A stretch of 64,000 nt of DNA. It comes from Clostridia bacterium. GTDB lineage: Bacteria > Bacillota > Clostridia > Christensenellales > UBA1242. Positions 1-64,000 of this stretch are shown piece by piece. Location: contig CAADYP010000018.1 of assembly GCA_900753315.1 (NCBI GenBank), positions 43,497 through 107,496 on the forward strand. Reading direction: 5' to 3'. Position 1 is the first letter of the stretch. Every line of letters starts with the position of its first letter. A model generated the notes under the pieces. The model was not told where the DNA came from. It did not search any database and worked only from the letters and a program-made list of their open reading frames with translations. Both the position numbers and the translations under genes were made by a program.

Positions 1-110
1 CCTTTATGCAAATCGTTATCTATGATTTTCTTCAAATTCTCAAAATCAATTTCTTTGTCTTTAAATGGAGTAACAAGTGCTACTCCGCATCCTTCAAATA
101 CACTTTTCAT
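1..110 (-). CDS. Partial CDS (5' end only, continues off the left edge): DapA/NanA-family aldolase N-terminus (4-hydroxy-tetrahydrodipicolinate synthase-like)
   Basis: Not in the ORF track because it runs off the window. Reverse-strand ATG at 110-108 is preceded by an AGAGGTG RBS. Translation MKSVFEGCGVALVTPFKDKEIDFENLKKIIDNDLHKG matches the conserved DapA-family N-terminus (G..ALVTPF....D...L). Confidence 0.55.
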   Translation of the reverse strand, partial: MKSVFEGCGVALVTPFKDKEIDFENLKKIIDNDLHK

Positions 111-267
111 GTTCACCTCTTTTTGTAATATATATTCAAAAACAAATATGCTTGCTATTCGATTTGTTTTTGCGACAATTTCTACACAAAAGCACAAAAT
201 GTATCGTCTTTGTTTGACTTTTAATCTAAATATAGTTTAAATTATTATTATAAGAAAGGGAGGATAT

Positions 268-2319
268 ATGAATAAAAAATACGAGCCACTTTTCACACCA
301 TGGAAAGTTGGAAATTGTGAAATCAAAAACAGAATTGTTGTTTGTCCTATGGGCGGAACATCTTTGTTTGGTTGGATGGAACCTCATCACTTTGACAAAG
401 ATGCTGCCGATTTCTTTATGGACATTGCAAAACACGATGCAGGACTTATCATTCCTGGAATCGCACCAATCAGAAACATGATTGGAAACCGCTGGCTCTA
501 CAAAGCAAAAGGGGCTTTTAGAAAACTTAAACCATACATGGACGAACTACACAAAACAGGAGCAAAATTGTTTGTTCAACTCACCGCTGGCTTTGGTCGT
601 TCTTTCTCAATTCCAAATTCTCTCGCACCTGTTGCAAAGAAAAAGTTTTTGAGAGGTATTCTCAAACCAATCATTGACATCGACCGCCTCTGTGCTTCCC
701 CAAGCGTGTTGCCTTCTCGTTGGCTTGAAGGATTCTCTTGCAGAAGTTTGACAAAAAAAGAAATTGAAGAAATGGTTGAAGGTTTTGCAAAAATAGCAAA
801 GATGTGCAAAGATGCCGGAGTTGACGGTGTCGAAATCCATGCAGTGCATGAAGGTTATTTGCTTGACCAATTTACACTTTCTTATACAAACCAAAGAGAA
901 GATGAATATGGCGGAAGTTTTGAAAACAGATATCGCTTTGCGACAGATATTGTAAAAGCAATCAAAAAGGCATGTGGAAAAGATTATCCAGTTTCACTTC
1001 GTTATTCAGCAGTAAGTAAAACAAAAGGATTTTGTGAGGGTGCAGTTCCTGGAGAAGAATATGTTGAAGTCGGCAGAGATATGGAAGAAAGTGAAAAAGC
1101 AGCAAAATATCTTCAAGATGCTGGTTATGATATGCTCAACACAGACAACGGAACTTACGATGCTTGGTATTGGGCTCACCCACCAGAATACATGCCACAA
1201 AACTGTAACTTGGAAGATGTTGCACACATCAAAAAATTTGTTGATATTCCTGTTGTTTGCGCTGGCCGTATGGATCCAGAAACAGCTGCAAAAGCAATCA
1301 AATCAAAACAAATTGATGGAATGGGCGTAGCAAGACAATTCTTGACAGACAATCACTGGGTAACAAAACTCAAAGAAGACAGAATTGAAGATATTATGCC
1401 TTGCATTTGTTGTCATAATGGTTGTTTCCCAATGGCACACTACAAAGGAGTGGCTTGTGACGCAACAATGGAAGACTCTTCACATATGGCAAGATGTGCC
1501 CTTAACCCAATGACTATGGATGGCGGAAAATATGATTTCAAACCAGCCAAAAAACAAAAAACAATCGCTATCATCGGTGGCGGTATCGGCGGAATGGAAG
1601 TTGCAAGAGTTGCAACAATGCGTGGACACAAGGTTACAATTTATGAAAAGAGTGACCACCTTGGCGGTGTGTTTGTTCCTGCCGCTGCACCATCATTCAA
1701 AGAAAAAGACAAACAACTTCTTGCTTGGTATAACAGACAAATGAAAAACATGGGCATCGAAATCAAATTCAACACCGAAATCACGGATATAACAAAACTT
1801 GCTGCTGACGAAATTGTTGTTGCAACTGGTTCAAGCACAAGAAAACTCCGCATGAAAGGTGCAGAACGCTGTATTGATGCCATTGATTATCTTTCTGGAA
1901 AAGAAGTTGGCGAGACTGTTGCCATTGTTGGTGGCGGACTTACTGGATGTGAAATCGCATACGATTTGATTTTGAAAGGCAAAAAACCAATCATCATTGA
2001 AACAAAAAATGATTTGATGGCAGTAAGTGGTTTGTGTCTTGCAAACTCATCATATTTGAGAGATTATTTCAAATATAAAAACATTCCTGTTTATCTTGAA
2101 AGCAAATTGGTAGGTATCACACCAAAGAAAATTGAAATCGAAACAAAAGATGGCAAGAAACATTCTGTTTCAGCAGATTCAATCATCACTGCAATCGGTT
2201 ACAACCCAAATCCTATCGCAAAAGCATCAAAAAACGTCCACATTGTCGGAGATGCTTTGAGAGTAGGAAATTTGAGAACGGTAATTTGGCGTGCTTGGGA
2301 TGTTGCATGCAAATTATAA
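268..2319 (+). CDS. NADH:flavin oxidoreductase of the Old Yellow Enzyme / 2,4-dienoyl-CoA reductase (enoate reductase) type: TIM-barrel FMN domain + Fe-S Cys cluster + FAD/NAD(P)-binding domain
   Basis: 683-aa ORF with RBS AAGGGAGG upstream. N-terminal OYE-like motif (FTPWKVGNCEIKNRIVVCPMGG), a Cys cluster (PCICCHNGC...C) and two Rossmann GxGxxG motifs (IIGGGIGG, IVGGGLTG). Confidence 0.85.
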   Translation: MNKKYEPLFTPWKVGNCEIKNRIVVCPMGGTSLFGWMEPHHFDKDAADFFMDIAKHDAGLIIPGIAPIRNMIGNRWLYKAKGAFRKLKPYMDELHKTGAKLFVQLTAGFGRSFSIPNSLAPVAKKKFLRGILKPIIDIDRLCASPSVLPSRWLEGFSCRSLTKKEIEEMVEGFAKIAKMCKDAGVDGVEIHAVHEGYLLDQFTLSYTNQREDEYGGSFENRYRFATDIVKAIKKACGKDYPVSLRYSAVSKTKGFCEGAVPGEEYVEVGRDMEESEKAAKYLQDAGYDMLNTDNGTYDAWYWAHPPEYMPQNCNLEDVAHIKKFVDIPVVCAGRMDPETAAKAIKSKQIDGMGVARQFLTDNHWVTKLKEDRIEDIMPCICCHNGCFPMAHYKGVACDATMEDSSHMARCALNPMTMDGGKYDFKPAKKQKTIAIIGGGIGGMEVARVATMRGHKVTIYEKSDHLGGVFVPAAAPSFKEKDKQLLAWYNRQMKNMGIEIKFNTEITDITKLAADEIVVATGSSTRKLRMKGAERCIDAIDYLSGKEVGETVAIVGGGLTGCEIAYDLILKGKKPIIIETKNDLMAVSGLCLANSSYLRDYFKYKNIPVYLESKLVGITPKKIEIETKDGKKHSVSADSIITAIGYNPNPIAKASKNVHIVGDALRVGNLRTVIWRAWDVACKL

Positions 2320-2330
2320 TTTAAGATTAA

Positions 2331-2360
2331 GGCATCTCTTTTGAGATGTCTTTCTTTTTA
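2331..2360 (+). terminator. Rho-independent terminator after the flavin oxidoreductase gene
   Basis: Hairpin GGCATCTC-tttt-GAGATGTC followed by TTTCTTTTT. It overlaps the upstream alternative start of the next ORF, which supports the 2415 start. Confidence 0.7.
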
Positions 2361-2414
2361 AACAAAAGACAATATAACACAATAAACATCACATTCAAAA
2401 CAAGGAGAAAATTT

Positions 2415-3206
2415 ATGCTTGGTGCAATAATAGGAGACTTGGCGGGTTCGGTTTATGAATATGAACAAACTCAAAATTGTCATTCAGTAAAAATGAAAAA
2501 CATAATAGAAGAGAATGCTTTTTTCAGCGACGACACAATTCTTACCATTGCAATCGCTGATGCTATTTTGACAAAAAAAGATTATGGTAATAACCTTAAA
2601 AAATATGCATTGGAATATCAAGATTACTCTCCAAATTTCAAACCATATTTCAAAACGCCATTTTCTCCAAACTTTACAAAATGGGCACAAGGCGATTTTG
2701 TTGGAAAAAGTGCAGGAAACGGGGCAATGATGAGAATCTCTCCAATCGGATTTTGGTTTGGAAATGAAAAAGAAATAGAAGAACAAGTTCGTCTTGCGAC
2801 AAGTCCTTCTCACAACTGCACAGAATCTATCTCTAGTGCAACAACCATTGCTTTAATCATATTTTATAGTCGCAAAGGACTTTCAAAAGAAGAAATAAAA
2901 TCAAAACTCAATCTCAAAATCACAAAGCCAGAAATTAAAACTTTCAATTATACTTGCCACGACACAATAGATGTTTGCTTATATTCATTTTTCAATTCAA
3001 AAAGTTTTGAAGACAGCATTTCTCTTTCTCTCTCATTTGGTGGAGACACTGACACAAATGCCTGCATAGTGGGAAGCATGGCAGAAGCATATTATGGAAT
3101 TGATGACGAGTTGAAAAACAAAGCACTTTCTTATCTTCCTTCAAACTTTCAAAAAACAATCACGGACTTCTACCATAAATTGCAATCTAGAAATCAAAAC
3201 ATTTAG
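2415..3206 (+). CDS. ADP-ribosylglycohydrolase family protein
   Basis: ORF 2346..3206 trimmed to the ATG at 2415 (RBS AAGGAGAAA). N-terminus MLGAIIGDLAGSVYE and the C-terminal GGDTDTNACIVGSMAEAYYG motif are typical of the ADP-ribosylglycohydrolase (DraG-like) family. Confidence 0.8.
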   Translation: MLGAIIGDLAGSVYEYEQTQNCHSVKMKNIIEENAFFSDDTILTIAIADAILTKKDYGNNLKKYALEYQDYSPNFKPYFKTPFSPNFTKWAQGDFVGKSAGNGAMMRISPIGFWFGNEKEIEEQVRLATSPSHNCTESISSATTIALIIFYSRKGLSKEEIKSKLNLKITKPEIKTFNYTCHDTIDVCLYSFFNSKSFEDSISLSLSFGGDTDTNACIVGSMAEAYYGIDDELKNKALSYLPSNFQKTITDFYHKLQSRNQNI

Positions 3207-3241
3207 AATTAGAAAAGATATATATCAAACCAAACAAAAAA

Positions 3242-3269
3242 ATAAAGGCAATATAACCTTTATTTTTTA
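3242..3269. terminator. Bidirectional terminator between convergent genes
   Basis: ATAAAGG-caatataa-CCTTTAT flanked by an A-run and a T-run, between the ends of 2415..3206(+) and 3282..3659(-). Confidence 0.6.
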
Positions 3270-3281
3270 TTAAATTGTTTT

Positions 3282-3659
3282 TTAATTTTCTTTATAAAGA
3301 CCAAGATTGTAATATTCTGCGACCAAACGAATCAACTCTCCAACTGTAGGTTTGTCGTTGATGGTATAAAGTTGAGTTTTAAACATTTTGTTAAGTTCTG
3401 CAAAACTTTTATTTATGTAGGTGTTTTCTATCGCATGTCTTATGCTTCTTTCCACGCAGTTTTCATTTTCTATTTTAAATTTCTGCCCTACAGCCAAATA
3501 GAGACCCTTACAGAGATTGTGGATTAAACTAGGTTTCAAAATAACCAATTCTATTGCAAAGCACAAATAATTAAACCCAATCAAATCACATCTAATACCA
3601 ATTCTAATAAGTGCTAGTTTAATTATTCTCCTCATGTCTAGAAGTTCTTTTTCATCCAT
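3282..3659 (-). CDS. Stand-alone Spo0A C-terminal (DNA-binding) domain-like protein, no receiver domain
   Basis: 125 aa. The segments GIRCDLIGFNYLCFAIELV, NCVERSIRHAIENTY and KPTVGELIRLVAEYY parallel the Spo0A_C signature (IGVPAHIKGYLYLREAI ... ASRVERAIRHAIEVAW ... KPTNSEFIAMVAD). RBS AAAGGAGGATAAG. Confidence 0.6.
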   Translation of the reverse strand: MDEKELLDMRRIIKLALIRIGIRCDLIGFNYLCFAIELVILKPSLIHNLCKGLYLAVGQKFKIENENCVERSIRHAIENTYINKSFAELNKMFKTQLYTINDKPTVGELIRLVAEYYNLGLYKEN

Positions 3660-4010
3660 TAACTTATCCTCCTTTTAAAATTTGGTTATTAAAAAACATT
3701 GCTGCATTTTCTTGCAGTCATGATTTCTCTATGCATCTCAATATATTTCAAAACCTCTTTTCAAAGTTTAAAGATGTAAACAAACCAAATTATATTTTTT
3801 CATGCTCTTCTATAAGGTATCTATAAGTTCTGTGAAGAAACACGATGTTATTATATCACTTTAATGTTATTTTGTAAAATAAATATTCAAAATTTTACAA
3901 AATAATTTTGAACTATACTTTCCAGTTTTGTCGAATTTTTGAATATGTTAACCAATCAACCTAAATGAGTTTAAATTTGTTAAAAATTTTTAACTATGCA
4001 TTTTCTCAAT

Positions 4011-4047
4011 AAAAACAAAAAAGAGAGAATTTTATCTCTCTTTTTTT
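4011..4047 (-). terminator. Terminator downstream of the AcnX gene pair
   Basis: GAGAGA-atttta-TCTCTC hairpin flanked by an A-run and a T-run, immediately 3' of the minus-strand gene ending at 4070. Confidence 0.6.
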
Positions 4048-4069
4048 CTTTCTAAACCACTTTTTAGAT

Positions 4070-4519
4070 TTAATCTAAAAGGGTGACTGTTCCATCTTCA
4101 GAAATTGAAATTTTGTCACCAGATTTAATTGTTTTCAAGATGTCTCTGCCAAGTTTGTCAATAGCAATAATCTTTGAATTTTCCCAGTTCTTTGCCAAAA
4201 TAACTCCACTTGCAGCCAAAGAATCAATTTCTTCACTAAACAACAATGCAGCAGGATTTATCCCCATTTGACAAATTGTTTGAATGACAAGTCCACCTGT
4301 TGTTGAACCAATTGTTTGTGGCAAAATCAAAGCGATTCCTGTCAAATTTTTTCCATAAACATCTGGGTTGTTTTGGTCAGAACCAATAATTTGCTTTGCA
4401 TTTTTGAGTGCTGATTTTTGAAATGTTGCAAGAGTGTTAAGTCCTTGATGAGAAACGATTGCTTCTCCTTCATATGTTCCTTTGCAAATCACTCTTCCTT
4501 TAAAAACTTTCTTTGCCAT
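4070..4519 (-). CDS. Aconitase X swivel-domain subunit (DUF126 / AcnX small subunit)
   Basis: 149 aa. FKGRVICKGTYEGEAIVSHQGLN is a typical DUF126 N-terminus. The gene is translationally adjacent (1-nt gap) to the DUF521 subunit. Confidence 0.8.
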   Translation of the reverse strand: MAKKVFKGRVICKGTYEGEAIVSHQGLNTLATFQKSALKNAKQIIGSDQNNPDVYGKNLTGIALILPQTIGSTTGGLVIQTICQMGINPAALLFSEEIDSLAASGVILAKNWENSKIIAIDKLGRDILKTIKSGDKISISEDGTVTLLD

Positions 4520-4520
4520 A

Positions 4521-5792
4521 TTATTTCACCCCACAAATAATTTTTGTAATGTCTTCGTCTTTATAATAACGAGATTTTGAATAAGTCCTGAGTTTGTTAC
4601 TGTTTGTAATGATTGGTTTTCCGCCAGCGATAGGGTTGTTTGTATACATAAGTGGGCAGATAGACGAAAATTTTACACCAAAACTTTTCAATTTTTTGTA
4701 TTCTTCTGTTTCTTCAAACTTCTTCAAAACATTTGGTGCTGCTGTCATGATTGTTCTTACGCAAACCTTTTTCTTTCCACTCAATTTAAAGTTTTCTTCC
4801 AATTTGTGTGACCAATCTACAAGTTGGTTGTATGTAAGATGTGGACAGCCAATAAAGCAAAGTGATGGTTTTGCATTTGCATTCTTCCACATGATAGGAT
4901 AACTCTTATAAACTCTCTCGAGTTCTTTGTCATCAATCACATATTTCTTTGTCTTCTCATTGATGATTTTCTTCCCAAGTTTCTTTGCTTCTGGTGTAAG
5001 GTTTTCAATGTGATATAAACCTACTGCTCCATTTGATGCTGTTGCTGCACCAAAATCTTTCAAATATGAAATTACATCATCAGTAAGTTCTGTTCCCAAA
5101 AACTTGTCAAGTCCAACAATATAAGGCACATCTTCCATTACCTTCATACCAATCGCACTACCCAAAATTTGTGCTTCAGGAAGTTTTTTTGTTTTTACTT
5201 CAATTATCCAATTTGCTTTTCTTCCTTCATCAGTCAAAAGTCCAAATTTGGGAACTTTTCCCAAAATTGCTCCAAAGATGTCAAGCATTCCACTGTTTCT
5301 GTTGCAACGCGCTCCAAGAACAGAGTTTGCAAACACAACTGCACTACTTTCAGCCCATGACAAAACATCTCCATATTTTGGAGTGTTTCCAACTTCGTTT
5401 AAATAGCATGTGCAAGTAAATGCATCTTTGTTTTTGAGACCAATTTTTGAAAGTTGTTCTTCATAATGTTTTTGTTGAGAATACATAATCTTGCTAAACA
5501 CAAGTTTGTTGAGTGGACCACACTTCACATTCTTATAATCAAGTGGGCGTGGGTCAACAGTAAATGGATAAGGTGTTTTTAGTCCAGCGTCAATAATTTC
5601 GTCCATGATTCTGTAAACAGGTTTCAATAGACCAATTCCAAAAGATGTAACCAAGTGTCCATCGGTCGTCACTGGCACAAATTTTTCAGCACCAAAGACA
5701 TCACCAAACTCCACCAAAGTTTGCATAATCTTTGCTTTTGTTTGACCTTCTTTGCCAGCAAGAATTGCCTTCTCCTCAGCAGTTAGTTTCAT
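4521..5792 (-). CDS. Aconitase X catalytic subunit (DUF521 / AcnX large subunit)
   Basis: 423 aa. N-terminus MKLTAEEKAILAGKEGQTKAKIMQTLVEFGDVFGAEKFVPVTTDGHLV is characteristic of DUF521. Conserved Cys residues fit an Fe-S cluster. RBS AAAGGAGGA. Confidence 0.8.
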   Translation of the reverse strand: MKLTAEEKAILAGKEGQTKAKIMQTLVEFGDVFGAEKFVPVTTDGHLVTSFGIGLLKPVYRIMDEIIDAGLKTPYPFTVDPRPLDYKNVKCGPLNKLVFSKIMYSQQKHYEEQLSKIGLKNKDAFTCTCYLNEVGNTPKYGDVLSWAESSAVVFANSVLGARCNRNSGMLDIFGAILGKVPKFGLLTDEGRKANWIIEVKTKKLPEAQILGSAIGMKVMEDVPYIVGLDKFLGTELTDDVISYLKDFGAATASNGAVGLYHIENLTPEAKKLGKKIINEKTKKYVIDDKELERVYKSYPIMWKNANAKPSLCFIGCPHLTYNQLVDWSHKLEENFKLSGKKKVCVRTIMTAAPNVLKKFEETEEYKKLKSFGVKFSSICPLMYTNNPIAGGKPIITNSNKLRTYSKSRYYKDEDITKIICGVK

Positions 5793-5903
5793 TTAAATCC
5801 TCCTTTGTTTTCGTTTTTATTATAAAACATTTTGCTGTTATTTCAAATCAAATAAATCATTTTTCAAAAAATTTCTTTTTTAGATAATATCACATCAAAA
5901 ACC

Positions 5904-5936
5904 ACATAAAAAAATATAGCAAAAATGCCATATTTT
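5904..5936 (-). terminator. Terminator after folD
   Basis: Minus-strand hairpin AAATATGGC-attttt-GCTATATTT followed by a T-run. Confidence 0.5.
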
Positions 5937-5945
5937 CAATTAAAA

Positions 5946-6830
5946 TTATTTCAAATTTTCTTTTTCATTTTTTTTTAAAAGTGTTCTCTCATTATGCAAA
6001 ATCAAAGTATTTTCCATCAAACATGCAACTGTCAAAGGACCAACTCCACCTGGCACTGGTGTGATGTAAGAAGTTTTGTCTTTAACATCATCAAAATCAA
6101 CATCTCCAACCAAGCCACTTGACAATCTATTAATGCCGACATCTACTACAAAAGCACCATCTTTGACATAATCTTTTGTTATCATTTGAGGTTTTCCAAC
6201 TGCAACCACCAAAACATCTGCTCTTTCACATTTTCCTTGCAAATCTTGTGTGTGGCTGTGGCAGTTTGTGACTGTTGCATTTCTTTGTTGCAAAAGTGTA
6301 GAAACACTTTTCCCAACAAGCAAACTTCTTCCGACAACAACAACGTCTTTGCCGTCCAAGTCATAACCTTCACTGTCCAAAATTCTCATTACTCCAGTTG
6401 CTGTGCAAGGAGCAATCTTTCCTGTTCCAGCATACAGTTTTCCAAGATTTACATCGGTCAAACAATCAACATCTTTTTCAGGAGAAATAGTATTTATGAT
6501 TTCATCTCTAAACTTGTCAAGTTTTTCTGGCAAAGGAAGTTGAACCAAAATACCTGACACACCATTGTCTTCGTTAAGTTTTCTAATAAATGTCTTCAAT
6601 TCTTCTTTTGTTGCCTTTTCTGAAAACTCATAAACCAAAGACTTCATTCCACATTCTGCACAAGCCTTTTCTTTTGACCTAACATAAATTTTGCTTGCTT
6701 TATTTTCTCCAACAATTATGCAAACTAGGCAAGGCACATCTTTTCCTTGTGAAACATATTTTGTCAAAATTTCGTCTTTGACACCTTCTCTAATTTTTTT
6801 TGCAAGTTCTTTTCCATCAATAATTTCCAT
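5946..6830 (-). CDS. folD: Bifunctional methylenetetrahydrofolate dehydrogenase/cyclohydrolase
   Basis: ORF 5946..6881 trimmed to the ATG at 6830, which has a GGAGGAGAAAGAG RBS. MEIIDGKELAKKIRE, GRSLLVGKSVSTLL and PVPGGVGPLTVACLMEN are FolD hallmarks. Confidence 0.9.
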   Translation of the reverse strand: MEIIDGKELAKKIREGVKDEILTKYVSQGKDVPCLVCIIVGENKASKIYVRSKEKACAECGMKSLVYEFSEKATKEELKTFIRKLNEDNGVSGILVQLPLPEKLDKFRDEIINTISPEKDVDCLTDVNLGKLYAGTGKIAPCTATGVMRILDSEGYDLDGKDVVVVGRSLLVGKSVSTLLQQRNATVTNCHSHTQDLQGKCERADVLVVAVGKPQMITKDYVKDGAFVVDVGINRLSSGLVGDVDFDDVKDKTSYITPVPGGVGPLTVACLMENTLILHNERTLLKKNEKENLK

Positions 6831-6936
6831 CTCTTTCTCCTCCATTGCTACAAGTTTAGCACAACCGCAAAAAAGTATCAAGACAAAGAAACAAAAAGTT
6901 TTGGAAATTCATATATTTTTATGAAAGGAGAAAAAC

Positions 6937-7971
6937 ATGGCAAACGATGATTATTACATAGGAGCAAATGACGAGCATGGAATAAACCCACCCACACAAG
7001 GCAAACGCACTCCAGTTGTTCCAGAACTAAATCGACAGATATATGAAAATGAATTTAATCGTGCAGCAAAGAACAAATTTATTGAAGCCTGCATGAGACA
7101 AGGTTTTTCAGTTTACGATGTAAAACCCGAACTTTATGATGTTTCTGTTTCAAACAGAGTTACTAGAATAAATCGTCAAAATTTGACCGCGCTTGTCACT
7201 TTTGCATACAACGCTTATAGCACAACTTTCAATTCTGCATCAGGACTTGAAGTTTTTTATTCCCCATCAAACCCAAAGTCCACAGAAAGTCGCCGTTTGG
7301 CAGAAAATATGTATGCCGAACTTATCCAAGGCACAACTCAAACTGGGCGTGGAGTAAAAACTCTTGATGTTGGAGTGTTGTCAAATGTAAACTGCGTTTC
7401 ATCTTTGATTGAAGCGGGCTTTATGACAAATTTGAGAGAAGCACTTTTGATGATAAATCCAATCTTTCAAACCGAAGTAGGTGAAGAAGCTTGTCACGGT
7501 GTATGCAATTATCTAGGCGTAAATTATATTCCAAGAAACATTCTCTCAAATTACCCACTTTTAAAAAATGGAAGCAGAAACAATTTTGTTTTCTTACTTC
7601 AATTCATACTCAAAAATCAATACAATCAAAACATCGATATTGACGGAATTTTTGGTCAAAGAACACAAACTGCAGTGAGAAATTTCCAACAAACAAATTC
7701 TCTTTCTGTAGATGGCATGGTCGGTCAAAACACATGGAAAACACTTCTCACACTTGCTCCAGAACCACTTCTTAAAAGAGGTTCAAGAGGTGCTTACACA
7801 AGATATCTTCAACAACTGCTAGAAAGCAAAATGATTCCAGTCTCTGGAATTGATGGTATTTTTGGTGCTCAAACTGAAAATGCTGTAAGAAGATTTCAAC
7901 AAGACAATGGATTGACAGTAGATGGGATTGTCGGCACAAACACTTGGAATGCTCTTACCACAATTCAATAA
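6937..7971 (+). CDS. N-acetylmuramoyl-L-alanine amidase (Amidase_3-type) with two C-terminal PG_binding_1 repeats
   Basis: 344 aa. Amidase_3-like core (..DEHG.., YENEFN, GLEVFYS, RGVKT..VL, IEAGFMTN). Two peptidoglycan-binding repeats follow (IDGIFGQRTQTAVRNFQQTNSLSVDGMVGQNTWKTL and IDGIFGAQTENAVRRFQQDNGLTVDGIVGTNTWNAL). Confidence 0.8.
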   Translation: MANDDYYIGANDEHGINPPTQGKRTPVVPELNRQIYENEFNRAAKNKFIEACMRQGFSVYDVKPELYDVSVSNRVTRINRQNLTALVTFAYNAYSTTFNSASGLEVFYSPSNPKSTESRRLAENMYAELIQGTTQTGRGVKTLDVGVLSNVNCVSSLIEAGFMTNLREALLMINPIFQTEVGEEACHGVCNYLGVNYIPRNILSNYPLLKNGSRNNFVFLLQFILKNQYNQNIDIDGIFGQRTQTAVRNFQQTNSLSVDGMVGQNTWKTLLTLAPEPLLKRGSRGAYTRYLQQLLESKMIPVSGIDGIFGAQTENAVRRFQQDNGLTVDGIVGTNTWNALTTIQ

Positions 7972-8007
7972 AAAATAAAAGCTATTATCAAAGAAAATCT
8001 CAACAAA

Positions 8008-8040
8008 AAAAGATATCAAATTGAATTGATATCTTTTCTT
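8008..8040. terminator. Bidirectional terminator between the amidase gene and yidC
   Basis: AAAGATATCAA-attgaa-TTGATATCTTT hairpin with a flanking A-run and T-run. Confidence 0.65.
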
Positions 8041-8050
8041 TATTCAAATA

Positions 8051-9385
8051 TTATTTATCTTTTCTTCTGTAATCAACGACAACTTCTTCTTTTTCTTGTT
8101 TTTTCTTGTTGTCAGCAGCAAGCCATTTTCTTACTACCCAAGTTGTGAAAGGTGTCAATGCGATATTTACAACTTGTCCAACAATCAAATAGATTGCAAA
8201 CAAACTTGTATACATAAATGTGAAGAGACCGATAATCAATGGCATCATGAAATACATAAACTTTGAGCCACCTGGGTTTTGTCCAGGAGTAGCGGCTGTA
8301 TTTTTGTTTTTCATCAATTTGTTTGAAAGCCAAATTGACAAGAATGAAGTCAAAACTGCAATGATTGTCAAAATGTAATAACCATTTTTCTCTTGTTTGA
8401 TTTCTTTCAAACTTGCGTTTTCACCAATAACACAATCAAAAATCTTTCCTTCATAGTCGTTTGCTTTTTCAGTTTCTTTTTCTTCTGCACTATAATATTT
8501 TGAAAGATAAGTTGTTATTTCTTTCTTTGTGAAAAGTGGACTTGTTGGAGATTCTGGTCTATAAATATTTTTAATCCACAAAAATGATTCTTGCTTTTCT
8601 TGAAAATATTGTTTGGCAGCCTCTTCTGCAAGTGTTTTGAAAATATCATTAAATCCTGTGTCTGTGTTATATTCCAAAGCAGTTGTTTCTCCTTCACCAG
8701 GATCTGGAGTTGGAGATAGTTCTTCTTTTGCAATAACATAATTATTCAAAAGTTCAAAAATATCTTCGTTTGTCCAATTTGTCTTGTTTTCATATCTAAA
8801 TTCTGCATTTCCATCGTTCTGCTTTTTTATTGTCACAACAAGTTGGTTTGTTTCAACATCAATATCTGCACTCAAACTATATTCTTGTCCAGCAAGTGAA
8901 GTGAGTTCGTTTTTCAAGGCTGTGTCTTTATTCAAAACAATGACATTTGCATAGACATTTTTCATGTTTTCATATTTTTCTGCAATGTTGTAGTTTGAAA
9001 CTGCTTGAAGAGAATTCCACAAAGTCAAAAACACAGTAAATTGCAAAATCATTGCCACAAGCATTGGGAGACAACTACTCATCATCGAAAATTGATATTT
9101 CTTATAAATTTCGTTTGTCTTTTGTTGCATCAATCTTTGGTCATAACCATATTTCTTTTGTATTGCTTCAAGTTCTGGTTTCATCTTGTTGTTGATGTCA
9201 GCATTTTTCATGTTAACTTTCTTGTTTACAATATCCACAAGTGCAAAGAGAACTCTAACAATCAATGCTACCAAAATAACCGCAACTATATATGTTCCGG
9301 TTCCGTTTTTAAAAGCATTCAATATAGATTCCCAAAAACCAGTAGGCTGTTTCAATGTAACAAGGGCAGTACTTATAAAATCCAT
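8051..9385 (-). CDS. yidC: YidC/Oxa1-family membrane insertase with a ~210-aa insertion in the TM2-TM3 loop
   Basis: 444 aa, last gene of the rpmH-rnpA-yidD-yidC cluster. It has the YidC C1 hairpin (MKPELEAIQKKYGYDQRLMQQKTNEIYKKY), conserved TM cores and a Lys-rich C-tail. Confidence 0.85.
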   Translation of the reverse strand: MDFISTALVTLKQPTGFWESILNAFKNGTGTYIVAVILVALIVRVLFALVDIVNKKVNMKNADINNKMKPELEAIQKKYGYDQRLMQQKTNEIYKKYQFSMMSSCLPMLVAMILQFTVFLTLWNSLQAVSNYNIAEKYENMKNVYANVIVLNKDTALKNELTSLAGQEYSLSADIDVETNQLVVTIKKQNDGNAEFRYENKTNWTNEDIFELLNNYVIAKEELSPTPDPGEGETTALEYNTDTGFNDIFKTLAEEAAKQYFQEKQESFLWIKNIYRPESPTSPLFTKKEITTYLSKYYSAEEKETEKANDYEGKIFDCVIGENASLKEIKQEKNGYYILTIIAVLTSFLSIWLSNKLMKNKNTAATPGQNPGGSKFMYFMMPLIIGLFTFMYTSLFAIYLIVGQVVNIALTPFTTWVVRKWLAADNKKKQEKEEVVVDYRRKDK

Positions 9386-9636
9386 AAGTTTTCTCCTTTT
9401 ATATTTATAGGAACTGGGTCATACCCTCTCTTCTTTTGCCAAGGAACACATCTAAACAATCTTTTAATTCCAATCCAAACGCCTTTAAAAATTCCAAACT
9501 CTTTGACTGCTTTTATCATATAATTTGAGCAGGTCGGAGTAAAGATACAGCAGTGTGGAAGAAGTGGAGAGATTGCATATTTATAAAAATACACTGGGAA
9601 AAGAACAATGTTTCTAAGAATTTTTTTTGCTTTCAT
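9373..9636 (-). CDS. yidD: Membrane protein insertion efficiency factor YidD
   Basis: 87 aa with the motif FTPTCSNYMIKAVKEFGIFKGVWIGIKRLFRCVPW..GYDPVP. It overlaps rnpA and yidC. Confidence 0.9.
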   Translation of the reverse strand: MKAKKILRNIVLFPVYFYKYAISPLLPHCCIFTPTCSNYMIKAVKEFGIFKGVWIGIKRLFRCVPWQKKRGYDPVPINIKGENLWIL

Positions 9637-9952
9637 ATTTTTTAAATAGAAAAGTCAATTCTTTTTGAATTTGCTCAAAAGAAAGATCAGTTGCATTTTC
9701 TTTTGCCAAAACTACATAATTGAAATAAGACAAAACATTTATACTTGTTCGAGTTATTTCTCTCATTCTTCTTTTGAGAAGATTTCTTTTGTTTGCTTTT
9801 CCCAGTTTTTTGTTTATAGAAAAACCAATTTTATAATTTTCATACTTGCTTTTTACAGCAAACAAGGTGAAGTGTTCTGTATGAACTCTCTCACCTTTTT
9901 TATAAACATAATTAAATTGGCTGTTTTTTCTAAGTCTGTGATCCATATTCAT
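9614..9952 (-). CDS. rnpA: Ribonuclease P protein component
   Basis: 112-aa basic protein immediately downstream of rpmH. The RLRKNSQFNYVYKKG motif is typical of RnpA. Confidence 0.85.
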   Translation of the reverse strand: MNMDHRLRKNSQFNYVYKKGERVHTEHFTLFAVKSKYENYKIGFSINKKLGKANKRNLLKRRMREITRTSINVLSYFNYVVLAKENATDLSFEQIQKELTFLFKKYESKKNS

Positions 9953-9954
9953 CC

Positions 9955-10089
9955 TTAAGCGGCGATGTGTTTTCTACCTCTATTTCTACGTCTCTTCAAA
10001 GTTTTTCTTCCACCTTGTGTCTTCATTCTTTGACGGAAACCATGAACTTTTTGTCTTTGTCTTTTTTTAGGTTGGTATGTTCTTTTCAT
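9955..10089 (-). CDS. rpmH: 50S ribosomal protein L34
   Basis: Below the ORF-track size cutoff. Reverse-strand translation is [44 protein letters not shown] (44 aa), with an RBS AAGGAGAAAAA upstream. Confidence 0.95.
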
Positions 10090-10191
10090 TTTTTTCTCCT
10101 TAATTTCTTTTGCATAAAATCCTATTGCAAAATGGTTTACGCCTTATTATATAAGATAAATTTTTTTTTGTCAACCGCAAATGAACTCTTT

Positions 10192-10220
10192 TTTATAATA
10201 ATTGGCTCACTTTGTGTCAA
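10192..10220 (-). promoter_or_regulatory. Candidate sigma-A promoter of the rpmH operon
   Basis: Minus strand TTGACA (10220-10215), 17-bp spacer, TATAAA (10197-10192). Confidence 0.5.
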
Positions 10221-10269
10221 TAAATCAACAATTTTTTCGCATTTATTTATATAACAAAAAAATTGACTA

Positions 10270-10298
10270 TTGACAACCTCAAATACTGGTGTTATAAT
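10270..10298 (+). promoter_or_regulatory. Consensus sigma-A promoter for the small ORF at 10326
   Basis: TTGACA (10270-10275), 17-bp spacer, TG-extended TATAAT (10293-10298). Confidence 0.7.
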
Positions 10299-10325
10299 TT
10301 TAATATAACAAGGGGGATAAATAAT

Positions 10326-10613
10326 ATGAGAAGCTTGAAAAGCAAAAAAATCTGCAAGATGTCTGATGCTGAATTGGAAGAATATTCTGTTTTGAATGTT
10401 GGAATGAGAAAAGCTGCAAGTCTTGAAGCGGGCACTCTTTATAGAAGAGACAAAGAAAACAGAGATAATTCTCTCAAAGAAAGAAATGAAATTTCAAAAT
10501 CTATTTCAAAAAAGAGAAAAGCAATCAAAGCCGCAGAAAAAGCAGAACGCCAAAAAATTTTTGATGACCATGTTGCTGAACTTAAAATTATGGCTGCAGA
10601 ATTTGTTTTATAA
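10326..10613 (+). CDS. Hypothetical small Lys/Glu-rich protein (95 aa)
   Basis: ORF 10263..10613 trimmed to the ATG at 10326 (RBS AAGGGGGA). It has a consensus promoter upstream and a terminator downstream. No family recognised. Confidence 0.5.
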   Translation: MRSLKSKKICKMSDAELEEYSVLNVGMRKAASLEAGTLYRRDKENRDNSLKERNEISKSISKKRKAIKAAEKAERQKIFDDHVAELKIMAAEFVL

Positions 10614-10637
10614 TTTAAAATTTCAAATTAAAAGAAA

Positions 10638-10668
10638 AACACCAAAAACAAAATTTGGTGTTTTTTTA
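10638..10668 (+). terminator. Rho-independent terminator
   Basis: CACCAAA-aacaaaa-TTTGGTG followed by TTTTTTT. Confidence 0.7.
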
Positions 10669-10705
10669 TTATTAAATATTTTTTTCTTTCGAAAATTTCA
10701 GTCTA

Positions 10706-11806
10706 TTAACCAATCATACGAACAGGCAAAATCAAATACAAGAATTCGTCTCCTTCAACAGGAACAATAACACATGGGTTTGCAGGAGAATTGAAACAAA
10801 TTTTTACAAACTCATCATTATTTGCTTTCAAGTTTTCAATGAAATATCTTGCATTGAAAGCAATCAAAAGTTCTTTTCCTGTCATGTTTACTGGAACATT
10901 TTCTTTGACGTTTCCAAGTTCTGAATTTGAAGTGATGCAAAGATTTTTTTCTTTAACTTCAAACTTTACACAATTTCCTTGTCCAACCTTTGAAAGGAGT
11001 GAAGCTCTTTCCAAAGCGTCTTCAAATTGTTCTTTGTTTATTACACAAATTGTTTCATAGTTTGCAGCGATGATTTGTTTGTAGTTTACAAAATCACCTT
11101 CCAAAAGTCTTGTTGTAAGTTTTGTATCTCCAAAGTCAACCATCAAAGTGCTTTTGTCAACATAAACATTTACAATGTCATCACTATCATCCAAAAGTCT
11201 TGAAATTTCTGCCAAACTTCTTGCAGGGATAACAATGCTCATTGTCAAATTTGAAATGATGTTTTTCTTTACTTTTGCAAGTCTGTATCCGTCAAGGGCG
11301 ATTGCATTCAAAGAATTTTTGTCGATATCAAAAAGCACACCTTTCAAAATTGGTCTTGAATCGTCAACAGCAACAGAGAAAATTGTTTTGTTTATTATTG
11401 TCTTTAAATCTTTTTTGCTTATTCCAAAATATTCAAGGCTCTCAATTTTTTTGAATGATGGATATTCCAAAACGTTATAGCATTGAATGATACTTTGGCT
11501 GTCGTCATATTTGATAATCATTTGATTTTTTTCGTTCAATTCAAGTTCTATCATTTCATTTGTGAGTTTCTTTATAAACTCTGTGATAAACTTTCCAGGA
11601 ACAACAGCTTCACCTTCAGTTTTAATGTTCGCTTTGATTTTTTTCTCGATTGAAAGTTCTGTATCAGTAGCACTGAAAGTAAGCGTGTCATCTTCTGCTA
11701 CGATTTTGATCCCTTCCAAAATTGGATTTGTTATTTTGTTTGAAATTGCTTTGCTTACGCTCATGAAAGCATCAGAAAGTTCTATTCCATGACATGATAC
11801 CAACAT
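10706..11806 (-). CDS. dnaN: DNA polymerase III beta sliding clamp
   Basis: 366 aa with a typical DnaN N-terminus (..LSDAFMSVSKAISNKITNPILEGIKIVAEDDTLTFSATD) and C-terminus (LYLILPVRM). It lies next to dnaA. Confidence 0.95.
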   Translation of the reverse strand: MLVSCHGIELSDAFMSVSKAISNKITNPILEGIKIVAEDDTLTFSATDTELSIEKKIKANIKTEGEAVVPGKFITEFIKKLTNEMIELELNEKNQMIIKYDDSQSIIQCYNVLEYPSFKKIESLEYFGISKKDLKTIINKTIFSVAVDDSRPILKGVLFDIDKNSLNAIALDGYRLAKVKKNIISNLTMSIVIPARSLAEISRLLDDSDDIVNVYVDKSTLMVDFGDTKLTTRLLEGDFVNYKQIIAANYETICVINKEQFEDALERASLLSKVGQGNCVKFEVKEKNLCITSNSELGNVKENVPVNMTGKELLIAFNARYFIENLKANNDEFVKICFNSPANPCVIVPVEGDEFLYLILPVRMIG

Positions 11807-12194
11807 TTGTTTTTGCTCCTTTATGGTCGTGTTATTTTTCTGTTAAATTTGAGAAATCCCAAATTCATTTACAATGCCATTATAACACAAAACCACAAAA
11901 AGTCAAAGAGTATATGACAAGATTTTCCAATAATTTTTTCTTTCTTTTTTGAGAGCGTGCGCATGCACTTTAATTTATTATTTTGAAAATTTTGTTTAAA
12001 TAATATCACTCTTAATAAGCCGATGTGGAAATGTGTATAACTTGCAGGTTGTTTTGAAATTTTACTATATATAGTGTTTTTGATTGATAAAAATTACTAA
12101 ATATTCTAAAATTCGACATCATTTAAATGTGCACAACTTTGGGGATAATCAAGATTTTTTATGCACATCTTATCCACATGATGTAGATAACTTT
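11807..12194. promoter_or_regulatory. Candidate oriC (dnaA-dnaN intergenic): DnaA-box cluster plus an AT-rich unwinding region
   Basis: Perfect DnaA box TTATCCACA at 12170-12178. One-mismatch boxes sit at 12159-12167 (TTATGCACA), 12182-12190 (TGTAGATAA), 12140-12148 (TGGGGATAA) and 12032-12040 (TGTGTATAA). A two-mismatch box is at 12025-12033. The AT-rich tract at ~11969-12019 is a candidate DUE. Confidence 0.7.
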
Positions 12195-13556
12195 TTATGA
12201 GAGTGTTAAAGAATTTTTTATTTCATTTACAAGTGTTTGTGTCTTTTTGTTAACTTTGAGGTCTTGAGAAATTTTGTCTCTTGAGTGCATGATTGTTGTG
12301 TGGTCTCTTCCGCCAAAAATTTTGCCAATGTTGACAAGTGGAAGATTCAAAAGTTCACTAATAAGATAGATAGCAATCATTCTAGGTTCAACAATCTCTT
12401 TGTTTTTTTTCTTTCCAATAATATCTTGATAAGAGATATTGAAATAGTCACAAACGACAGAGATAATTTTGTCTGGAGTAAGGTCATTTTTGAGTTCTTC
12501 TTTTTGATTTGAAAAAATGTCTTTAACTTCGTCCATTGTCGCAATTTTTTTCCCTGATAAAGTTGCCAAGAAATAAACTTCTGAAAGTTTGCCTTCAAGT
12601 TCTCTTATGTTTGTGTCGATGTGTTCGGCAATATAATTTATAACTTCATCTTCTGCATAATATTTTTCAAGTTGACTCTTCTTATGTAAAATTGCAATAC
12701 GAGTTTCAATATCAGGTTTTTGAATGTCATGAATAAGTCCACTTGCAAAGCGGGTACGGAGCCTGTCTTCCAAAGTTGCAATTTCCTTTGGTGGTCTATC
12801 AGAACATATGATTACTTGTTTGTTGCTCAATGTCATTTCATTGAAAGTGTGGAAAAACTCTTCTTGAGTTTCTTTTTTGTTTGAAATAAATTGAATATCA
12901 TCTACCATCAGGACATCAAGGTTTCTGTATTTTTCTCTAAATTCTATGATAGCTTTGTTTTTTGTAGATGAATACAAAGAAGAAATATAGTCATTTGTAA
13001 ATTGTTCACAAGTTACATATTTTATTTTCAAATTTGGTTCAAACTCTCTTATATAGTTTCCAATGGCGTGCAAAAGATGAGTTTTTCCAAGTCCAGAACT
13101 TCCGTAAATAAAAAGAGGGTTATATCTTTTGCCAGGATGTTCGGCAACAGTTCTTGCAGCGGCATAAACAAATTGGTTACTTTTTCCTACAACAAAGTTG
13201 TCAAAAGTAAATTTTTCAACAAATGGATTTTTTTCATCTTTTGCAGAATTATCTTTTTCTTCAACTTTGTTGTTTTTGAGATATTCAATTTCTTCATTTG
13301 GATCAAGAACAACAATTTTCATTGGTTTTCCAACGACTTCGAAGCAACAATCACTGATTTTATCCATAAAATTTCTTCCAATTTGATTTTTTGCCGAAAT
13401 TGATTGTGCTGCTATGATGAAATTGTCTTTGTCGTCAATTTCAATTGGTTTGATAGTTTTTATCCAAAGCATAAAAGAAACTGATGAGATTCGAAGTTCG
13501 AGTTTTTCCAAAATTTGTTGCCATATAATGGTGATATCTTGCATAATTTTCTCCAT
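12195..13556 (-). CDS. dnaA: Chromosomal replication initiator protein DnaA
   Basis: 453 aa with AAA+ Walker A (GSSGLGKTHLLHAIGN), Walker B (LDVLMVDDIQF) and the C-terminal DnaA-box-binding motif (FGGRDHTTIMHSRDKI). Confidence 0.97.
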   Translation of the reverse strand: MEKIMQDITIIWQQILEKLELRISSVSFMLWIKTIKPIEIDDKDNFIIAAQSISAKNQIGRNFMDKISDCCFEVVGKPMKIVVLDPNEEIEYLKNNKVEEKDNSAKDEKNPFVEKFTFDNFVVGKSNQFVYAAARTVAEHPGKRYNPLFIYGSSGLGKTHLLHAIGNYIREFEPNLKIKYVTCEQFTNDYISSLYSSTKNKAIIEFREKYRNLDVLMVDDIQFISNKKETQEEFFHTFNEMTLSNKQVIICSDRPPKEIATLEDRLRTRFASGLIHDIQKPDIETRIAILHKKSQLEKYYAEDEVINYIAEHIDTNIRELEGKLSEVYFLATLSGKKIATMDEVKDIFSNQKEELKNDLTPDKIISVVCDYFNISYQDIIGKKKNKEIVEPRMIAIYLISELLNLPLVNIGKIFGGRDHTTIMHSRDKISQDLKVNKKTQTLVNEIKNSLTLS

Positions 13557-13719
13557 TTAAGTAATAACAGTTTTTTAGTCACAAAAAAAACGACTTTTTC
13601 TTTTAAAATACCATAAAACAAGAAAAAATCAACATGTTTTTACAAAAAAATTATAAGTTGAAAAAAATAAATTGTCAAGCAAGTTTGAAATATAAAAAAT
13701 TTGTGCTAAAATAGGTTAG

Positions 13720-14805
13720 ATGAAAATAGAAACTCTAGCAATTCAAAACTTTAGAAATTACAAAAACCTTCAAACAAACTTTGATGAGAAGGTTAATATT
13801 TTTATCGGCAAAAATGCACAAGGAAAGACAAATTTGCTTGAAAGCATTTTTTATTGTTGTATTGGAAAGAGTTTTAAATCTTGCAAGGACAAAGAACTTA
13901 TCAAATGGGGAGAAGAATTTTCAGAGATAAAAATTGTCGCAAGCAAAAAATATAGAGATATTGAAATTGACATAAAAATTTTCAAAAATCAAAAGAAAGT
14001 TATTCAAATAAACAAACTCCCAATAAGAAAGATTGGAGAACTCATTGGTGAAATAAACATTGTTTTCTTTTCGCCACAAGAATTGAAACTTGTCAGAGAA
14101 AGTCCAGAGGAAAGACGAAAATTTATGGATATTGACATTTCCCAAAATAATAAAAGATATTTTTATCAACTTTCTAGATATGAAAAAATTTTGGCAAATA
14201 GAAACAAACTCCTCAAAAACAGTCAAAACATTGATGTTGTCAAAGAAACTATTGATATCTGGGACAGAGCACTGATTGCGTCTGCAAAAATGATTGCGTT
14301 TGAAAGAGAAAAATTTGTAAATCAAATTATACCTTACGCACAAAAAGCACATTCTTATATAAGTGGTGGAAAAGAGAATTTGTCTCTTACTTACAAATGC
14401 GGGTGTGGAATTTCACTTGATGAAAAATTTGAAATAAATATGGATAAAATTTTAAAGAAAAATTTGGAAAAGGATTTCAAATTAGGATACACAAGCATTG
14501 GAGTTCACAGAGACGACATTGATATTTATTTAAATGATGTGGAAGTTAAAAATTTTGGATCTCAAGGACAACAAAGAACCGTTGCTCTTTCACTTAAACT
14601 TGCCGAACTTGAAAATATGTTTAACATAAATGGAGAATATCCAATTTTGCTTTTGGACGATGTTTTCAGTGAACTCGACATTGATAGACAAAGAAGGCTT
14701 CTTAAATTTGTTGACCGCACACAAACTTTTATAACTTGCACAGACGAGAGAAAGCTTGAAGGAACTCTTTTCTATATAAAAGATGGAAAAATTGAAAAAA
14801 CATAA
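13720..14805 (+). CDS. recF: DNA replication and repair protein RecF
   Basis: 361 aa. N-terminus MKIETLAIQNFRNY, Walker A GKNAQGKTNLLESI, signature-like SQGQQRTVALSLKLAE and Walker B LLLDDVFSELD. Confidence 0.95.
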   Translation: MKIETLAIQNFRNYKNLQTNFDEKVNIFIGKNAQGKTNLLESIFYCCIGKSFKSCKDKELIKWGEEFSEIKIVASKKYRDIEIDIKIFKNQKKVIQINKLPIRKIGELIGEINIVFFSPQELKLVRESPEERRKFMDIDISQNNKRYFYQLSRYEKILANRNKLLKNSQNIDVVKETIDIWDRALIASAKMIAFEREKFVNQIIPYAQKAHSYISGGKENLSLTYKCGCGISLDEKFEINMDKILKKNLEKDFKLGYTSIGVHRDDIDIYLNDVEVKNFGSQGQQRTVALSLKLAELENMFNINGEYPILLLDDVFSELDIDRQRRLLKFVDRTQTFITCTDERKLEGTLFYIKDGKIEKT

Positions 14806-14880
14806 AATAGATTTCTAATAATTGTTGATTATTAAGAAAAAATATTTTATAATGAATTTAAAGAAAGAAGGAGAGATAAT

Positions 14881-17844
14881 ATGGCAACGATTGTAATGTG
14901 GGTCGGAATAGGTGTTTTGGCATTATTTCTTTTGATAGGAATGATTGCTGGACTTATTAGAGGTCTCAAAAGATCATCACTTCATATATTGTTTTTGATA
15001 GGAAGTGTTGTTTTGGCATTTTTTATAACGAAACCAATAACAGAACTTATATTGAATTGTAAAATAACTGTTGATGGCTCACAACTCACAATAAGCGAGT
15101 TTATTATTCAACAAATTCAAACAAACTTTGATATTTCAAGTTTTGACACAGCGACAGAATTTTTGTTGAAACTTCCAAATGCAATTGTTTCTCCAATTTT
15201 GTTTATTGTCTTGACTTTTGTGGCCTTTGGGGTTTTTGACATTATTTATTTAATTGTTGCAAGACTTGCTTTTGGTTCAAAGAAGAAAGATTTTGAAAAA
15301 TCAAAACCATATCGTGCTTATGGTGCTCTTGTTGGGATTGTTGAAGGATTTATGTTTTTATTTGTGCTTTTCGCACCACTCTCTTCTTTGACAAAGACAT
15401 ATCAAGAACTTGCTCAACTTCCACCATCAAGCGAAACAACAATGCTAGTCAATGAAGGCGAAGGCGGAGAAGGAACAGATGGCGGAACTCAAGAAAAAAC
15501 AAAAATGAAAACCATTGCGGAAAAATTGAATGAAATGCTTCCAAAAGAAGTCAATGAAGCAATTTTTGCATACAATGATTGTGTTGTTGGAAAGATTGCT
15601 GGTGCTGGTGGACTTGACAATGCACTTTTTGATTATCTCTCAAATTTCAAACTTGAAGGCGAAAAAATTGAATTTAGAAAAGAAATTATTTCAATGGCAG
15701 ATGTTTATGATGACACAGTTGTGATTTACAATTATACTGTTGATAAAAATTATTCTATTATTGATCTTGGATCATTCAAAAAAAGTATTTCAGTTTTTAT
15801 GGACAAAGGAATTTTTAAGACTGTTGTTTCAAATACAGTGAAAGACTTTGTTTTGAAATTTGATGAAGTAAAAGAAAAACTTGGACTTACAGCACTTCCA
15901 CAACTTGTAGAAGATGTTGTGAAAGAGCTTCAAACAAAATTTAGTGAAGAAAATTTTGATATTTACGAATATCTCAAAAATGATGTTTTGCAACTCGTTG
16001 ACACATTGGCAGAAGTGTTTAGAAGTGATATAATAACAAAATTTAATGCTGTTGAAAAAAAGTCTCTTACAAACATTTTGAACGTCGTTGGAGAAAATAA
16101 TGATTCAATCAAAACTATTGTAAAAGATTTCTTCAAATTAAATCTTGTGAAAGATAGTTTCAATTCTTTTGGAAAATTTGCATCAGAAAAACTTTCTGGA
16201 ATATTAAATAATGAAAAAGGACTTGAAATTGCATTAAACACAAACATTGTCGACAAAGAAAAAATGGTAGATGATGTTTTGGCTGCAGTTGACAAATTCT
16301 TGGATTTGGACAAAGTTCTCAATATTTCAAGTTTGTTGGAGTCTACAGATATAATTGCTACTCTCACAAAAATTGACGATTTGGGTGGGGCTCTTGACAA
16401 AGCAGGAGATGCATTTGATACTTTAAGAAATCTTGAAATTTTCGTTTTGCCTGTTACTGAAACAAGACCACAAACAACTTATGTTTTTGACAACATTTTG
16501 AGTTTGTATAATTTGGAAATTTTGAATGATGAAGTTTATTTGACACCAGAAGCGCCTACAAAAACAAAACTTGACACTTACACAAAATTCTTTTCATATA
16601 TAAAACAACCAATAGTAACAGCAAAAGATTTGGGGCTTACTGACATTGGTAAAGAAGGCACAAATTTTGATACTGTTTTGGATAAAATCTTGTTTGGTTT
16701 AAATACAAGAGAAAGTTTGCTTTCAGATATCTTGCTTCCATTCTATCAACTTAAAGCAATGGATTTGAAAACACTTGTATTTGACAATGTTGTTAACCAG
16801 CTGGGTTCAGCAGAAAACACAAATGGACTTTTGAGTTTTGACAAGGTTAAAACGGAAGCCGATGCTGACACAACAAAAGGTGGTGTTGGAGTTTGGAACA
16901 GAGAATTTGTTTTGATAGGTAAAACTTTAAATGCTCTCAATAAAGGAAGTGTGACAGTTGGCACATCAAACAAGACATATTTGAAAGCATTGCTTGACAC
17001 GTCTTCAAATTATGATGACATCTTCAAAGCGATGGTAAATGCAAGCACAAACGATTTTGAAAGTGCACTTGATCCAATCTTTACAGCAGTTTCATTTGAA
17101 GGATTGACAAAAGACATCTTTAACAATGTCGACACATCTATTGGTAACATCACAGGGATCAAACCTACAACTTCTCTTGAAAATCTTTCAAGCACAAAAG
17201 AAAACACAATTTCAACAATCAAGACACTTCTCAAAATCACCTTAAACAGTGAAAACTTGACTCTTCAAGAAATGGGACAAATTTTGGACGCATTGAAAGT
17301 AAATGCTTACAATACTGGCACAAAAGATGGAGTTTTGAATGAAGTCTTTGCAAATATCATTTGGTATATGACAGGTGACGACATTACTGGAACAGGAAAA
17401 TTTTCATCAGGAACACCAAATGAAAATGCAAAAGATGTAAAAGCCTATTTGGAAGTTTCAGCAAGTGACAATTTTGTTGGATATTACACATACGAAAGTT
17501 ATGAAGATGCAATGAAAAAACTTGACGAAACAATCGACTTTGCTACAAGCCTCAACAACAAACTTTCAGGCATAACTCTTGCTGATGATACAATCGCAGA
17601 TTATGTTGCAGGATTCAAATCAGCTTTGGACGAATTGACAGGAAAGACAGAAGAGGAAAAAGTTGAAATAATCAACAACATGAAAAAATTGATTGACAAC
17701 AATGCAGATAGAGCCAACATTCTTTCTGACAGTGACAAAACAACATATGGAAACAGAATTGTTGGGGTAATTGACAGCACAGAAAGTGGACTTTCTGCAA
17801 GCGTTGGAACAGCACTCAAAAACTTGCTTGGACTTGGTGCATAA
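14881..17844 (+). CDS. Large membrane protein: CvpA-like N-terminal TM domain (~170 aa) followed by an ~800-aa non-repetitive domain of unknown function
   Basis: 987 aa with RBS AAGGAGAG. The N-terminus (GVLALFLLIGMIAGLIRGLKRSSLHILFLIGSVVLAFFI plus 2-3 further TM helices) resembles the CvpA/colicin V production family. I recognise no family for the rest. Confidence 0.55.
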   Translation: MATIVMWVGIGVLALFLLIGMIAGLIRGLKRSSLHILFLIGSVVLAFFITKPITELILNCKITVDGSQLTISEFIIQQIQTNFDISSFDTATEFLLKLPNAIVSPILFIVLTFVAFGVFDIIYLIVARLAFGSKKKDFEKSKPYRAYGALVGIVEGFMFLFVLFAPLSSLTKTYQELAQLPPSSETTMLVNEGEGGEGTDGGTQEKTKMKTIAEKLNEMLPKEVNEAIFAYNDCVVGKIAGAGGLDNALFDYLSNFKLEGEKIEFRKEIISMADVYDDTVVIYNYTVDKNYSIIDLGSFKKSISVFMDKGIFKTVVSNTVKDFVLKFDEVKEKLGLTALPQLVEDVVKELQTKFSEENFDIYEYLKNDVLQLVDTLAEVFRSDIITKFNAVEKKSLTNILNVVGENNDSIKTIVKDFFKLNLVKDSFNSFGKFASEKLSGILNNEKGLEIALNTNIVDKEKMVDDVLAAVDKFLDLDKVLNISSLLESTDIIATLTKIDDLGGALDKAGDAFDTLRNLEIFVLPVTETRPQTTYVFDNILSLYNLEILNDEVYLTPEAPTKTKLDTYTKFFSYIKQPIVTAKDLGLTDIGKEGTNFDTVLDKILFGLNTRESLLSDILLPFYQLKAMDLKTLVFDNVVNQLGSAENTNGLLSFDKVKTEADADTTKGGVGVWNREFVLIGKTLNALNKGSVTVGTSNKTYLKALLDTSSNYDDIFKAMVNASTNDFESALDPIFTAVSFEGLTKDIFNNVDTSIGNITGIKPTTSLENLSSTKENTISTIKTLLKITLNSENLTLQEMGQILDALKVNAYNTGTKDGVLNEVFANIIWYMTGDDITGTGKFSSGTPNENAKDVKAYLEVSASDNFVGYYTYESYEDAMKKLDETIDFATSLNNKLSGITLADDTIADYVAGFKSALDELTGKTEEEKVEIINNMKKLIDNNADRANILSDSDKTTYGNRIVGVIDSTESGLSASVGTALKNLLGLGA

Positions 17845-17857
17845 CCCAAAAAGAAAA

Positions 17858-17886
17858 GGTTGCTTGAAAAAGCAATCTTTTTTTGT
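17858..17886 (+). terminator. Rho-independent terminator
   Basis: GGTTGCTT-gaaa-AAGCAATC followed by TTTTTTT. Confidence 0.6.
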
Positions 17887-17934
17887 TTGTCTAAATAAAT
17901 CTTTTGTGCTAAAATGTTTTTCAAAGGAAAGAGA

Positions 17935-18876
17935 ATGGAATTTAAACATATACCAGTGATGTTAAACGAAGTGATAGAAAATTTGGATATAAAACCAAAT
18001 GGAATTTATGTTGACTGCACAGTTGGTGGAGGTGGACATTCTTTTGAAATTGCAAAACGTTTGACAACTGGACATTTATATGCATTCGACAGAGACCAAG
18101 ATGCTATAACAAAAAGCACAAAAACCCTTGAACAATTTTTTGACAAAGTGACTCTAACAAAGGCAAATTACAAAGATGCGCCACAAATTTTGAAAGAAAA
18201 ATATGGTGTGGAAAAGATAGACGGATTTTTGATTGATTTGGGTGTAAGTTCTTATCAAATTGATGCAGGCGATAGAGGATTTAGTTTTGTGCATGATGGC
18301 AGACTTGATATGCGCATGGACAAAGAAGAAAAAACTTTGACGGCAGAAGATATCGTAAACACTTTCTCTTATGAAGATTTGACAAGGATAATGAGAAATT
18401 ACGGAGAGGAAGAATTTGCTTCAAACATTGCAAAAAACATCGTCAAAGAAAGGGAAAAGAATAGAATAGAAACAACCTTCCAACTTCGAGAGATAATTGA
18501 AAACAGCATGCCTAAAAAAGTTGTGTTTTCTCGTGGTGGAGCATCAAAAAAAGTGTTTCAAGCATTGAGAATATATATAAATGGAGAACTTGACGGACTT
18601 GATATTTTGCTTGACGAACTTGTTGACATGCTTGCTCTTGGTGGAAGAGGTTGCGTTTTGACATTTCATAGTCTTGAAGACAGAATAGTAAAAAATGTTT
18701 TCAAACTTGACAGCACTGATTGTATATGTCCGCCAAAAACTCCAATTTGTATTTGTGGACACAAAGCAAAGACAATTTTGGTAAATAGAAAACCAATTAT
18801 TGCGACAGAAGAAGAAAAAAAAGAAAATTCAAGAAGCACATGTGCCAAACTTCGTGTCGTTGAAAAAATCATTTAA
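17935..18876 (+). CDS. rsmH: 16S rRNA (cytosine1402-N4)-methyltransferase
   Basis: ORF trimmed to the ATG at 17935 (RBS AAAGGAAAGAG). Motifs HIPVMLNEV, DCTVGGGGHS, DLGVSSYQID and FHSLEDRIVK. Confidence 0.95.
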   Translation: MEFKHIPVMLNEVIENLDIKPNGIYVDCTVGGGGHSFEIAKRLTTGHLYAFDRDQDAITKSTKTLEQFFDKVTLTKANYKDAPQILKEKYGVEKIDGFLIDLGVSSYQIDAGDRGFSFVHDGRLDMRMDKEEKTLTAEDIVNTFSYEDLTRIMRNYGEEEFASNIAKNIVKEREKNRIETTFQLREIIENSMPKKVVFSRGGASKKVFQALRIYINGELDGLDILLDELVDMLALGGRGCVLTFHSLEDRIVKNVFKLDSTDCICPPKTPICICGHKAKTILVNRKPIIATEEEKKENSRSTCAKLRVVEKII

Positions 18877-18931
18877 AATGTGCTGAATTTGGTTTTTCAA
18901 ACATATAAACAAAAGGAGAAAAATAGAATAT

Positions 18932-19678
18932 ATGGATAGACTTGTTGCAGATATAGAGACTGAAGAAAAAATTGAAACAATAACTACACCTGTGACCGAG
19001 ACAAAGAAAGAAGAAGTTATTGTTCCAAAAATAAAAATAAGACTCAAACAAGAAGTTTCGCAAAAAGAGTCAGAACCAGCAAAAGAGCAGAACTTTGAAG
19101 AAGAAAATTCCGTTTCATCACACAACGCATATATTTCTTCTTTTGGAGATTTGACAGTTGCGGACATAAAAAAACAAGAAGAAGACAAGAGAGTTGAAGA
19201 GTTTAATGCAAAGAAAGATGAATTGTTGAAAAAGCAATTTGAGATTGCGGACAAAAGAGAAGAGAAAGAAGAAAAGCAAGAAGTCTCTCAAAATGTTATA
19301 GAAAAACCCAACTATGATTTGATTGAAGAAAACAGAAAAGTTATCAAACTTAAACAGAGTGACAAAAAGAAAAGAACAAACTCAAAAAAGGTCGCTGGTA
19401 TAGTCATGGCTTGTACTTTGGGAGCAAGTGCTTTGGTGTGTGTTACAAACACAATCATTATTGACAATATGAGTTCAAATTTTACGCAAATTGACGAGAC
19501 ATACAAGATGAACTTGAAGAAATATCTCAAACATATTTACGACCTTGACACAACAAAAAAGAGTATGGAGATGATTGAAACTTATCCAGAAGACATGCTT
19601 GATGCAGGCGATTTGGGGAAGGTTTCAAATTGGTTTGACAGACTTTGCAATTTCATAGTGGGAATGTTTGGAGGTTAG
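18932..19678 (+). CDS. Hypothetical Glu/Lys-rich single-pass membrane protein in the ftsL position (between rsmH and the PBP2B gene)
   Basis: 248 aa with a long acidic/basic N-terminal region, one TM helix (VAGIVMACTLGASALVCVTNTIII) and a short C-terminal domain. The FtsL analogy rests on synteny only. Confidence 0.4.
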   Translation: MDRLVADIETEEKIETITTPVTETKKEEVIVPKIKIRLKQEVSQKESEPAKEQNFEEENSVSSHNAYISSFGDLTVADIKKQEEDKRVEEFNAKKDELLKKQFEIADKREEKEEKQEVSQNVIEKPNYDLIEENRKVIKLKQSDKKKRTNSKKVAGIVMACTLGASALVCVTNTIIIDNMSSNFTQIDETYKMNLKKYLKHIYDLDTTKKSMEMIETYPEDMLDAGDLGKVSNWFDRLCNFIVGMFGG

Positions 19679-19681
19679 ACT

Positions 19682-21577
19682 TTGCAACATTCTTATACTT
19701 TGTTTTCATTGCAAAAGAGAATAAAATCAATCTGTTTGGTGATTTTGCTTGTCTTTTGCAGTTTGAGTGTAAGATTGTTTGTCGTGCAAATAATAAATGG
19801 AAAAGAACTTCAACGAAAGGCAACAGACCAATGGACAAGAGACTTGGTTATGACTGCACCGAGAGGTTCTTTTTTTGATGCTACTGGCGACACGTTGGCT
19901 GTGAGCTACACAACTTATGATGTTTATGCGAGAGGGAGAGAAATAAAAGATTCTCAAACAACAGCAAAGACTTTGTCATCGCTTTTAGACTTAAATTTTG
20001 AAAAAACACTTGAAAAGGTATCAAAGAAAAATATTTCTGAAGTTTTGCTTAAAATGCAAGTGGAAGCGGAAGTTGCAGAGAAAATTTATGATGCAAAACT
20101 TGATGGAATATATTTGACCGAAAATGTAGGAAGATATTATGTTTATGGCAATCTCATGACCCAACTTTTGGGATTCTCTTCAATCGACAACAATGGACAA
20201 GCTGGCCTTGAAGCATATTTAAATGATTATTTGACAGGTGATGAAGGATATAGTTTTGTTCAAAGCGACTTACAAGGGAAAGAGATAGGGGGAAGTATAA
20301 GATATTATGTCAGTGGAATTGCTGGTGATAATGTTATACTTACAGCAAACAGCAAGATCCAACTCATTTTGGAGAGAGTTTTGCAAAATGCATACACAGA
20401 ACAAAAAGCGAAAGGTGTGACTGGAATTGTTATGAATGCCAAAACAAGTGAAATTTTGGCAATTTCTTCAAAACCGAGTTTTGATTTAAACGAACCACCA
20501 CGAGAAGACCTTTCAGCACTTTTTGAACAATCAAAAATGAAGGCTGTAACTGACACTTATGAACCAGGTTCAACTTTTAAAATTTTGACAATTGCCGCAG
20601 CACTTGAAGAAGGGATTACAAACTTAAACGACCATTTTTATTGTCCAGGATTTAGAATTGTTGATGGTCAACGCATAAAATGCTGGAAGTCCATTGGGCA
20701 TGGGAGTCAAACATTGACTGAAGCGTTTGCAAATTCGTGCAACTGTTGTTTTATGGACTTGGCACAAAGACTTGGAGTTGACAAATTTTATTCATATATG
20801 GAAAAATTTGGACTTGGCAAAAAAACTGGAATAACCATCAAAGGTGAAAGTGGTGGAATTTTGATGTCGAAGAAAAATGTAAAAACGGTTGACCTTGCAA
20901 GAATGGGTTTTGGGCACGCCATAGCGGTTACACCTATTCAGCTTTTGTCGATTGTGGCAGGTATAACTGGTGGTGGAATTTGGAAAACACCAACAGTTAT
21001 AAAAGAAATAAAAAATGTGTCAGGACGAGTGACATATTCTCCAAAGATTGAGCAAAGGAGAATAATCTCACAAAAGACAAGTCAAATCGTAAATCAACTT
21101 TTGCAGAAAGCAGAAAACAAGAAAGCGGATTTTTCATTTGTTGAAGGTTACAATGTGGGTGGTAAAACAGGAACGGCACAAAAGTATGACGAAAATGGAT
21201 GTATTGCACAAGGCAAATATATTTCTAGTTTCATAGGGACTTATCCCGCCGATAATCCTGACTATCTTTTTATGATTTTGGTTGACGAACCGAGTGCTGG
21301 TGCTTATTATGGTGCATTGGTTGCGGCGCCTTATGGAAAAAGTTTTTTCAGCAAACTTTTTGAGTTTTATGACATGAAAAAAGACAATGACACAACAGTT
21401 CTTGAAGAAGTCATCATGCCACAAATTGTTGGAATGAGTTTGGCAAATGCTTTGGTAGAAATTAAAAAAGCGGGACTTGAATGTGAGATTGACGGAAGCG
21501 GCGGGGTGGTCAAAGCACAACTTCCGCCAGCAGGCACGAAGATATACAAAGGTAGCACAGTTTTGATTATTACCTAA
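19682..21577 (+). CDS. Class B penicillin-binding protein (FtsI/PBP2B-type transpeptidase) with a C-terminal PASTA domain
   Basis: 631 aa with a TTG start and GGAGG 10 nt upstream. It has an N-terminal TM helix and the active-site motifs STFK (YEPGSTFK), SCN (ANSCNC) and KTGT (GGKTGTA). The PASTA-like C-terminus is MPQIVGMSLANALVEIKKAGLECEIDGSG. Confidence 0.9.
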   Translation: MQHSYTLFSLQKRIKSICLVILLVFCSLSVRLFVVQIINGKELQRKATDQWTRDLVMTAPRGSFFDATGDTLAVSYTTYDVYARGREIKDSQTTAKTLSSLLDLNFEKTLEKVSKKNISEVLLKMQVEAEVAEKIYDAKLDGIYLTENVGRYYVYGNLMTQLLGFSSIDNNGQAGLEAYLNDYLTGDEGYSFVQSDLQGKEIGGSIRYYVSGIAGDNVILTANSKIQLILERVLQNAYTEQKAKGVTGIVMNAKTSEILAISSKPSFDLNEPPREDLSALFEQSKMKAVTDTYEPGSTFKILTIAAALEEGITNLNDHFYCPGFRIVDGQRIKCWKSIGHGSQTLTEAFANSCNCCFMDLAQRLGVDKFYSYMEKFGLGKKTGITIKGESGGILMSKKNVKTVDLARMGFGHAIAVTPIQLLSIVAGITGGGIWKTPTVIKEIKNVSGRVTYSPKIEQRRIISQKTSQIVNQLLQKAENKKADFSFVEGYNVGGKTGTAQKYDENGCIAQGKYISSFIGTYPADNPDYLFMILVDEPSAGAYYGALVAAPYGKSFFSKLFEFYDMKKDNDTTVLEEVIMPQIVGMSLANALVEIKKAGLECEIDGSGGVVKAQLPPAGTKIYKGSTVLIIT

Positions 21578-21623
21578 AAATTTTTGTGCTATGATTGATT
21601 AAATTTTTCTTTTCCTATATAAT

Positions 21624-22355
21624 ATGAATATGATTTATGTAGTTATTGGACTTTTGGTAGCATTTGCGATTTTTGTTTGTTTTGCACTGGCTGTTGCAAG
21701 TTTTTCTTTTGACAACTATTACGAAAACTTGAAAAAGACAAATAAAATGAGAAACGGCTGTGGAGTGTCGACTTTGGATTATGTTGATGAGATAAATGAC
21801 AAATATTTCGACTCAAAACTAAACATTATGCGTTGTCCAGAACATCAAGACCATTACAGTTCGGGTGTAGTTGCTTTGAGTGAAAAAACAATGGCTTCAA
21901 ACAGCTTGGCATCACTTGCGATTGTATCTCACGAACTTGGACATGCACGACAAGACAGTCAAGGAAACAAACTTGTCACACATTGGAAAAGAAAACGCAC
22001 AGGAAGAATAGTTGGATTGTTTTTTATGCCACTTGTGATTACAGGGGCTGTTTTAAGCGTTTTAAATATAGTCAAAGTTTTGCCAGAGCTTTTGTATTTA
22101 ATTTTGGGTCTTTGTTTCTTAGGTGGTGCATTTGTTATTTTTGCATTTTCAATATTTCTCAAAATTAGAGAAATTAAGATTGAAAAAGAAGCATCAGATT
22201 TTGCAGTTGAATATCTTAAAGAAGTCTTGACAACTGACGAAATTAAGATTTGTAGAGATTTTTTAAACAGTGCAAGATTGACTTATTGGGCGAGCCTGTT
22301 TAAGGGTCTTTTGGGTTGGACTTTTCTTACAAAAAACGACAGCATGTTTAAATAA
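21624..22355 (+). CDS. Membrane zinc metallopeptidase (HExxH; Zn_peptidase_2/YpfJ-like family)
   Basis: 243 aa with an N-terminal TM helix, an HELGHARQ zinc-binding motif and two further TM helices. Confidence 0.75.
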   Translation: MNMIYVVIGLLVAFAIFVCFALAVASFSFDNYYENLKKTNKMRNGCGVSTLDYVDEINDKYFDSKLNIMRCPEHQDHYSSGVVALSEKTMASNSLASLAIVSHELGHARQDSQGNKLVTHWKRKRTGRIVGLFFMPLVITGAVLSVLNIVKVLPELLYLILGLCFLGGAFVIFAFSIFLKIREIKIEKEASDFAVEYLKEVLTTDEIKICRDFLNSARLTYWASLFKGLLGWTFLTKNDSMFK

Positions 22356-22370
22356 TGCTGTCATTTTTTA
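22338..22370 (+). terminator. Rho-independent terminator
   Basis: GACAGCA-tgtttaaataa-TGCTGTC followed by ATTTTTT. Confidence 0.6.
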
Positions 22371-22390
22371 TTGTCTTTTAGCTATAGTTT

Positions 22391-22561
22391 TTAGTTGTTT
22401 TTGTCTACAAAACTTTTGCAGAAATGTTTTTGTTCGCCGTTTGGCATACATTCTCCATCGCCAATAGAAACATCGATTTGCATTTTGTTGCAATTGCAAC
22501 CCTTTTCGTTGTAAACGCAATCTTTGACATTGCAACATACACCTTTGTTTATTTGTTCCAT
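22391..22561 (-). CDS. DUF1540-like Cys-rich small protein (56 aa), not in the ORF track
   Basis: Reverse-strand ATG at 22561 with RBS GGAGGTAAAAA. Translation is MEQINKGVCCNVKDCVYNEKGCNCNKMQIDVSIGDGECMPNGEQKHFCKSFVDKNN. The C.V..C.YN....C.....I.V pattern is the DUF1540 signature. Confidence 0.7.
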   Translation of the reverse strand: MEQINKGVCCNVKDCVYNEKGCNCNKMQIDVSIGDGECMPNGEQKHFCKSFVDKNN

Positions 22562-22732
22562 TTTTTACCTCCTTTTGATAGTATCCTTAAATTTAAAAAA
22601 AATATTAAAAAATTGAATTTAAAAATTTTTCTAGCATATAATTTTATTGAGGTGAAAATTGTTGACATTCTAAAATTTTAGGTATAAAATTATTATGTAA
22701 CAAAATTACAAAACTATAAAAGGAGAAATATT

Positions 22733-22954
22733 ATGGCAAAGAAATCTGATTACTTTGGTTTGGGATATGTTGTAAGTCTTATCCTTGCAATCATTCCTGT
22801 AACAGCATGGATTTGTGGAGCAATTACAAGATTTTCTGAAGGAAAAATCGTAGCAGGACTTATTAGACTTATTTTTGGTTTCACTATCGTTTGGATCTGT
22901 GACCTTGTTTTGATGATTACAAACAAGCATATTTTGAGACTTTTGAATGTCTAA
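22733..22954 (+). CDS. Small two-TM membrane protein (73 aa)
   Basis: RBS AAAGGAGAAA and its own terminator (22968-22996). Architecture is similar to the next gene. Confidence 0.55.
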   Translation: MAKKSDYFGLGYVVSLILAIIPVTAWICGAITRFSEGKIVAGLIRLIFGFTIVWICDLVLMITNKHILRLLNV

Positions 22955-22967
22955 TATTTACTAGTAA

Positions 22968-22996
22968 AAAGCAACTCAATTTGAGTTGTTTTTTCA
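22968..22996 (+). terminator. Rho-independent terminator
   Basis: CAACTCAA-tt-TTGAGTTG followed by TTTTTT. Confidence 0.7.
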
Positions 22997-23029
22997 TTAA
23001 AAATCAAAAAAATAAAAGGAGAAAAAAAT

Positions 23030-23263
23030 ATGCAAGAATATATAAACGCTTTTGACAATCTTCCACTTGTTGTAAAAATCATTTTTGCATTACCCATGCT
23101 TGATATTTTGTGGGCAATTTATCGTCTGTGCAAGTCTCTTTCAAAACAAAACACTGTTGGTATTGTGCTTGCAGTTTTGATGTTGATTGTTTGCCCTGCA
23201 CTCTTCTGGCTTGTGGATATCATCACTTTGGCATTTACAGGAAAAGTTCTTTGGATTGACTAA
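23030..23263 (+). CDS. Small two-TM membrane protein (77 aa), probable paralog of 22733..22954
   Basis: RBS AAAGGAGAAAAA. It has the same length class and two-TM hairpin, with a W..D motif in the second helix. Confidence 0.55.
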   Translation: MQEYINAFDNLPLVVKIIFALPMLDILWAIYRLCKSLSKQNTVGIVLAVLMLIVCPALFWLVDIITLAFTGKVLWID

Positions 23264-23321
23264 TTTGGTTTAAAAAATTTAAACAAATTCTTCAAACTTA
23301 AAGAAAAAATAAAAGTGAAAA

Positions 23322-23350
23322 AAACACCTTAATTTTAAGGTGTTTTTTTA
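23322..23350. terminator. Bidirectional terminator (small membrane gene / glyQS)
   Basis: AAACACCTTAA-ttt-TAAGGTGTTT flanked by an A-run and a T-run. Confidence 0.7.
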
Positions 23351-23366
23351 TTTGAAATTTTGAAAA

Positions 23367-24755
23367 CTAAAATTTGATTTTTTCTGCAACATATTTTGAA
23401 ACTTCATCAATAGGAAGACGGATTTGTTCCATTGTGTCACGGTCACGGATAGTTACAGTGTCATTTTCAATTGTGTCGAAGTCGATTGTTACACAGAAAG
23501 GAGTTCCAATTTCGTCTTCACGGCGATATCTCTTTCCGATAGAACCTGCTTCGTCATAGTCACAGTTGAATTCTTTTGAAAGTTTTCTATAAACTTCTCT
23601 TGCCTTTTCTGAAAGTTTTTTAGACAATGGCAAAATTGCAACTTTGTAAGGTGCAAGGGCTGGTTTCAAGTGCAATACAACTCTTGTATCATTTTCGCCA
23701 ACTTCTTCTTCGTCATATGCATTGCAAAGGATTGTCAAAAACATTCTATCCACTCCAAGTGCTGGTTCTACGACATATGGGATATATTTTTCGTTTGTAA
23801 CAGGGTCAATATATTCCATGTTTTCACCGCTAAATTTTTGGTGTTGTGTAAGGTCATAATCTGTTCTGTCTGCAATTCCCCAAAGTTCTCCCCATCCAAA
23901 TGGGAACAAAAATTCAAAGTCGCAAGTTGCTTTGCTGTAGAAACAAAGTTCTTCAGGTGAGTGGTCTCTTTCTCTCAAATTTTCTTTCTTTATTCCAAGG
24001 TCATAGAGCCAATTTCTCATTTGTTCTTTATAGTATTTAAACCACTCAAGGTCTGTGCCTGGTTTGCAGAAAAATTCAAGTTCCATTTGTTCAAATTCAC
24101 GAGTTCTAAAAATGAAATTTCCTGGTGTAATTTCGTTTCTGAAACTTCTTCCCATTTGTGCAATACCAAAAGGCATTCTTGGTCTTTGAGTTCTTACAAC
24201 ATTTTTATAATCCACAAACATTGCTTGTGCGGTTTCTGGTCTCAAATAAACTTCACTCTTTGCATCTTCTGTAACGCCCATAAAAGTTTTAAACATCAAG
24301 TTGAAGTTTCTAAGTCCAGTAAAATTACTTTTCCCACAATTTGGGCATTTTACATGATTTTCAGTAATAAATTTTTCAAGGTCAGCATTTTTCATTTCGC
24401 CAACATTGATGGCAAGGTTGTGTTCTCTTACATAGTTTTCTACCAAATTGTCTGCTCTGTGTCTTGTTTTGCATTCTTTACAGTCAATAAGTGGATCTGA
24501 AAATCCTGCAAGATGTCCACTTGCTTGCCAAACTTTTGGGTTCATGATGATTGCAGCATCAATACCAATGTTGTATTCGTTTTCATGAACAAATCTTTTC
24601 CACCAAAGTTCCTTGATGTTTTTTTTGAGTTCGCTTCCGATTGGACCATAATCCCAACTGTTTGCAAGTCCGCCATAGATTTCGCTTCCTGGGAAAACAA
24701 ATCCTCTTGCTTTGCAAAGATTTACGATTTTGTCCATTGTCAAATTTTCTTTCAT
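23367..24755 (-). CDS. glyQS: Glycine--tRNA ligase (alpha2-type GlyQS)
   Basis: ORF trimmed to the ATG at 24755 (RBS AAAAAGGAGAAAA). N-terminus [34 protein letters not shown], class II motif 2 [25 protein letters not shown] and the glycyl-tRNA synthetase C-terminal anticodon-binding domain. Confidence 0.95.
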
Positions 24756-24790
24756 AATTTTCTCCTTTTTTGTGATTGCACAGGAAAAAC

Positions 24791-24942
24791 AAAAAAAACT
24801 GTGCTTAAAAAACCGCACAGGGGCGACCATTCAAGACCGCTGTTCCACCCTATTTCATAAGATGAATTATCTATCTTACCTTTTTAATGTCTTTACGCCG
24901 ACAAGCGTCAAGCTATGGAGTTGCCAATTCCGTCATCACTTG
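24791..24942 (-). ncRNA. T-box riboswitch leader of glyQS (terminator/antiterminator type)
   Basis: Minus-strand T-box sequence AAATAGGGTGGAACAGCGG lies at ~24837-24853. The antiterminator is ATAGGG / TGGAACA bulge / GCG..CGC / CCCTGT. The competing terminator is CTGTGC-ggttttttaa-GCACAG followed by T8 (24791-24820). A K-turn-like AGTGATGA sits at the 5' end. GGC (Gly) triplets occur at 24925-24923 and 24899-24897. Confidence 0.75.
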
Positions 24943-24947
24943 CAATC

Positions 24948-24976
24948 ATTATAGAGAAGTTTGGAAGAAAAGTCAA
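24948..24976 (-). promoter_or_regulatory. Sigma-A promoter of the glyQS T-box leader
   Basis: Minus strand TTGACT (24976-24971), 17-bp spacer, TATAAT (24953-24948). Confidence 0.65.
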
Positions 24977-25029
24977 CTTTGGAAGCAAATTTTACGACAT
25001 AAAACTATAAAAATTATAGCAAAGGCATC

Positions 25030-25058
25030 TTGACAGCACAACATGGATATGTTAAAAT
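25030..25058 (+). promoter_or_regulatory. Sigma-A promoter of 25078..25560
   Basis: TTGACA (25030-25035), 17-bp spacer, TG-extended TAAAAT (25053-25058). Confidence 0.6.
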
Positions 25059-25077
25059 TATGCGGTAGGAGAAAGAA

Positions 25078-25560
25078 ATGAAATTTGAATATAAATTTAT
25101 GCAACACTTTTTGAGTGGAGAAATAAGAACAGAAGACAAATTTTTGGAACTTGTACGTGACAGAGCAAATGAAATTATGAAGAAGTGTGACAATGTGCCA
25201 TCTATGAGAACTTCAAATGCTGTGCTTTTTGCAGTAACAGAAACAAGAAGAACAGGAGACACCCATACAGAATCTGTGAAATTTCAAGTAAGAGAAAATG
25301 CTCGCACTCACGCGCAAATCGAACAAGTCACAGTTTATGACACATACAGAAACAAAGACGGAATATTGGTAAGTGAGAATTCTGAAGGAATGTCTTTTGA
25401 CACAAAAGAAAAGTCTGGAAAGTATATTCACACACAAGATAGAAGCAAAAAATCAACACATTCTTTCAAATATTATGCAGTTCCATTTTTTGGAAGAAAG
25501 CTTGTTTCAAATGTAGAAAAAACAGAATCTCCAATTCAAGAAATTATCAATGATTTATAA
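25078..25560 (+). CDS. Hypothetical protein (160 aa)
   Basis: RBS AGGAGAAAG, its own promoter and terminator. No family recognised. Confidence 0.5.
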   Translation: MKFEYKFMQHFLSGEIRTEDKFLELVRDRANEIMKKCDNVPSMRTSNAVLFAVTETRRTGDTHTESVKFQVRENARTHAQIEQVTVYDTYRNKDGILVSENSEGMSFDTKEKSGKYIHTQDRSKKSTHSFKYYAVPFFGRKLVSNVEKTESPIQEIINDL

Positions 25561-25580
25561 AACTAAATGTTGAAAAGAAA

Positions 25581-25609
25581 AACATCGGCGAAAATTCCGA
25601 TGTTTTTTA
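25581..25609. terminator. Bidirectional terminator
   Basis: AACATCGG-cgaaaatt-CCGATGTT with a flanking A-run and T-run, between convergent genes. Confidence 0.7.
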
Positions 25610-25656
25610 TTGTCTCAAGTTGAACTAATTTTTAAGTTAGTTATTTATTTGAAATT

Positions 25657-27237
25657 TTAGTTTTTAAATTTGTCCATATATTCTTCATATGTCATTTGTT
25701 TGTCAATAATTGTGTTTTCGTCAACGATATCAATAATTCTGTTTGCAACTGTTTCGATAATTTCTTGGTCACCTGTGGCAAAAAGCATTCCGCCTTTGAA
25801 GTTTGTCATACCTTTGTTGAGAGATGTGATGCTTTCAAGGTCAAGATGGTTTGTTGGTTCGTCCAAGATCAAGAAATTTCCGGATTCAAGCATGATTTTT
25901 GCAAGCATACATCTCACTTTTTCTCCACCTGACAAGACATTAACTTCTTTCAAACTTTCTTCGCCAGAGAACAGCATCCTTCCAAGCCAACCTCTCACAT
26001 AACTTTCTGTTTTGTCTTTTGAATATTGTCTGAGCCAGTCAACAATGCTTAAATGACAGTTGTCAAAATATTCTCTGTTGTCTTGTGGAAGGTAAGAATA
26101 TTTGATTGTTTTACCCCAACGAATTTCTCCGCTGTCAGCTTGTTCTTTTCCAGTCAAAATGTTGAAAAGGGTGGTCAAAACCAAACTGTTTGATGACAAA
26201 AATGCGATTTTTTGGTCGTGTTCAACAGTAAATGAAAGATTGTTAAACATACCTTTTTTTGTCAGTTTTTCCACTTTCAAAATTTCTTTTCCAATTTCTT
26301 GTTCGTATTTGAAATCAACATATGGATATTTTCTTGAAGAAGGCTTAAAGTCATCAATGGTGAGTTTTTCAAGTTCTTTCTTTCTGCTTGTTGCTTGTTT
26401 TGATTTTGATGCGTTTGCAGAGAATCTTGCAATGAAGTCTTTAAGTTCTTTTGCTCTTTGCTCTGCTTTTTTGTTTTGGTCTTTTGCTTGTCTTGCCATA
26501 AGTTGGCTGGTTTCATACCAAAAATCGTAATTTCCAAGATACATATTGATTTCACCGAAATCGACATCGCAAATGTGGGTGCAGACCTTGTTTAAAAAGT
26601 GTCTGTTGTGGGATACGATGATAACGATGTTTTCAAAGTCGAGCAAAAAGTTTTCAAGCCATCTTATAGTTTTGAAGTCAAGGTTGTTTGTAGGTTCGTC
26701 CAAAATCAAAATGTCTGGATTTCCAAACAATGCTTGTGCAAGCAAAACTTTGACTTTGAGTTTTGAATCAAGTGTTGACATAAGGTCATAGAAACAACTT
26801 TCTTCAATTCCAAGGTTTTGCAAAAGTGTCTTTGCTTCGCTGTCTGCTTCCCAACCACCGAGTTCTGCAAATTCTGTTTCAAGTTCACCGGCTCTTATCC
26901 CGTCTTCATCAGAAAAATCAGGCTTTGCATAGAGTTCATCTTTTTCTTTTTGAATTTCCATAAGTCTTTTGTGTCCCAAAAGAACTGTGTCCAAAACAGT
27001 CTCGTTGTCATATTTGTTTTGATTTTGTTCCAAAACAGACATTCTTTCACCAGGGGTAATCAAAATTTCCCCTGTGTTTGGTTCAATCTCGCCAGTCAAA
27101 ATTTTCAAAAATGTAGATTTTCCAGCGCCATTTGCTCCAATAATGCCATAACAATTTCCCTTTGTGAATTTTAAATTCACTTCTTTATACAATGTTCTCC
27201 CACCAAAAGCAAGAGAGATGTTTAATGCCTGTATCAT
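25657..27237 (-). CDS. ABC-F family ATPase (YbiT-like), no TM domain
   Basis: 526 aa with two ABC domains joined by a Lys/Arg-rich linker (RFSANASKSKQATSRKKELEKL). NBD1 has Walker A GANGAGKST and Walker B ILILDEPTNNLD. NBD2 has signature LSGGEKVR and Walker B FLILDEPTNHLD. Confidence 0.9.
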   Translation of the reverse strand: MIQALNISLAFGGRTLYKEVNLKFTKGNCYGIIGANGAGKSTFLKILTGEIEPNTGEILITPGERMSVLEQNQNKYDNETVLDTVLLGHKRLMEIQKEKDELYAKPDFSDEDGIRAGELETEFAELGGWEADSEAKTLLQNLGIEESCFYDLMSTLDSKLKVKVLLAQALFGNPDILILDEPTNNLDFKTIRWLENFLLDFENIVIIVSHNRHFLNKVCTHICDVDFGEINMYLGNYDFWYETSQLMARQAKDQNKKAEQRAKELKDFIARFSANASKSKQATSRKKELEKLTIDDFKPSSRKYPYVDFKYEQEIGKEILKVEKLTKKGMFNNLSFTVEHDQKIAFLSSNSLVLTTLFNILTGKEQADSGEIRWGKTIKYSYLPQDNREYFDNCHLSIVDWLRQYSKDKTESYVRGWLGRMLFSGEESLKEVNVLSGGEKVRCMLAKIMLESGNFLILDEPTNHLDLESITSLNKGMTNFKGGMLFATGDQEIIETVANRIIDIVDENTIIDKQMTYEEYMDKFKN

Positions 27238-27944
27238 TACTTCTCCTTAATAGTTGTGTCAAATTTATGTTTTTCTGTCTTTGGTGTAATCTTTATTATT
27301 GCAGTTTTTGCTTGATGTTTTGTTATAGATTTTTCCAAAGGTTTTTCTTCTTTTGTTTTAAAATTTTGTGCAGGTATATGCACTTTTTGAACATTTTGGT
27401 TCTTTTTCTTCGTTTTTTCTTTTTCCAAAAGTTGGATTTTTTCAACATATGAAATTTGATATTTATCTTCCAAATCAGCAAGAATTTCACTCAAGTTGCA
27501 GTCGTCAAGAAAAAGACCATCCAAAAAATTTCCAAAGATTGGATTCAAATCATAAATCTCTTGATAAGCCAAAGATTCATCAAATCTTTGGCTGTTAAAT
27601 TCTTGTAAAATTATTGTCGTAATTTCAAGTCTCATATCAAGATAAATTTTAAATTTTTCTGAAAATTCTGGCGAAAAATTGAATTTATTTATATTTTTTT
27701 CGATTTTTTTGATGTTTTTTAGGGAATTTTTAAAATATTTTTTTACATGATTTTTAGTGTCATAAATAAATTCTGGATATTTTATCCATTTTTTCATTTG
27801 TCCAAGATAGAGACATTCTTTAATTTTTTCGTTATCCAATGAAAAATCCTTAGGAAGTGGGCTGTAACCTGACACTTTATACAACTTCCCAAGTCTTGGA
27901 TTGTTGAGATTTAAAAAATTCAAAACTTCATAATTTGTATTCAT
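27237..27944 (-). CDS. Hypothetical protein (235 aa), translationally coupled to the ABC-F gene
   Basis: Its stop overlaps the ABC-F start (TAATG). Lys-rich C-terminus. No family recognised. Confidence 0.5.
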   Translation of the reverse strand: MNTNYEVLNFLNLNNPRLGKLYKVSGYSPLPKDFSLDNEKIKECLYLGQMKKWIKYPEFIYDTKNHVKKYFKNSLKNIKKIEKNINKFNFSPEFSEKFKIYLDMRLEITTIILQEFNSQRFDESLAYQEIYDLNPIFGNFLDGLFLDDCNLSEILADLEDKYQISYVEKIQLLEKEKTKKKNQNVQKVHIPAQNFKTKEEKPLEKSITKHQAKTAIIKITPKTEKHKFDTTIKEK

Positions 27945-28065
27945 AATTCAATTATATACAATAAAAAAACTTGTGTCAACTTAAAATTGAAAATGCCTTG
28001 CTAATATTGTATAAAAATTATTTTATATATAAATATATAATTTATAAAAAATATCTAATAATCGT

Positions 28066-28116
28066 TTGCGAAAATAGGCGGAAAAAATGTATAATTATTT
28101 TGTCGAAAAAGACAAA
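28066..28116 (+). promoter_or_regulatory. Candidate promoter plus operator-like inverted repeat upstream of the giant gene
   Basis: TTGCGA (28066-28071), 18-bp spacer, TG-extended TATAAT (28088-28095). It is followed at once by the inverted repeat TTTGTC-gaaaaa-GACAAA (28098-28116). Confidence 0.4.
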
Positions 28117-28196
28117 CAATAAATTGAAAATTTATTTAATATAATTTTAGATTATTTTCAGTTTGCCTTAACAAAATTTGAGTAATTGGAGTTTGT

Positions 28197-31100
28197 ATGA
28201 AAAAAAGAGGAGTCCTCAGTCTTTGGAAAGTTATCGTTCTTGTTTTTGCAAGTTTGATTGGAGTGGCAGGAGCGTCAGTCTTTGGTGTATATCTTTCAGG
28301 AGGTTTTAACGAAAAGCATGTCGACCCACAAGATATGAGTTTTGATACCAATTTGAGTGAAGGTGAAGGATATTACAACACCAATTTGGGGCAATATGAA
28401 GTTGCCTCTGATTTTAAACTCGTCATCAGAACGACAACAGAAGGCGTAACAGAAAAGAAAGTTACATTGTCATTGAAAAACACAAAGGTTTCAGAAGGTG
28501 GTTATGTAAGCGATGGAATTATTAGAGTTCCACAAATCGTTTCGTTAAACACTCCTTTTTCTGTAACTTTGGAAAAAGGACAAGTAGAAAGTTTTGACGA
28601 ATGGGTAAAAGGCGGGACTTCTGTTTTGACAGCAAAATCTTCAAACATTCTCTTGACAGCACAAACAGCGAAAATTGCAGTTGATGTTCCTGTAAGCTCA
28701 ATCAATGTTGGCGTTAAAGGAATTGAAACTACAGGCGAAATATTGGAAGTTGTTGTTGGAACGACATTTGAACTCGAAACGGCATTTACTCCAAGTGCAA
28801 GCCGTTATCTCTTTTCTGACTCTTCAAGAGATAAAAATGTTTATTTTGCAAACTCTTCAGCCTACATACATTATGACTGGACAAACAGAAATTTTGTTGC
28901 AGACAGAAGAAGTGGAAATGCAACAGATACAATCACTGTTTATACATTTGCAAACTCATATTATCAAAAAACGATTTTGGAAAGCATAACTGCACAATTT
29001 AGTGGGAATCCAACAGACGAAGAATTTAGTTCGGCTGTGACAAGTTATTTAAGCAATCATCCAGAAGTATGCATCTCAAAAACAGTTGCACTCAAAGTTT
29101 TGGATATTGATGTTGCTTCAGTGGAAGTTGGAAACAGCGGAAACATTTTCTCAATGTATCTTGACCAATATCACACGGTAACAGCGGCATCTGTAAATGG
29201 CGACAACACATTGAATGTTTCTATCAAGGACAGCAAGAACAACAGCCTTAATGCTTTGATGGGAAATGTTGGTATCAAAATTTCAAAAGGAATACCTCAA
29301 CTTGCAATTTATGGTGGACAAGTTGTAAAGGTTGTTAAAACAGATGACGGAGTAACAATCACAAAAGAAAACTTTGGAAATTTGGCCGATTATTATAATG
29401 CACCAGAAGGCATCGATTATTATGTCTTGCCAAATTCTTCGCCAAAAGAGTTTAGAGATTATTTCTGGAGATTTGCAGCATCTGCAAAAATTGACAATGT
29501 TTCATTGAAGGTAAACTTTTTCTATGAAGACGAAGATGGAAATTTGAAGAAATTTTTTGAAACAGATTCAGCAGAAAAAGAAATTGTTATTCTTGCAGAA
29601 GAACATGATTATGAAGAAGATCCAGCATGGACAAGAAATGACGCAATTAGCATGACTATCAATTTTGACGGAAATGGAAACGCAATTCCAAGTCACAGAG
29701 ATTTGGCTGATGATTTAAATCCAATAAACAAAGATAATATCTACAAGACAGTAAGATACTTCTTGTTTATTGACCAAGACGATGAAAACTATGCTGACAT
29801 AAATGTTACAGATGTTTTCACTTGCAAAGCGGGCATTGAATACACAGCACTTACTGACATTCAAGGAGCAGTGCAAAAAAACGGATATATTTTGTATGAA
29901 CTTAACGGTTCTGTTTTGACAGCGGTTCAAAGTTTTGCTGGGAAAGTAAAAGTTATTGCAATGACAATCAAAACAGATGCCGACAACAAACCATATATTG
30001 AAAATGGCAGATATCAAATTGTCAAAGTAAGCAGAGCAAAAGAAATTAAAGTTGAAAGCACTCTCTCAATCGTAAACTTTGACCCAAAAATTAGTTTTGG
30101 CGATGGAGTTAGACCAAATGCACAATTTGACAACGATTATTATATTTCTGCAATAAACAGAAACGCAGATGGCAGTCAAAAGACAATGATTACTTTTGAA
30201 TTGACATTGAGCCAAAGCAAGGACACTAACACTGACAAAGCAAAGGTTATTGCTGCTTTCAATTCTGGAAACTTGACTATTGTTTGTCTTGACAAAACTG
30301 GTAAAGAAACAAACGCATATGTAACTTTGCAAGGTTTGGTTGACAAAGGGGTTGATGCCGGAAAGATTACATTCCAAGGAACTTTGGCAATTGAAGAAAA
30401 TTACTTTGCTGCAGGGAGAAATTCTCTTGATAAAGGAGTGTTTGTAAGACTCCAACTCAAATATAATGACGGCAAAGATGTCCACAAAAAAATTGTGACA
30501 GTTAAGAATGACGAAGAAAAAGATTATTTCTACATCTATTATCAACAACCAATAAAGGTTGAATTTGAATACACAAAAGATGCGGCACTTTTGGATAAAG
30601 ATGACGATAAAATTATCGACCCAATTAATGTAAATATCACTGCAACAAGTGGTATTAAGATTGGTTGGGGAAATAAAGATATTGCAGACGTTAATGCTTT
30701 GAATGATATGTTTGCATACAAACTTACAGATCAGTACAACAATCAAATTGATGCAAACTCTTCAATATACAGCATTAGACTTGAAGAAACACTGGAAGAA
30801 GGATATACAGAGAGCATTATTGGACTTGATAGCACTATGACAAAAATCAAAACCTTCATTTCTACGCAAGGACAAACAAGAACATCATATTTGACCATTT
30901 ATGTTGTGGACAAAGATGGAAATCGTGTAAACATTTTTGATGAGAACGGAAATGTAACACAACAACAAATGAAATCAGATACTATTACTTTCAATATCGC
31001 AAGTGAAGGCGTTTCAAAACTTGAATATGCCACAAAAGATGTTGTTATCAAAGGCGAAGGCAATCAAGAAGAATATGCGAATAGTTCAACTCTCAGTCAA

Positions 31101-34100
31101 GCAACAGTAAGAAAATATGTCACAACAGATGACGAAATTGATATTGCAAGTTTGCTTAAAGTTTACACAAAAAATGCCGGCGATGAAGACACATTGGTTG
31201 AAGATGTGGTTTACAAATTTGACAATGATTTCATCTCTGGGCTCAGTGCGGCAAACAAAAAAGATATTATGAAAATGTTTAATGTTTTGACTGCAGACGA
31301 TGGTGGAAATTGGCTGGGTGCAAATACAGAAGAGTCGGAATACAAATCTATTGAAGCATTTAAAAACAAAAGCATTAAAAGAATGAAAATTTTAAGTCCG
31401 TTCAAAGAAGACACACAAGTTGTTTTCTCTGTTAGAGACAAAAATGAAACATTGTTTGATATATCTCTTGTTTTGATTTTGAAATCAGATATTACAATCA
31501 GCCAAAGTTTTAATTTGTATTATGAAGCAAACAAAGATTATTTGGTTCAAGAAGCCAATGCAATTGGTGTTTTTGCAGGTGAGTCATACAACCTTGATGA
31601 ATATGTAAAACTTAATTCTTACAAGGGTAGTAATGCCGCTGGTGATTCAACATACACATGGAAGAAAGGTATTGGCGCTGTAAGTTTGGAGGCGTCTGAA
31701 ACTGGAGTGTTTAATGCAAATCCAAGCAATATTTGCAGCTTGAGCAATGAAGCAGAAGGAATCATCTTAAACATTGCAAACATTTACAATTTTACCATTG
31801 TAAGAATTACACTTTATTACGGATTTAATTCATTCTATGCTTGCAACATTACTTTCACATTGTATGTAAATCCAAACATTCTCGTAAAAGTTAATGGGAC
31901 AAAGGAAACTCCATACATAAATCTTGAAAAGATGATAAATGGCAGTGTTGGTGAAAACATTTCTGACAAATATAATATCTATAGACTTACAAATTACATC
32001 AAAAATGGGACCCTTGATGCGTTTGTCCTTGATGAAATTTCTTATGTAAACAATTCAACAGACAAATATGTAAAGATTGGAGAAGATGGAAAATTTTATT
32101 ATGAAACAGGGACAAATTCAATAAACTTCACGCTTGGGCAAACATTCAATCAAGTTTTCAAAATTAGGGCAAAATCTGGTGATACATCACAGGATATTGA
32201 TGCAGTTTTACTTTTTGATAACGGACAGGGCAAAAAGATAACGTTGTGTGATGCAAAGAGCCATTTGTCAATCAATTTCTCTGTTGGTTATGGAGAACTT
32301 GGGCTTGAAGAAGAACTTGCATCAACCGTTTTCGCTGATACAGTTAATGTAAAAACTTTGATATATAATGGTGAAACAAACTTACTTTTGAAACAAAGCA
32401 CAAGCGATATCTACAAGATGAGAGATGGTTTTACTATCAATAAAGCAGAAGGAAGCGCGGTTTATTATTCAAACAATAAAATCCTTTGCACAAGAAACAT
32501 TACTGGATTTATGAGTGTTGGCAATTTGGTTAATGTTGAAAGAACATTGTTAGATTCAGTTGGAACAAACCTTAAAATTATCATCTCTTTGAATGCAATC
32601 GTAACGAAAGTTGGTGAAAAGTTTGTTTATTACAACAATGGCGAAACCCCAGAAGATGAAACTGGAATGATTTTCAATGCTTTTGGGAATGTTGATTTTG
32701 CAAAATTGACAAGCAGCAATTATGCTGACTTGCAAGATGAAAATATTTATCAAGTTTTGGAAGCTGGAAAAGAATATAAGATAGTTCATAATTCCGTAGA
32801 ACCATTGACAGATCTTAAAAATTCATTTGGATTCTATTATGATAGCAATCTAAGTGGAATTAAAGATGAAACTGCGTCATATAGATTGTCAATTGTAGAA
32901 GATGCAACAGGATATGTGACTGGACTTGCAACGCTTGCAAAAGGAAAGGATGGCGATTCTCTTAATACAGTTTTAAAGATAAGTCACCTTGAAAACTCAT
33001 ATCAAGATGCTTACATTGTTTTGAGATTTGAACTTTACGAATTTACAGGGACAGTAGGAAACCTTACATGGTATTACCGCATAAAGGTAAATCCAAGTTT
33101 CACAGTGGGAAAAGTTTCTTATCCATATAGTGAAAATGGCGAATATCTCAACGAATATTCAAGTTACTATGATTCAGCTACAGGAAATTATGTTATTGAT
33201 TTCTCTGAAAACTTTACAGCACAAAACAGCAACAATTTGACAGGCAAGCGTTTTGCTGATGTTGAATGGAAAAATACAGAAAATCCTGCAACAACTCTTG
33301 CTCATTACGCAGTAAAGAGTGCAACAATCAATGGTGAAGAAATTACAGATTTTGCTTCTTATTTCAATTTCAACACTTATGAAAATGAAGGAGACTATGA
33401 AAAGGTTTCTATCAAACTTGTTGATGCAAATGCAAAAATTACAGTTATTCTTGAAAGAACGCTTTATGTTGATGGAATAAAGATGATTGGAAGTGCAATG
33501 CAATACAGATTGATGTTCAATCAAGGGGCAAATTATATCCACTCATTGAAAGCGGATTCAACTACTTTGACAGCAAAAAACAATGTTTATGATGTTTCGA
33601 TAAAAGCAAGTGCTACAGAAACAGTTCTTACGCCAAGCATTATGATTTCAAGCAACGGAACAGAAAGTAAGGTTGAAGATTTCAATGCTTATATTTCTGG
33701 CACGACAGAAGAACTTTCAAGTTCGCTCAAGTTTATGGGATATGTAAAGAAAGGTGCAAAACTTTATAGTGATGAAGGAACAACAGAAGTTGAAACTTTG
33801 GATGTTGACCTTATTATTGGAACATGGCTTGAAGCACAATATTCTGACAATTATGTTGAAGTAACAAAAGACGCGAATGTTTATTATGTAAGCAAAGAAG
33901 ATATCGCTTATACTTATGCTTATTTGGACGATAGCAAGAAATTGCATGTTCGTGCGAAAGACAAGATTACACAAGACAAGACATTTGAAATTGGTTTCTA
34001 TACTGATGAAAGAGTTGTGTTTAAAGTAAATCTTACTGTAACAAGTTATTTTGAATATAGATTGAATGATTCTATCTCATTTATGGGTGGGAAACAATAT

Positions 34101-37100
34101 GATGCAGTTGGCGAAGATAATGGAATCTTTGCAAGTTTGACGGCAAACAAGAGTGGGGTTACTGCAGCGCTTTCAAATATCAAATTGACAGGAAAGAATA
34201 ACAGACCTTACACATACAAAAAAGCAACAGCAGGCACTTACAGTGCTTCTACTCAATATTATGTTTTGAGCTCAGGACAATATATTGCTGTTGAAACATC
34301 AAATGCAGACGATTTAGAAAATTATTATGTTGTAGATTTGCATCTTTCAGATTTGTTTAAGTTTGAAAATGGAAAAGTAGAATTTGCACATCTCACTGAA
34401 AATGTAACTTTCAATTTTACAGCAACAATCAATAGTGAATATTCATTTGATTTCACATTGGAAGTTAAGGATTCATTTAATGTAAACACACTCCGTAGAT
34501 ATATGGATACAAACATTAGATATGGAGCAGTTAAATTTGATGTAAAGTTGGATGTTATCCAGACTAGTCTTGCAGATTTGATGCCAAAAATAGAAGGTGG
34601 AAAAACTGAGTATGTTTTTGAAGATGGAACAACAGAAAAAACAATAACACCAGAAGAAGTAAATGATGCAACTATTTGCAATCAAAAGAGCACAATTTTG
34701 TGCAAGTTTGACGGAAAGACAATGTTTAGTTTTGAAGTGGAATATAGATACACAACAAGACCAAATGTTAAGATTTCTACAAATTATCCTGCACCAGACG
34801 GAAAGAATGTGCTTGACAAAGAATATCTTTCTGCAAAAGGTGGGTCTGGCGAATTTAAGACAGCCACAATTTCAGATTTCTTTGGAAGCAAAGCATTGTT
34901 TGGTCTTGGCAACAGAATTACCGTTGAAAATTTGGCAAAAGATGAGAATGGTAATGTCAACATTGATCAAAATTGGACAATCACGGTTTCATCAATTACA
35001 AACGCAAAAGTAAATGTAAATGGAAAGATTATTTTAAGTGATTCTGCAGACAAGCTTGTTGGCACAGCAACAAATGCGGCTCCAAATGTCAATTTGACAT
35101 TCTCTATGATAGACTCTTCAAGAGATGCAACAGTAACATTTGATGTTATTATCAACAAAGTCACAGTAAATTACACTATTGTAATTGTGGCTACAGATGT
35201 CATCCAAGTTTCTACAAATGCACCAAACTATCTTAATAATAGAGAAGTAATTTATGCAGAAGACTTGACAAAACAAAATGATAAGAATTTGTTTAAACAA
35301 AATAGAATTGTAAACTACACTCTCAAATCATCAGTTACTGTAGGAACAGAATATTATTTGAGATATACAAACACTTCAGGAGAAGTAAAAGTTGTTTCTA
35401 TCACAGCAAAAAATGTTGGAGAGACAACAAACATTGATGTTGGCGAAAGCATGACAGGATATACTTATAAGGCTACATATACAAGCAAAATCGCCGCAGA
35501 AAGCGGACTTGAATCTAGTGTAATATCTGATGAAACGATCTATGAAGTTTTTCCAACTCTTACAAGCAGAATTGTGATAAAATATTATGACGGCTCTACT
35601 GTCGCATTTGGAGAAAATGTAACATTGAGTTTGAGAAAAGAAAAAAAAGAAGCCTCTATAAATGCAGATGAAGTTGCTTTAAGTGGAGAAGATTTCCAAA
35701 ATGAAGCGAAATACGAAATTAAAGTAAAAATGGGAACGGAAGAGATTTCCACATCAAGTCAATACATATTGTATTTGGATATTGAATTTGCAGTTGATGG
35801 CAATGCCGATTCTGCTGAAGGGTATACAACCGTTGAAATAAATGCAGGAACGGAACTTCCATTGTTGTCATATACTTCGTTTGGAATCAAGAATGCAAGA
35901 ACTGGACTTTTATATAATCAAGATAGTATGTACGCATCGGGCGGTTCGCTTAGTCTTTCAATTTTGGGATTTAGCGATACGGCAATTAAAGATGATTCCC
36001 AAGCAAAGAAAATACATGACAATCTCACTAGAAAAGCTGGAAAAGATTTGACAAAAGAAATTGTTTATTCGACTGGGTTGATTCCAAGAGCAGGTGTTTC
36101 TGAACTTAATAGTGCTGGCTCAAATGAAGATTTGACCAAAAACTATATCACATTGTCGGGTATCTTGAAAAATGGAAAGACAGTAGATTACAACATCAAC
36201 GCACAAGGTGCAAACAATGATGGTAACCATGTTATGATGAGAGTAACTTATACAGTTAATGTAGGTTTGGGAAATCCTATTACTTCTACACATAACATTT
36301 TGTTTAAGGTTTTGCCAAATTCAACAATGAGATTTAAGAGCCAAAATGAAGATTCTCAAATCTTCAATAATGCATCAACTGAAATTGTTAATGGGCAGAC
36401 AGTTGCAAGCAACTATGTCGCACCATATGACATTGTTTATGCAGCTGGCGATGGTTTCGCAAAAGTAAATTTCTGGACAACAAAACCAACAGATACTGGG
36501 AAAGCAACATCAGTGATTGTTGCAAATATGTATGGAAAAACGGCAAATAGTGCTAATAAGTTTACATATTCATATAACCCAGATTTGGGTAAGCAAGGAT
36601 ATAATGAGAAAGATTTGCTCAATAAGTCTGATGAGTCTGATCTATGGGGTGCTAATGGTTGGAGTAAGGAAGATTCAGTTTATAAGAGCAAACCTTTGGA
36701 TAGTAGTTTAAAAAATGTTGGGGTAACGATTTCTCCAATCACTCTTGGAACAACAGGATATATTTTTGAACTTGAGAATGATTTCGGTTACAAAGCAAAA
36801 TTTTATATCAAGATTTCTGCAAATGAAAATCCAACAATTTATTCTGCACCACAAACATTGAAAGAAGAAGACAAAATTGCAGTTGGACTTAGATATCAAA
36901 CTGTTACACCAGCCAAAGATGCAAGTGGGGACTACCAACTTTACCAAAATATCATATATAGAAAGAAAGTCGATTTAAATGAATATGCCAATGTTTTAAA
37001 AATCACTGGCAAAGACAACATTGACACAATGATTATGGAAGCAACACTTACAAAAAATGTAGGAGAATTGACTGCTGGTAGCAAAATTTACAAAACATTT

Positions 37101-40100
37101 ACTAAGGCAGATAAAGTAAATATCGTAGATGGCACTGCTGACAATAATTGGAGACAAGGAATCGATTCAACGAAAGTTGTTTCAATTACATCTGAAAACT
37201 TGGAAGGGGCATCATGTGTAATCTATGTAAAAGCAATTAAAAGTGAAGGCGGTTTGAATTCATACACAATTGAATATGTTGATGCAGGAGAAAAAAATGA
37301 TAATGGAACATACAACAATGAAACAATTGATCAAGTCCATACACCTTCTAGTGATTATAAAGATCCATTGTTTGGAACAGAATCTGGAGAAACAGAACCA
37401 AAGGGTATAATTTTGACTGGTATAACAGCATATGGATATGAAAACACATATGGCGGAATTGATTTGAGTTCTATTATGACTTCAAGAGTTCACTCAATCT
37501 TTGTAAAAAATATTGAATTCTATTATGGCGAACAAAAGATTGGAACATGCAGTTCAAAGAGCACGGCAAACAAATACTTAATAACAAACAAAGGGTATTC
37601 ATTCTCAACAGATGGAACAAGTTTGGAAACAGGAAAGCCTTACACTTATGATAAAATGGGCTTTACAGTTCCAGTTATTGATGACAGTTATTTGTATGGA
37701 AATGGAAATGCTTTGTCTCAAGTAAAGATGGTTATTACTTTGACCGACGCAGAAAATAATATATGTCAGGTAACATCTTATGTTGCATTGGAAAGACAAC
37801 AAGATCTTAGCAACATCTTTTCAAGTGAAATTGTTTATGATGGCTCTTCACCAGTTTCTAGCGATTCGGAGAACGTTTATAATGACACATTGGAAGTTGA
37901 GTTGAAATCTGGAGAAAGTGTTTCTCTTGTAGTAAACAATAATGATATAACAAGTGTTGACATTGATACAAGAAGCTTGGTAGACAGCACTGGAACAACT
38001 AAAATTGCAAACATTATTACTTTGACAAACAATAAGACTTATACTGTGAAAGAATATGTGGGCATTTCAACAAGCATTGTTGGGCTTACAAAAAATCTTG
38101 ATACAACTTCAAATTTCTATATAATGGTTGTTTCAAAGTCAGGAACGCCTGGACTCTTCTATAATGGCAAAACAATTGCTGTTGACACAAATGGAAAAGC
38201 TTCTGCAACAATTGAGAAGTATAGTACAAAATCTTTAATAATGAACATTGAAAATGTTGCAGAACTTAACAATCAAAATTACAAAGCTGAAACATTGTAT
38301 TTCTTGTATAATGGTAAGAAAGTATATCAAACAGTAAAAACTTTCAATGTTTATCCAATTTATTACAAAGCGGCAACAAATGAAAATGTTACAGATGATC
38401 AAGAAACTATAAAGGTAAACAAATATCTTAAAGTTTCAAATGGAACAAACTCTTATTATGTAATGCAACTTTCAGATTGGGCAAAAGGAATCAATCTTTA
38501 CAATAAAAATTCAGTGCCTCAATCTTTAAGTGGTATTGGAGGTCAATATTATACATTGCATTACGAAATTAACACTAGTGCAGGTGGCTCTGGTTCGGCA
38601 TTTATTGATGAGACTGGACTTATAACAACAACAGAAGATTTTAATTTTGTGTCTCATACAATCACTGTCAATGTTTATTGCAAGGTGTCTGGATATGATG
38701 GAAACTTTGAAGACATAAACACAAGATTGAAACTTGGATCATTTAGACTTTATCTTAATACTTCAATAACGCTAACAGGTTCGATAACTGGTGGACAGGC
38801 AGTAAAAATTGACAACAGCGTTGTGGTTATTCCTGCCGGATATACTCTTTGGGGAACAACATCTTCAGATACAATTTCAGATAGCATTACTTTGTCAAAC
38901 ACTGCATTTTCAATTGAAGTTGGACAAGAAATTGATTTTGCAGCATTGTTTGGTTTGGATTTGCCAAATGTCAATTATCATTTGGTATCATATGAAAAGT
39001 CAGGAACCAAAACATATACAAACTTCAACAATGTCAACTCTTGGACATTTAATGAAACTGGAGAATACACGCTTGAAATAGTCGTTGTTTCAAGGGAAAA
39101 GGTTTCCAGAATAGACGGTGTTAAAATTTTGGTATACAACACATCTGTTACCGAATCACAAAGTTCTTCAGGAAATATAGGCGATACAATTGGTTTTGAT
39201 ACTACTGAAACATGGTATGATATTTCTGATGGGAAATATGAAGAAGTTACAGGCTTCAAAAGTGCTGAAAAAGGTATTTATACTAAACAATATATAGTAA
39301 TAAACAATGAAACGAAGGTTTCAAAACTTGTAAACAAAACTTTCTATATTTATACTAAAACTAAAGAGGTCACAGTGGCATTAAACTCTAAAGCCACATT
39401 CCAACTTTCTTCTTTGGTTGAATTGAAAGAAAATGAAAGAGTCGATATTTATAAAATCATAGATACAAAAACAATAACAAAGAGAACCTCTGAATCTTTT
39501 GCCTATGCAGAAAATACTTATATTGGTGCAAATTACATTGCTGTAATAAAAGAGCAAGGCAAGGTCGATATTAAAAATATTGTTTTGTATAATGTAACTT
39601 ACAAATTTACTTCTTCTACATTAAACAAATTGGGTGTTTCTATTGCTGCTGGGGCTAAGCCAGAAACTGCAGAAAACACAATTAAAGAAGCAATTAAAAA
39701 AGACAAAGGAATTGATTCTAGTGTTTCAGTAAGTTTGATGAATGACTATGGTGTCACAAGTGCTTTTGCTTATGATGATAAAGGCGAAAGTCTTGTTGCT
39801 CAAAAATATTTTGTTGAATATACTGACAAAAATGGAAGCACAAAATTTGCAAAATATGAAATCACATTCTTTGTTTATCAAAGTGAAATTAAAATTTCAC
39901 AAACTGTAAGTGCTGGTGCTACGTTCATTCTTTCTACTTCTTTGAATGAGAAAGTAAAGAAGAGTACTGGGAATGCTGATTTTACGGGGACCATCTCTTA
40001 TTACACAATTAGTGGAGCATCATTGCAAAATATTGAAGAGATGACAATTACCAAAAGCGAAACAAGAGAATGTTATGCTCTGGTAAATGGGAAATATTAT

Positions 40101-40130
40101 AAAATCACATTGAGATTTACAGTAGAATAA
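28197..40130 (+). CDS. Giant (3,977 aa) N-terminally anchored or secreted surface protein, beta-rich, with at least some Big_2-like Ig segments; putative adhesin
   Basis: A single uninterrupted 11.9-kb ORF with an RBS TGGAG. N-terminal signal/anchor MKKRGVLSLWKVIVLVFASLIGVAGASVFGVYL. Big_2-like segments occur early (VSSINVGVKGIETTGEILEVVVGTTFELETAFTPSAS). Composition is Asn/Thr/Ser/Val/Tyr-rich. There is no LPXTG motif and no C-terminal TM helix. Confidence 0.85.
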   Translation: MKKRGVLSLWKVIVLVFASLIGVAGASVFGVYLSGGFNEKHVDPQDMSFDTNLSEGEGYYNTNLGQYEVASDFKLVIRTTTEGVTEKKVTLSLKNTKVSEGGYVSDGIIRVPQIVSLNTPFSVTLEKGQVESFDEWVKGGTSVLTAKSSNILLTAQTAKIAVDVPVSSINVGVKGIETTGEILEVVVGTTFELETAFTPSASRYLFSDSSRDKNVYFANSSAYIHYDWTNRNFVADRRSGNATDTITVYTFANSYYQKTILESITAQFSGNPTDEEFSSAVTSYLSNHPEVCISKTVALKVLDIDVASVEVGNSGNIFSMYLDQYHTVTAASVNGDNTLNVSIKDSKNNSLNALMGNVGIKISKGIPQLAIYGGQVVKVVKTDDGVTITKENFGNLADYYNAPEGIDYYVLPNSSPKEFRDYFWRFAASAKIDNVSLKVNFFYEDEDGNLKKFFETDSAEKEIVILAEEHDYEEDPAWTRNDAISMTINFDGNGNAIPSHRDLADDLNPINKDNIYKTVRYFLFIDQDDENYADINVTDVFTCKAGIEYTALTDIQGAVQKNGYILYELNGSVLTAVQSFAGKVKVIAMTIKTDADNKPYIENGRYQIVKVSRAKEIKVESTLSIVNFDPKISFGDGVRPNAQFDNDYYISAINRNADGSQKTMITFELTLSQSKDTNTDKAKVIAAFNSGNLTIVCLDKTGKETNAYVTLQGLVDKGVDAGKITFQGTLAIEENYFAAGRNSLDKGVFVRLQLKYNDGKDVHKKIVTVKNDEEKDYFYIYYQQPIKVEFEYTKDAALLDKDDDKIIDPINVNITATSGIKIGWGNKDIADVNALNDMFAYKLTDQYNNQIDANSSIYSIRLEETLEEGYTESIIGLDSTMTKIKTFISTQGQTRTSYLTIYVVDKDGNRVNIFDENGNVTQQQMKSDTITFNIASEGVSKLEYATKDVVIKGEGNQEEYANSSTLSQATVRKYVTTDDEIDIASLLKVYTKNAGDEDTLVEDVVYKFDNDFISGLSAANKKDIMKMFNVLTADDGGNWLGANTEESEYKSIEAFKNKSIKRMKILSPFKEDTQVVFSVRDKNETLFDISLVLILKSDITISQSFNLYYEANKDYLVQEANAIGVFAGESYNLDEYVKLNSYKGSNAAGDSTYTWKKGIGAVSLEASETGVFNANPSNICSLSNEAEGIILNIANIYNFTIVRITLYYGFNSFYACNITFTLYVNPNILVKVNGTKETPYINLEKMINGSVGENISDKYNIYRLTNYIKNGTLDAFVLDEISYVNNSTDKYVKIGEDGKFYYETGTNSINFTLGQTFNQVFKIRAKSGDTSQDIDAVLLFDNGQGKKITLCDAKSHLSINFSVGYGELGLEEELASTVFADTVNVKTLIYNGETNLLLKQSTSDIYKMRDGFTINKAEGSAVYYSNNKILCTRNITGFMSVGNLVNVERTLLDSVGTNLKIIISLNAIVTKVGEKFVYYNNGETPEDETGMIFNAFGNVDFAKLTSSNYADLQDENIYQVLEAGKEYKIVHNSVEPLTDLKNSFGFYYDSNLSGIKDETASYRLSIVEDATGYVTGLATLAKGKDGDSLNTVLKISHLENSYQDAYIVLRFELYEFTGTVGNLTWYYRIKVNPSFTVGKVSYPYSENGEYLNEYSSYYDSATGNYVIDFSENFTAQNSNNLTGKRFADVEWKNTENPATTLAHYAVKSATINGEEITDFASYFNFNTYENEGDYEKVSIKLVDANAKITVILERTLYVDGIKMIGSAMQYRLMFNQGANYIHSLKADSTTLTAKNNVYDVSIKASATETVLTPSIMISSNGTESKVEDFNAYISGTTEELSSSLKFMGYVKKGAKLYSDEGTTEVETLDVDLIIGTWLEAQYSDNYVEVTKDANVYYVSKEDIAYTYAYLDDSKKLHVRAKDKITQDKTFEIGFYTDERVVFKVNLTVTSYFEYRLNDSISFMGGKQYDAVGEDNGIFASLTANKSGVTAALSNIKLTGKNNRPYTYKKATAGTYSASTQYYVLSSGQYIAVETSNADDLENYYVVDLHLSDLFKFENGKVEFAHLTENVTFNFTATINSEYSFDFTLEVKDSFNVNTLRRYMDTNIRYGAVKFDVKLDVIQTSLADLMPKIEGGKTEYVFEDGTTEKTITPEEVNDATICNQKSTILCKFDGKTMFSFEVEYRYTTRPNVKISTNYPAPDGKNVLDKEYLSAKGGSGEFKTATISDFFGSKALFGLGNRITVENLAKDENGNVNIDQNWTITVSSITNAKVNVNGKIILSDSADKLVGTATNAAPNVNLTFSMIDSSRDATVTFDVIINKVTVNYTIVIVATDVIQVSTNAPNYLNNREVIYAEDLTKQNDKNLFKQNRIVNYTLKSSVTVGTEYYLRYTNTSGEVKVVSITAKNVGETTNIDVGESMTGYTYKATYTSKIAAESGLESSVISDETIYEVFPTLTSRIVIKYYDGSTVAFGENVTLSLRKEKKEASINADEVALSGEDFQNEAKYEIKVKMGTEEISTSSQYILYLDIEFAVDGNADSAEGYTTVEINAGTELPLLSYTSFGIKNARTGLLYNQDSMYASGGSLSLSILGFSDTAIKDDSQAKKIHDNLTRKAGKDLTKEIVYSTGLIPRAGVSELNSAGSNEDLTKNYITLSGILKNGKTVDYNINAQGANNDGNHVMMRVTYTVNVGLGNPITSTHNILFKVLPNSTMRFKSQNEDSQIFNNASTEIVNGQTVASNYVAPYDIVYAAGDGFAKVNFWTTKPTDTGKATSVIVANMYGKTANSANKFTYSYNPDLGKQGYNEKDLLNKSDESDLWGANGWSKEDSVYKSKPLDSSLKNVGVTISPITLGTTGYIFELENDFGYKAKFYIKISANENPTIYSAPQTLKEEDKIAVGLRYQTVTPAKDASGDYQLYQNIIYRKKVDLNEYANVLKITGKDNIDTMIMEATLTKNVGELTAGSKIYKTFTKADKVNIVDGTADNNWRQGIDSTKVVSITSENLEGASCVIYVKAIKSEGGLNSYTIEYVDAGEKNDNGTYNNETIDQVHTPSSDYKDPLFGTESGETEPKGIILTGITAYGYENTYGGIDLSSIMTSRVHSIFVKNIEFYYGEQKIGTCSSKSTANKYLITNKGYSFSTDGTSLETGKPYTYDKMGFTVPVIDDSYLYGNGNALSQVKMVITLTDAENNICQVTSYVALERQQDLSNIFSSEIVYDGSSPVSSDSENVYNDTLEVELKSGESVSLVVNNNDITSVDIDTRSLVDSTGTTKIANIITLTNNKTYTVKEYVGISTSIVGLTKNLDTTSNFYIMVVSKSGTPGLFYNGKTIAVDTNGKASATIEKYSTKSLIMNIENVAELNNQNYKAETLYFLYNGKKVYQTVKTFNVYPIYYKAATNENVTDDQETIKVNKYLKVSNGTNSYYVMQLSDWAKGINLYNKNSVPQSLSGIGGQYYTLHYEINTSAGGSGSAFIDETGLITTTEDFNFVSHTITVNVYCKVSGYDGNFEDINTRLKLGSFRLYLNTSITLTGSITGGQAVKIDNSVVVIPAGYTLWGTTSSDTISDSITLSNTAFSIEVGQEIDFAALFGLDLPNVNYHLVSYEKSGTKTYTNFNNVNSWTFNETGEYTLEIVVVSREKVSRIDGVKILVYNTSVTESQSSSGNIGDTIGFDTTETWYDISDGKYEEVTGFKSAEKGIYTKQYIVINNETKVSKLVNKTFYIYTKTKEVTVALNSKATFQLSSLVELKENERVDIYKIIDTKTITKRTSESFAYAENTYIGANYIAVIKEQGKVDIKNIVLYNVTYKFTSSTLNKLGVSIAAGAKPETAENTIKEAIKKDKGIDSSVSVSLMNDYGVTSAFAYDDKGESLVAQKYFVEYTDKNGSTKFAKYEITFFVYQSEIKISQTVSAGATFILSTSLNEKVKKSTGNADFTGTISYYTISGASLQNIEEMTITKSETRECYALVNGKYYKITLRFTVE

Positions 40131-40165
40131 TTTTTCTAAATTAAAATTTATCGGAGGGAATTTTT

Positions 40166-41611
40166 GTGAATGTATGGTTTTGGGTGTTTATATCTTACAT
40201 CTTTCTCAACTTTTTAATAGCCATCTCCATGATTTTCTTTGAAAGAAGAAAATTGACCAGCATTATAAGTTGGTTGACAGTGTTGACATTTTTGCCTTGG
40301 ATTGGATTTTTACTTTACATCATTTTTGGCAGTGGACTTTCCATAAGAGTTAAAAAACTTATTAAAGAACACAAACTTTATGAAACTGAATATGATGAAC
40401 AGATAAAAAAGTATTTTTCCTCTGAAGAAGACAAAGCTCTTGACCCAGCCGTGCCTGGCATTGTGAAATGTTGTTATTATTATGGAAGTATTTTGTGTCC
40501 AAAGAATGAGATAAAGATTTTCACAAGTGGAGAAGACAAACTCAATGCTCTGATTGCAGATTTGGAGAACGCAAAACAAAGCATCAATATTGAATACTAT
40601 ATTTTTGCAGATGACAAAACAGGGCAAAGAGTAATGAGCACTCTTATCAAGAAAGCGAAAGAAGGGGTAAATGTTAGACTTATTTATGATTCAATTGGAT
40701 GTTTGGGTGCTCCAAGAAGGTTCTTTAGAAAGTTGAAAAAGGCTGGTGGAGAAGTTGCAGAATTTTTTCCACCATTTGCCCATATTCGTATGATAAATCT
40801 TAAAATGAATTATCGTAATCACAAAAAAATTGTGGTTATTGACGGAAAAATTGCTTATACTGGTGGTGTAAATATTCGTGATGACCATATGGGAAAAAAG
40901 AAAAAACTATCACCATGGAGAGATACTCACATTCGCATGACTGGAACGGGTGTTTATCCTTTGCAAAATGCTTTTTTAAATGATTGGCGTTATGTGAAGA
41001 AAGAAAATGTAGAGTCCCATGTTTATACGGAAAAGGGGTATTTCCCAGAGCCAGAAACTGACGGAGATGCTTTTGTGCAAGTTATCACTTCTGGGCCAGA
41101 TAGTCCACTTCACAACATTGAAGATGCATATATAAAACTTGTTACAAATGCAAGAAAAGAAATTTTGATTCAAACACCATATTTCATTCCTGATGAAGCT
41201 TTTATGACTGCACTTCGAGTTGCAATCGCTAGTGGAGTTAAGCTAAAAATTATGGTGCCTTATAAACCAGACCATCAAACAGTCTTTTGGGTGACTCAAT
41301 CTTATTTGAAAGAGTTTGCCGAACTTGGGGCAGAAATATATTTTTATGATGGATTTTTACACAGCAAAACTTTAGTTGTAGATGATGGAATTTTGTCTAT
41401 TGGCACCTGCAATTTGGACAATCGCTCTTTCAGTTTAAACTTTGAAGATACGGTTATCATCTATTCAAAAGAAAAAAATGAAGAATACAAAAGTTATTTT
41501 GAGGAAGATTTGAAACACTGCTTTATGGCAGATGTAAAATACTTTAAGAAAAAACTTTTCTTAACTAAATTTGCACAGGCGATTTTTAGATTATTCTCAC
41601 CAATCTTATAA
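40166..41611 (+). CDS. cls: Cardiolipin synthase (PLD superfamily, two HKD motifs)
   Basis: 481 aa with a GTG start and RBS GGAGGGA. It has two N-terminal TM helices and HKD motifs HKKIVVIDGKIAYTGGVN and HSKTLVVDDGILSIGTCNLDNRS. No terminator lies between it and the giant gene (35-nt gap). Confidence 0.9.
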   Translation: MNVWFWVFISYIFLNFLIAISMIFFERRKLTSIISWLTVLTFLPWIGFLLYIIFGSGLSIRVKKLIKEHKLYETEYDEQIKKYFSSEEDKALDPAVPGIVKCCYYYGSILCPKNEIKIFTSGEDKLNALIADLENAKQSINIEYYIFADDKTGQRVMSTLIKKAKEGVNVRLIYDSIGCLGAPRRFFRKLKKAGGEVAEFFPPFAHIRMINLKMNYRNHKKIVVIDGKIAYTGGVNIRDDHMGKKKKLSPWRDTHIRMTGTGVYPLQNAFLNDWRYVKKENVESHVYTEKGYFPEPETDGDAFVQVITSGPDSPLHNIEDAYIKLVTNARKEILIQTPYFIPDEAFMTALRVAIASGVKLKIMVPYKPDHQTVFWVTQSYLKEFAELGAEIYFYDGFLHSKTLVVDDGILSIGTCNLDNRSFSLNFEDTVIIYSKEKNEEYKSYFEEDLKHCFMADVKYFKKKLFLTKFAQAIFRLFSPIL

Positions 41612-41633
41612 AAGATATAAATACAAATACTAA

Positions 41634-41665
41634 AAAACATTATCGAAATTGATAATGTTTTTTTA
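41634..41665 (+). terminator. Rho-independent terminator after cls
   Basis: AAACATTATC-gaaat-TGATAATGTTT followed by TTTT. Confidence 0.7.
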
Positions 41666-41724
41666 ATAAAAGTATTACTTAAAAAGTTTTGATTAAAAAT
41701 TATTTTTATTGAAATAATCGTTGT

Positions 41725-42516
41725 ATGGACAAAAACATAAAAAAGAAAAATAAAAAACCAACTTTACAAGATAGATCCAAGCCTAGAAAAAGAGTTGTGG
41801 GAACAAATCCTATTGAATATCTTGAAACTTTTGACAATTCGGCGATGGCAAAAGAGATGAATTTGTTTTTAAGTTCAAATTATTCAAGAACGCTCTATGA
41901 TGCCATATTGGCAAATCTGATTGCACTGACAGCTATTGTGCTTTCAATGTTTATTCCTGTCGTAAGTTTTGGTTTACCATTTTTGATTGCAATTTACTTT
42001 GAAATAGGTTTGTGGGGTTATATATATAAGAAAGAAAAAGGACAAAATTGTCGATATGAAGATGTCTTTGTTTCTATCAAGAAGTATATAAAAATTTTCT
42101 GTATGGCGGTTGCCAAAATATTCATGGTCTTGTTCTGGACAGTGATGTTTATTGTTCCTGGAGTGATTTGTCTGTTAAATTTGTCTTTTACGGGGCTGAT
42201 TTTGTATGAGAGTGACGACCTTGATGTTAAAGGAATAATTATGTTGAGCAAAGAACTCACAAAGGGCTATCGCTGGGCCATTTTCTTCTGGGCTTTGGTT
42301 TCGCTTGCGTCAATTTGTGTGGCAATGTCTCTTGCATTTATGATCATTGTGCTGTTTGATTATTTCTTGGTAGTATCAAACATTGTCTATATTGTTGTAG
42401 TGTTAAGTGCTGCCATTTTGGACTTTGTGCTTTTTGCACTGCCAATGATGGAATTTACTATCACAGATTGTTATATCTTGGCTAAACAAAAACGAACATC
42501 AAAATGTTATTGTTAA
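41725..42516 (+). CDS. Polytopic membrane protein (DUF975-like)
   Basis: 263 aa with a basic N-terminus followed by ~5 TM helices. The layout resembles DUF975 integral membrane proteins. This assignment is tentative. Confidence 0.45.
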   Translation: MDKNIKKKNKKPTLQDRSKPRKRVVGTNPIEYLETFDNSAMAKEMNLFLSSNYSRTLYDAILANLIALTAIVLSMFIPVVSFGLPFLIAIYFEIGLWGYIYKKEKGQNCRYEDVFVSIKKYIKIFCMAVAKIFMVLFWTVMFIVPGVICLLNLSFTGLILYESDDLDVKGIIMLSKELTKGYRWAIFFWALVSLASICVAMSLAFMIIVLFDYFLVVSNIVYIVVVLSAAILDFVLFALPMMEFTITDCYILAKQKRTSKCYC

Positions 42517-42603
42517 AATTTTTACACTTGTATAAAAAGTTTTTGTTTTTGTTGTGTTTTTTCAAAATTTTCGCTATAATCTATCTATAAAAAGGAGAAG
42601 AAA

Positions 42604-43152
42604 TTGGATTATAGAGATTTTACGCCACGAGCAACCGCTTTTAATGAATTTGTAAAATTGAGAAGAGTAATTTTGGACAGTGCTGACGACAATACTTTTT
42701 CTGACTCTTTCACAGAGCTGTGTGCAAGAGCGATGGCAAATGACCCTGTTGCACAAGATGTTGTAGCTTATTTCTTCAACAAAGGTATTCCTGACAGATT
42801 GTATCCAAACTTTGAATATTATATGTCTTGGGAGATTTTGGCAGGAGCAAATGGAAACGAATTTGCACTTGAAAAACTTGAATTTTTCTTAAATCCATCT
42901 TTAAATCAAATTTTTGATGATGATGAAATTTTGGAGATGGCATTGAAAAGAAAAAATATCACAAAGGACAATGCGTTGTTTGTGGTAAGCAATTTGCTTT
43001 GTGAGGGGATTGTGGATGAAATGAAGCTTGACCCAAAACAACTTGTAAAGTTTAAGCAAGTTTTGTCAAATTATGCACCAGAAAAAAATAGACCGTTTTC
43101 AAAAGCTCTTGACAAATGCACACCAGAGATTGTGGAATTTTTAGTCTCTTAA
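42604..43152 (+). CDS. Hypothetical protein with a possible Sel1/TPR-like repeat
   Basis: 182 aa with a TTG start and RBS AAAGGAGAAG. The segment DPVAQDVVAYFFNKGIPDRLYPNFEYYMSWEILAGANGNEFALEKLEFF is Sel1-repeat-like. Weak call. Confidence 0.4.
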   Translation: MDYRDFTPRATAFNEFVKLRRVILDSADDNTFSDSFTELCARAMANDPVAQDVVAYFFNKGIPDRLYPNFEYYMSWEILAGANGNEFALEKLEFFLNPSLNQIFDDDEILEMALKRKNITKDNALFVVSNLLCEGIVDEMKLDPKQLVKFKQVLSNYAPEKNRPFSKALDKCTPEIVEFLVS

Positions 43153-43671
43153 AAATTCAGGGGCGAATCCTTCACATGAAAAACTTTCCGCAAAGATGCT
43201 TGATATATTTGTGATAATGCAGTTGCAAAGTTCGAGTTCGCCACTTTTGATTGAAAGAAGCATCAATTTTAGGATAAGCATATTTTCAAGGCTTACTAGA
43301 CTGAAAAAAGTTTGATTTTCATCAACCACACATTTAAATTTGTGTGGTTTTTTGTTTCCAAATTTTTCACACAACAAATTTTCAGATTCAATCAATCTTT
43401 CTTGCAAGATTATGCTGTCTATATGTTTTTTTAGTTTGCATAGGCAAGCAAGCATTTTTTCGATAACAATTAAAATTTCGTTTAAGAGCAAACAAAATTC
43501 TTCTTCCTCAAGTCTGACAAAAACAAACCCTTTTTTCTTCAAAGATTGAGAATATGCTTTTGCGATTTCTTCAAAATTTTCTGGCATCAATTCATCATCA
43601 TAGATATTTTCCATGTTTTTATTTATGCAGTATGGCAAAAATGTGTTTTGCATTGCAATAAAAAAGCCCAT
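43141..43671 (-). CDS. Hypothetical protein (start uncertain)
   Basis: 176-aa ORF. The annotated start overlaps the terminator hairpin of the upstream gene, so the true start may be Met7 (43653) or Met20 (43614). No convincing RBS and no family recognised. Confidence 0.35.
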   Translation of the reverse strand: MGFFIAMQNTFLPYCINKNMENIYDDELMPENFEEIAKAYSQSLKKKGFVFVRLEEEEFCLLLNEILIVIEKMLACLCKLKKHIDSIILQERLIESENLLCEKFGNKKPHKFKCVVDENQTFFSLVSLENMLILKLMLLSIKSGELELCNCIITNISSIFAESFSCEGFAPEFLRD

Positions 43672-43690
43672 ATTAATGGGCTATTTTTTT
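43664..43690 (-). terminator. Terminator after the T4CP gene
   Basis: Minus-strand AGCCCA-ttaata-TGGGCT followed by TTTTTT. Confidence 0.6.
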
Positions 43691-43709
43691 GGCTTAAATT
43701 CATTCTATT

Positions 43710-45716
43710 TTAGAAATCAAATGGATTTGATGCTTTCAAAACCTTTTTGTTTCTGAGTTTGATGTCATAATAAACTTTTTGTGTGTCCAAGCTCTTCATA
43801 ATTCCAACTGGTTGTTCGGCATCTTTCTTATAGAAGAAAGGTGTTTCGTAGTTTGGAGTTTGTTTGATTTTCATTGGATTATATCTAAACAATTTTACAA
43901 TCACAGTATTACGTTCAATTTGACCAAGTTCGTAAGGAGTAATAAGCGCTCTTGTTGTTCTTTGAGTTTGCACACTTGTGCTTGTGCTCTTTCCGTCTTT
44001 ATCTTTTTCGTTTTTGGAAGTGCTTGTGCTCTTTTCTTCATGCAAAAGTTGAACTTCACCACACATTTTTGAGAAATCATCTCTTGTGTGTTGGTCGTCA
44101 GTTCCAAGATAAATTTGAGCATTGCAGTTTCCAATGATTGTTTTTGCAGCGTCCGCACCATACTTTGTTTCCAATTGTGTGTAAGATTGAACAGCCATTT
44201 CATACAAGATGTTTCTTCCACGGGAAACTGTAATCATACTATCAAATTTAGGGATAGGTGGCAAGTTACCAAATTCTTCCAAAATGAAGTAAACATGGTT
44301 TGGCAATTTCTTGTCGTGATATGAATTGGCTTTGTCAACCAGTCTTTTGTAAAGTTGTGACAAGCAAAGGATTGCAAGGTTGTGTCTTTCTTCTCTATCA
44401 TCAGGAATGATAAGGTAGAATGCTGTTGGTTTGCTTGTAAAATCATCAAAATTGATGTCGCTTTGAGATGTCAAATATGAAATACCAATGTCGTTCATGA
44501 ATGAAATTTTTCCGTTCAAAACACCGATATATGATTTTGTTGTGTTTGGAGAGTTGTTGATAACAGCTGATGTCAAGTTTGGAACAGTTGATGTTGCTTC
44601 ATCTCTTCCTTGCAACAAATATTTTCTTACTGTTTCAAATGGAGCTTCGGCATCTGGGTCACGGAATGTTGCAATCTTGTAAAGGTTAAAGAAATTGAAT
44701 TTTTCTTTTGTCATGCCAAGTTCTGGGTCAAGGCTGTCTTCAAGCATAGCAAGAGCACAGCCATACAAATAGTCTTGTGCACCTTCTTCCCATGTTGGGT
44801 CTTGTGCTTTTGATTTTGGAGCAATAGTATTGCAGATTTCACGAAGCTCGTTTTGTGCAAGGTCACAATAAACTTGTTCCGCACTTGCAACCGCCACTCT
44901 CAAACTATCTTCGTTTGGATATGCAACACCTTCAAATCCATACCATTCTTGTCCATAAGTTTCACCAGGGATTTCTTGATAGCCAGCCAATTTTGGTGCA
45001 GTTCCGTTTGAACACTTTTTGATGTTATTTTTGCAATTTTTGCCTTTGTGGTATGTTTCATAAGCGTGTTCCATTGGATTCCATCTTGTAGATGAAAACG
45101 CATCACGCAAATTGAGTGTTAAAACCCTATATCCTTCATCTTCCAAAATTCTGCTTGTTTTTGTGTAAAGTTCGCCTTTCGGGTCAGAGATAACCATGCA
45201 TGGTTTTTCTCCAGAGTGTCCCAAAATTCTGATTGTAGGCACAAGGCAGGCACTTGTTTTGCCGGAAGCGGTTGTTCCGATAATCAAACAGTGATATTCG
45301 TCTTTCATTGCAATTTGATATTTGCCATTTTCAATTTGGTTTCTAAAAACTATGCCTGTGTTTTTAAGTGATGGCAAATGAGACCAAGTCGTTGCAATAA
45401 GCCCTTTTTGATTTGCAATGTCTTCAGGCTTGAGCCATTGAGCATCATAAGACAAAGACATTTCTTGTCCACTTGCAGTTTTTCCTTGTGATTTGTTTTC
45501 TTCTTTTTTCTTTGGTTTTGACATAAATAAATATACAAGTCCAAGCAAAAGTCCTGTGCCAGCACCAATGCCAACATATTCCCAGTTTGTTAATGACTGG
45601 GCAAAAGTTATGCCAGTGTCACGTTCAAGAAAGTAGCACAATGCAGCGCCACCAACATATCCCAAAACTGTCAAAACTACGAGAATGATTAAGTTTGTTT
45701 TAGTTTTCTTTGACAT
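43710..45716 (-). CDS. Type IV secretion coupling protein (VirD4/TraG/TraD family)
   Basis: 668 aa with two N-terminal TM helices, Walker A IIGTTASGKTSA and Walker B-like VYFILEEFGNLP. The motif ITVSRGRNILYEMAVQSYTQLETKYG is typical of T4SS-DNA_transf family proteins. RBS AAGGAGAAA. Confidence 0.85.
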   Translation of the reverse strand: MSKKTKTNLIILVVLTVLGYVGGAALCYFLERDTGITFAQSLTNWEYVGIGAGTGLLLGLVYLFMSKPKKKEENKSQGKTASGQEMSLSYDAQWLKPEDIANQKGLIATTWSHLPSLKNTGIVFRNQIENGKYQIAMKDEYHCLIIGTTASGKTSACLVPTIRILGHSGEKPCMVISDPKGELYTKTSRILEDEGYRVLTLNLRDAFSSTRWNPMEHAYETYHKGKNCKNNIKKCSNGTAPKLAGYQEIPGETYGQEWYGFEGVAYPNEDSLRVAVASAEQVYCDLAQNELREICNTIAPKSKAQDPTWEEGAQDYLYGCALAMLEDSLDPELGMTKEKFNFFNLYKIATFRDPDAEAPFETVRKYLLQGRDEATSTVPNLTSAVINNSPNTTKSYIGVLNGKISFMNDIGISYLTSQSDINFDDFTSKPTAFYLIIPDDREERHNLAILCLSQLYKRLVDKANSYHDKKLPNHVYFILEEFGNLPPIPKFDSMITVSRGRNILYEMAVQSYTQLETKYGADAAKTIIGNCNAQIYLGTDDQHTRDDFSKMCGEVQLLHEEKSTSTSKNEKDKDGKSTSTSVQTQRTTRALITPYELGQIERNTVIVKLFRYNPMKIKQTPNYETPFFYKKDAEQPVGIMKSLDTQKVYYDIKLRNKKVLKASNPFDF

Positions 45717-45832
45717 GATTTCTCCTTATATATACTTATCCTTATTTTAAACATTATAATAAAAAAAAGCAACAAATAAAATGTTTTTTTGAAAATTTTG
45801 TTTTGCCAGTCCATATGTATAACAATGAAAAC

Positions 45833-45862
45833 TTGCAAACTATGCAAAATTTGTGATATAAT
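45833..45862 (+). promoter_or_regulatory. Sigma-A promoter of tRNA-Arg
   Basis: TTGCAA (45833-45838), 18-bp spacer, TG-extended TATAAT (45857-45862). Confidence 0.55.
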
Positions 45863-45884
45863 TTGAATGAAAAAATCATTATTT

Positions 45885-45959
45885 GCACCCATAGTGAAGT
45901 GGATATCACAATCGTCTTCGGAACGATTATGGAGGGTTCGAGTCCTTCTGGGTGCACCA
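45885..45959 (+). tRNA. tRNA-Arg (anticodon UCG), CCA encoded
   Basis: Manual cloverleaf. Acceptor GCACCCA/TGGGTGC, D arm GTGA-AGTGGATA-TCAC, anticodon arm ATCGT-CTTCGGA-ACGAT (anticodon TCG), T arm GAGGG-TTCGAGT-CCTTC, then ACCA. Confidence 0.88.
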
Positions 45960-46015
45960 AAATTATACAAACTTCAATGTGTTGATTGTGAGAGACTTTT
46001 AAACATAGGAGAAAA

Positions 46016-46501
46016 ATGGCAAGAGATGTCAAAATTTGGAAAGACGATGGGGCATTCAAGTTGCGAACTTGTGGTGTTGTTGAGATAGATGGAAAATATT
46101 TGATTGGGAATTCTGGCGAATGTGACTTTTGGAGTTTTCCTGGTGGACATGTTACCATAGGTGAGAGTACTGATGATGCCGTTGTGAGAGAGTTTTTTGA
46201 AGAAACAAAAATAGAAACCGAAACAGAGAAGTTGCTTGCAGATATTCAGCTTTTTTGGGATAGAGGTGATGGTAAACCATTTCATGAAGTGGGCTTTTAT
46301 TATTTGTTGAAGCCGAAACACAAGATTGAGGCAAAAGATTTTGTTTATGAAGAAAATGATGGTAGAAAAATTAAACATCATGTTTATAAGTGGTTGACGC
46401 TTGAAGAACTAAAAAATATAGATGTTCGTCCATTAGAACTTTTGATTTGTCTTGAAAACAATTTGGAAAGACAACATTTTGTTCACAATATGATGAAATA
46501 A
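46016..46501 (+). CDS. NUDIX hydrolase
   Basis: 161 aa with the Nudix box GGHVTIGESTDDAVVREFFEETKI (Gx5Ex7REUxEE). Confidence 0.85.
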   Translation: MARDVKIWKDDGAFKLRTCGVVEIDGKYLIGNSGECDFWSFPGGHVTIGESTDDAVVREFFEETKIETETEKLLADIQLFWDRGDGKPFHEVGFYYLLKPKHKIEAKDFVYEENDGRKIKHHVYKWLTLEELKNIDVRPLELLICLENNLERQHFVHNMMK

Positions 46502-46502
46502 A

Positions 46503-46531
46503 AAACAGGCGAAATGCTTGTTTTTTTTGAT
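46503..46531 (+). terminator. Rho-independent terminator
   Basis: AACAGGC-gaaat-GCTTGTT followed by TTTTTT. Confidence 0.55.
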
Positions 46532-46583
46532 TTACCCCTTTAATTTTTTTGAACAATGTGATATAATATAAGCATAAGGGGAT

Positions 46584-47213
46584 ATGATGGAGAAACTAAA
46601 CAAAAGTTTTGACACCGAAAAGTATTTAAAAGAAGGGGCTTTGACAAAACCATTTTTGAGTGGAGTCATTGTCAAAGAAAAAGTCTTTATGGACTTTGAC
46701 AACAAAAAAGAATCTGGACAACAAGCATCAGTTTTGACAAGTTTAGCAAGTTGGATTTTACATAACATTAAGCCTGCGACGGATGAGAAGTTTGTTCAAG
46801 CAAACAAGTTTAATCGAACAGCTGAAGAAATTTGGAAAAGTGGATTTGAAACTGGTTGCACAGACTATTGCACTGTTTATGCGACTCTTGCAAGGCAACT
46901 AAAAATTCCTACAACATTTTTACATGCTGCAGAGTATAATTGGCTTATGAAATTGAATGCAGGAGAAAGCTTTCAAAAGAATGTGGGGCATTCATTTTGT
47001 GAATGCTATTGTGATGGAAAGTGGGTGATTGTTGATCCAACTTGTGGAAAAGTCATAGAAAATTATAATCAAAACATCATCTCCTTGCCTTATCAAATTG
47101 GTGGTAGCACGAAGTTTGTTCCATATTATCGAGCACTTGATCTTGGTGGAAAACAAACAATAAAAGACCACAACCAAGATATGAATAAAAAATGTAAAAA
47201 CTTGTTCCATTAA
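46584..47213 (+). CDS. Transglutaminase-like cysteine peptidase-fold protein
   Basis: 209 aa. Putative Cys-His-Asp core: TGCTDYCTVYATLARQLKIPTTFLH ... GHSFCECYCDGKWVIVDP. Confidence 0.65.
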   Translation: MMEKLNKSFDTEKYLKEGALTKPFLSGVIVKEKVFMDFDNKKESGQQASVLTSLASWILHNIKPATDEKFVQANKFNRTAEEIWKSGFETGCTDYCTVYATLARQLKIPTTFLHAAEYNWLMKLNAGESFQKNVGHSFCECYCDGKWVIVDPTCGKVIENYNQNIISLPYQIGGSTKFVPYYRALDLGGKQTIKDHNQDMNKKCKNLFH

Positions 47214-47240
47214 AAAAGCAAAACAATAATATAAAATAAA

Positions 47241-47272
47241 AACGCTTCAAAAAATGAAGCGTTTTCTTTTTG
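47241..47272. terminator. Bidirectional terminator (transglutaminase-like gene / eno)
   Basis: AACGCTTCA-aaaaa-TGAAGCGTT with a flanking A-run and T-run. Confidence 0.7.
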
Positions 47273-47288
47273 TGTAATATTTATGGTT

Positions 47289-48614
<1,326 letters not shown>

Positions 48615-48727
48615 TTACAAACATATTATACACAAATTTTTTGTCAATTCCAAACGATAGCAGGGATTGCCCCTTGAAATCTTTAAATATGTGTGTTATA
48701 ATATTCGTATATGGAGGGGTAATATTT

Positions 48728-49732
48728 ATGCCTGATGAAGAAACGTTCTTGGAAAAAGAATTAAAAAAAGAAAAAAAAGGAGTAAGAAAAGCAAGAAAGC
48801 TTATCAAAAAGGATTCAAAATATGCGATTTTGAAATACACAACCAGCAAAGTTTTGGATTTTGATCAAATTTACAATGTATATGAGTGGCATGATGGTTA
48901 TGCAAAGCAAGTAATTCAAATTTCAAAATTAAGGAAAAATTTGGGATTGCTTGAAAAGATTGACAAAGACAGCAAGGTGCCTTATTCAATAAAGACAAGA
49001 GCATACAATTTCAATCTTTTGTGTACAAGTGCACTTGATATTTATTCAAGACAATTTGATACACCTGAATTTGACAAAGATGTAGAAAGATTAAACGAAT
49101 TTCTTGACAAACACATCGCAAGAGTTGGACTTTTCGGTCATACATTCAAGATTGTAAGAAGCAAAGAGTTGGAAAATTCTCCAAAAGGGACTAGCTATGG
49201 CTATCTCAAAGAAAAACATTTAGCAGAATTTAATGAAATGAGCGACCGCTTTGCAGAAATTTATTCTAAGAACGAGAAAGAATTGGAAGATGTAAAAATG
49301 TGGGAACTTGCTGACAATATACCAACAGCGAAATTAAATTTGAATTTGGTTAAACTTCAAAAAGCAGCAAAAAATCCAAACATACCATACAGCAAATTGC
49401 CAGTTGTAAACAAATTTATTAAATTGTGCACTGATGGACTTGCAATTTATGACAATGAAATTGAAAATCGTGTATTTGAAACAGACATTAAAGATCTTAA
49501 CCAATACCTTCAATCACATATTCGTCAAACGAAATATGGCTATATTTTTACTGTCGTAAGCCACAAAGAACTTTCAGAGTTACAAGAAAAAGAAATAGAT
49601 ATAAGACAAAAAAATTTGGGGTATTTTGAAAGAATGCAAGAACGTTTTACAAAAATTCTTGATAAAAACATGACGAAGACAAACAGTAAGAATGTCGAGG
49701 AGAAACAACAAGAAAACGATTATACAAAATAA
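48728..49732 (+). CDS. Hypothetical protein with an internal ~100-aa tandem duplication
   Basis: ORF trimmed to the ATG at 48728 (RBS GGAGGGG). It has a Lys-rich N-terminus and two related modules (see finding). Confidence 0.5.
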   Translation: MPDEETFLEKELKKEKKGVRKARKLIKKDSKYAILKYTTSKVLDFDQIYNVYEWHDGYAKQVIQISKLRKNLGLLEKIDKDSKVPYSIKTRAYNFNLLCTSALDIYSRQFDTPEFDKDVERLNEFLDKHIARVGLFGHTFKIVRSKELENSPKGTSYGYLKEKHLAEFNEMSDRFAEIYSKNEKELEDVKMWELADNIPTAKLNLNLVKLQKAAKNPNIPYSKLPVVNKFIKLCTDGLAIYDNEIENRVFETDIKDLNQYLQSHIRQTKYGYIFTVVSHKELSELQEKEIDIRQKNLGYFERMQERFTKILDKNMTKTNSKNVEEKQQENDYTK

Positions 49733-49753
49733 GCACTTCAAGTGCTTTTTTTG
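49732..49753 (+). terminator. Rho-independent terminator
   Basis: AGCACT-tca-AGTGCT followed by TTTTTTT. Confidence 0.6.
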
Positions 49754-49847
49754 TTCTTATACACATTTCGCAAAATTCCAAAATTGTTAGGTAAAACTTG
49801 CAAGTTGTGATATACTAAAAAAGAAATTGACAAAATGTGGAGGAAAT

Positions 49848-51737
49848 ATGAAAAAGATTCTTTCAATGTTGACGATTTGTTGTGTATCCCTGCTTGCAGG
49901 TGTTTTTTTGTGTTCATGCTCAAATGATGCATACAATGTCCAATTTTCTATGGACGAAAAGACAGAGCAGTATGTCGAACTTGGTTTCAGCACTGCAGGA
50001 GAAAAGATTGAAATTGGAGAAAAGAAAAAGTTTAAAGTTGCTTCTGGCGATGCTGTGAAGGTTGAGATTACAGCAAACCAATATGGCGTGGATTTTTCAA
50101 ATCTTGTTATCACAGTAAATGGGGCAGACCAAGAGATTATTTTAAACAGCAAATATAGTCCATTTTCATCTGGAGAGAGTTTGATGTATGGACATTTTGT
50201 TTTGGCGAAAGGCAAAAATTGCAAGATAGAACTTTCAGGAGTAGACAAAATTACATCAACATTTTCATTCGATGCGGTTGGGCTTGACGATGAAGAAGTT
50301 GTTTCAAAATTGAAGATGACGCAAGTTTGTGTAACATTTGATGATTTGGACGATGAAACAGGCGAAACTGCTCCAGAATATAAAAATCTTTACGATTTGG
50401 TTACAGCAGAAGAAAGATTTTCTTTTACAAGAACATTTGATGAAAGAGAAGAACTTTATAACAGATACAATTCTATTCGAGTTGAAATTGAAGGGGTTAT
50501 TCCTTTCGATTTGGAAAATGCAAATCCATTTGGCATTATGGGACAAAACGGAGTTGCCGACCCAGTAGTTATGACACAATACGGAGATATATATGTTTTA
50601 GGCCTTGGCGAACTTTTGTCATATAATGACTACAAAATTGTTGTAGATTATTCAAATATTGAATATCGCACTTTCAACATATCTTTGCCAGAGAAAAACA
50701 TGACTTATGAGGTTTTGATTGACAAAGAAACCATAAATTATAATCAAGAGGGATTAGTTTCAGTAAAAAAACTTTTGGATTCAAGCAAAGTTGATTACAC
50801 AAACATGAAAGTCTCAATCAATACTCTCGAACTTGAAAAAGTTGGTGAAAGTGATGACGGATTGACTGTTCAATTTAAAATTCCAAAAAACATCACACCA
50901 TGCACAACAGGCGGAGGGAATGTTTACAGAATTTCTGTTAGTGGCTATCAATATCTTGTTCCGTCATACATTTTGAGAGCAAATTCCATTGAAGGACTAT
51001 CATTGGCAAACCCATTGATTATACCAAGCATTTGGCTTGTAAACGATAATGGTGATAAATTAGGCTTTTCTGGAGTTAATGAAAATGGCGAATACACATC
51101 TTTGGAAGGACTTAGAAATGCCGTTATTTGGTCTTACAATTATGACGAAGTAAATCAAGCGTATTATTCAAAGTCTGACTTGTATGATTATGACATCAAT
51201 GCAAATCAAGAAAAGATTTTGAATGTCAAAGAACAACTTGCGGGTGCAACTGCAGATGTCACAAAAAGCATTGCTGGTGGATACACTTTTAAAGCATTTT
51301 ACAATTCAACAACAGGGAAATTTGATAGTTTTCAACTTGAATTTGTATGCTCAAAAGAAACAACATTTGAATTTACGAATTTCCAAGACTTCACAAAAAA
51401 CATTGATGTTTCTTATTCATTTGAAGACCCAAGAATTGAAAGAATTGAATATGCTATTGCAACTGAAAATTCTGATTTCCAAAATTTGGAATGGGCAGAA
51501 CTTACAAAAGATGAAAGTATCAAATTGGCAGTAACAGGACAAGCAGTTGTATGTTTTAGACTTACATCACAATCTCCAATTGGTTCACACGAATTTAAGA
51601 TTGAAAATCAAAAAATAAGCAATTCAAAAATGGAACCATTATCTGTTAGTGCAGATGGAAAAGTTTATACAGTTTTGAGATATATTGTTTCAAACATTCA
51701 ATATGATGGAGATATGTCATTCAAACTTGTTCCATAA
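49848..51737 (+). CDS. Putative lipoprotein (629 aa), function unknown
   Basis: ORF trimmed to the ATG at 49848 (RBS GGAGGAAAT). Signal peptide MKKILSMLTICCVSLLAGVFLCSCS has a lipobox-like L-C-S-C. Confidence 0.55.
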   Translation: MKKILSMLTICCVSLLAGVFLCSCSNDAYNVQFSMDEKTEQYVELGFSTAGEKIEIGEKKKFKVASGDAVKVEITANQYGVDFSNLVITVNGADQEIILNSKYSPFSSGESLMYGHFVLAKGKNCKIELSGVDKITSTFSFDAVGLDDEEVVSKLKMTQVCVTFDDLDDETGETAPEYKNLYDLVTAEERFSFTRTFDEREELYNRYNSIRVEIEGVIPFDLENANPFGIMGQNGVADPVVMTQYGDIYVLGLGELLSYNDYKIVVDYSNIEYRTFNISLPEKNMTYEVLIDKETINYNQEGLVSVKKLLDSSKVDYTNMKVSINTLELEKVGESDDGLTVQFKIPKNITPCTTGGGNVYRISVSGYQYLVPSYILRANSIEGLSLANPLIIPSIWLVNDNGDKLGFSGVNENGEYTSLEGLRNAVIWSYNYDEVNQAYYSKSDLYDYDINANQEKILNVKEQLAGATADVTKSIAGGYTFKAFYNSTTGKFDSFQLEFVCSKETTFEFTNFQDFTKNIDVSYSFEDPRIERIEYAIATENSDFQNLEWAELTKDESIKLAVTGQAVVCFRLTSQSPIGSHEFKIENQKISNSKMEPLSVSADGKVYTVLRYIVSNIQYDGDMSFKLVP

Positions 51738-51775
51738 ATTTGAAAAATTAAAGACTAAAAACAAAACAGAAATCA

Positions 51776-51806
51776 AAAATCACCCAAGTGGTGATTTTTC
51801 TTTTTA
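51776..51806 (+). terminator. Rho-independent terminator
   Basis: AATCACC-caag-TGGTGATT followed by TTTCTTTTT. Confidence 0.65.
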
Positions 51807-51900
51807 AAAGATTTTGTTTGTATGATTTTCTTTTTGTTTTTGCCACGAAAAACCTTGATTTTTGTCACTTTTTGGTCTATTATATAGGCAGGAGAAATTT

Positions 51901-52530
51901 ATGAAAAAGATAAAACAATTTTTTAGCGATTTTAAAAAATTTATCAGCCGTGGGAATGTTGTTGACATGGCAGTCGGCGTAATTGTTGCTAGTGCATTTA
52001 CAGCAATCGTTACAGCACTTACAAACAAAATCATCATGCCTTGCATCAATTGGCTTTTGTCACTTGGTGGAGCAGGACTTGAATCTGCTTATACGTTTTT
52101 GAAGGTTGTCAAAGACGCCAATGGTGTGATTGACCTTACAAAGAGTATTTACATTGATTGGGGAGCATTTATCACTGCAATTCTCAACTTCTTCATCATT
52201 GCATTTGTTCTTTTTACAGTGCTCAGAATTATGATGGACGCACAAGGTTTGTGGAAAAAGAGTGTTAAAGAACGTCCAACGAGAGAAGAAAAGAAGATTT
52301 TGAAAAAACAAGGTGTAAACATGAAAGATTATCACGCAGTTATCAAAGCAACAGCAGAACTTCGTGAGAAAAACAAACCAGCACCAGTTGCACCAAAGCC
52401 AACACAAGAGGAGTTGTTGACACAAATTTTGGAAGAATTGAAAAAGAAAAATGAACTTGAAATCGCAAAACAAGAACCAACAGAAGTCAACGAAGGAAAA
52501 GAAACAGAAGAAACTGCAAAAGTAGAATAA
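51901..52530 (+). CDS. mscL: Large-conductance mechanosensitive channel MscL with an extended Lys/Glu-rich C-terminal tail
   Basis: ORF trimmed to the ATG at 51901 (RBS AGGAGAAA). FKKFISRGNVVDMAVGVIVASAFTAIVTALTNKIIMP matches the MscL TM1 signature. At 209 aa it is longer than the usual ~130-150 aa. Confidence 0.85.
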   Translation: MKKIKQFFSDFKKFISRGNVVDMAVGVIVASAFTAIVTALTNKIIMPCINWLLSLGGAGLESAYTFLKVVKDANGVIDLTKSIYIDWGAFITAILNFFIIAFVLFTVLRIMMDAQGLWKKSVKERPTREEKKILKKQGVNMKDYHAVIKATAELREKNKPAPVAPKPTQEELLTQILEELKKKNELEIAKQEPTEVNEGKETEETAKVE

Positions 52531-52545
52531 TAATTGAATTTTTAG

Positions 52546-52587
52546 AATAGTCTATTGTGTGCGCTGTGCCACAATAGACTATTTTTC
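52546..52587 (+). terminator. Strong rho-independent terminator after mscL
   Basis: 14-bp stem AATAGTCTATTGTG-tgcgctgtgc-CACAATAGACTATT followed by TTT. Confidence 0.8.
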
Positions 52588-52695
52588 AACATTTTTCAAA
52601 TTTTTGTCTAAGGAAATTGACACAAAGACAAATGTTATGATATTATAAAACTAACAAAAGTTAAATTAGTTTTTGATTTTTTATAGGGGGATTTT

Positions 52696-53199
52696 ATGAA
52701 AAGGACAAAAACTTTAGTGGCGGGAATTTTGTCACTAATATGTGAAGCATTTCTTTCTGGTCTTGGCGGTTATTATGGATATGCTTGTTTTGTATTATGG
52801 ATATTTGCAAGTGGGAGTGTTGAAGGATTTAGGTTTTTAATTTTGTTTATTACCATTGGCATAATGTTAATTATCGGAATTATTGATATTGTATTTTCAT
52901 CTATTTCATTTAGTGTATTTAAGTGTGATGCTGAAAGGTATCAAAAAAAGAGAAAGTTGCTCATAACATCATCAGTTTTCAAATTGCTGTTAGGTGTAGG
53001 CGGTATTGTTTTTGGAAGTATGTCTTTCAATGGTGGAGACTATTTGGTTTTGCCAATTATAACATTGTTAAGTGGTCTAGTCTTGGTTGTTTGTGGGGTG
53101 CTTGTTCTTGTTGACATGAAACAAGAGAGCAAAAGAGTATCAGTTACTCAAACAAATCTTGTTGAGACTGAAACCAAGGTAGAAGAAAACAAACAATAA
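52696..53199 (+). CDS. Hypothetical 4-TM membrane protein
   Basis: 167 aa with RBS AGGGGGA, four predicted TM helices and a charged C-tail. Confidence 0.5.
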   Translation: MKRTKTLVAGILSLICEAFLSGLGGYYGYACFVLWIFASGSVEGFRFLILFITIGIMLIIGIIDIVFSSISFSVFKCDAERYQKKRKLLITSSVFKLLLGVGGIVFGSMSFNGGDYLVLPIITLLSGLVLVVCGVLVLVDMKQESKRVSVTQTNLVETETKVEENKQ

Positions 53200-53218
53200 A
53201 AGGAATTTGTGAAAAATA

Positions 53219-53249
53219 AAAGACATGAAAATCGCATGTCTTTTTTTTG
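53219..53249 (+). terminator. Rho-independent terminator
   Basis: AGACATG-aaaatcg-CATGTCT followed by TTTTTTT. Confidence 0.65.
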
Positions 53250-53370
53250 TTTGTAAATCAATTTGCTTTTGTAAATTTGAATTGGGACTTGCCAGCAGGT
53301 GGGAGACAGTAGAGAAAATTGATGGGAAATAAAAAACACACAACCAAATAGTTGTGTGCCTAAATCATTT

Positions 53371-53447
53371 TGGTGGAGATAGACGGATTCGAACCGTCGA
53401 CCCCCTGCTTGCAAGGCAGGTGCTCTAGCCAACTGAGCCATACCCCC
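53371..53447 (-). tRNA. tRNA-Ala (anticodon UGC), CCA encoded
   Basis: Reverse strand GGGGGTATGGCTCAGTTGGCTAGAGCACCTGCCTTGCAAGCAGGGGGTCGACGGTTCGAATCCGTCTATCTCCACCA. It has the G3:U70 Ala identity pair and the anticodon loop CTTGCAA. Confidence 0.92.
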
Positions 53448-53459
53448 ATATGCCCTAAA

Positions 53460-53488
53460 ATATTAACACATTTTAAGGACAATGTCAA
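53460..53488 (-). promoter_or_regulatory. Sigma-A promoter of tRNA-Ala
   Basis: Minus strand TTGACA (53488-53483), 17-bp spacer, TG-extended TAATAT (53465-53460). Confidence 0.6.
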
Positions 53489-53551
53489 CAATTTTTATCA
53501 ACTTTTATTTTTTTATAAATTTTTTATCTTTATGAAAAGAACAAACAATGA

Positions 53552-53941
53552 TTATGGCTTGCTTTGGAATTCTGTGATGTGGACGTTGTTGAGTTTTCTT
53601 TGTTCTTCAACATAGTTAGAGAACATATCTCTTACTTTAAATGGGTTTTTGATATTTTTCAAAATAAATTTTGGACTTCTTTCATCATTACTGAACAAAA
53701 TAACCGTCCCTGTGTTGAAAATCTTTCCCATGAGAGATTGTCTTAATGAAATATCATAGATCCTATACAAGTTTATTTCTTCGATTGAAGAATAAGTAAA
53801 TCCAATATCAGAAAAGATTTTAAACCAAGAACCTTTCTTTCTTATGAGATAATAGCGCGTAAATGACAATGGCATTCCACACCATCTTTTTCTATCTTTC
53901 CATATAAGTTCGGCACCCTCACCATATTTTTTTATGTTCAT
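53552..53941 (-). CDS. Bacterial PH-domain (bPH) protein
   Basis: 129 aa. The pattern IYDISLRQSLMGKIFNTGTVILFSND resembles bacterial PH (YdbS/YdbT-type) domains. RBS AAAGGAGAGG. Confidence 0.55.
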   Translation of the reverse strand: MNIKKYGEGAELIWKDRKRWCGMPLSFTRYYLIRKKGSWFKIFSDIGFTYSSIEEINLYRIYDISLRQSLMGKIFNTGTVILFSNDERSPKFILKNIKNPFKVRDMFSNYVEEQRKLNNVHITEFQSKP

Positions 53942-54097
53942 AAGACCTCTCCTTTAAAAATATTTTACAATAAACATAAGAAAAAGTAAATCATATTTTT
54001 AAAATTTTCATATTTTTTGACATGTTTTTGATTGAAAATGGCACAGAATATAAGAAAACCCCTGTCAATCTGACAGAGGTTTTCAAATGTGGGCGAA

Positions 54098-54316
54098 TTA
54101 TTTGCAGCCGTTGTTGCAACCGCAACCAAAGTTTGAGAGCAAAATCAAGAACAAGATAGTTCCGCAATCAATGCAGATCTCTCCGCCTTTCATTCCGCCA
54201 CATCCACCGCAGTTTTGTAACAGCAAAAGCAAGAAGATAAGAGAGCAGCAATCCATTCCATTGCCACCGCATTCTCTGCCGACATCGCCACAATTAGAGC
54301 CTCCAAAAAAGTTCAT
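54098..54316 (-). CDS. Cys/Gly-rich tiny membrane protein (YjcZ-family-like, duplicated module)
   Basis: 72 aa with RBS TAGGAGGCA. Two modules each pair a [CG]-rich segment with a hydrophobic LIFLLLLL or ILFLILL core, in the style of the YjcZ / tiny-TM sporulation-protein family. Confidence 0.55.
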   Translation of the reverse strand: MNFFGGSNCGDVGRECGGNGMDCCSLIFLLLLLQNCGGCGGMKGGEICIDCGTILFLILLSNFGCGCNNGCK

Positions 54317-54553
54317 TTGTGCCTCCTATAATTTATCTTTATGTACGACTTTTCTGTGCAAAACTCTTGCACATTAACAATGTATTAAACTGCAAATAAA
54401 AATGTTACAATCTGCATTTTTCGACAAAATCTTTGATAAAAATTGCTTTTTTGGCACATAATATGGACATGCAAAAAAATCTTTTGCAAAATGAAGAAAA
54501 CAGTTGACTTTTTACCCCTCCAATATGGTAAAATTTCGACAAGGAGGGAAAAT

Positions 54554-55120
54554 ATGAAAAAATTTCTTACAATTATGGCTAGTTTAGTAATGGTGCTTGT
54601 TGGCGGAGTTGCCCTTGCAGCATGTGGTGCAAAACCACTCTACAACATCAGCTTTGGCGGGAATATTGAAGGCGAGAAATACAGCGTAGCAGCTACAACA
54701 TGGGAAAAATCTGAAGAAAAGGGCTTTGAAGCGGTTTACACACTTAAAGGTAATGTCGCTTATGACAAAGCTACAGCAGACGCTCTTGGTTATTCAGATG
54801 GCAGATGCCACTTTGCTCTTATCAGATTCACATCAAACGAATTGGATAGAGTCGCTTACAATGAAGCAGATGGCACAGGTTTCTATGCAAAAATCACAAA
54901 CTTCTATGGCACAGAAAACGCAACTGAAACAATTAAGCACGGTGGTTTCTCTTCAGGAAATGAAGAAACAAAAAAGACAACTTACTTCTTGTACCAAGGA
55001 GTTGATAACACAGTAAGAACTCTTACTATTGAAATCAGCTTTGATGGAACAGAAAAAAATGCTCGTCTTTACAAGTTTGTTATTGATCCTGCAAACTACA
55101 CATTGCTTGATGCTGAATAA
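54554..55120 (+). CDS. Lipoprotein (188 aa), function unknown
   Basis: ORF trimmed to the ATG at 54554 (RBS AAGGAGGGAAAA). Signal peptide MKKFLTIMASLVMVLVGGVALAAC has the canonical lipobox LAAC. Confidence 0.7.
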   Translation: MKKFLTIMASLVMVLVGGVALAACGAKPLYNISFGGNIEGEKYSVAATTWEKSEEKGFEAVYTLKGNVAYDKATADALGYSDGRCHFALIRFTSNELDRVAYNEADGTGFYAKITNFYGTENATETIKHGGFSSGNEETKKTTYFLYQGVDNTVRTLTIEISFDGTEKNARLYKFVIDPANYTLLDAE

Positions 55121-55138
55121 TTGACGATAAAATAAAAA

Positions 55139-55169
55139 AGGCATATCAACAGATATGTCTTTTTTTTGT
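55139..55169. terminator. Bidirectional terminator
   Basis: GGCATATC-aaca-GATATGTC with a flanking A-run and T8. Confidence 0.7.
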
Positions 55170-55217
55170 TGTTTATTTTTTTACATTAACTATGTTTGAT
55201 GTAAAATTTGGTAAAAA

Positions 55218-56006
55218 CTATCTATTTTTGTAAGTCTTTTTAAACTTTTGTTGTCTTTCCCAAATTGACATAACCCATTTGTGAGGCAGAAGTTTTACCA
55301 TTGCTGTTTGTGCTTTTGAAATAAAACCATATAAAACAACATCTTTGCGTTTCATTGCTCCTTTCATCGCTCTCTTGATGACTTTTTCTGGGTCATACAT
55401 AGCAACATACTTTGTGATGACTTTTTGTTTTGCATTTGTATTTGTTGCTCTGTCAAAGAATTTTGTTTTTGTCCAATATGGGCAAAGGCAAGTTACGCTG
55501 ATTTTTTTTGATTTGAGTTCTCTGTTCAATGCACGAGAATATGAAAGCACATATGCTTTGCTTGCACCATAAACGCCGATGTATGGAATAGGTTGGAATG
55601 CGGCGATAGAACCAAACTCAACAATTCTTCCGCCAGCTGGCATATATGGAATTGTCAAAAGTGTAAGATGTGTGAGTGCTTTGCAGTTTAGGTCAATCAT
55701 TCCAAGTTGGTCTTCAATAGAGATTTCGTCATATCGACCAAATTTGCCATAGCCACTTGCATTGATAAGCCATTCTACAGCAACATCTTCTTTTTTTAGT
55801 TCGGCATCCAAAATTTTGAAACTCTCGTCTTTTGTCAAATCCAAAGAGATATATTTGAATGGGGTTTTCATGTGTTGAGCGGTTTCTGTTGCTTCGTCAT
55901 TGAGAGCAACACCCCAAACTTCGTCAAGTCCAAGTTTGTCAATTTCATAGCAAAACCTTTGTCCCATGCCTGATGAAGCACCTGTTATTATTGCAATTTT
56001 TTTCAT
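55218..56006 (-). CDS. Short-chain dehydrogenase/reductase (SDR)
   Basis: ORF trimmed to the ATG at 56006 (RBS TGGAGGACA). Cofactor motif ITGASSGMGQ and catalytic YGASKAYV. Confidence 0.9.
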   Translation of the reverse strand: MKKIAIITGASSGMGQRFCYEIDKLGLDEVWGVALNDEATETAQHMKTPFKYISLDLTKDESFKILDAELKKEDVAVEWLINASGYGKFGRYDEISIEDQLGMIDLNCKALTHLTLLTIPYMPAGGRIVEFGSIAAFQPIPYIGVYGASKAYVLSYSRALNRELKSKKISVTCLCPYWTKTKFFDRATNTNAKQKVITKYVAMYDPEKVIKRAMKGAMKRKDVVLYGFISKAQTAMVKLLPHKWVMSIWERQQKFKKTYKNR

Positions 56007-56138
56007 TTTATTGTCCTCCAATTTTTTCACAAAATGTTTTGTTTTTGTTTTATGATTTGTTTTCGATTATATTTTAACACTTTTCTTCATTTTTTAGCAA
56101 AGAAAATGCTAGAAAATTATGTTAATTTCTTTTGTTCG

Positions 56139-56168
56139 TTGACTTTTAAATTTTGTTTTTGATATAAT
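56139..56168 (+). promoter_or_regulatory. Candidate sigma-A promoter of the SPFH/ESCRT-III/Vps4-like operon
   Basis: TTGACT (56139-56144), 18-bp spacer, TG-extended TATAAT (56163-56168), ~45 nt upstream of the GTG start at 56211. Confidence 0.55.
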
Positions 56169-56210
56169 CAAATTGAAGAATTCTATCTTCATTTTTTAGA
56201 AGAGGTTTTT

Positions 56211-57050
56211 GTGGAACAAAATTTTATCACTTTTACTGGAGATAACAACCAATTATTCTCAAAATATGCTGTTGAAAATTTGAATCCAAAACTGACACTT
56301 ATTGTGCCAGAAACTCACAATGCGATTTTGATTAAAGACGGTCAAATGCTTCAAACTCTTTCGTCTGGGAGATATCTTATCAGTCAATTTGTTGATTTGA
56401 AAACCGAACTCGACTCGTCTATTGAAGTGCTTTTTATGTCAAAGACAGCGAAACTTAAGCTTCTTTGGGGAACTGCTTCAAAATTTTTGATGTATGACAA
56501 TTTGTTGCAAGAAAACTATCGTGTTGGCATGAGTGGTGATTTTGAAGTGCAGATTGGAGACCCAAGAAAGTGTTATCTTTATCTTGTCGGTGCGGCACAA
56601 GACTTGACGGCCGATGGGTTGCAAGAAAGACTCATGTCAAATGTTGTGTCTGTTCTTGAAGGTGTCGTTGTGGAGTATATAAACGAAAACAATGTTTTGT
56701 TCAATCAAATTGCATTGTGCAAAAAAGAAATTTCCACAAAAGCTCTTGGCAAATTAAGCCAAAAGATGATGAATGAATATGGTATTGCTGTTTTTTCTTT
56801 CAATATTGCAAACATTATTATTGAAAGCGAAGATTACAAAAAATTGGTAGATGCTTATAAGCAAATCAAAAAGACTGAAAGTTTTGTTTGCAGACATTGT
56901 GGAGCGGTTTTAAAAGAAAATGACAAATTCTGCTCAACATGTGGAAAGCCTGTTGAAATGGCGAAAAAGTGCCCAAAATGTTTTGCAGAAAATGCAGAAG
57001 ATGCAAAGTTCTGCTCTTCTTGCGGTTACAGATTGGTTAAGGAGGGGTAA
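56211..57050 (+). CDS. SPFH/Band-7-like domain protein with a C-terminal double zinc ribbon (B. subtilis YdjI-like architecture)
   Basis: 279 aa with a GTG start. The N-terminal ~220 aa follow the pattern of the SPFH (Band_7_1) family (LIVPETHNAILIKDGQMLQTLSSGRYLI ... YRVGMSGDFEVQIGDPRK ...). The C-terminus has two CxxC-x10-12-CxxC ribbons (CRHCGAVLKENDKFCSTCG; CPKCFAENAEDAKFCSSCG). Confidence 0.7.
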   Translation: MEQNFITFTGDNNQLFSKYAVENLNPKLTLIVPETHNAILIKDGQMLQTLSSGRYLISQFVDLKTELDSSIEVLFMSKTAKLKLLWGTASKFLMYDNLLQENYRVGMSGDFEVQIGDPRKCYLYLVGAAQDLTADGLQERLMSNVVSVLEGVVVEYINENNVLFNQIALCKKEISTKALGKLSQKMMNEYGIAVFSFNIANIIIESEDYKKLVDAYKQIKKTESFVCRHCGAVLKENDKFCSTCGKPVEMAKKCPKCFAENAEDAKFCSSCGYRLVKEG

Positions 57051-57051
57051 A

Positions 57052-57456
57052 ATGATAGCTTTATACATCATTATTCTGCTTGCAATAATTGGTTTTGCAG
57101 TGTTTTACATTTGCAAGGAATACATAAAAAAGCCTGACGCTCAAGAAGGTGGAAGCAGAGGAGTTTTGAAAAATAAAAAATCCATTGAAAATATGGTTGC
57201 AAATGTTGAGAGTATTTTGGTTTATGCAAATGGAAACGATGCTCTTTGTCGCAGACTTGTGGAAGTGAAAGACAACATTAGATTTTTCAATCCTACAACA
57301 AATCAAAAAGTGCTTTTGGTGGACACAAAAATTGCAAACAAACTTGATGATTTGAAAATTTTGGTTGCAAAAGACAACACACAAGAAACATGTTTCAGAG
57401 TTTTGGAAGAAGTGGAAGCTTATATCGTCCAAAGAAAAAAAGATGAGAGGGATTGA
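57052..57456 (+). CDS. Single-pass membrane protein (134 aa), unknown function
   Basis: ATG at 57052, 1 nt after the upstream stop, with RBS AAGGAGGGG. N-terminal TM helix MIALYIIILLAIIGFAVFYI followed by a ~105-aa soluble domain. Confidence 0.55.
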   Translation: MIALYIIILLAIIGFAVFYICKEYIKKPDAQEGGSRGVLKNKKSIENMVANVESILVYANGNDALCRRLVEVKDNIRFFNPTTNQKVLLVDTKIANKLDDLKILVAKDNTQETCFRVLEEVEAYIVQRKKDERD

Positions 57457-57815
57457 TGAAAAGAACTTACCAAACATCAAAAAACTTGCCAGAAAGCGAA
57501 GTTGTCAAAGTTTTGAAAGAACTTAAATTGGGATATCTAAACTTAAGTGATGGCATGTTTGAACAAGCAAAAATGAATTTTCTGCTTGCATTGCAATTTG
57601 ATAGCAAATGTTCCGATGCTTATTGGGGACTAATGCTTGTGAAATTTCAAATTACAAACGAAGATGAATTGTTTGCAAATCCAGTGACTTACAAGAGTGC
57701 AATTTATTTGCCAGAATGTGAAAATGCACTGCAGTTTGCAGATGAGACACAAAAGAAAATTTATGATGGACTTTTGGAGAGAATATACAAAATAAACGAA
57801 GGGGACAATTATTAA
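57456..57815 (+). CDS. Small TPR-like protein (119 aa)
   Basis: The ATG overlaps the upstream TGA (TGATG). The motif FEQAKMNFLLALQFDSKCSDAYWGLMLVKFQITNEDELF recurs three times in the large protein at 60236. Confidence 0.5.
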   Translation: MKRTYQTSKNLPESEVVKVLKELKLGYLNLSDGMFEQAKMNFLLALQFDSKCSDAYWGLMLVKFQITNEDELFANPVTYKSAIYLPECENALQFADETQKKIYDGLLERIYKINEGDNY

Positions 57816-57842
57816 GATTGTCAAAATTAAGGAGAAAGTGCT

Positions 57843-58454
57843 ATGTGGTGGCCATTTAAAAGAAACAAATTCAAAAATTTAAACAGAGAAGATTTGGTAA
57901 ATTCTATCTGTGAACTTGAAAGACAAGAACGCACAGTGGAAGCGGAAGTTTATCAAAAAATCAAAGAGATAGATGCTTTGATGGAAAAAGGCAAACATGA
58001 AAAAAACAAAGAACTTCAACTTTTTTATGCGAAAAAGATAAGTCATTTAAACGAAGAAAAACAAGTTTGCATGGAAAGAGGAATGTATTTGCTCTACAAC
58101 ATTAGACTTATGAACAAACTTAAAGATGCGTATGACAGCAACACTTTCTTTAAGACTCAAACAAAAGTGCCTTTGAGTGAATTGTTGCAAGACCAGAAAA
58201 GATTGGCAAAGTTTTTGAACAAAGCACTTGAAACTCGAATTGCATCAGAAGATGTGCTTACAAGTGCGGACGAATTGTTTACGGAAGTTCAATCAGCATA
58301 TGATGTCAGCCAACCAATTTACGGCATTGGCAAAAACGAAGAAGAAATTTTGACAATGTTTGAAAAAGAAAATCAGTTGAACGACGAACAAGAACTTCTG
58401 GAAGAAAAGCAATCACAACCAAGCAAAAAGAAAAAAATGAAGATGGAGGAATAA
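57843..58454 (+). CDS. ESCRT-III/Snf7-superfamily-like coiled-coil protein, divergent paralog 1
   Basis: 203 aa with RBS AAGGAGAAAG. It has an aromatic/basic N-terminus (MWWPFKRNKFK), a long predicted helical hairpin (REDLVNSICELERQERTVEAEVYQKIKEIDALMEKGK / ELQLFYAKKISHLNEEKQVCMERGMYLLYNIRLMNKLKDA) and an acidic C-terminal region ending in a basic patch. Confidence 0.5.
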   Translation: MWWPFKRNKFKNLNREDLVNSICELERQERTVEAEVYQKIKEIDALMEKGKHEKNKELQLFYAKKISHLNEEKQVCMERGMYLLYNIRLMNKLKDAYDSNTFFKTQTKVPLSELLQDQKRLAKFLNKALETRIASEDVLTSADELFTEVQSAYDVSQPIYGIGKNEEEILTMFEKENQLNDEQELLEEKQSQPSKKKKMKMEE

Positions 58455-58457
58455 AAA

Positions 58458-59057
58458 ATGGCATGGTTTAAATCAAAACAACAAAAAGAAATTGAAAAGA
58501 AGATGTTGATAAAAAGAACAATCAACACAATGAACAAACAAATCAATCGTTTGGAAGACCAAAAGCAAGTGTTTATTGATGCTGCAAAGAGAGCAAAACT
58601 CAAAGGACTTGATGCACAATTCAATTTGGCGCTTTCTGGTTACAAGATGACAGTTCAACAACAAAAGCGTGCACAAGAAATGCTTTTAAACTTTGAAATC
58701 ACCGCACAAATGAAAGATGTGACAATGATGACAGGTGAGTTTTTGCGTGGGATGAGTGACATTTCAAAAGAAATGACAAAACTTGCAGATGCAAAAGAAT
58801 TTGCTAAAATTCAATCTCAATTTGAACAAGCAATGGCAGCCGTAGAAACACAAACTGACCAAATGGACAACTTTATGGAAATGAGTCAAGAAACATTCTA
58901 TGCCGCTGGGAAAGACAAAAGTGGCAAGCAAATGAGCGACGAAGAACTTGAAAAGTTTATTATGGAACAAGCGTCACAAGACGAACTTTCAAGTGAGAAC
59001 ATTGATAAAGAAATGGAAGAAGTAAGAAAAAAAATCGAATCTGAAACAAAAGAATAA
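58458..59057 (+). CDS. ESCRT-III (Snf7/CHMP family)-like protein, paralog 2 (closest by eye to the CHMP1/CHMP2-Vps2 type)
   Basis: 199 aa with RBS GGAGGAATA. By-eye alignment to eukaryotic CHMPs: KQINRLEDQKQVFIDAAKRAKLKGLDAQFNLALSGYKMTVQQQKRAQEM parallels ..RELDRERQKLETQEKKIIADIKKMAKQGQMDAVRIMAKDLVRTRRYVRKF. EFAKIQSQFEQAMAAVETQTDQMDNFM parallels CHMP1B KISALMDKFEHQFETLDVQTQQMEDTM. It has an acidic C-terminus with a terminal amphipathic helix. Confidence 0.72.
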   Translation: MAWFKSKQQKEIEKKMLIKRTINTMNKQINRLEDQKQVFIDAAKRAKLKGLDAQFNLALSGYKMTVQQQKRAQEMLLNFEITAQMKDVTMMTGEFLRGMSDISKEMTKLADAKEFAKIQSQFEQAMAAVETQTDQMDNFMEMSQETFYAAGKDKSGKQMSDEELEKFIMEQASQDELSSENIDKEMEEVRKKIESETKE

Positions 59058-59078
59058 AAATCAGCCGTAGGGGAAGAT

Positions 59079-60227
59079 ATGGAACAAAACATAAATGTCT
59101 TGTCAGACACCTTCAATCTTTATATGAAAAAAGGGAAGGAAGCAAAAGCGAAAGGCAATATTACTCTAGCAAAGAGGAATTTTTTGCTCGCCAGTGAGAC
59201 AATGATGCAAATGGCAAAACTCAGTCAAGGCAAGCTTAAAGAAGTCCGCATGGACAGAGCAAGAGGACTTGTTGAGATAGCAGAAAATTTGAATAAACGG
59301 CCTGAAAAAGTCACAAAGAAAAACGATGGTGACAATGCAAAAAATGAAGAAGATGAAGATGTCAAAAAATGGCAGACAGCAAAAGTTCCAAATATAAAAT
59401 TTAGTGATGTTGCAGGACTTGAAGATGTCAAAAAAGCAATCACCATAAGAATGATAAATCCAATCAAATATCCTGACAAATACAAAATGTATGGCAAAAA
59501 GACTGGCGGTGGGGTGCTTTTATATGGACCTCCAGGAACAGGAAAAACTATGATTGCAAAAGCGATTGCAAATGAAGTTGGAGCAAAATTCTATGCAGTC
59601 AAAGGATCTGACATTGTCAGCAAATGGGTGGGTGATAGCGAGAAAAACATCAATTCTTTGTTTGAAGAAGCAAACAAGCAGGATAGAGCAATCATATTTA
59701 TTGACGAAATGGACAGCCTTATTGGAAAGCGTGGGGTTGACACTCACAACGACAAGAGGGTAAACGAATTCTTGCAACAAATTGACGGCTTTGCTGGAAG
59801 AAATCCAAACTTATTGCTCCTTGGTGCAACAAACAGACCATGGGATATCGACAGTGCAGCAATGCGTTCGGGCAGATTTTCACAAAAAATTTATTTGCCC
59901 TTGCCAGATGCACCTGCAAGAAAATTTATGATAGAAAAAAATATGAAAGGTGTGCCAGTTGCACCTGATTTTGATATAGACAAAATTGTGGCAGAAACTG
60001 AGATGTATAGTGGTGCTGACCTTGACGAACTTTGTGACAGAGCAAAGGACGAGCCGTTGCTTAAAGCGATTGCTACGGACAGCATTATTTTGGTTACAAA
60101 TCAAGACTTTGACAATGTCTTGGAGAAAATGCCACCAAGTGTTACGAAAAGTGAATTGAAACTGTTTGATGATTACAATCAAGAAATCAACAGTTATGCA
60201 AAGAAACCTAAAACAGAGAAAAAGTAG
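59079..60227 (+). CDS. Vps4-like AAA+ ATPase (meiotic clade) with an N-terminal MIT-like domain
   Basis: 382 aa. The N-terminal three-helix region KGKEAKAKGNITLAKRNFLLASETMMQMAKLSQGKLKEVRMDRARGLVEIAENL resembles the MIT domain. Walker A GPPGTGKT. Pore loop SKWVGDSEK (Vps4 SKW[LM]GESEK). Walker B IIFIDEMD. LLLGATNRPWDIDSAAMRSGRFSQKIYLPLPD compares with Vps4 [29 protein letters not shown]. C-terminal helix PSVTKSELKLFDDYNQEI compares with spastin SVSPQTLEAYIRWNKDFG. Confidence 0.82.
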   Translation: MEQNINVLSDTFNLYMKKGKEAKAKGNITLAKRNFLLASETMMQMAKLSQGKLKEVRMDRARGLVEIAENLNKRPEKVTKKNDGDNAKNEEDEDVKKWQTAKVPNIKFSDVAGLEDVKKAITIRMINPIKYPDKYKMYGKKTGGGVLLYGPPGTGKTMIAKAIANEVGAKFYAVKGSDIVSKWVGDSEKNINSLFEEANKQDRAIIFIDEMDSLIGKRGVDTHNDKRVNEFLQQIDGFAGRNPNLLLLGATNRPWDIDSAAMRSGRFSQKIYLPLPDAPARKFMIEKNMKGVPVAPDFDIDKIVAETEMYSGADLDELCDRAKDEPLLKAIATDSIILVTNQDFDNVLEKMPPSVTKSELKLFDDYNQEINSYAKKPKTEKK

Positions 60228-60235
60228 GATAATTG

Positions 60236-63200
60236 ATGAGAGAGCGTGTTTGCAAAAATTGTGGAGGAAGATCATATAAAGTTGTTGGGCAAAACATGGT
60301 TAGATGCCAGTTCTGCGGGACTCTTTATGTGGACGAACAGGCTTCAAAGGAAGAAGAAGTGCTCTTGGTTGGTGCAAATGAAATATTGAGAGAACTCAAA
60401 TTTGCTGAAGCTGTTGAAGAGTTTGACAAAATCCTCTCTTTGTATCCAAAATCATTTGAAGCTTTTTGGGGAAAGGCTCTTGCAAAAAACAAAATAGTTT
60501 ATTATACAAACAAAAGGGGTTCGACAAAGAAACCTTACTTTTTTGGTGAGGAAATACCTTCAATTGTTGAAGACGAAGACTTTAAATCAGCAGTAAAAAA
60601 TGCTCCACCAGAAGTTGAAAAATCCTATAACGACAAAGCAAGAAGAATTGAAAAATTGCACAAACTTTATCTTGAAAATTCAGTAAACAAAAACTATGAT
60701 GTGTTTCTTTATGCCGTAAACTTTGACAAAAATGCCCCAGACAAAACACCAGAAATTCAAGAGACAGTGAGAGGACTTGAAGAAAAGGGCTTGAAAGTGT
60801 ATTTTTCTCAGAGTTTGTCGCAAAGAGAAAAAGAAGAGGATACATTTAGAGCACTTCAAACAAGCAAAGCATTTGTCCTTTTTGCAAACGGGAAAACTGG
60901 ATATTTTGATGGCGATTGCAAAAATTTGTATGATAGATATTTGTATTTTGCATCTCAAAAACAAAAAACAAAGTCAAGCATGATTGTTGCGCTTGACACA
61001 AACAAAGTTTCTGTTGATGATTTGCCAAAAGAATTGGTCGCTTGCAAAAGTGTTGTTGACATGAGCACAACCTCATTTTTGCAAGATATTGATTTGAAAG
61101 TTGAAAAAGAAATGCAAAATACAATCAATGAGATGGCAAAAATTGAAACCATCAAAATTGAAAAAGTCGAACCACAAAAGAAAGAATATGTTGATGTCGA
61201 AACAATCAATCCAAACGAACTTGGACACTATCATGTTGACAATATCGAATTGAGCGAAACAAACAAAATTAAATGGATTTTCTTAACTCTTAAGCATGGT
61301 GATTTTGTTTCTGCACAAGAAATGATTGCTGACGAACTTGAAAAAGACCCAAATAATGCAGAGTTGTTGTTTGCTAACCTTATGTCTTCAATGAAAATTA
61401 ATACACAAGAAGAATTTTTTTCTAATATCTCAAATTTCAAAGACAGAGAGAAAATTGACCAAATTTTAAAATTCGCCGCAAAAGATTTTGCAGAGTATTT
61501 TGTAGACAGCTGGGAAAAGCTTGTTGAAAGTTTGGATAGCGAAGAATATTATAATGCGTTTTTGCTTTATCTAGCAAAATTTAGTTCGCCAAATCGTGAG
61601 CATTTTGTTGAGAAGGCAGAAGACAAGGCGGTTGAAACTTTAAACTCCGAACTTATTGAAAAGGTTTTAAAATGTTTTAACAGCAACGAAGTAGAGAGAT
61701 TTGTTAATTTCTATTTTATGTTGGCACAAAAAAGTGACGACCAAGAATATTACAAAAAAATTCTTGATATTGATGCTGGGCATGAACAAAGCAATTTAGC
61801 AATTCTGCTTCAACATTTCAAGACAGATGAAGACAAATTGCATTATCGAAACAAAGAAGAGATAGAGGACGTTTTCAAATATTTGAGCGAAGATACGAGA
61901 GCACAATTTGTGTTTGCGGTTACAAACATGATTTTGCCGGTTGCATTTTTGGATTTGAAGCAGGCCGAAGAACAGTTGGATTTCTACCTGTCATACATCT
62001 CTGATGACAAAAAACTTGTTAGTATCTTGGAAAAGATTGCTCAAACTTTTCAGTCTTATGGTTTTTTCAAACAAGCAGAAAAATATATTTCAATAGCAAT
62101 TTCAAAAGATGCCGAAAATGGCAGTCTTTATTGGAATCTTATTCAAATCAAATTGCATTGCAAAACGGACAATGAACTCATTATGTCAAATGTAAAGATT
62201 ACACAATTTCCAGAGTGGGAAACATTGTTGTCACTTTCCGATGAAAAAGAAACAGAAAAATATGCCGAAATTGTCAGCAAAGTCAACCTTTATAAGGGTG
62301 AAAAATTGCCACTGAAAGAAGAAACTTTGGATAAGGTTTGTTTGAAAGAAAAGTTGCAAAACTTTATCAACAGAAACAACTCTATTTTGCTTGAAATGGA
62401 AAAACAAGAAGGGCAACTTGTTTATCGCGGTGCAGAGTATTATAAATTGCAACTCAAACCTTTTGAGATTTATCTTGAAAAGCTTGATAAAATTTCAACT
62501 TTTGAAGAATATCAAAATTTGTTTTCAAAATTGTGTCAGAGATTGGACGCAATGGATTTGACTTTGGATTCTTCAATCAATGTAACACATTTGATTGACA
62601 AAGAAGATGGGCTTAAAGTAGTATTCCCGCCAAAAACAGAGAAACAAGAAAAAGTTAAAGAGCCAAAAGACATTACAAAAGACAAATTCTTGAAGAGATT
62701 TTTGTTTATCTTTTTGGAATTGTTCCCTATTTGCTTTGCAATGCTTTTGCTTTTGGTTTCTGTTTTTGCACCAAAAGAAGTTTATATGTATTTCAGTCAA
62801 GACAGCATTGTGGGGTTGGTAATTTTCTCAACTGCTGTCGGGCTGATAAATCTTACAGTGTTTATTAACGCAAAACAAAAACATTCAAAAGGTTGGAATG
62901 TTTGCAAAATTGTTTTGTTTGTGGTGGCAGTAATAAATTTGGTTTTGCTCTTTGTAAGTTTTTATATTGAGCCAAATACAATAAAAATTAAAAACGAGCA
63001 CGAACTTTCAGTTTTGCTTAAAAATGCAAACTATTCAAACATGGTTTTGGATAGAGACATGGATATGACTGGAAAAACTTGGAGCTCCGCTAATTTCAGT
63101 GGAACACTTGATGGACAAGGTCACAAAATTTCAAACATAAAATTGAAAGCGAAAAAAGGCACTGCATTCTTTGGATATAATGGTGGAACGATAAAAAATA

Positions 63201-64000
63201 TTGAGTTTGATTTTGTGGATTCGACTTACAAAAACATTTCCACATTTGCGGGAATTGCTGTGGAGAACAAAGGCGAAATCAAAGACTGCATAATTTCAGG
63301 GACAGTAAAACTTGTCGTAAACAGCAATGCGGTAGTTGGTGGAGTTGTTGGATATGATGACGGTGGACAAATTGTTGGTTGTCAAATTCAACTCACTATT
63401 GAAGTTGAATCAACGGGCAAAGAGTTGACAGTTGGTGGAGTTGCTGGAAAGGTTAGACTTGGCAAAAAAGGTGCAGATTTGAGAAAGAATGTTGTTTCAA
63501 ATTCAATGATCATTTCAACAAATTCAGAACAATTTACATTTGGTGGACTTGCTGGAATTGTCGAACACATTGACGGAGATAAATATAACTTATCACAAAA
63601 CACAGTGGGGACAACCTTGACTGCAACTGGCACAATTTCTGATAAATATTGGGTAGGCGGACTCGTAGGAGTTGGCTACAATCCAAGCAAAAACAATCTT
63701 ACTTTAGGCAAACTTGACGCCTCTGCACTTTCTGGAAGTGGTTACATGGGTGGTCTTTATGGAAAATATCAAAACCCAACACTTGCCGAACCGATTGAGA
63801 CAAGTTATGCAAATATTGACTTGGTTGCTCAAACAGATGAATGTGATGTTGGAGGGTTTGTAGGACATTTTGGTGGAACAATAAATGCCTGCTTCACAAA
63901 TTATGCTGAAAAATCTTATGGTTATGGAGCAAAAATGTTTGACAGTGCAAGAGAAAATAATTGTGTGATTTCATCTTCAAAAACATACGATTCAAAACTT
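60236..64000 (+). CDS. Large multidomain membrane protein, 3'-truncated by the window edge (>1,255 aa): N-terminal zinc ribbon, TPR-like repeats, TIR-like domain, 3 TM helices, extracellular GLUG-motif repeat domain
   Basis: Absent from the ORF track because no stop occurs before the window end. The frame from the ATG at 60236 is open for exactly 1,255 codons. Zinc ribbon CKNCGG..x..CQFCG (60251-60316). TIR-like region ~60689-61090 (NYDVFLYAVNFD..GLKVYFSQ..SKAFVLFANG..SMIVALDTNKVSVDDLPKEL). TM helices ~62690-62970. GLUG-type repeats from ~63300 (VVGGVVGY, LTVGGVAGKV, FTFGGLAGIV, YWVGGLVGVG, GYMGGLYGK, DVGGFVGHFGG). Confidence 0.75.
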   Translation, partial: MRERVCKNCGGRSYKVVGQNMVRCQFCGTLYVDEQASKEEEVLLVGANEILRELKFAEAVEEFDKILSLYPKSFEAFWGKALAKNKIVYYTNKRGSTKKPYFFGEEIPSIVEDEDFKSAVKNAPPEVEKSYNDKARRIEKLHKLYLENSVNKNYDVFLYAVNFDKNAPDKTPEIQETVRGLEEKGLKVYFSQSLSQREKEEDTFRALQTSKAFVLFANGKTGYFDGDCKNLYDRYLYFASQKQKTKSSMIVALDTNKVSVDDLPKELVACKSVVDMSTTSFLQDIDLKVEKEMQNTINEMAKIETIKIEKVEPQKKEYVDVETINPNELGHYHVDNIELSETNKIKWIFLTLKHGDFVSAQEMIADELEKDPNNAELLFANLMSSMKINTQEEFFSNISNFKDREKIDQILKFAAKDFAEYFVDSWEKLVESLDSEEYYNAFLLYLAKFSSPNREHFVEKAEDKAVETLNSELIEKVLKCFNSNEVERFVNFYFMLAQKSDDQEYYKKILDIDAGHEQSNLAILLQHFKTDEDKLHYRNKEEIEDVFKYLSEDTRAQFVFAVTNMILPVAFLDLKQAEEQLDFYLSYISDDKKLVSILEKIAQTFQSYGFFKQAEKYISIAISKDAENGSLYWNLIQIKLHCKTDNELIMSNVKITQFPEWETLLSLSDEKETEKYAEIVSKVNLYKGEKLPLKEETLDKVCLKEKLQNFINRNNSILLEMEKQEGQLVYRGAEYYKLQLKPFEIYLEKLDKISTFEEYQNLFSKLCQRLDAMDLTLDSSINVTHLIDKEDGLKVVFPPKTEKQEKVKEPKDITKDKFLKRFLFIFLELFPICFAMLLLLVSVFAPKEVYMYFSQDSIVGLVIFSTAVGLINLTVFINAKQKHSKGWNVCKIVLFVVAVINLVLLFVSFYIEPNTIKIKNEHELSVLLKNANYSNMVLDRDMDMTGKTWSSANFSGTLDGQGHKISNIKLKAKKGTAFFGYNGGTIKNIEFDFVDSTYKNISTFAGIAVENKGEIKDCIISGTVKLVVNSNAVVGGVVGYDDGGQIVGCQIQLTIEVESTGKELTVGGVAGKVRLGKKGADLRKNVVSNSMIISTNSEQFTFGGLAGIVEHIDGDKYNLSQNTVGTTLTATGTISDKYWVGGLVGVGYNPSKNNLTLGKLDASALSGSGYMGGLYGKYQNPTLAEPIETSYANIDLVAQTDECDVGGFVGHFGGTINACFTNYAEKSYGYGAKMFDSARENNCVISSSKTYDSKL

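Follow-up and report, generated by a model that had tools for sequence, protein, structure and literature searches.

An SPFH–zinc-ribbon gene at the head of a putative ESCRT-III/Vps4-like operon in Clostridia

The analyzed window is a stretch of 64,000 nucleotides from a Clostridia bacterium. Seven genes on its forward strand, g1 to g7, form an operon with an SPFH gene (g1) and a gene for a small membrane protein (g2) at its head. A promoter-like site of the sigma-70 type was found at 56139..56168 (+), consisting of TTGACT, a spacer of 18 nt and TATAAT with an extended −10 TG. It matches the hexamers in 11 of 12 positions, precedes the start of g1 by about 43 nt and was the best-scoring site between 55900 and 60400. 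The scanned stretch contained a single terminator-like site on the + strand, a weak one at 59948-59966 within g6. For both strands together, 4 terminator-like sites were observed, with 2.9 expected by chance.

The spacing of the genes is tight. The stop codon of g1 (TAA) occupies 57048-57050 and the ATG of g2 starts at 57052, so that the gap is one base. A Shine-Dalgarno sequence, AAGGAGGGG, lies within the 3′ end of g1. The ATG of g3 overlaps the g2 stop codon by one base, and g6 starts 21 nt past the stop codon of g5.

The first gene, g1 (56211..57050, + strand, GTG start), encodes a protein of 279 aa in which a Band_7_1 SPFH domain is followed by a C-terminal double zinc ribbon. Pfam Band_7_1 (PF13421) was matched with an E-value of 2.7e-12 and 47.2 bits (cut-off 24), residues 29-211 being aligned to positions 16-202 of the 211 profile positions. 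The SPFH domain corresponds to about 56295-56843, and the match to Band_7 (PF01145) slightly exceeded its cut-off. The SPFH-like N-terminal domain of the original prediction was thus recovered above the Pfam cut-off. No solved SPFH relative of g1 was recognizable by sequence.

Residues 227-271 of g1 (about nt 56889-57035) carry the four CxxC motifs CRHC, CSTC, CPKC and CSSC, i.e., two ribbons, which agrees with the two CxxC...CxxC ribbons that had been proposed for 56890-57040. In Pfam, Zn_Ribbon_1 was matched in two stretches (8.8e-14) and DZR at residues 227-272 (1.9e-9). Four CxxC motifs were found within the last 75 residues in 75 of 77 g1 orthologues, the other two having two motifs each. 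A TM or hydrophobic segment was not predicted for g1, which is therefore considered soluble and without an N-terminal anchor, unlike FloA and FloT.

By its domain layout, g1 is an SPFH protein of the YdjI/SamI type. YdjI itself is presumably a member of PF13421; the papers cited here say just ‘band 7 family’. A derivation of the g1 zinc ribbons from YdjG was considered as well and rejected, since YdjI already has one. B. subtilis YdjI shows a ‘Band-7+ZnR’ layout (PMC8581546; PMC11237479 supplement), and the fusion in g1 is therefore the normal YdjI-like architecture and no merger of YdjI and YdjG.

The second gene, g2 (57052..57456, +), encodes a protein of 134 aa with one N-terminal hydrophobic helix (residues 2-20). 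A lysine-rich stretch comes next, and the C-terminal domain (about 100 aa) is conserved and helical. With one TM helix and the one-base gap, g2 corresponds to the single-pass TM protein that had been described directly after g1. Orthologues of g2 come after g1 in all complete loci; those of the related loci L061, L063, L072 and L079 are missing the TM helix. No family match for g2 was obtained in Pfam, NCBIfam or PADLOC; neither TPM_phosphatase nor a zinc ribbon was recognized. The gene had also been placed directly upstream of the genes resembling ESCRT-III. This applies to distant relatives without g3, where g2 abuts g4, but not to the window, in which g3 intervenes.

The third gene, g3 (57456..57815, +; 119 aa), encodes a helical protein to which no family was assigned. 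It has at most a faint TPR-like signal (PilW TPR match 0.0027, far below the cut-off). It is limited to the closer relatives (L001-L057 and L062) and was otherwise undetected in L060-L084. The last gene of the cassette, g7 (60236..64000, +), continues past the end of the window. Its product has a CxxC...CxxC ribbon at the N-terminus and continues with a long region of helical/TPR-like character, TM helices (three by prediction) and a C-terminal repeat domain, which is inferred to be extracytoplasmic. In relatives, g7 measures about 1270 aa; for most of the loci L001-L057 and L062, its full length is 1206-1282 aa.

For g5 (58458..59057, +; 199 aa) and g4, searches with the single sequences against Pfam, NCBIfam, PHROGs, PADLOC and the PDB gave nothing usable (no Pfam family was matched by g5), and matches came from family profiles only. 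The profile of the g5 family, which comprises about 320 representative clusters, matched CHMP2A in the PDB (7zcg_B; E-value 2.7e-5; positions 8-150 on 5-143), with weaker matches to CHMP1B, CHMP3 and Vps24. Neither PspA nor Vipp1 was among the PDB matches of this profile. Pfam Snf7 (PF03357) was matched by 25 of 97 g5 relatives (best 9.6e-7), and, in a Vps4 locus of Thermococcus, the Snf7-like gene was matched with 8e-10 in tblastn and an HMM E-value of 7.7e-28. On these profile matches, g5 is assigned to the Snf7 family of ESCRT-III. The matches to CHMP2A, Pfam Snf7 and Thermococcus ESCRT-III support the earlier claim that the polymer partner is Snf7-like and not PspA.

The g5 protein starts with MAWFKSKQQKE, and its predicted helices (residues 7-48, 52-106, 112-149, 161-173 and 179-198) fit the ESCRT-III pattern of a helical hairpin (alpha1-alpha2/3) with alpha4, alpha5 and a C-terminal helix behind it, though in a model of low confidence (pLDDT 56.9). 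The AF2 models of g5 (pLDDT 57) and g4 (pLDDT 64) were built on shallow alignments of 83-99% identity. Using the low-confidence g5 model, the best Foldseek matches were CdvB, CHMP1B, CHMP2A, Snf7 and Asgard ESCRT-IIIB, with E-values of 0.1-1.3, which are not significant. At the C-terminus, g5 has a conserved, MIM-like amphipathic helix, IDKEMEEVRKKI, the form [ILV][DE]KE[LM]xE[LVI][KR]KK[IL] being present in most, not all, members of the family. We take this helix to resemble MIM1 at the level of the motif only.

The gene directly upstream, g4 (57843..58454, +; 203 aa), encodes an all-helical protein. It starts with MWWPFKRNKFK; a helical hairpin (residues 15-51 and 56-98) is predicted next and reached a pLDDT of about 84 in the model. 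BLASTP detected no similarity between g4 and g5. With hhalign, g4 was aligned to the g5 family with an E-value of 0.0014 over 163 collinear columns (7-185 on 3-176), at a probability of just 17%. The comparison with a 201-aa protein of the Thermococcus ESCRT locus resulted in an E-value of 7e-4 at a probability of 27%. The g4 profile had no match in the PDB, and the Foldseek search with the low-confidence g4 model returned helical bundles of various kinds, including CdvB2. In the distant cassettes L086, L004 and L097, a clear Snf7-like paralogue is located directly upstream of another Snf7-like gene. Because of the position of g4 in the cassette, an assignment as ESCRT-III-like is favored, and g4 is tentatively, not securely, regarded as a divergent ESCRT-III-like paralogue.

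The sixth gene, g6 (59079..60227, +; 382 aa), encodes a Vps4/CdvC-like ATPase with an MIT-like three-helix domain at the N-terminus, one classical AAA domain and a C-terminal helix. Pfam AAA (PF00004) was matched with 2e-42 as a single domain. The NCBIfam CdvC model (NF041006) was covered from position 8 to 368 of 370 with 205.9 bits, which is below its equivalog cut-off of 650 and about equal to the 223.8 bits reached with the CDC48 model. Vps4_C was matched with 0.0025 and 18.2 bits (cut-off 21.3). Since the Vps4_C and CdvC scores are below their cut-offs, g6 is Vps4-like in architecture and not a member of a curated family. A Pfam MIT domain was not found in the N-terminus by the single-sequence scan. 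The profile of this region from 16 orthologues matched MIT domains, namely 2mpk_A (1.7e-4), which is the MIT domain of a chitin synthase (PMC8851075), and those of Sulfolobus Vps4 (2w2u, 0.043; 2v6y, 0.37). Judged from these matches, g6 is an MIT domain joined to a single AAA domain, which is the layout of Vps4.

About 75 species-representative genomes of Caccovivens, Coproplasma and Christensenellaceae share the gene order g1-g2-(g3)-g4-g5-g6. The search for related loci was queried with an alignment of six sequences. The loci L001-L084 keep the gene order while the identity of g5 drops from 96% to 55% and that of g1 to about 34-44%. The median identity was 81-84% for g4, g5 and g6 (84% for g4 and g5), compared to 62% for g1. 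Upstream, MscL and a bPH_2 gene are common to the relatives examined, whereas the genes past the cassette or g7 vary.

A second, distant type of cassette was represented by L089, L090, L091 and L092, in which Band_7_1 proteins of 253-259 aa are encoded beside Snf7-like and AAA genes. These proteins are without zinc ribbons, and phmmer failed to link them to g1. No SPFH gene was detected in the distant Snf7-like/AAA cassettes L086, L095, L096 and L097, nor in the partial contig L004. The SPFH protein is therefore considered an accessory part and not a core component. The recurrent association of g1 homologues with Snf7-like genes, which had been raised as a test of the original prediction, was found in the about 75 genomes, in addition to the divergent Band_7_1 proteins of the second cassette type.

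In B. subtilis, the operon pspA-ydjGHI has been renamed pspA-samGHI, YdjI now being SamI. YdjI, an SPFH protein, is soluble, carries a zinc finger and has no membrane anchor. It depends on YdjG/YdjH, and PspA foci require it (PMC8581546; bioRxiv 10.64898/2026.02.06.704340). The g1 operon is similar in that it, too, encodes a Band-7/SPFH protein which is soluble and has a zinc finger or ribbon at its C-terminus, together with an ESCRT-III-superfamily protein and membrane proteins. The polymer is PspA in B. subtilis, whereas it is the Snf7-type g5 in the g1 operon, and the SPFH gene is the first gene here but the last in pspA-ydjGHI. Furthermore, the g1 operon contains an MIT-AAA ATPase gene, and pspA-ydjGHI as published has none (PMC11237479 supplement). 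Compared by description only, g2 is without the domains reported for YdjG (zinc ribbons and NTF2-like, next to a TM segment) or YdjH (TPM, next to a TM segment). Set apart from both by these reported domains, g2 could at best be an analogue, i.e., a small membrane partner. The proposed echo of pspA-ydjGHI therefore holds for the YdjI-like layout of g1 in an operon of ESCRT-III type, but not for g2.

Our preferred interpretation, held with modest confidence, is that g1, an SPFH protein of the YdjI/SamI type, opens an operon which encodes a bacterial membrane-remodeling machine of the ESCRT-III/Vps4-like kind. The coupling of the SPFH protein to an ESCRT-III-superfamily polymer is supported by the conserved gene context. 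As a conserved module, the pair is backed by this context in about 75 genomes; it is not universal, no SPFH gene being detected in four distant cassettes. By analogy to YdjI/SamI of B. subtilis, g1 would oligomerize at the cytoplasmic face of the membrane, where it may be held by g2, the TM anchor in this genome, and/or by g7 with its three TM helices. It could localize or nucleate there a copolymer of g5 and probably g4. The MIT domain of g6 would bind the C-terminal MIM-like helix of g5, followed by ATP-driven remodeling or disassembly of the polymer. Possible processes are membrane repair, vesicle formation or a step in division or sporulation.

HflK/C cages FtsH, and stomatin pairs with NfeD. 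Following these models, g1 might form a membrane cage which confines or regulates the AAA ATPase g6 and, in other cassettes, a protease. Substrates or adaptors would then be the role of the Snf7-like proteins. Such a cage would fit the AAA core of g6, for which the models of Cdc48, FtsH and proteasomal ATPases gave scores as good as that of CdvC and which has a strong p97 match in the PDB. It would also fit L091 and L092, where the Band_7_1 gene is located directly 3′ of a gene for a trypsin-like protease. However, domain scans revealed no protease domain in g6 and no protease gene in the cassette of the window, and the MIT-like domain of g6 together with the conserved MIM-like helix of g5 indicates a pairing of ATPase and polymer. 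In B. subtilis, the SPFH protein of the YdjI type acts on the ESCRT-III homologue PspA (PMC8581546). We consider the cage unlikely. That g1 and g2 form an SPFH membrane module of their own, sharing the promoter but without a functional tie to the downstream genes, appears highly improbable. SPFH genes do turn up in many surroundings that are unrelated to each other, one of them being a lone gene on a Butyrivibrio plasmid, which was an unrelated match obtained in the plasmid search with g1 next to generic zinc-ribbon matches, and several Snf7-like/AAA cassettes are without an SPFH gene. On the other hand, adjacency and order persist throughout the lineage while g1 falls to the low identities given above, and a second, unrelated-looking Band_7_1 protein is found inside another type of cassette. 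Comparable links have been published for PspA and YdjI (PMC8581546) and for archaeal ESCRT loci (PMC10936438).

A conflict or anti-phage system could likewise combine these genes. The SPFH and ESCRT-III-like proteins would then sense or repair membrane damage by phages, or disrupt the membrane in an abortive infection, under the control of the AAA protein. TIR, BrxL-like and SNF2 genes were found beside the L097 cassette, and LRR_5 and SNF2 genes beside L089. Snf7-like domains also occur fused to FtsK-type and RuvB-like ATPases, and some of the RuvB-type fusions have a C-terminal extension that, as read from the sequence, is a putative NERD domain. The match of g6 to the PADLOC IetA profiles (1.4e-38) is formally in line with defense, but it reflects generic AAA similarity, as do all PADLOC matches of g6 (IetA, TRIP13). 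In the same database, g1 to g5 had no match and g7 one at chance level only (RmrA, 0.019). The chromosomal neighborhood shared by the relatives examined and the presence of the cassette in about 75 species representatives, with a median identity of 84% for g4 and g5, are read as unlike typical defense islands. No relatives of g5 were found in phage records or IMG/VR viral contigs, and plasmids yielded only one match, which is archaeal. A role in defense is judged to be of low probability.

In a more far-reaching reading, the cassette may encode a complete and vertically inherited bacterial ESCRT machine. Its parts would be an ESCRT-III copolymer of the Snf7 type (g4 and g5), g6 as a genuine disassembly ATPase of the Vps4 type with MIT and AAA domains, and g1 as an SPFH–zinc-ribbon nucleator. 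The machine would function in the manner of archaeal ESCRT systems and be present throughout a lineage of gut Clostridia with small genomes (Caccovivens, Coproplasma, Christensenellaceae). We regard this extended proposal as plausible but slightly short of an even chance. A Vps4-like ATPase is apparently absent from bacteria according to a review (PMC7619361). ESCRT homologues have been described for archaea and not for bacteria (PMC10936438), the abstract of that study stating that they are not identifiable in bacteria. If the complete machine is confirmed, the statement that bacteria lack Vps4/ESCRT-III would be overturned, and the coupling of SPFH proteins to ESCRT-III would span the PspA and Snf7 branches as well as both prokaryotic domains.

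The operon and the family of g5 put a Snf7-type ESCRT-III protein beside an MIT-AAA ATPase in bacteria, which gives studies of MIT–MIM co-evolution and of the origin of Vps4 a starting point in bacteria. With g1, the operon is headed by the kind of SPFH–zinc-ribbon protein which localizes PspA in B. subtilis and is also encoded in archaeal Meth_adaptin ESCRT loci. In a compact cassette of seven genes, it thereby becomes directly testable how ESCRT-III-superfamily polymers are told their site of assembly, a long-standing question, and whether an SPFH scaffold is the ancient answer.

An ancient link between SPFH proteins and ESCRT-III has already been proposed for archaea, where the ‘Meth_adaptin’ ESCRT loci include an SPFH–zinc-ribbon gene (Makarova et al., 2024, mBio, PMC10936438). 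These loci, compared here by description only, come from archaea and include ProX as well as adaptin-appendage-like proteins, whereas the g1 cassette is found in Clostridia. Pfam scans found no adaptin-appendage-like or ProX domain in g7, which is a weak negative because these domains were identified by HHpred and structure models in that study (PMC10936438).

Another close system is the archaeal Vps4/ESCRT-III locus on the Thermococcus peptonophilus plasmid NZ_CP014751.1. Its Snf7-like protein is aligned end-to-end with g5 (94% of g5) at an identity of only 26.5%, which was the best archaeal match found for g5 and gives little support to a recent horizontal transfer from gut methanogens, and both share the N-terminal motif M..[WF]KSK..KEIE+K. 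The Vps4 of this locus was matched by g6 with 1.3e-45 in phmmer, the alignment starting from residue 12. Vps4_C is clear in the Thermococcus protein (7.7e-9) but weak in g6. Unlike the g1 cassette, the plasmid locus includes a Ser/Thr kinase together with a PP2C phosphatase, and it lacks an SPFH gene.

For bacteria, a transfer of VPS4-like AAA+ genes has been described, which are located beside a TPR protein with six TM helices (Ravi et al., 2024, mSystems, PMC11237479). According to the same study, some bacterial members of the Snf7 clade adjoin AAA+ ATPases, the VPS4-like loci have had their snf7 displaced, and PspA is the only context in which Band-7 is described (PMC11237479). In contrast to those loci, Snf7-like, MIT-AAA and SPFH–zinc-ribbon genes are found together in one operon here. 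The helical/TPR-like region and the TM helices of g7 are features which the g1 operon has in common with them.

The first gene of the cassette, g1 (56211-57050, + strand, 279 aa, GTG start), matches Band_7_1 (PF13421) in Pfam with an E-value of 2.7e-12 (47.2 bits, cut-off 24; profile positions 16-202 of 211) and also scores on DZR (1.9e-9) and, in two stretches, on Zn_Ribbon_1 (8.8e-14). Two zinc ribbons (CRHC...CSTC...CPKC...CSSC) are located at its tail, and these CxxC motifs agree with the ribbon coordinates of the original prediction. A hydrophobic segment was not found in g1. A single base separates its stop from the start of g2 (57052-57456, + strand, 134 aa), which is preceded by the Shine-Dalgarno sequence AAGGAGGGG and encodes a single transmembrane helix at the N-terminus and, after it, a lysine-rich stretch. 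The description of 56211-57456 as a Band_7_1 protein with a double ribbon plus a small transmembrane protein was thus confirmed. The placement of g2 directly upstream from the ESCRT-III-like genes had to be corrected, as g3 (57456-57815, + strand, 119 aa) lies between them.

The cassette continues on the + strand with g4 (57843-58454, 203 aa), g5 (58458-59057, 199 aa), the AAA ATPase gene g6 (59079-60227, 382 aa) and g7 (from 60236, running past the window end at 64000, >1254 aa). Between g1 and a short-chain dehydrogenase gene upstream on the opposite strand, the region has its best promoter-like site at 56139-56168 (TTGACT, 18-nt spacer, TATAAT, extended −10 TG). Only one + strand terminator-like site, weak and inside g6, was detected in the scanned stretch. 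A tRNA-Ala(tgc) gene (53371-53447, minus strand) lies about 2.8 kb upstream of g1, and an open reading frame of 3982 aa spans 12 kb of the window (28182-40127). Full-length relatives of g7 comprise an N-terminal CxxC...CxxC ribbon, about 820 helical/TPR-like residues, three predicted transmembrane helices and, at the C-terminus, a repeat domain with recurring GG[FLV]VG motifs (window 60236-64000; L005:11792-15613 in a related locus), for which the Pfam signal is faint and pectate-lyase-like only.

As single sequences, g4 and g5 gave no matches in Pfam, NCBIfam and PDB searches. When 1.84 billion representative proteins were scanned in full with g5, 322 clusters of relatives were obtained (E <= 1e-3), 97 of which were used for the profile A3. 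In the PDB, A3 matches human CHMP2A (7zcg_B) nearly end to end at an E-value of 2.7e-5 and, more weakly, CHMP1B, CHMP3 and Vps24; PspA and Vipp1 are absent among its matches. Pfam Snf7 is matched individually by 25 of the 97 sequences (best 9.6e-7). The plasmid search with g5 resulted in one match (tblastn 8e-10, 26.5% identity over 94% of g5), the Snf7-like protein of a Thermococcus peptonophilus locus. Since the CHMP2A match, the Snf7 matches and the Thermococcus match point in the same direction, we conclude from sequence comparison that g5 is a Snf7-family ESCRT-III protein, in line with the predicted Snf7-type, not PspA-type, polymer partner. The helices predicted for g5 in a low-confidence model fit the ESCRT-III pattern, and ESCRT-III proteins rank at the top in Foldseek with E-values that are not significant.

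For g6, Pfam gave a single classical AAA domain (2e-42) together with a weak match to Vps4_C, and the NCBIfam CdvC model aligns over the full length with a score below the model cut-off. A profile of the first 77 residues of 16 orthologues matches MIT domains (chitin-synthase MIT 2mpk, 1.7e-4; Sulfolobus Vps4 MIT domains 2w2u and 2v6y, 0.04-0.4), and the alignment of the Thermococcus Vps4 to g6 begins at residue 12. The pore-loop SKWVGDSEK and the motif NRPWDIDSA presumably resemble those of Vps4 and katanin. Judged by these matches, we conclude that g6 is Vps4-like in architecture without belonging to the curated CdvC family. Part of the lineage has a Vps4-like ATPase of 480-530 aa (L061:10581-12137, L079:10576-12171, L063:10605-12050), in which a Pro/Glu/Lys-rich linker is followed at the C-terminus by an additional domain, about 130 aa in length and without a Pfam match.

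The assignment of g4 as an ESCRT-III-like protein is tentative. Its model contains a confident predicted hairpin, and hhalign aligned it weakly with the g5 family (collinear, E 0.0014, 17% probability) and with a protein of 201 aa from the Thermococcus locus (E 7e-4). It adjoins g5 on the upstream side, and distant cassettes have a clear Snf7-like paralogue that directly precedes another Snf7-like gene. Neither the PDB profile search nor Foldseek was informative for g4.

The same seven genes surround three g1 homologues of 59-65% identity, which share an upstream MscL and bPH_2 gene and differ in their downstream genes. Scanning one genome per species with the g5 alignment gave 80 loci from Caccovivens, Coproplasma, Christensenella, Christensenellaceae and other Clostridia genomes assembled from metagenomes, and gene order was read by searching all open reading frames of these loci with the proteins of the window. 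The order g1 to g7 is kept in L001-L057 and L062. In L060-L084 (g5 identity 55-66%), g1-g2-g4-g5 precedes g6 and is often separated from it by one or two g7-like genes; one or two g7-related proteins of about 580 aa replace g7 at this position in distant relatives. The SPFH gene heads the cassette in about 75 loci, and most of the loci without it lie on short or truncated contigs. Four CxxC motifs are present in 75 of 77 g1 orthologues, whose median identity is 62% compared to 81-84% for g4, g5 and g6. The source genome and its close relatives have the transmembrane helix of g2, which is missing in several more distant orthologues beginning with MGLF... or MGLL... (L061:9050-9385, L063:9019-9372, L072:8992-9366, L079:8965-9303); conservation of g2 is confined to its C-terminal helical domain.

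Beyond the lineage, nine g5 relatives (24-42% identity) were examined, resulting in six informative cassette contexts in two groups. In three cassettes of one type (L089/L090, L091, L092), a Band_7_1 protein of 253-259 aa without zinc ribbons is encoded next to two or three Snf7-like genes, one of them fused to an FtsK-like or RuvB-like ATPase, and an AAA gene; these proteins are too divergent from g1 for phmmer to find a link. An SPFH gene was found neither in four other distant cassettes (L086, L095, L096, L097) nor in the partial contig L004. Because it is present in some distant cassettes and absent from others, SPFH is a recurrent accessory of Snf7-like/AAA systems and not a core part. 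The expected recurrent linkage of SPFH homologues to Snf7-like genes therefore holds within limits, namely for about 75 loci and one distant cassette type.

The soluble SPFH protein YdjI of B. subtilis carries a zinc finger at its C-terminus and depends on the membrane proteins YdjG and YdjH, and PspA foci require YdjI (PMC8581546; bioRxiv 10.64898/2026.02.06.704340). Since YdjI already carries its own zinc finger, a fusion of YdjI and YdjG was rejected for g1, which has the YdjI architecture as such. Pfam and NCBIfam assigned g2 to no family, and the domains that the literature gives for YdjG and YdjH were not found in it. Of the proposed echo of pspA-ydjGHI, the domains, the Snf7-type partner and the recurrent link are retained, whereas the YdjG/YdjH analogy and the matter of priority call for correction. 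Archaeal 'Meth_adaptin' ESCRT loci with an SPFH-zinc-ribbon gene had been published earlier, with the proposal that SPFH and ESCRT-III are anciently linked (Makarova et al., 2024; PMC10936438).

We propose that g1 would assemble on the cytoplasmic side of the membrane, with g2 and/or g7 as its tether, and would localise or nucleate a polymer of g5 and probably also g4. The MIT domain of g6 may engage the conserved C-terminal helix of g5, and g6 would remodel the polymer with ATP. The SPFH protein could instead cage the ATPase or a protease, for which HflK/C-FtsH is the paradigm; in support of this, a trypsin-like protease gene adjoins the Band_7_1 gene in the distant cassettes L091 and L092. 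The cassette could also be a conflict system, as TIR, BrxL-like, SNF2 and LRR neighbours occur in distant cassettes, but this is opposed by a chromosomal neighbourhood that relatives share, by strong conservation from species to species and by the lack of matches in PADLOC and among phage and viral sequences. That same conservation makes a coincidental co-transcription of g1-g2 with the downstream genes unlikely.

The genes g1 and g2 sit inside a bacterial ESCRT-III/Vps4-like system, and such systems are not recognised by the field's recent reviews. Bacterial VPS4-like genes without snf7, some Snf7-clade genes adjoining AAA+ ATPases, and Band-7 only with PspA have been described (Ravi et al., 2024; PMC11237479), and a Vps4-like ATPase was stated to appear absent in bacteria (2025 review; PMC7619361). 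The literature search found no paper describing this Clostridia cassette. The Thermococcus peptonophilus locus (L093; NZ_CP014751.1, 9920-26468), a full ESCRT locus on a 49-kb archaeal plasmid, encodes a Ser/Thr kinase, Vps4 (Vps4_C 7.7e-9), a PP2C phosphatase, the Snf7-like protein and two helical proteins of about 200 aa, in agreement with the archaeal kinase and phosphatase ESCRT loci of Makarova et al. (PMC10936438). Such systems can therefore be plasmid-borne, which bears on how they might spread.

In several members of the g5 family (P0406, P0409, P0413, P0416, P0419 and others), the Snf7 domain is N-terminal in proteins of 430-800 aa and fused to an FtsK/SpoIIIE-type or RuvB-like AAA+ ATPase (L089:6093-7886; L092:245-2089; L091:8001-9668). 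The ESCRT-III-like module appears to stand in for the usual membrane anchor of a DNA translocase, and an extra C-terminal domain in some RuvB-type fusions looks NERD-like when its sequence is read by eye. Among the distant Snf7-like/AAA cassettes, one directly adjoins genes for a TIR-domain protein of 1204 aa, for a BrxL-like ATPase and for an SNF2 helicase (L097:7549-18238), and another adjoins genes for an LRR_5 protein and an SNF2 helicase (L089:10297-18197), which hints at conflict or defence contexts for some family members. At L086:9360-14856, the cassette is reduced to two Snf7-like genes plus an AAA gene and a gene of 426 aa; it is flanked by plsY/der and spoIVA, the genome thus encoding the sporulation protein SpoIVA, and it may be linked to membrane fission during sporulation.
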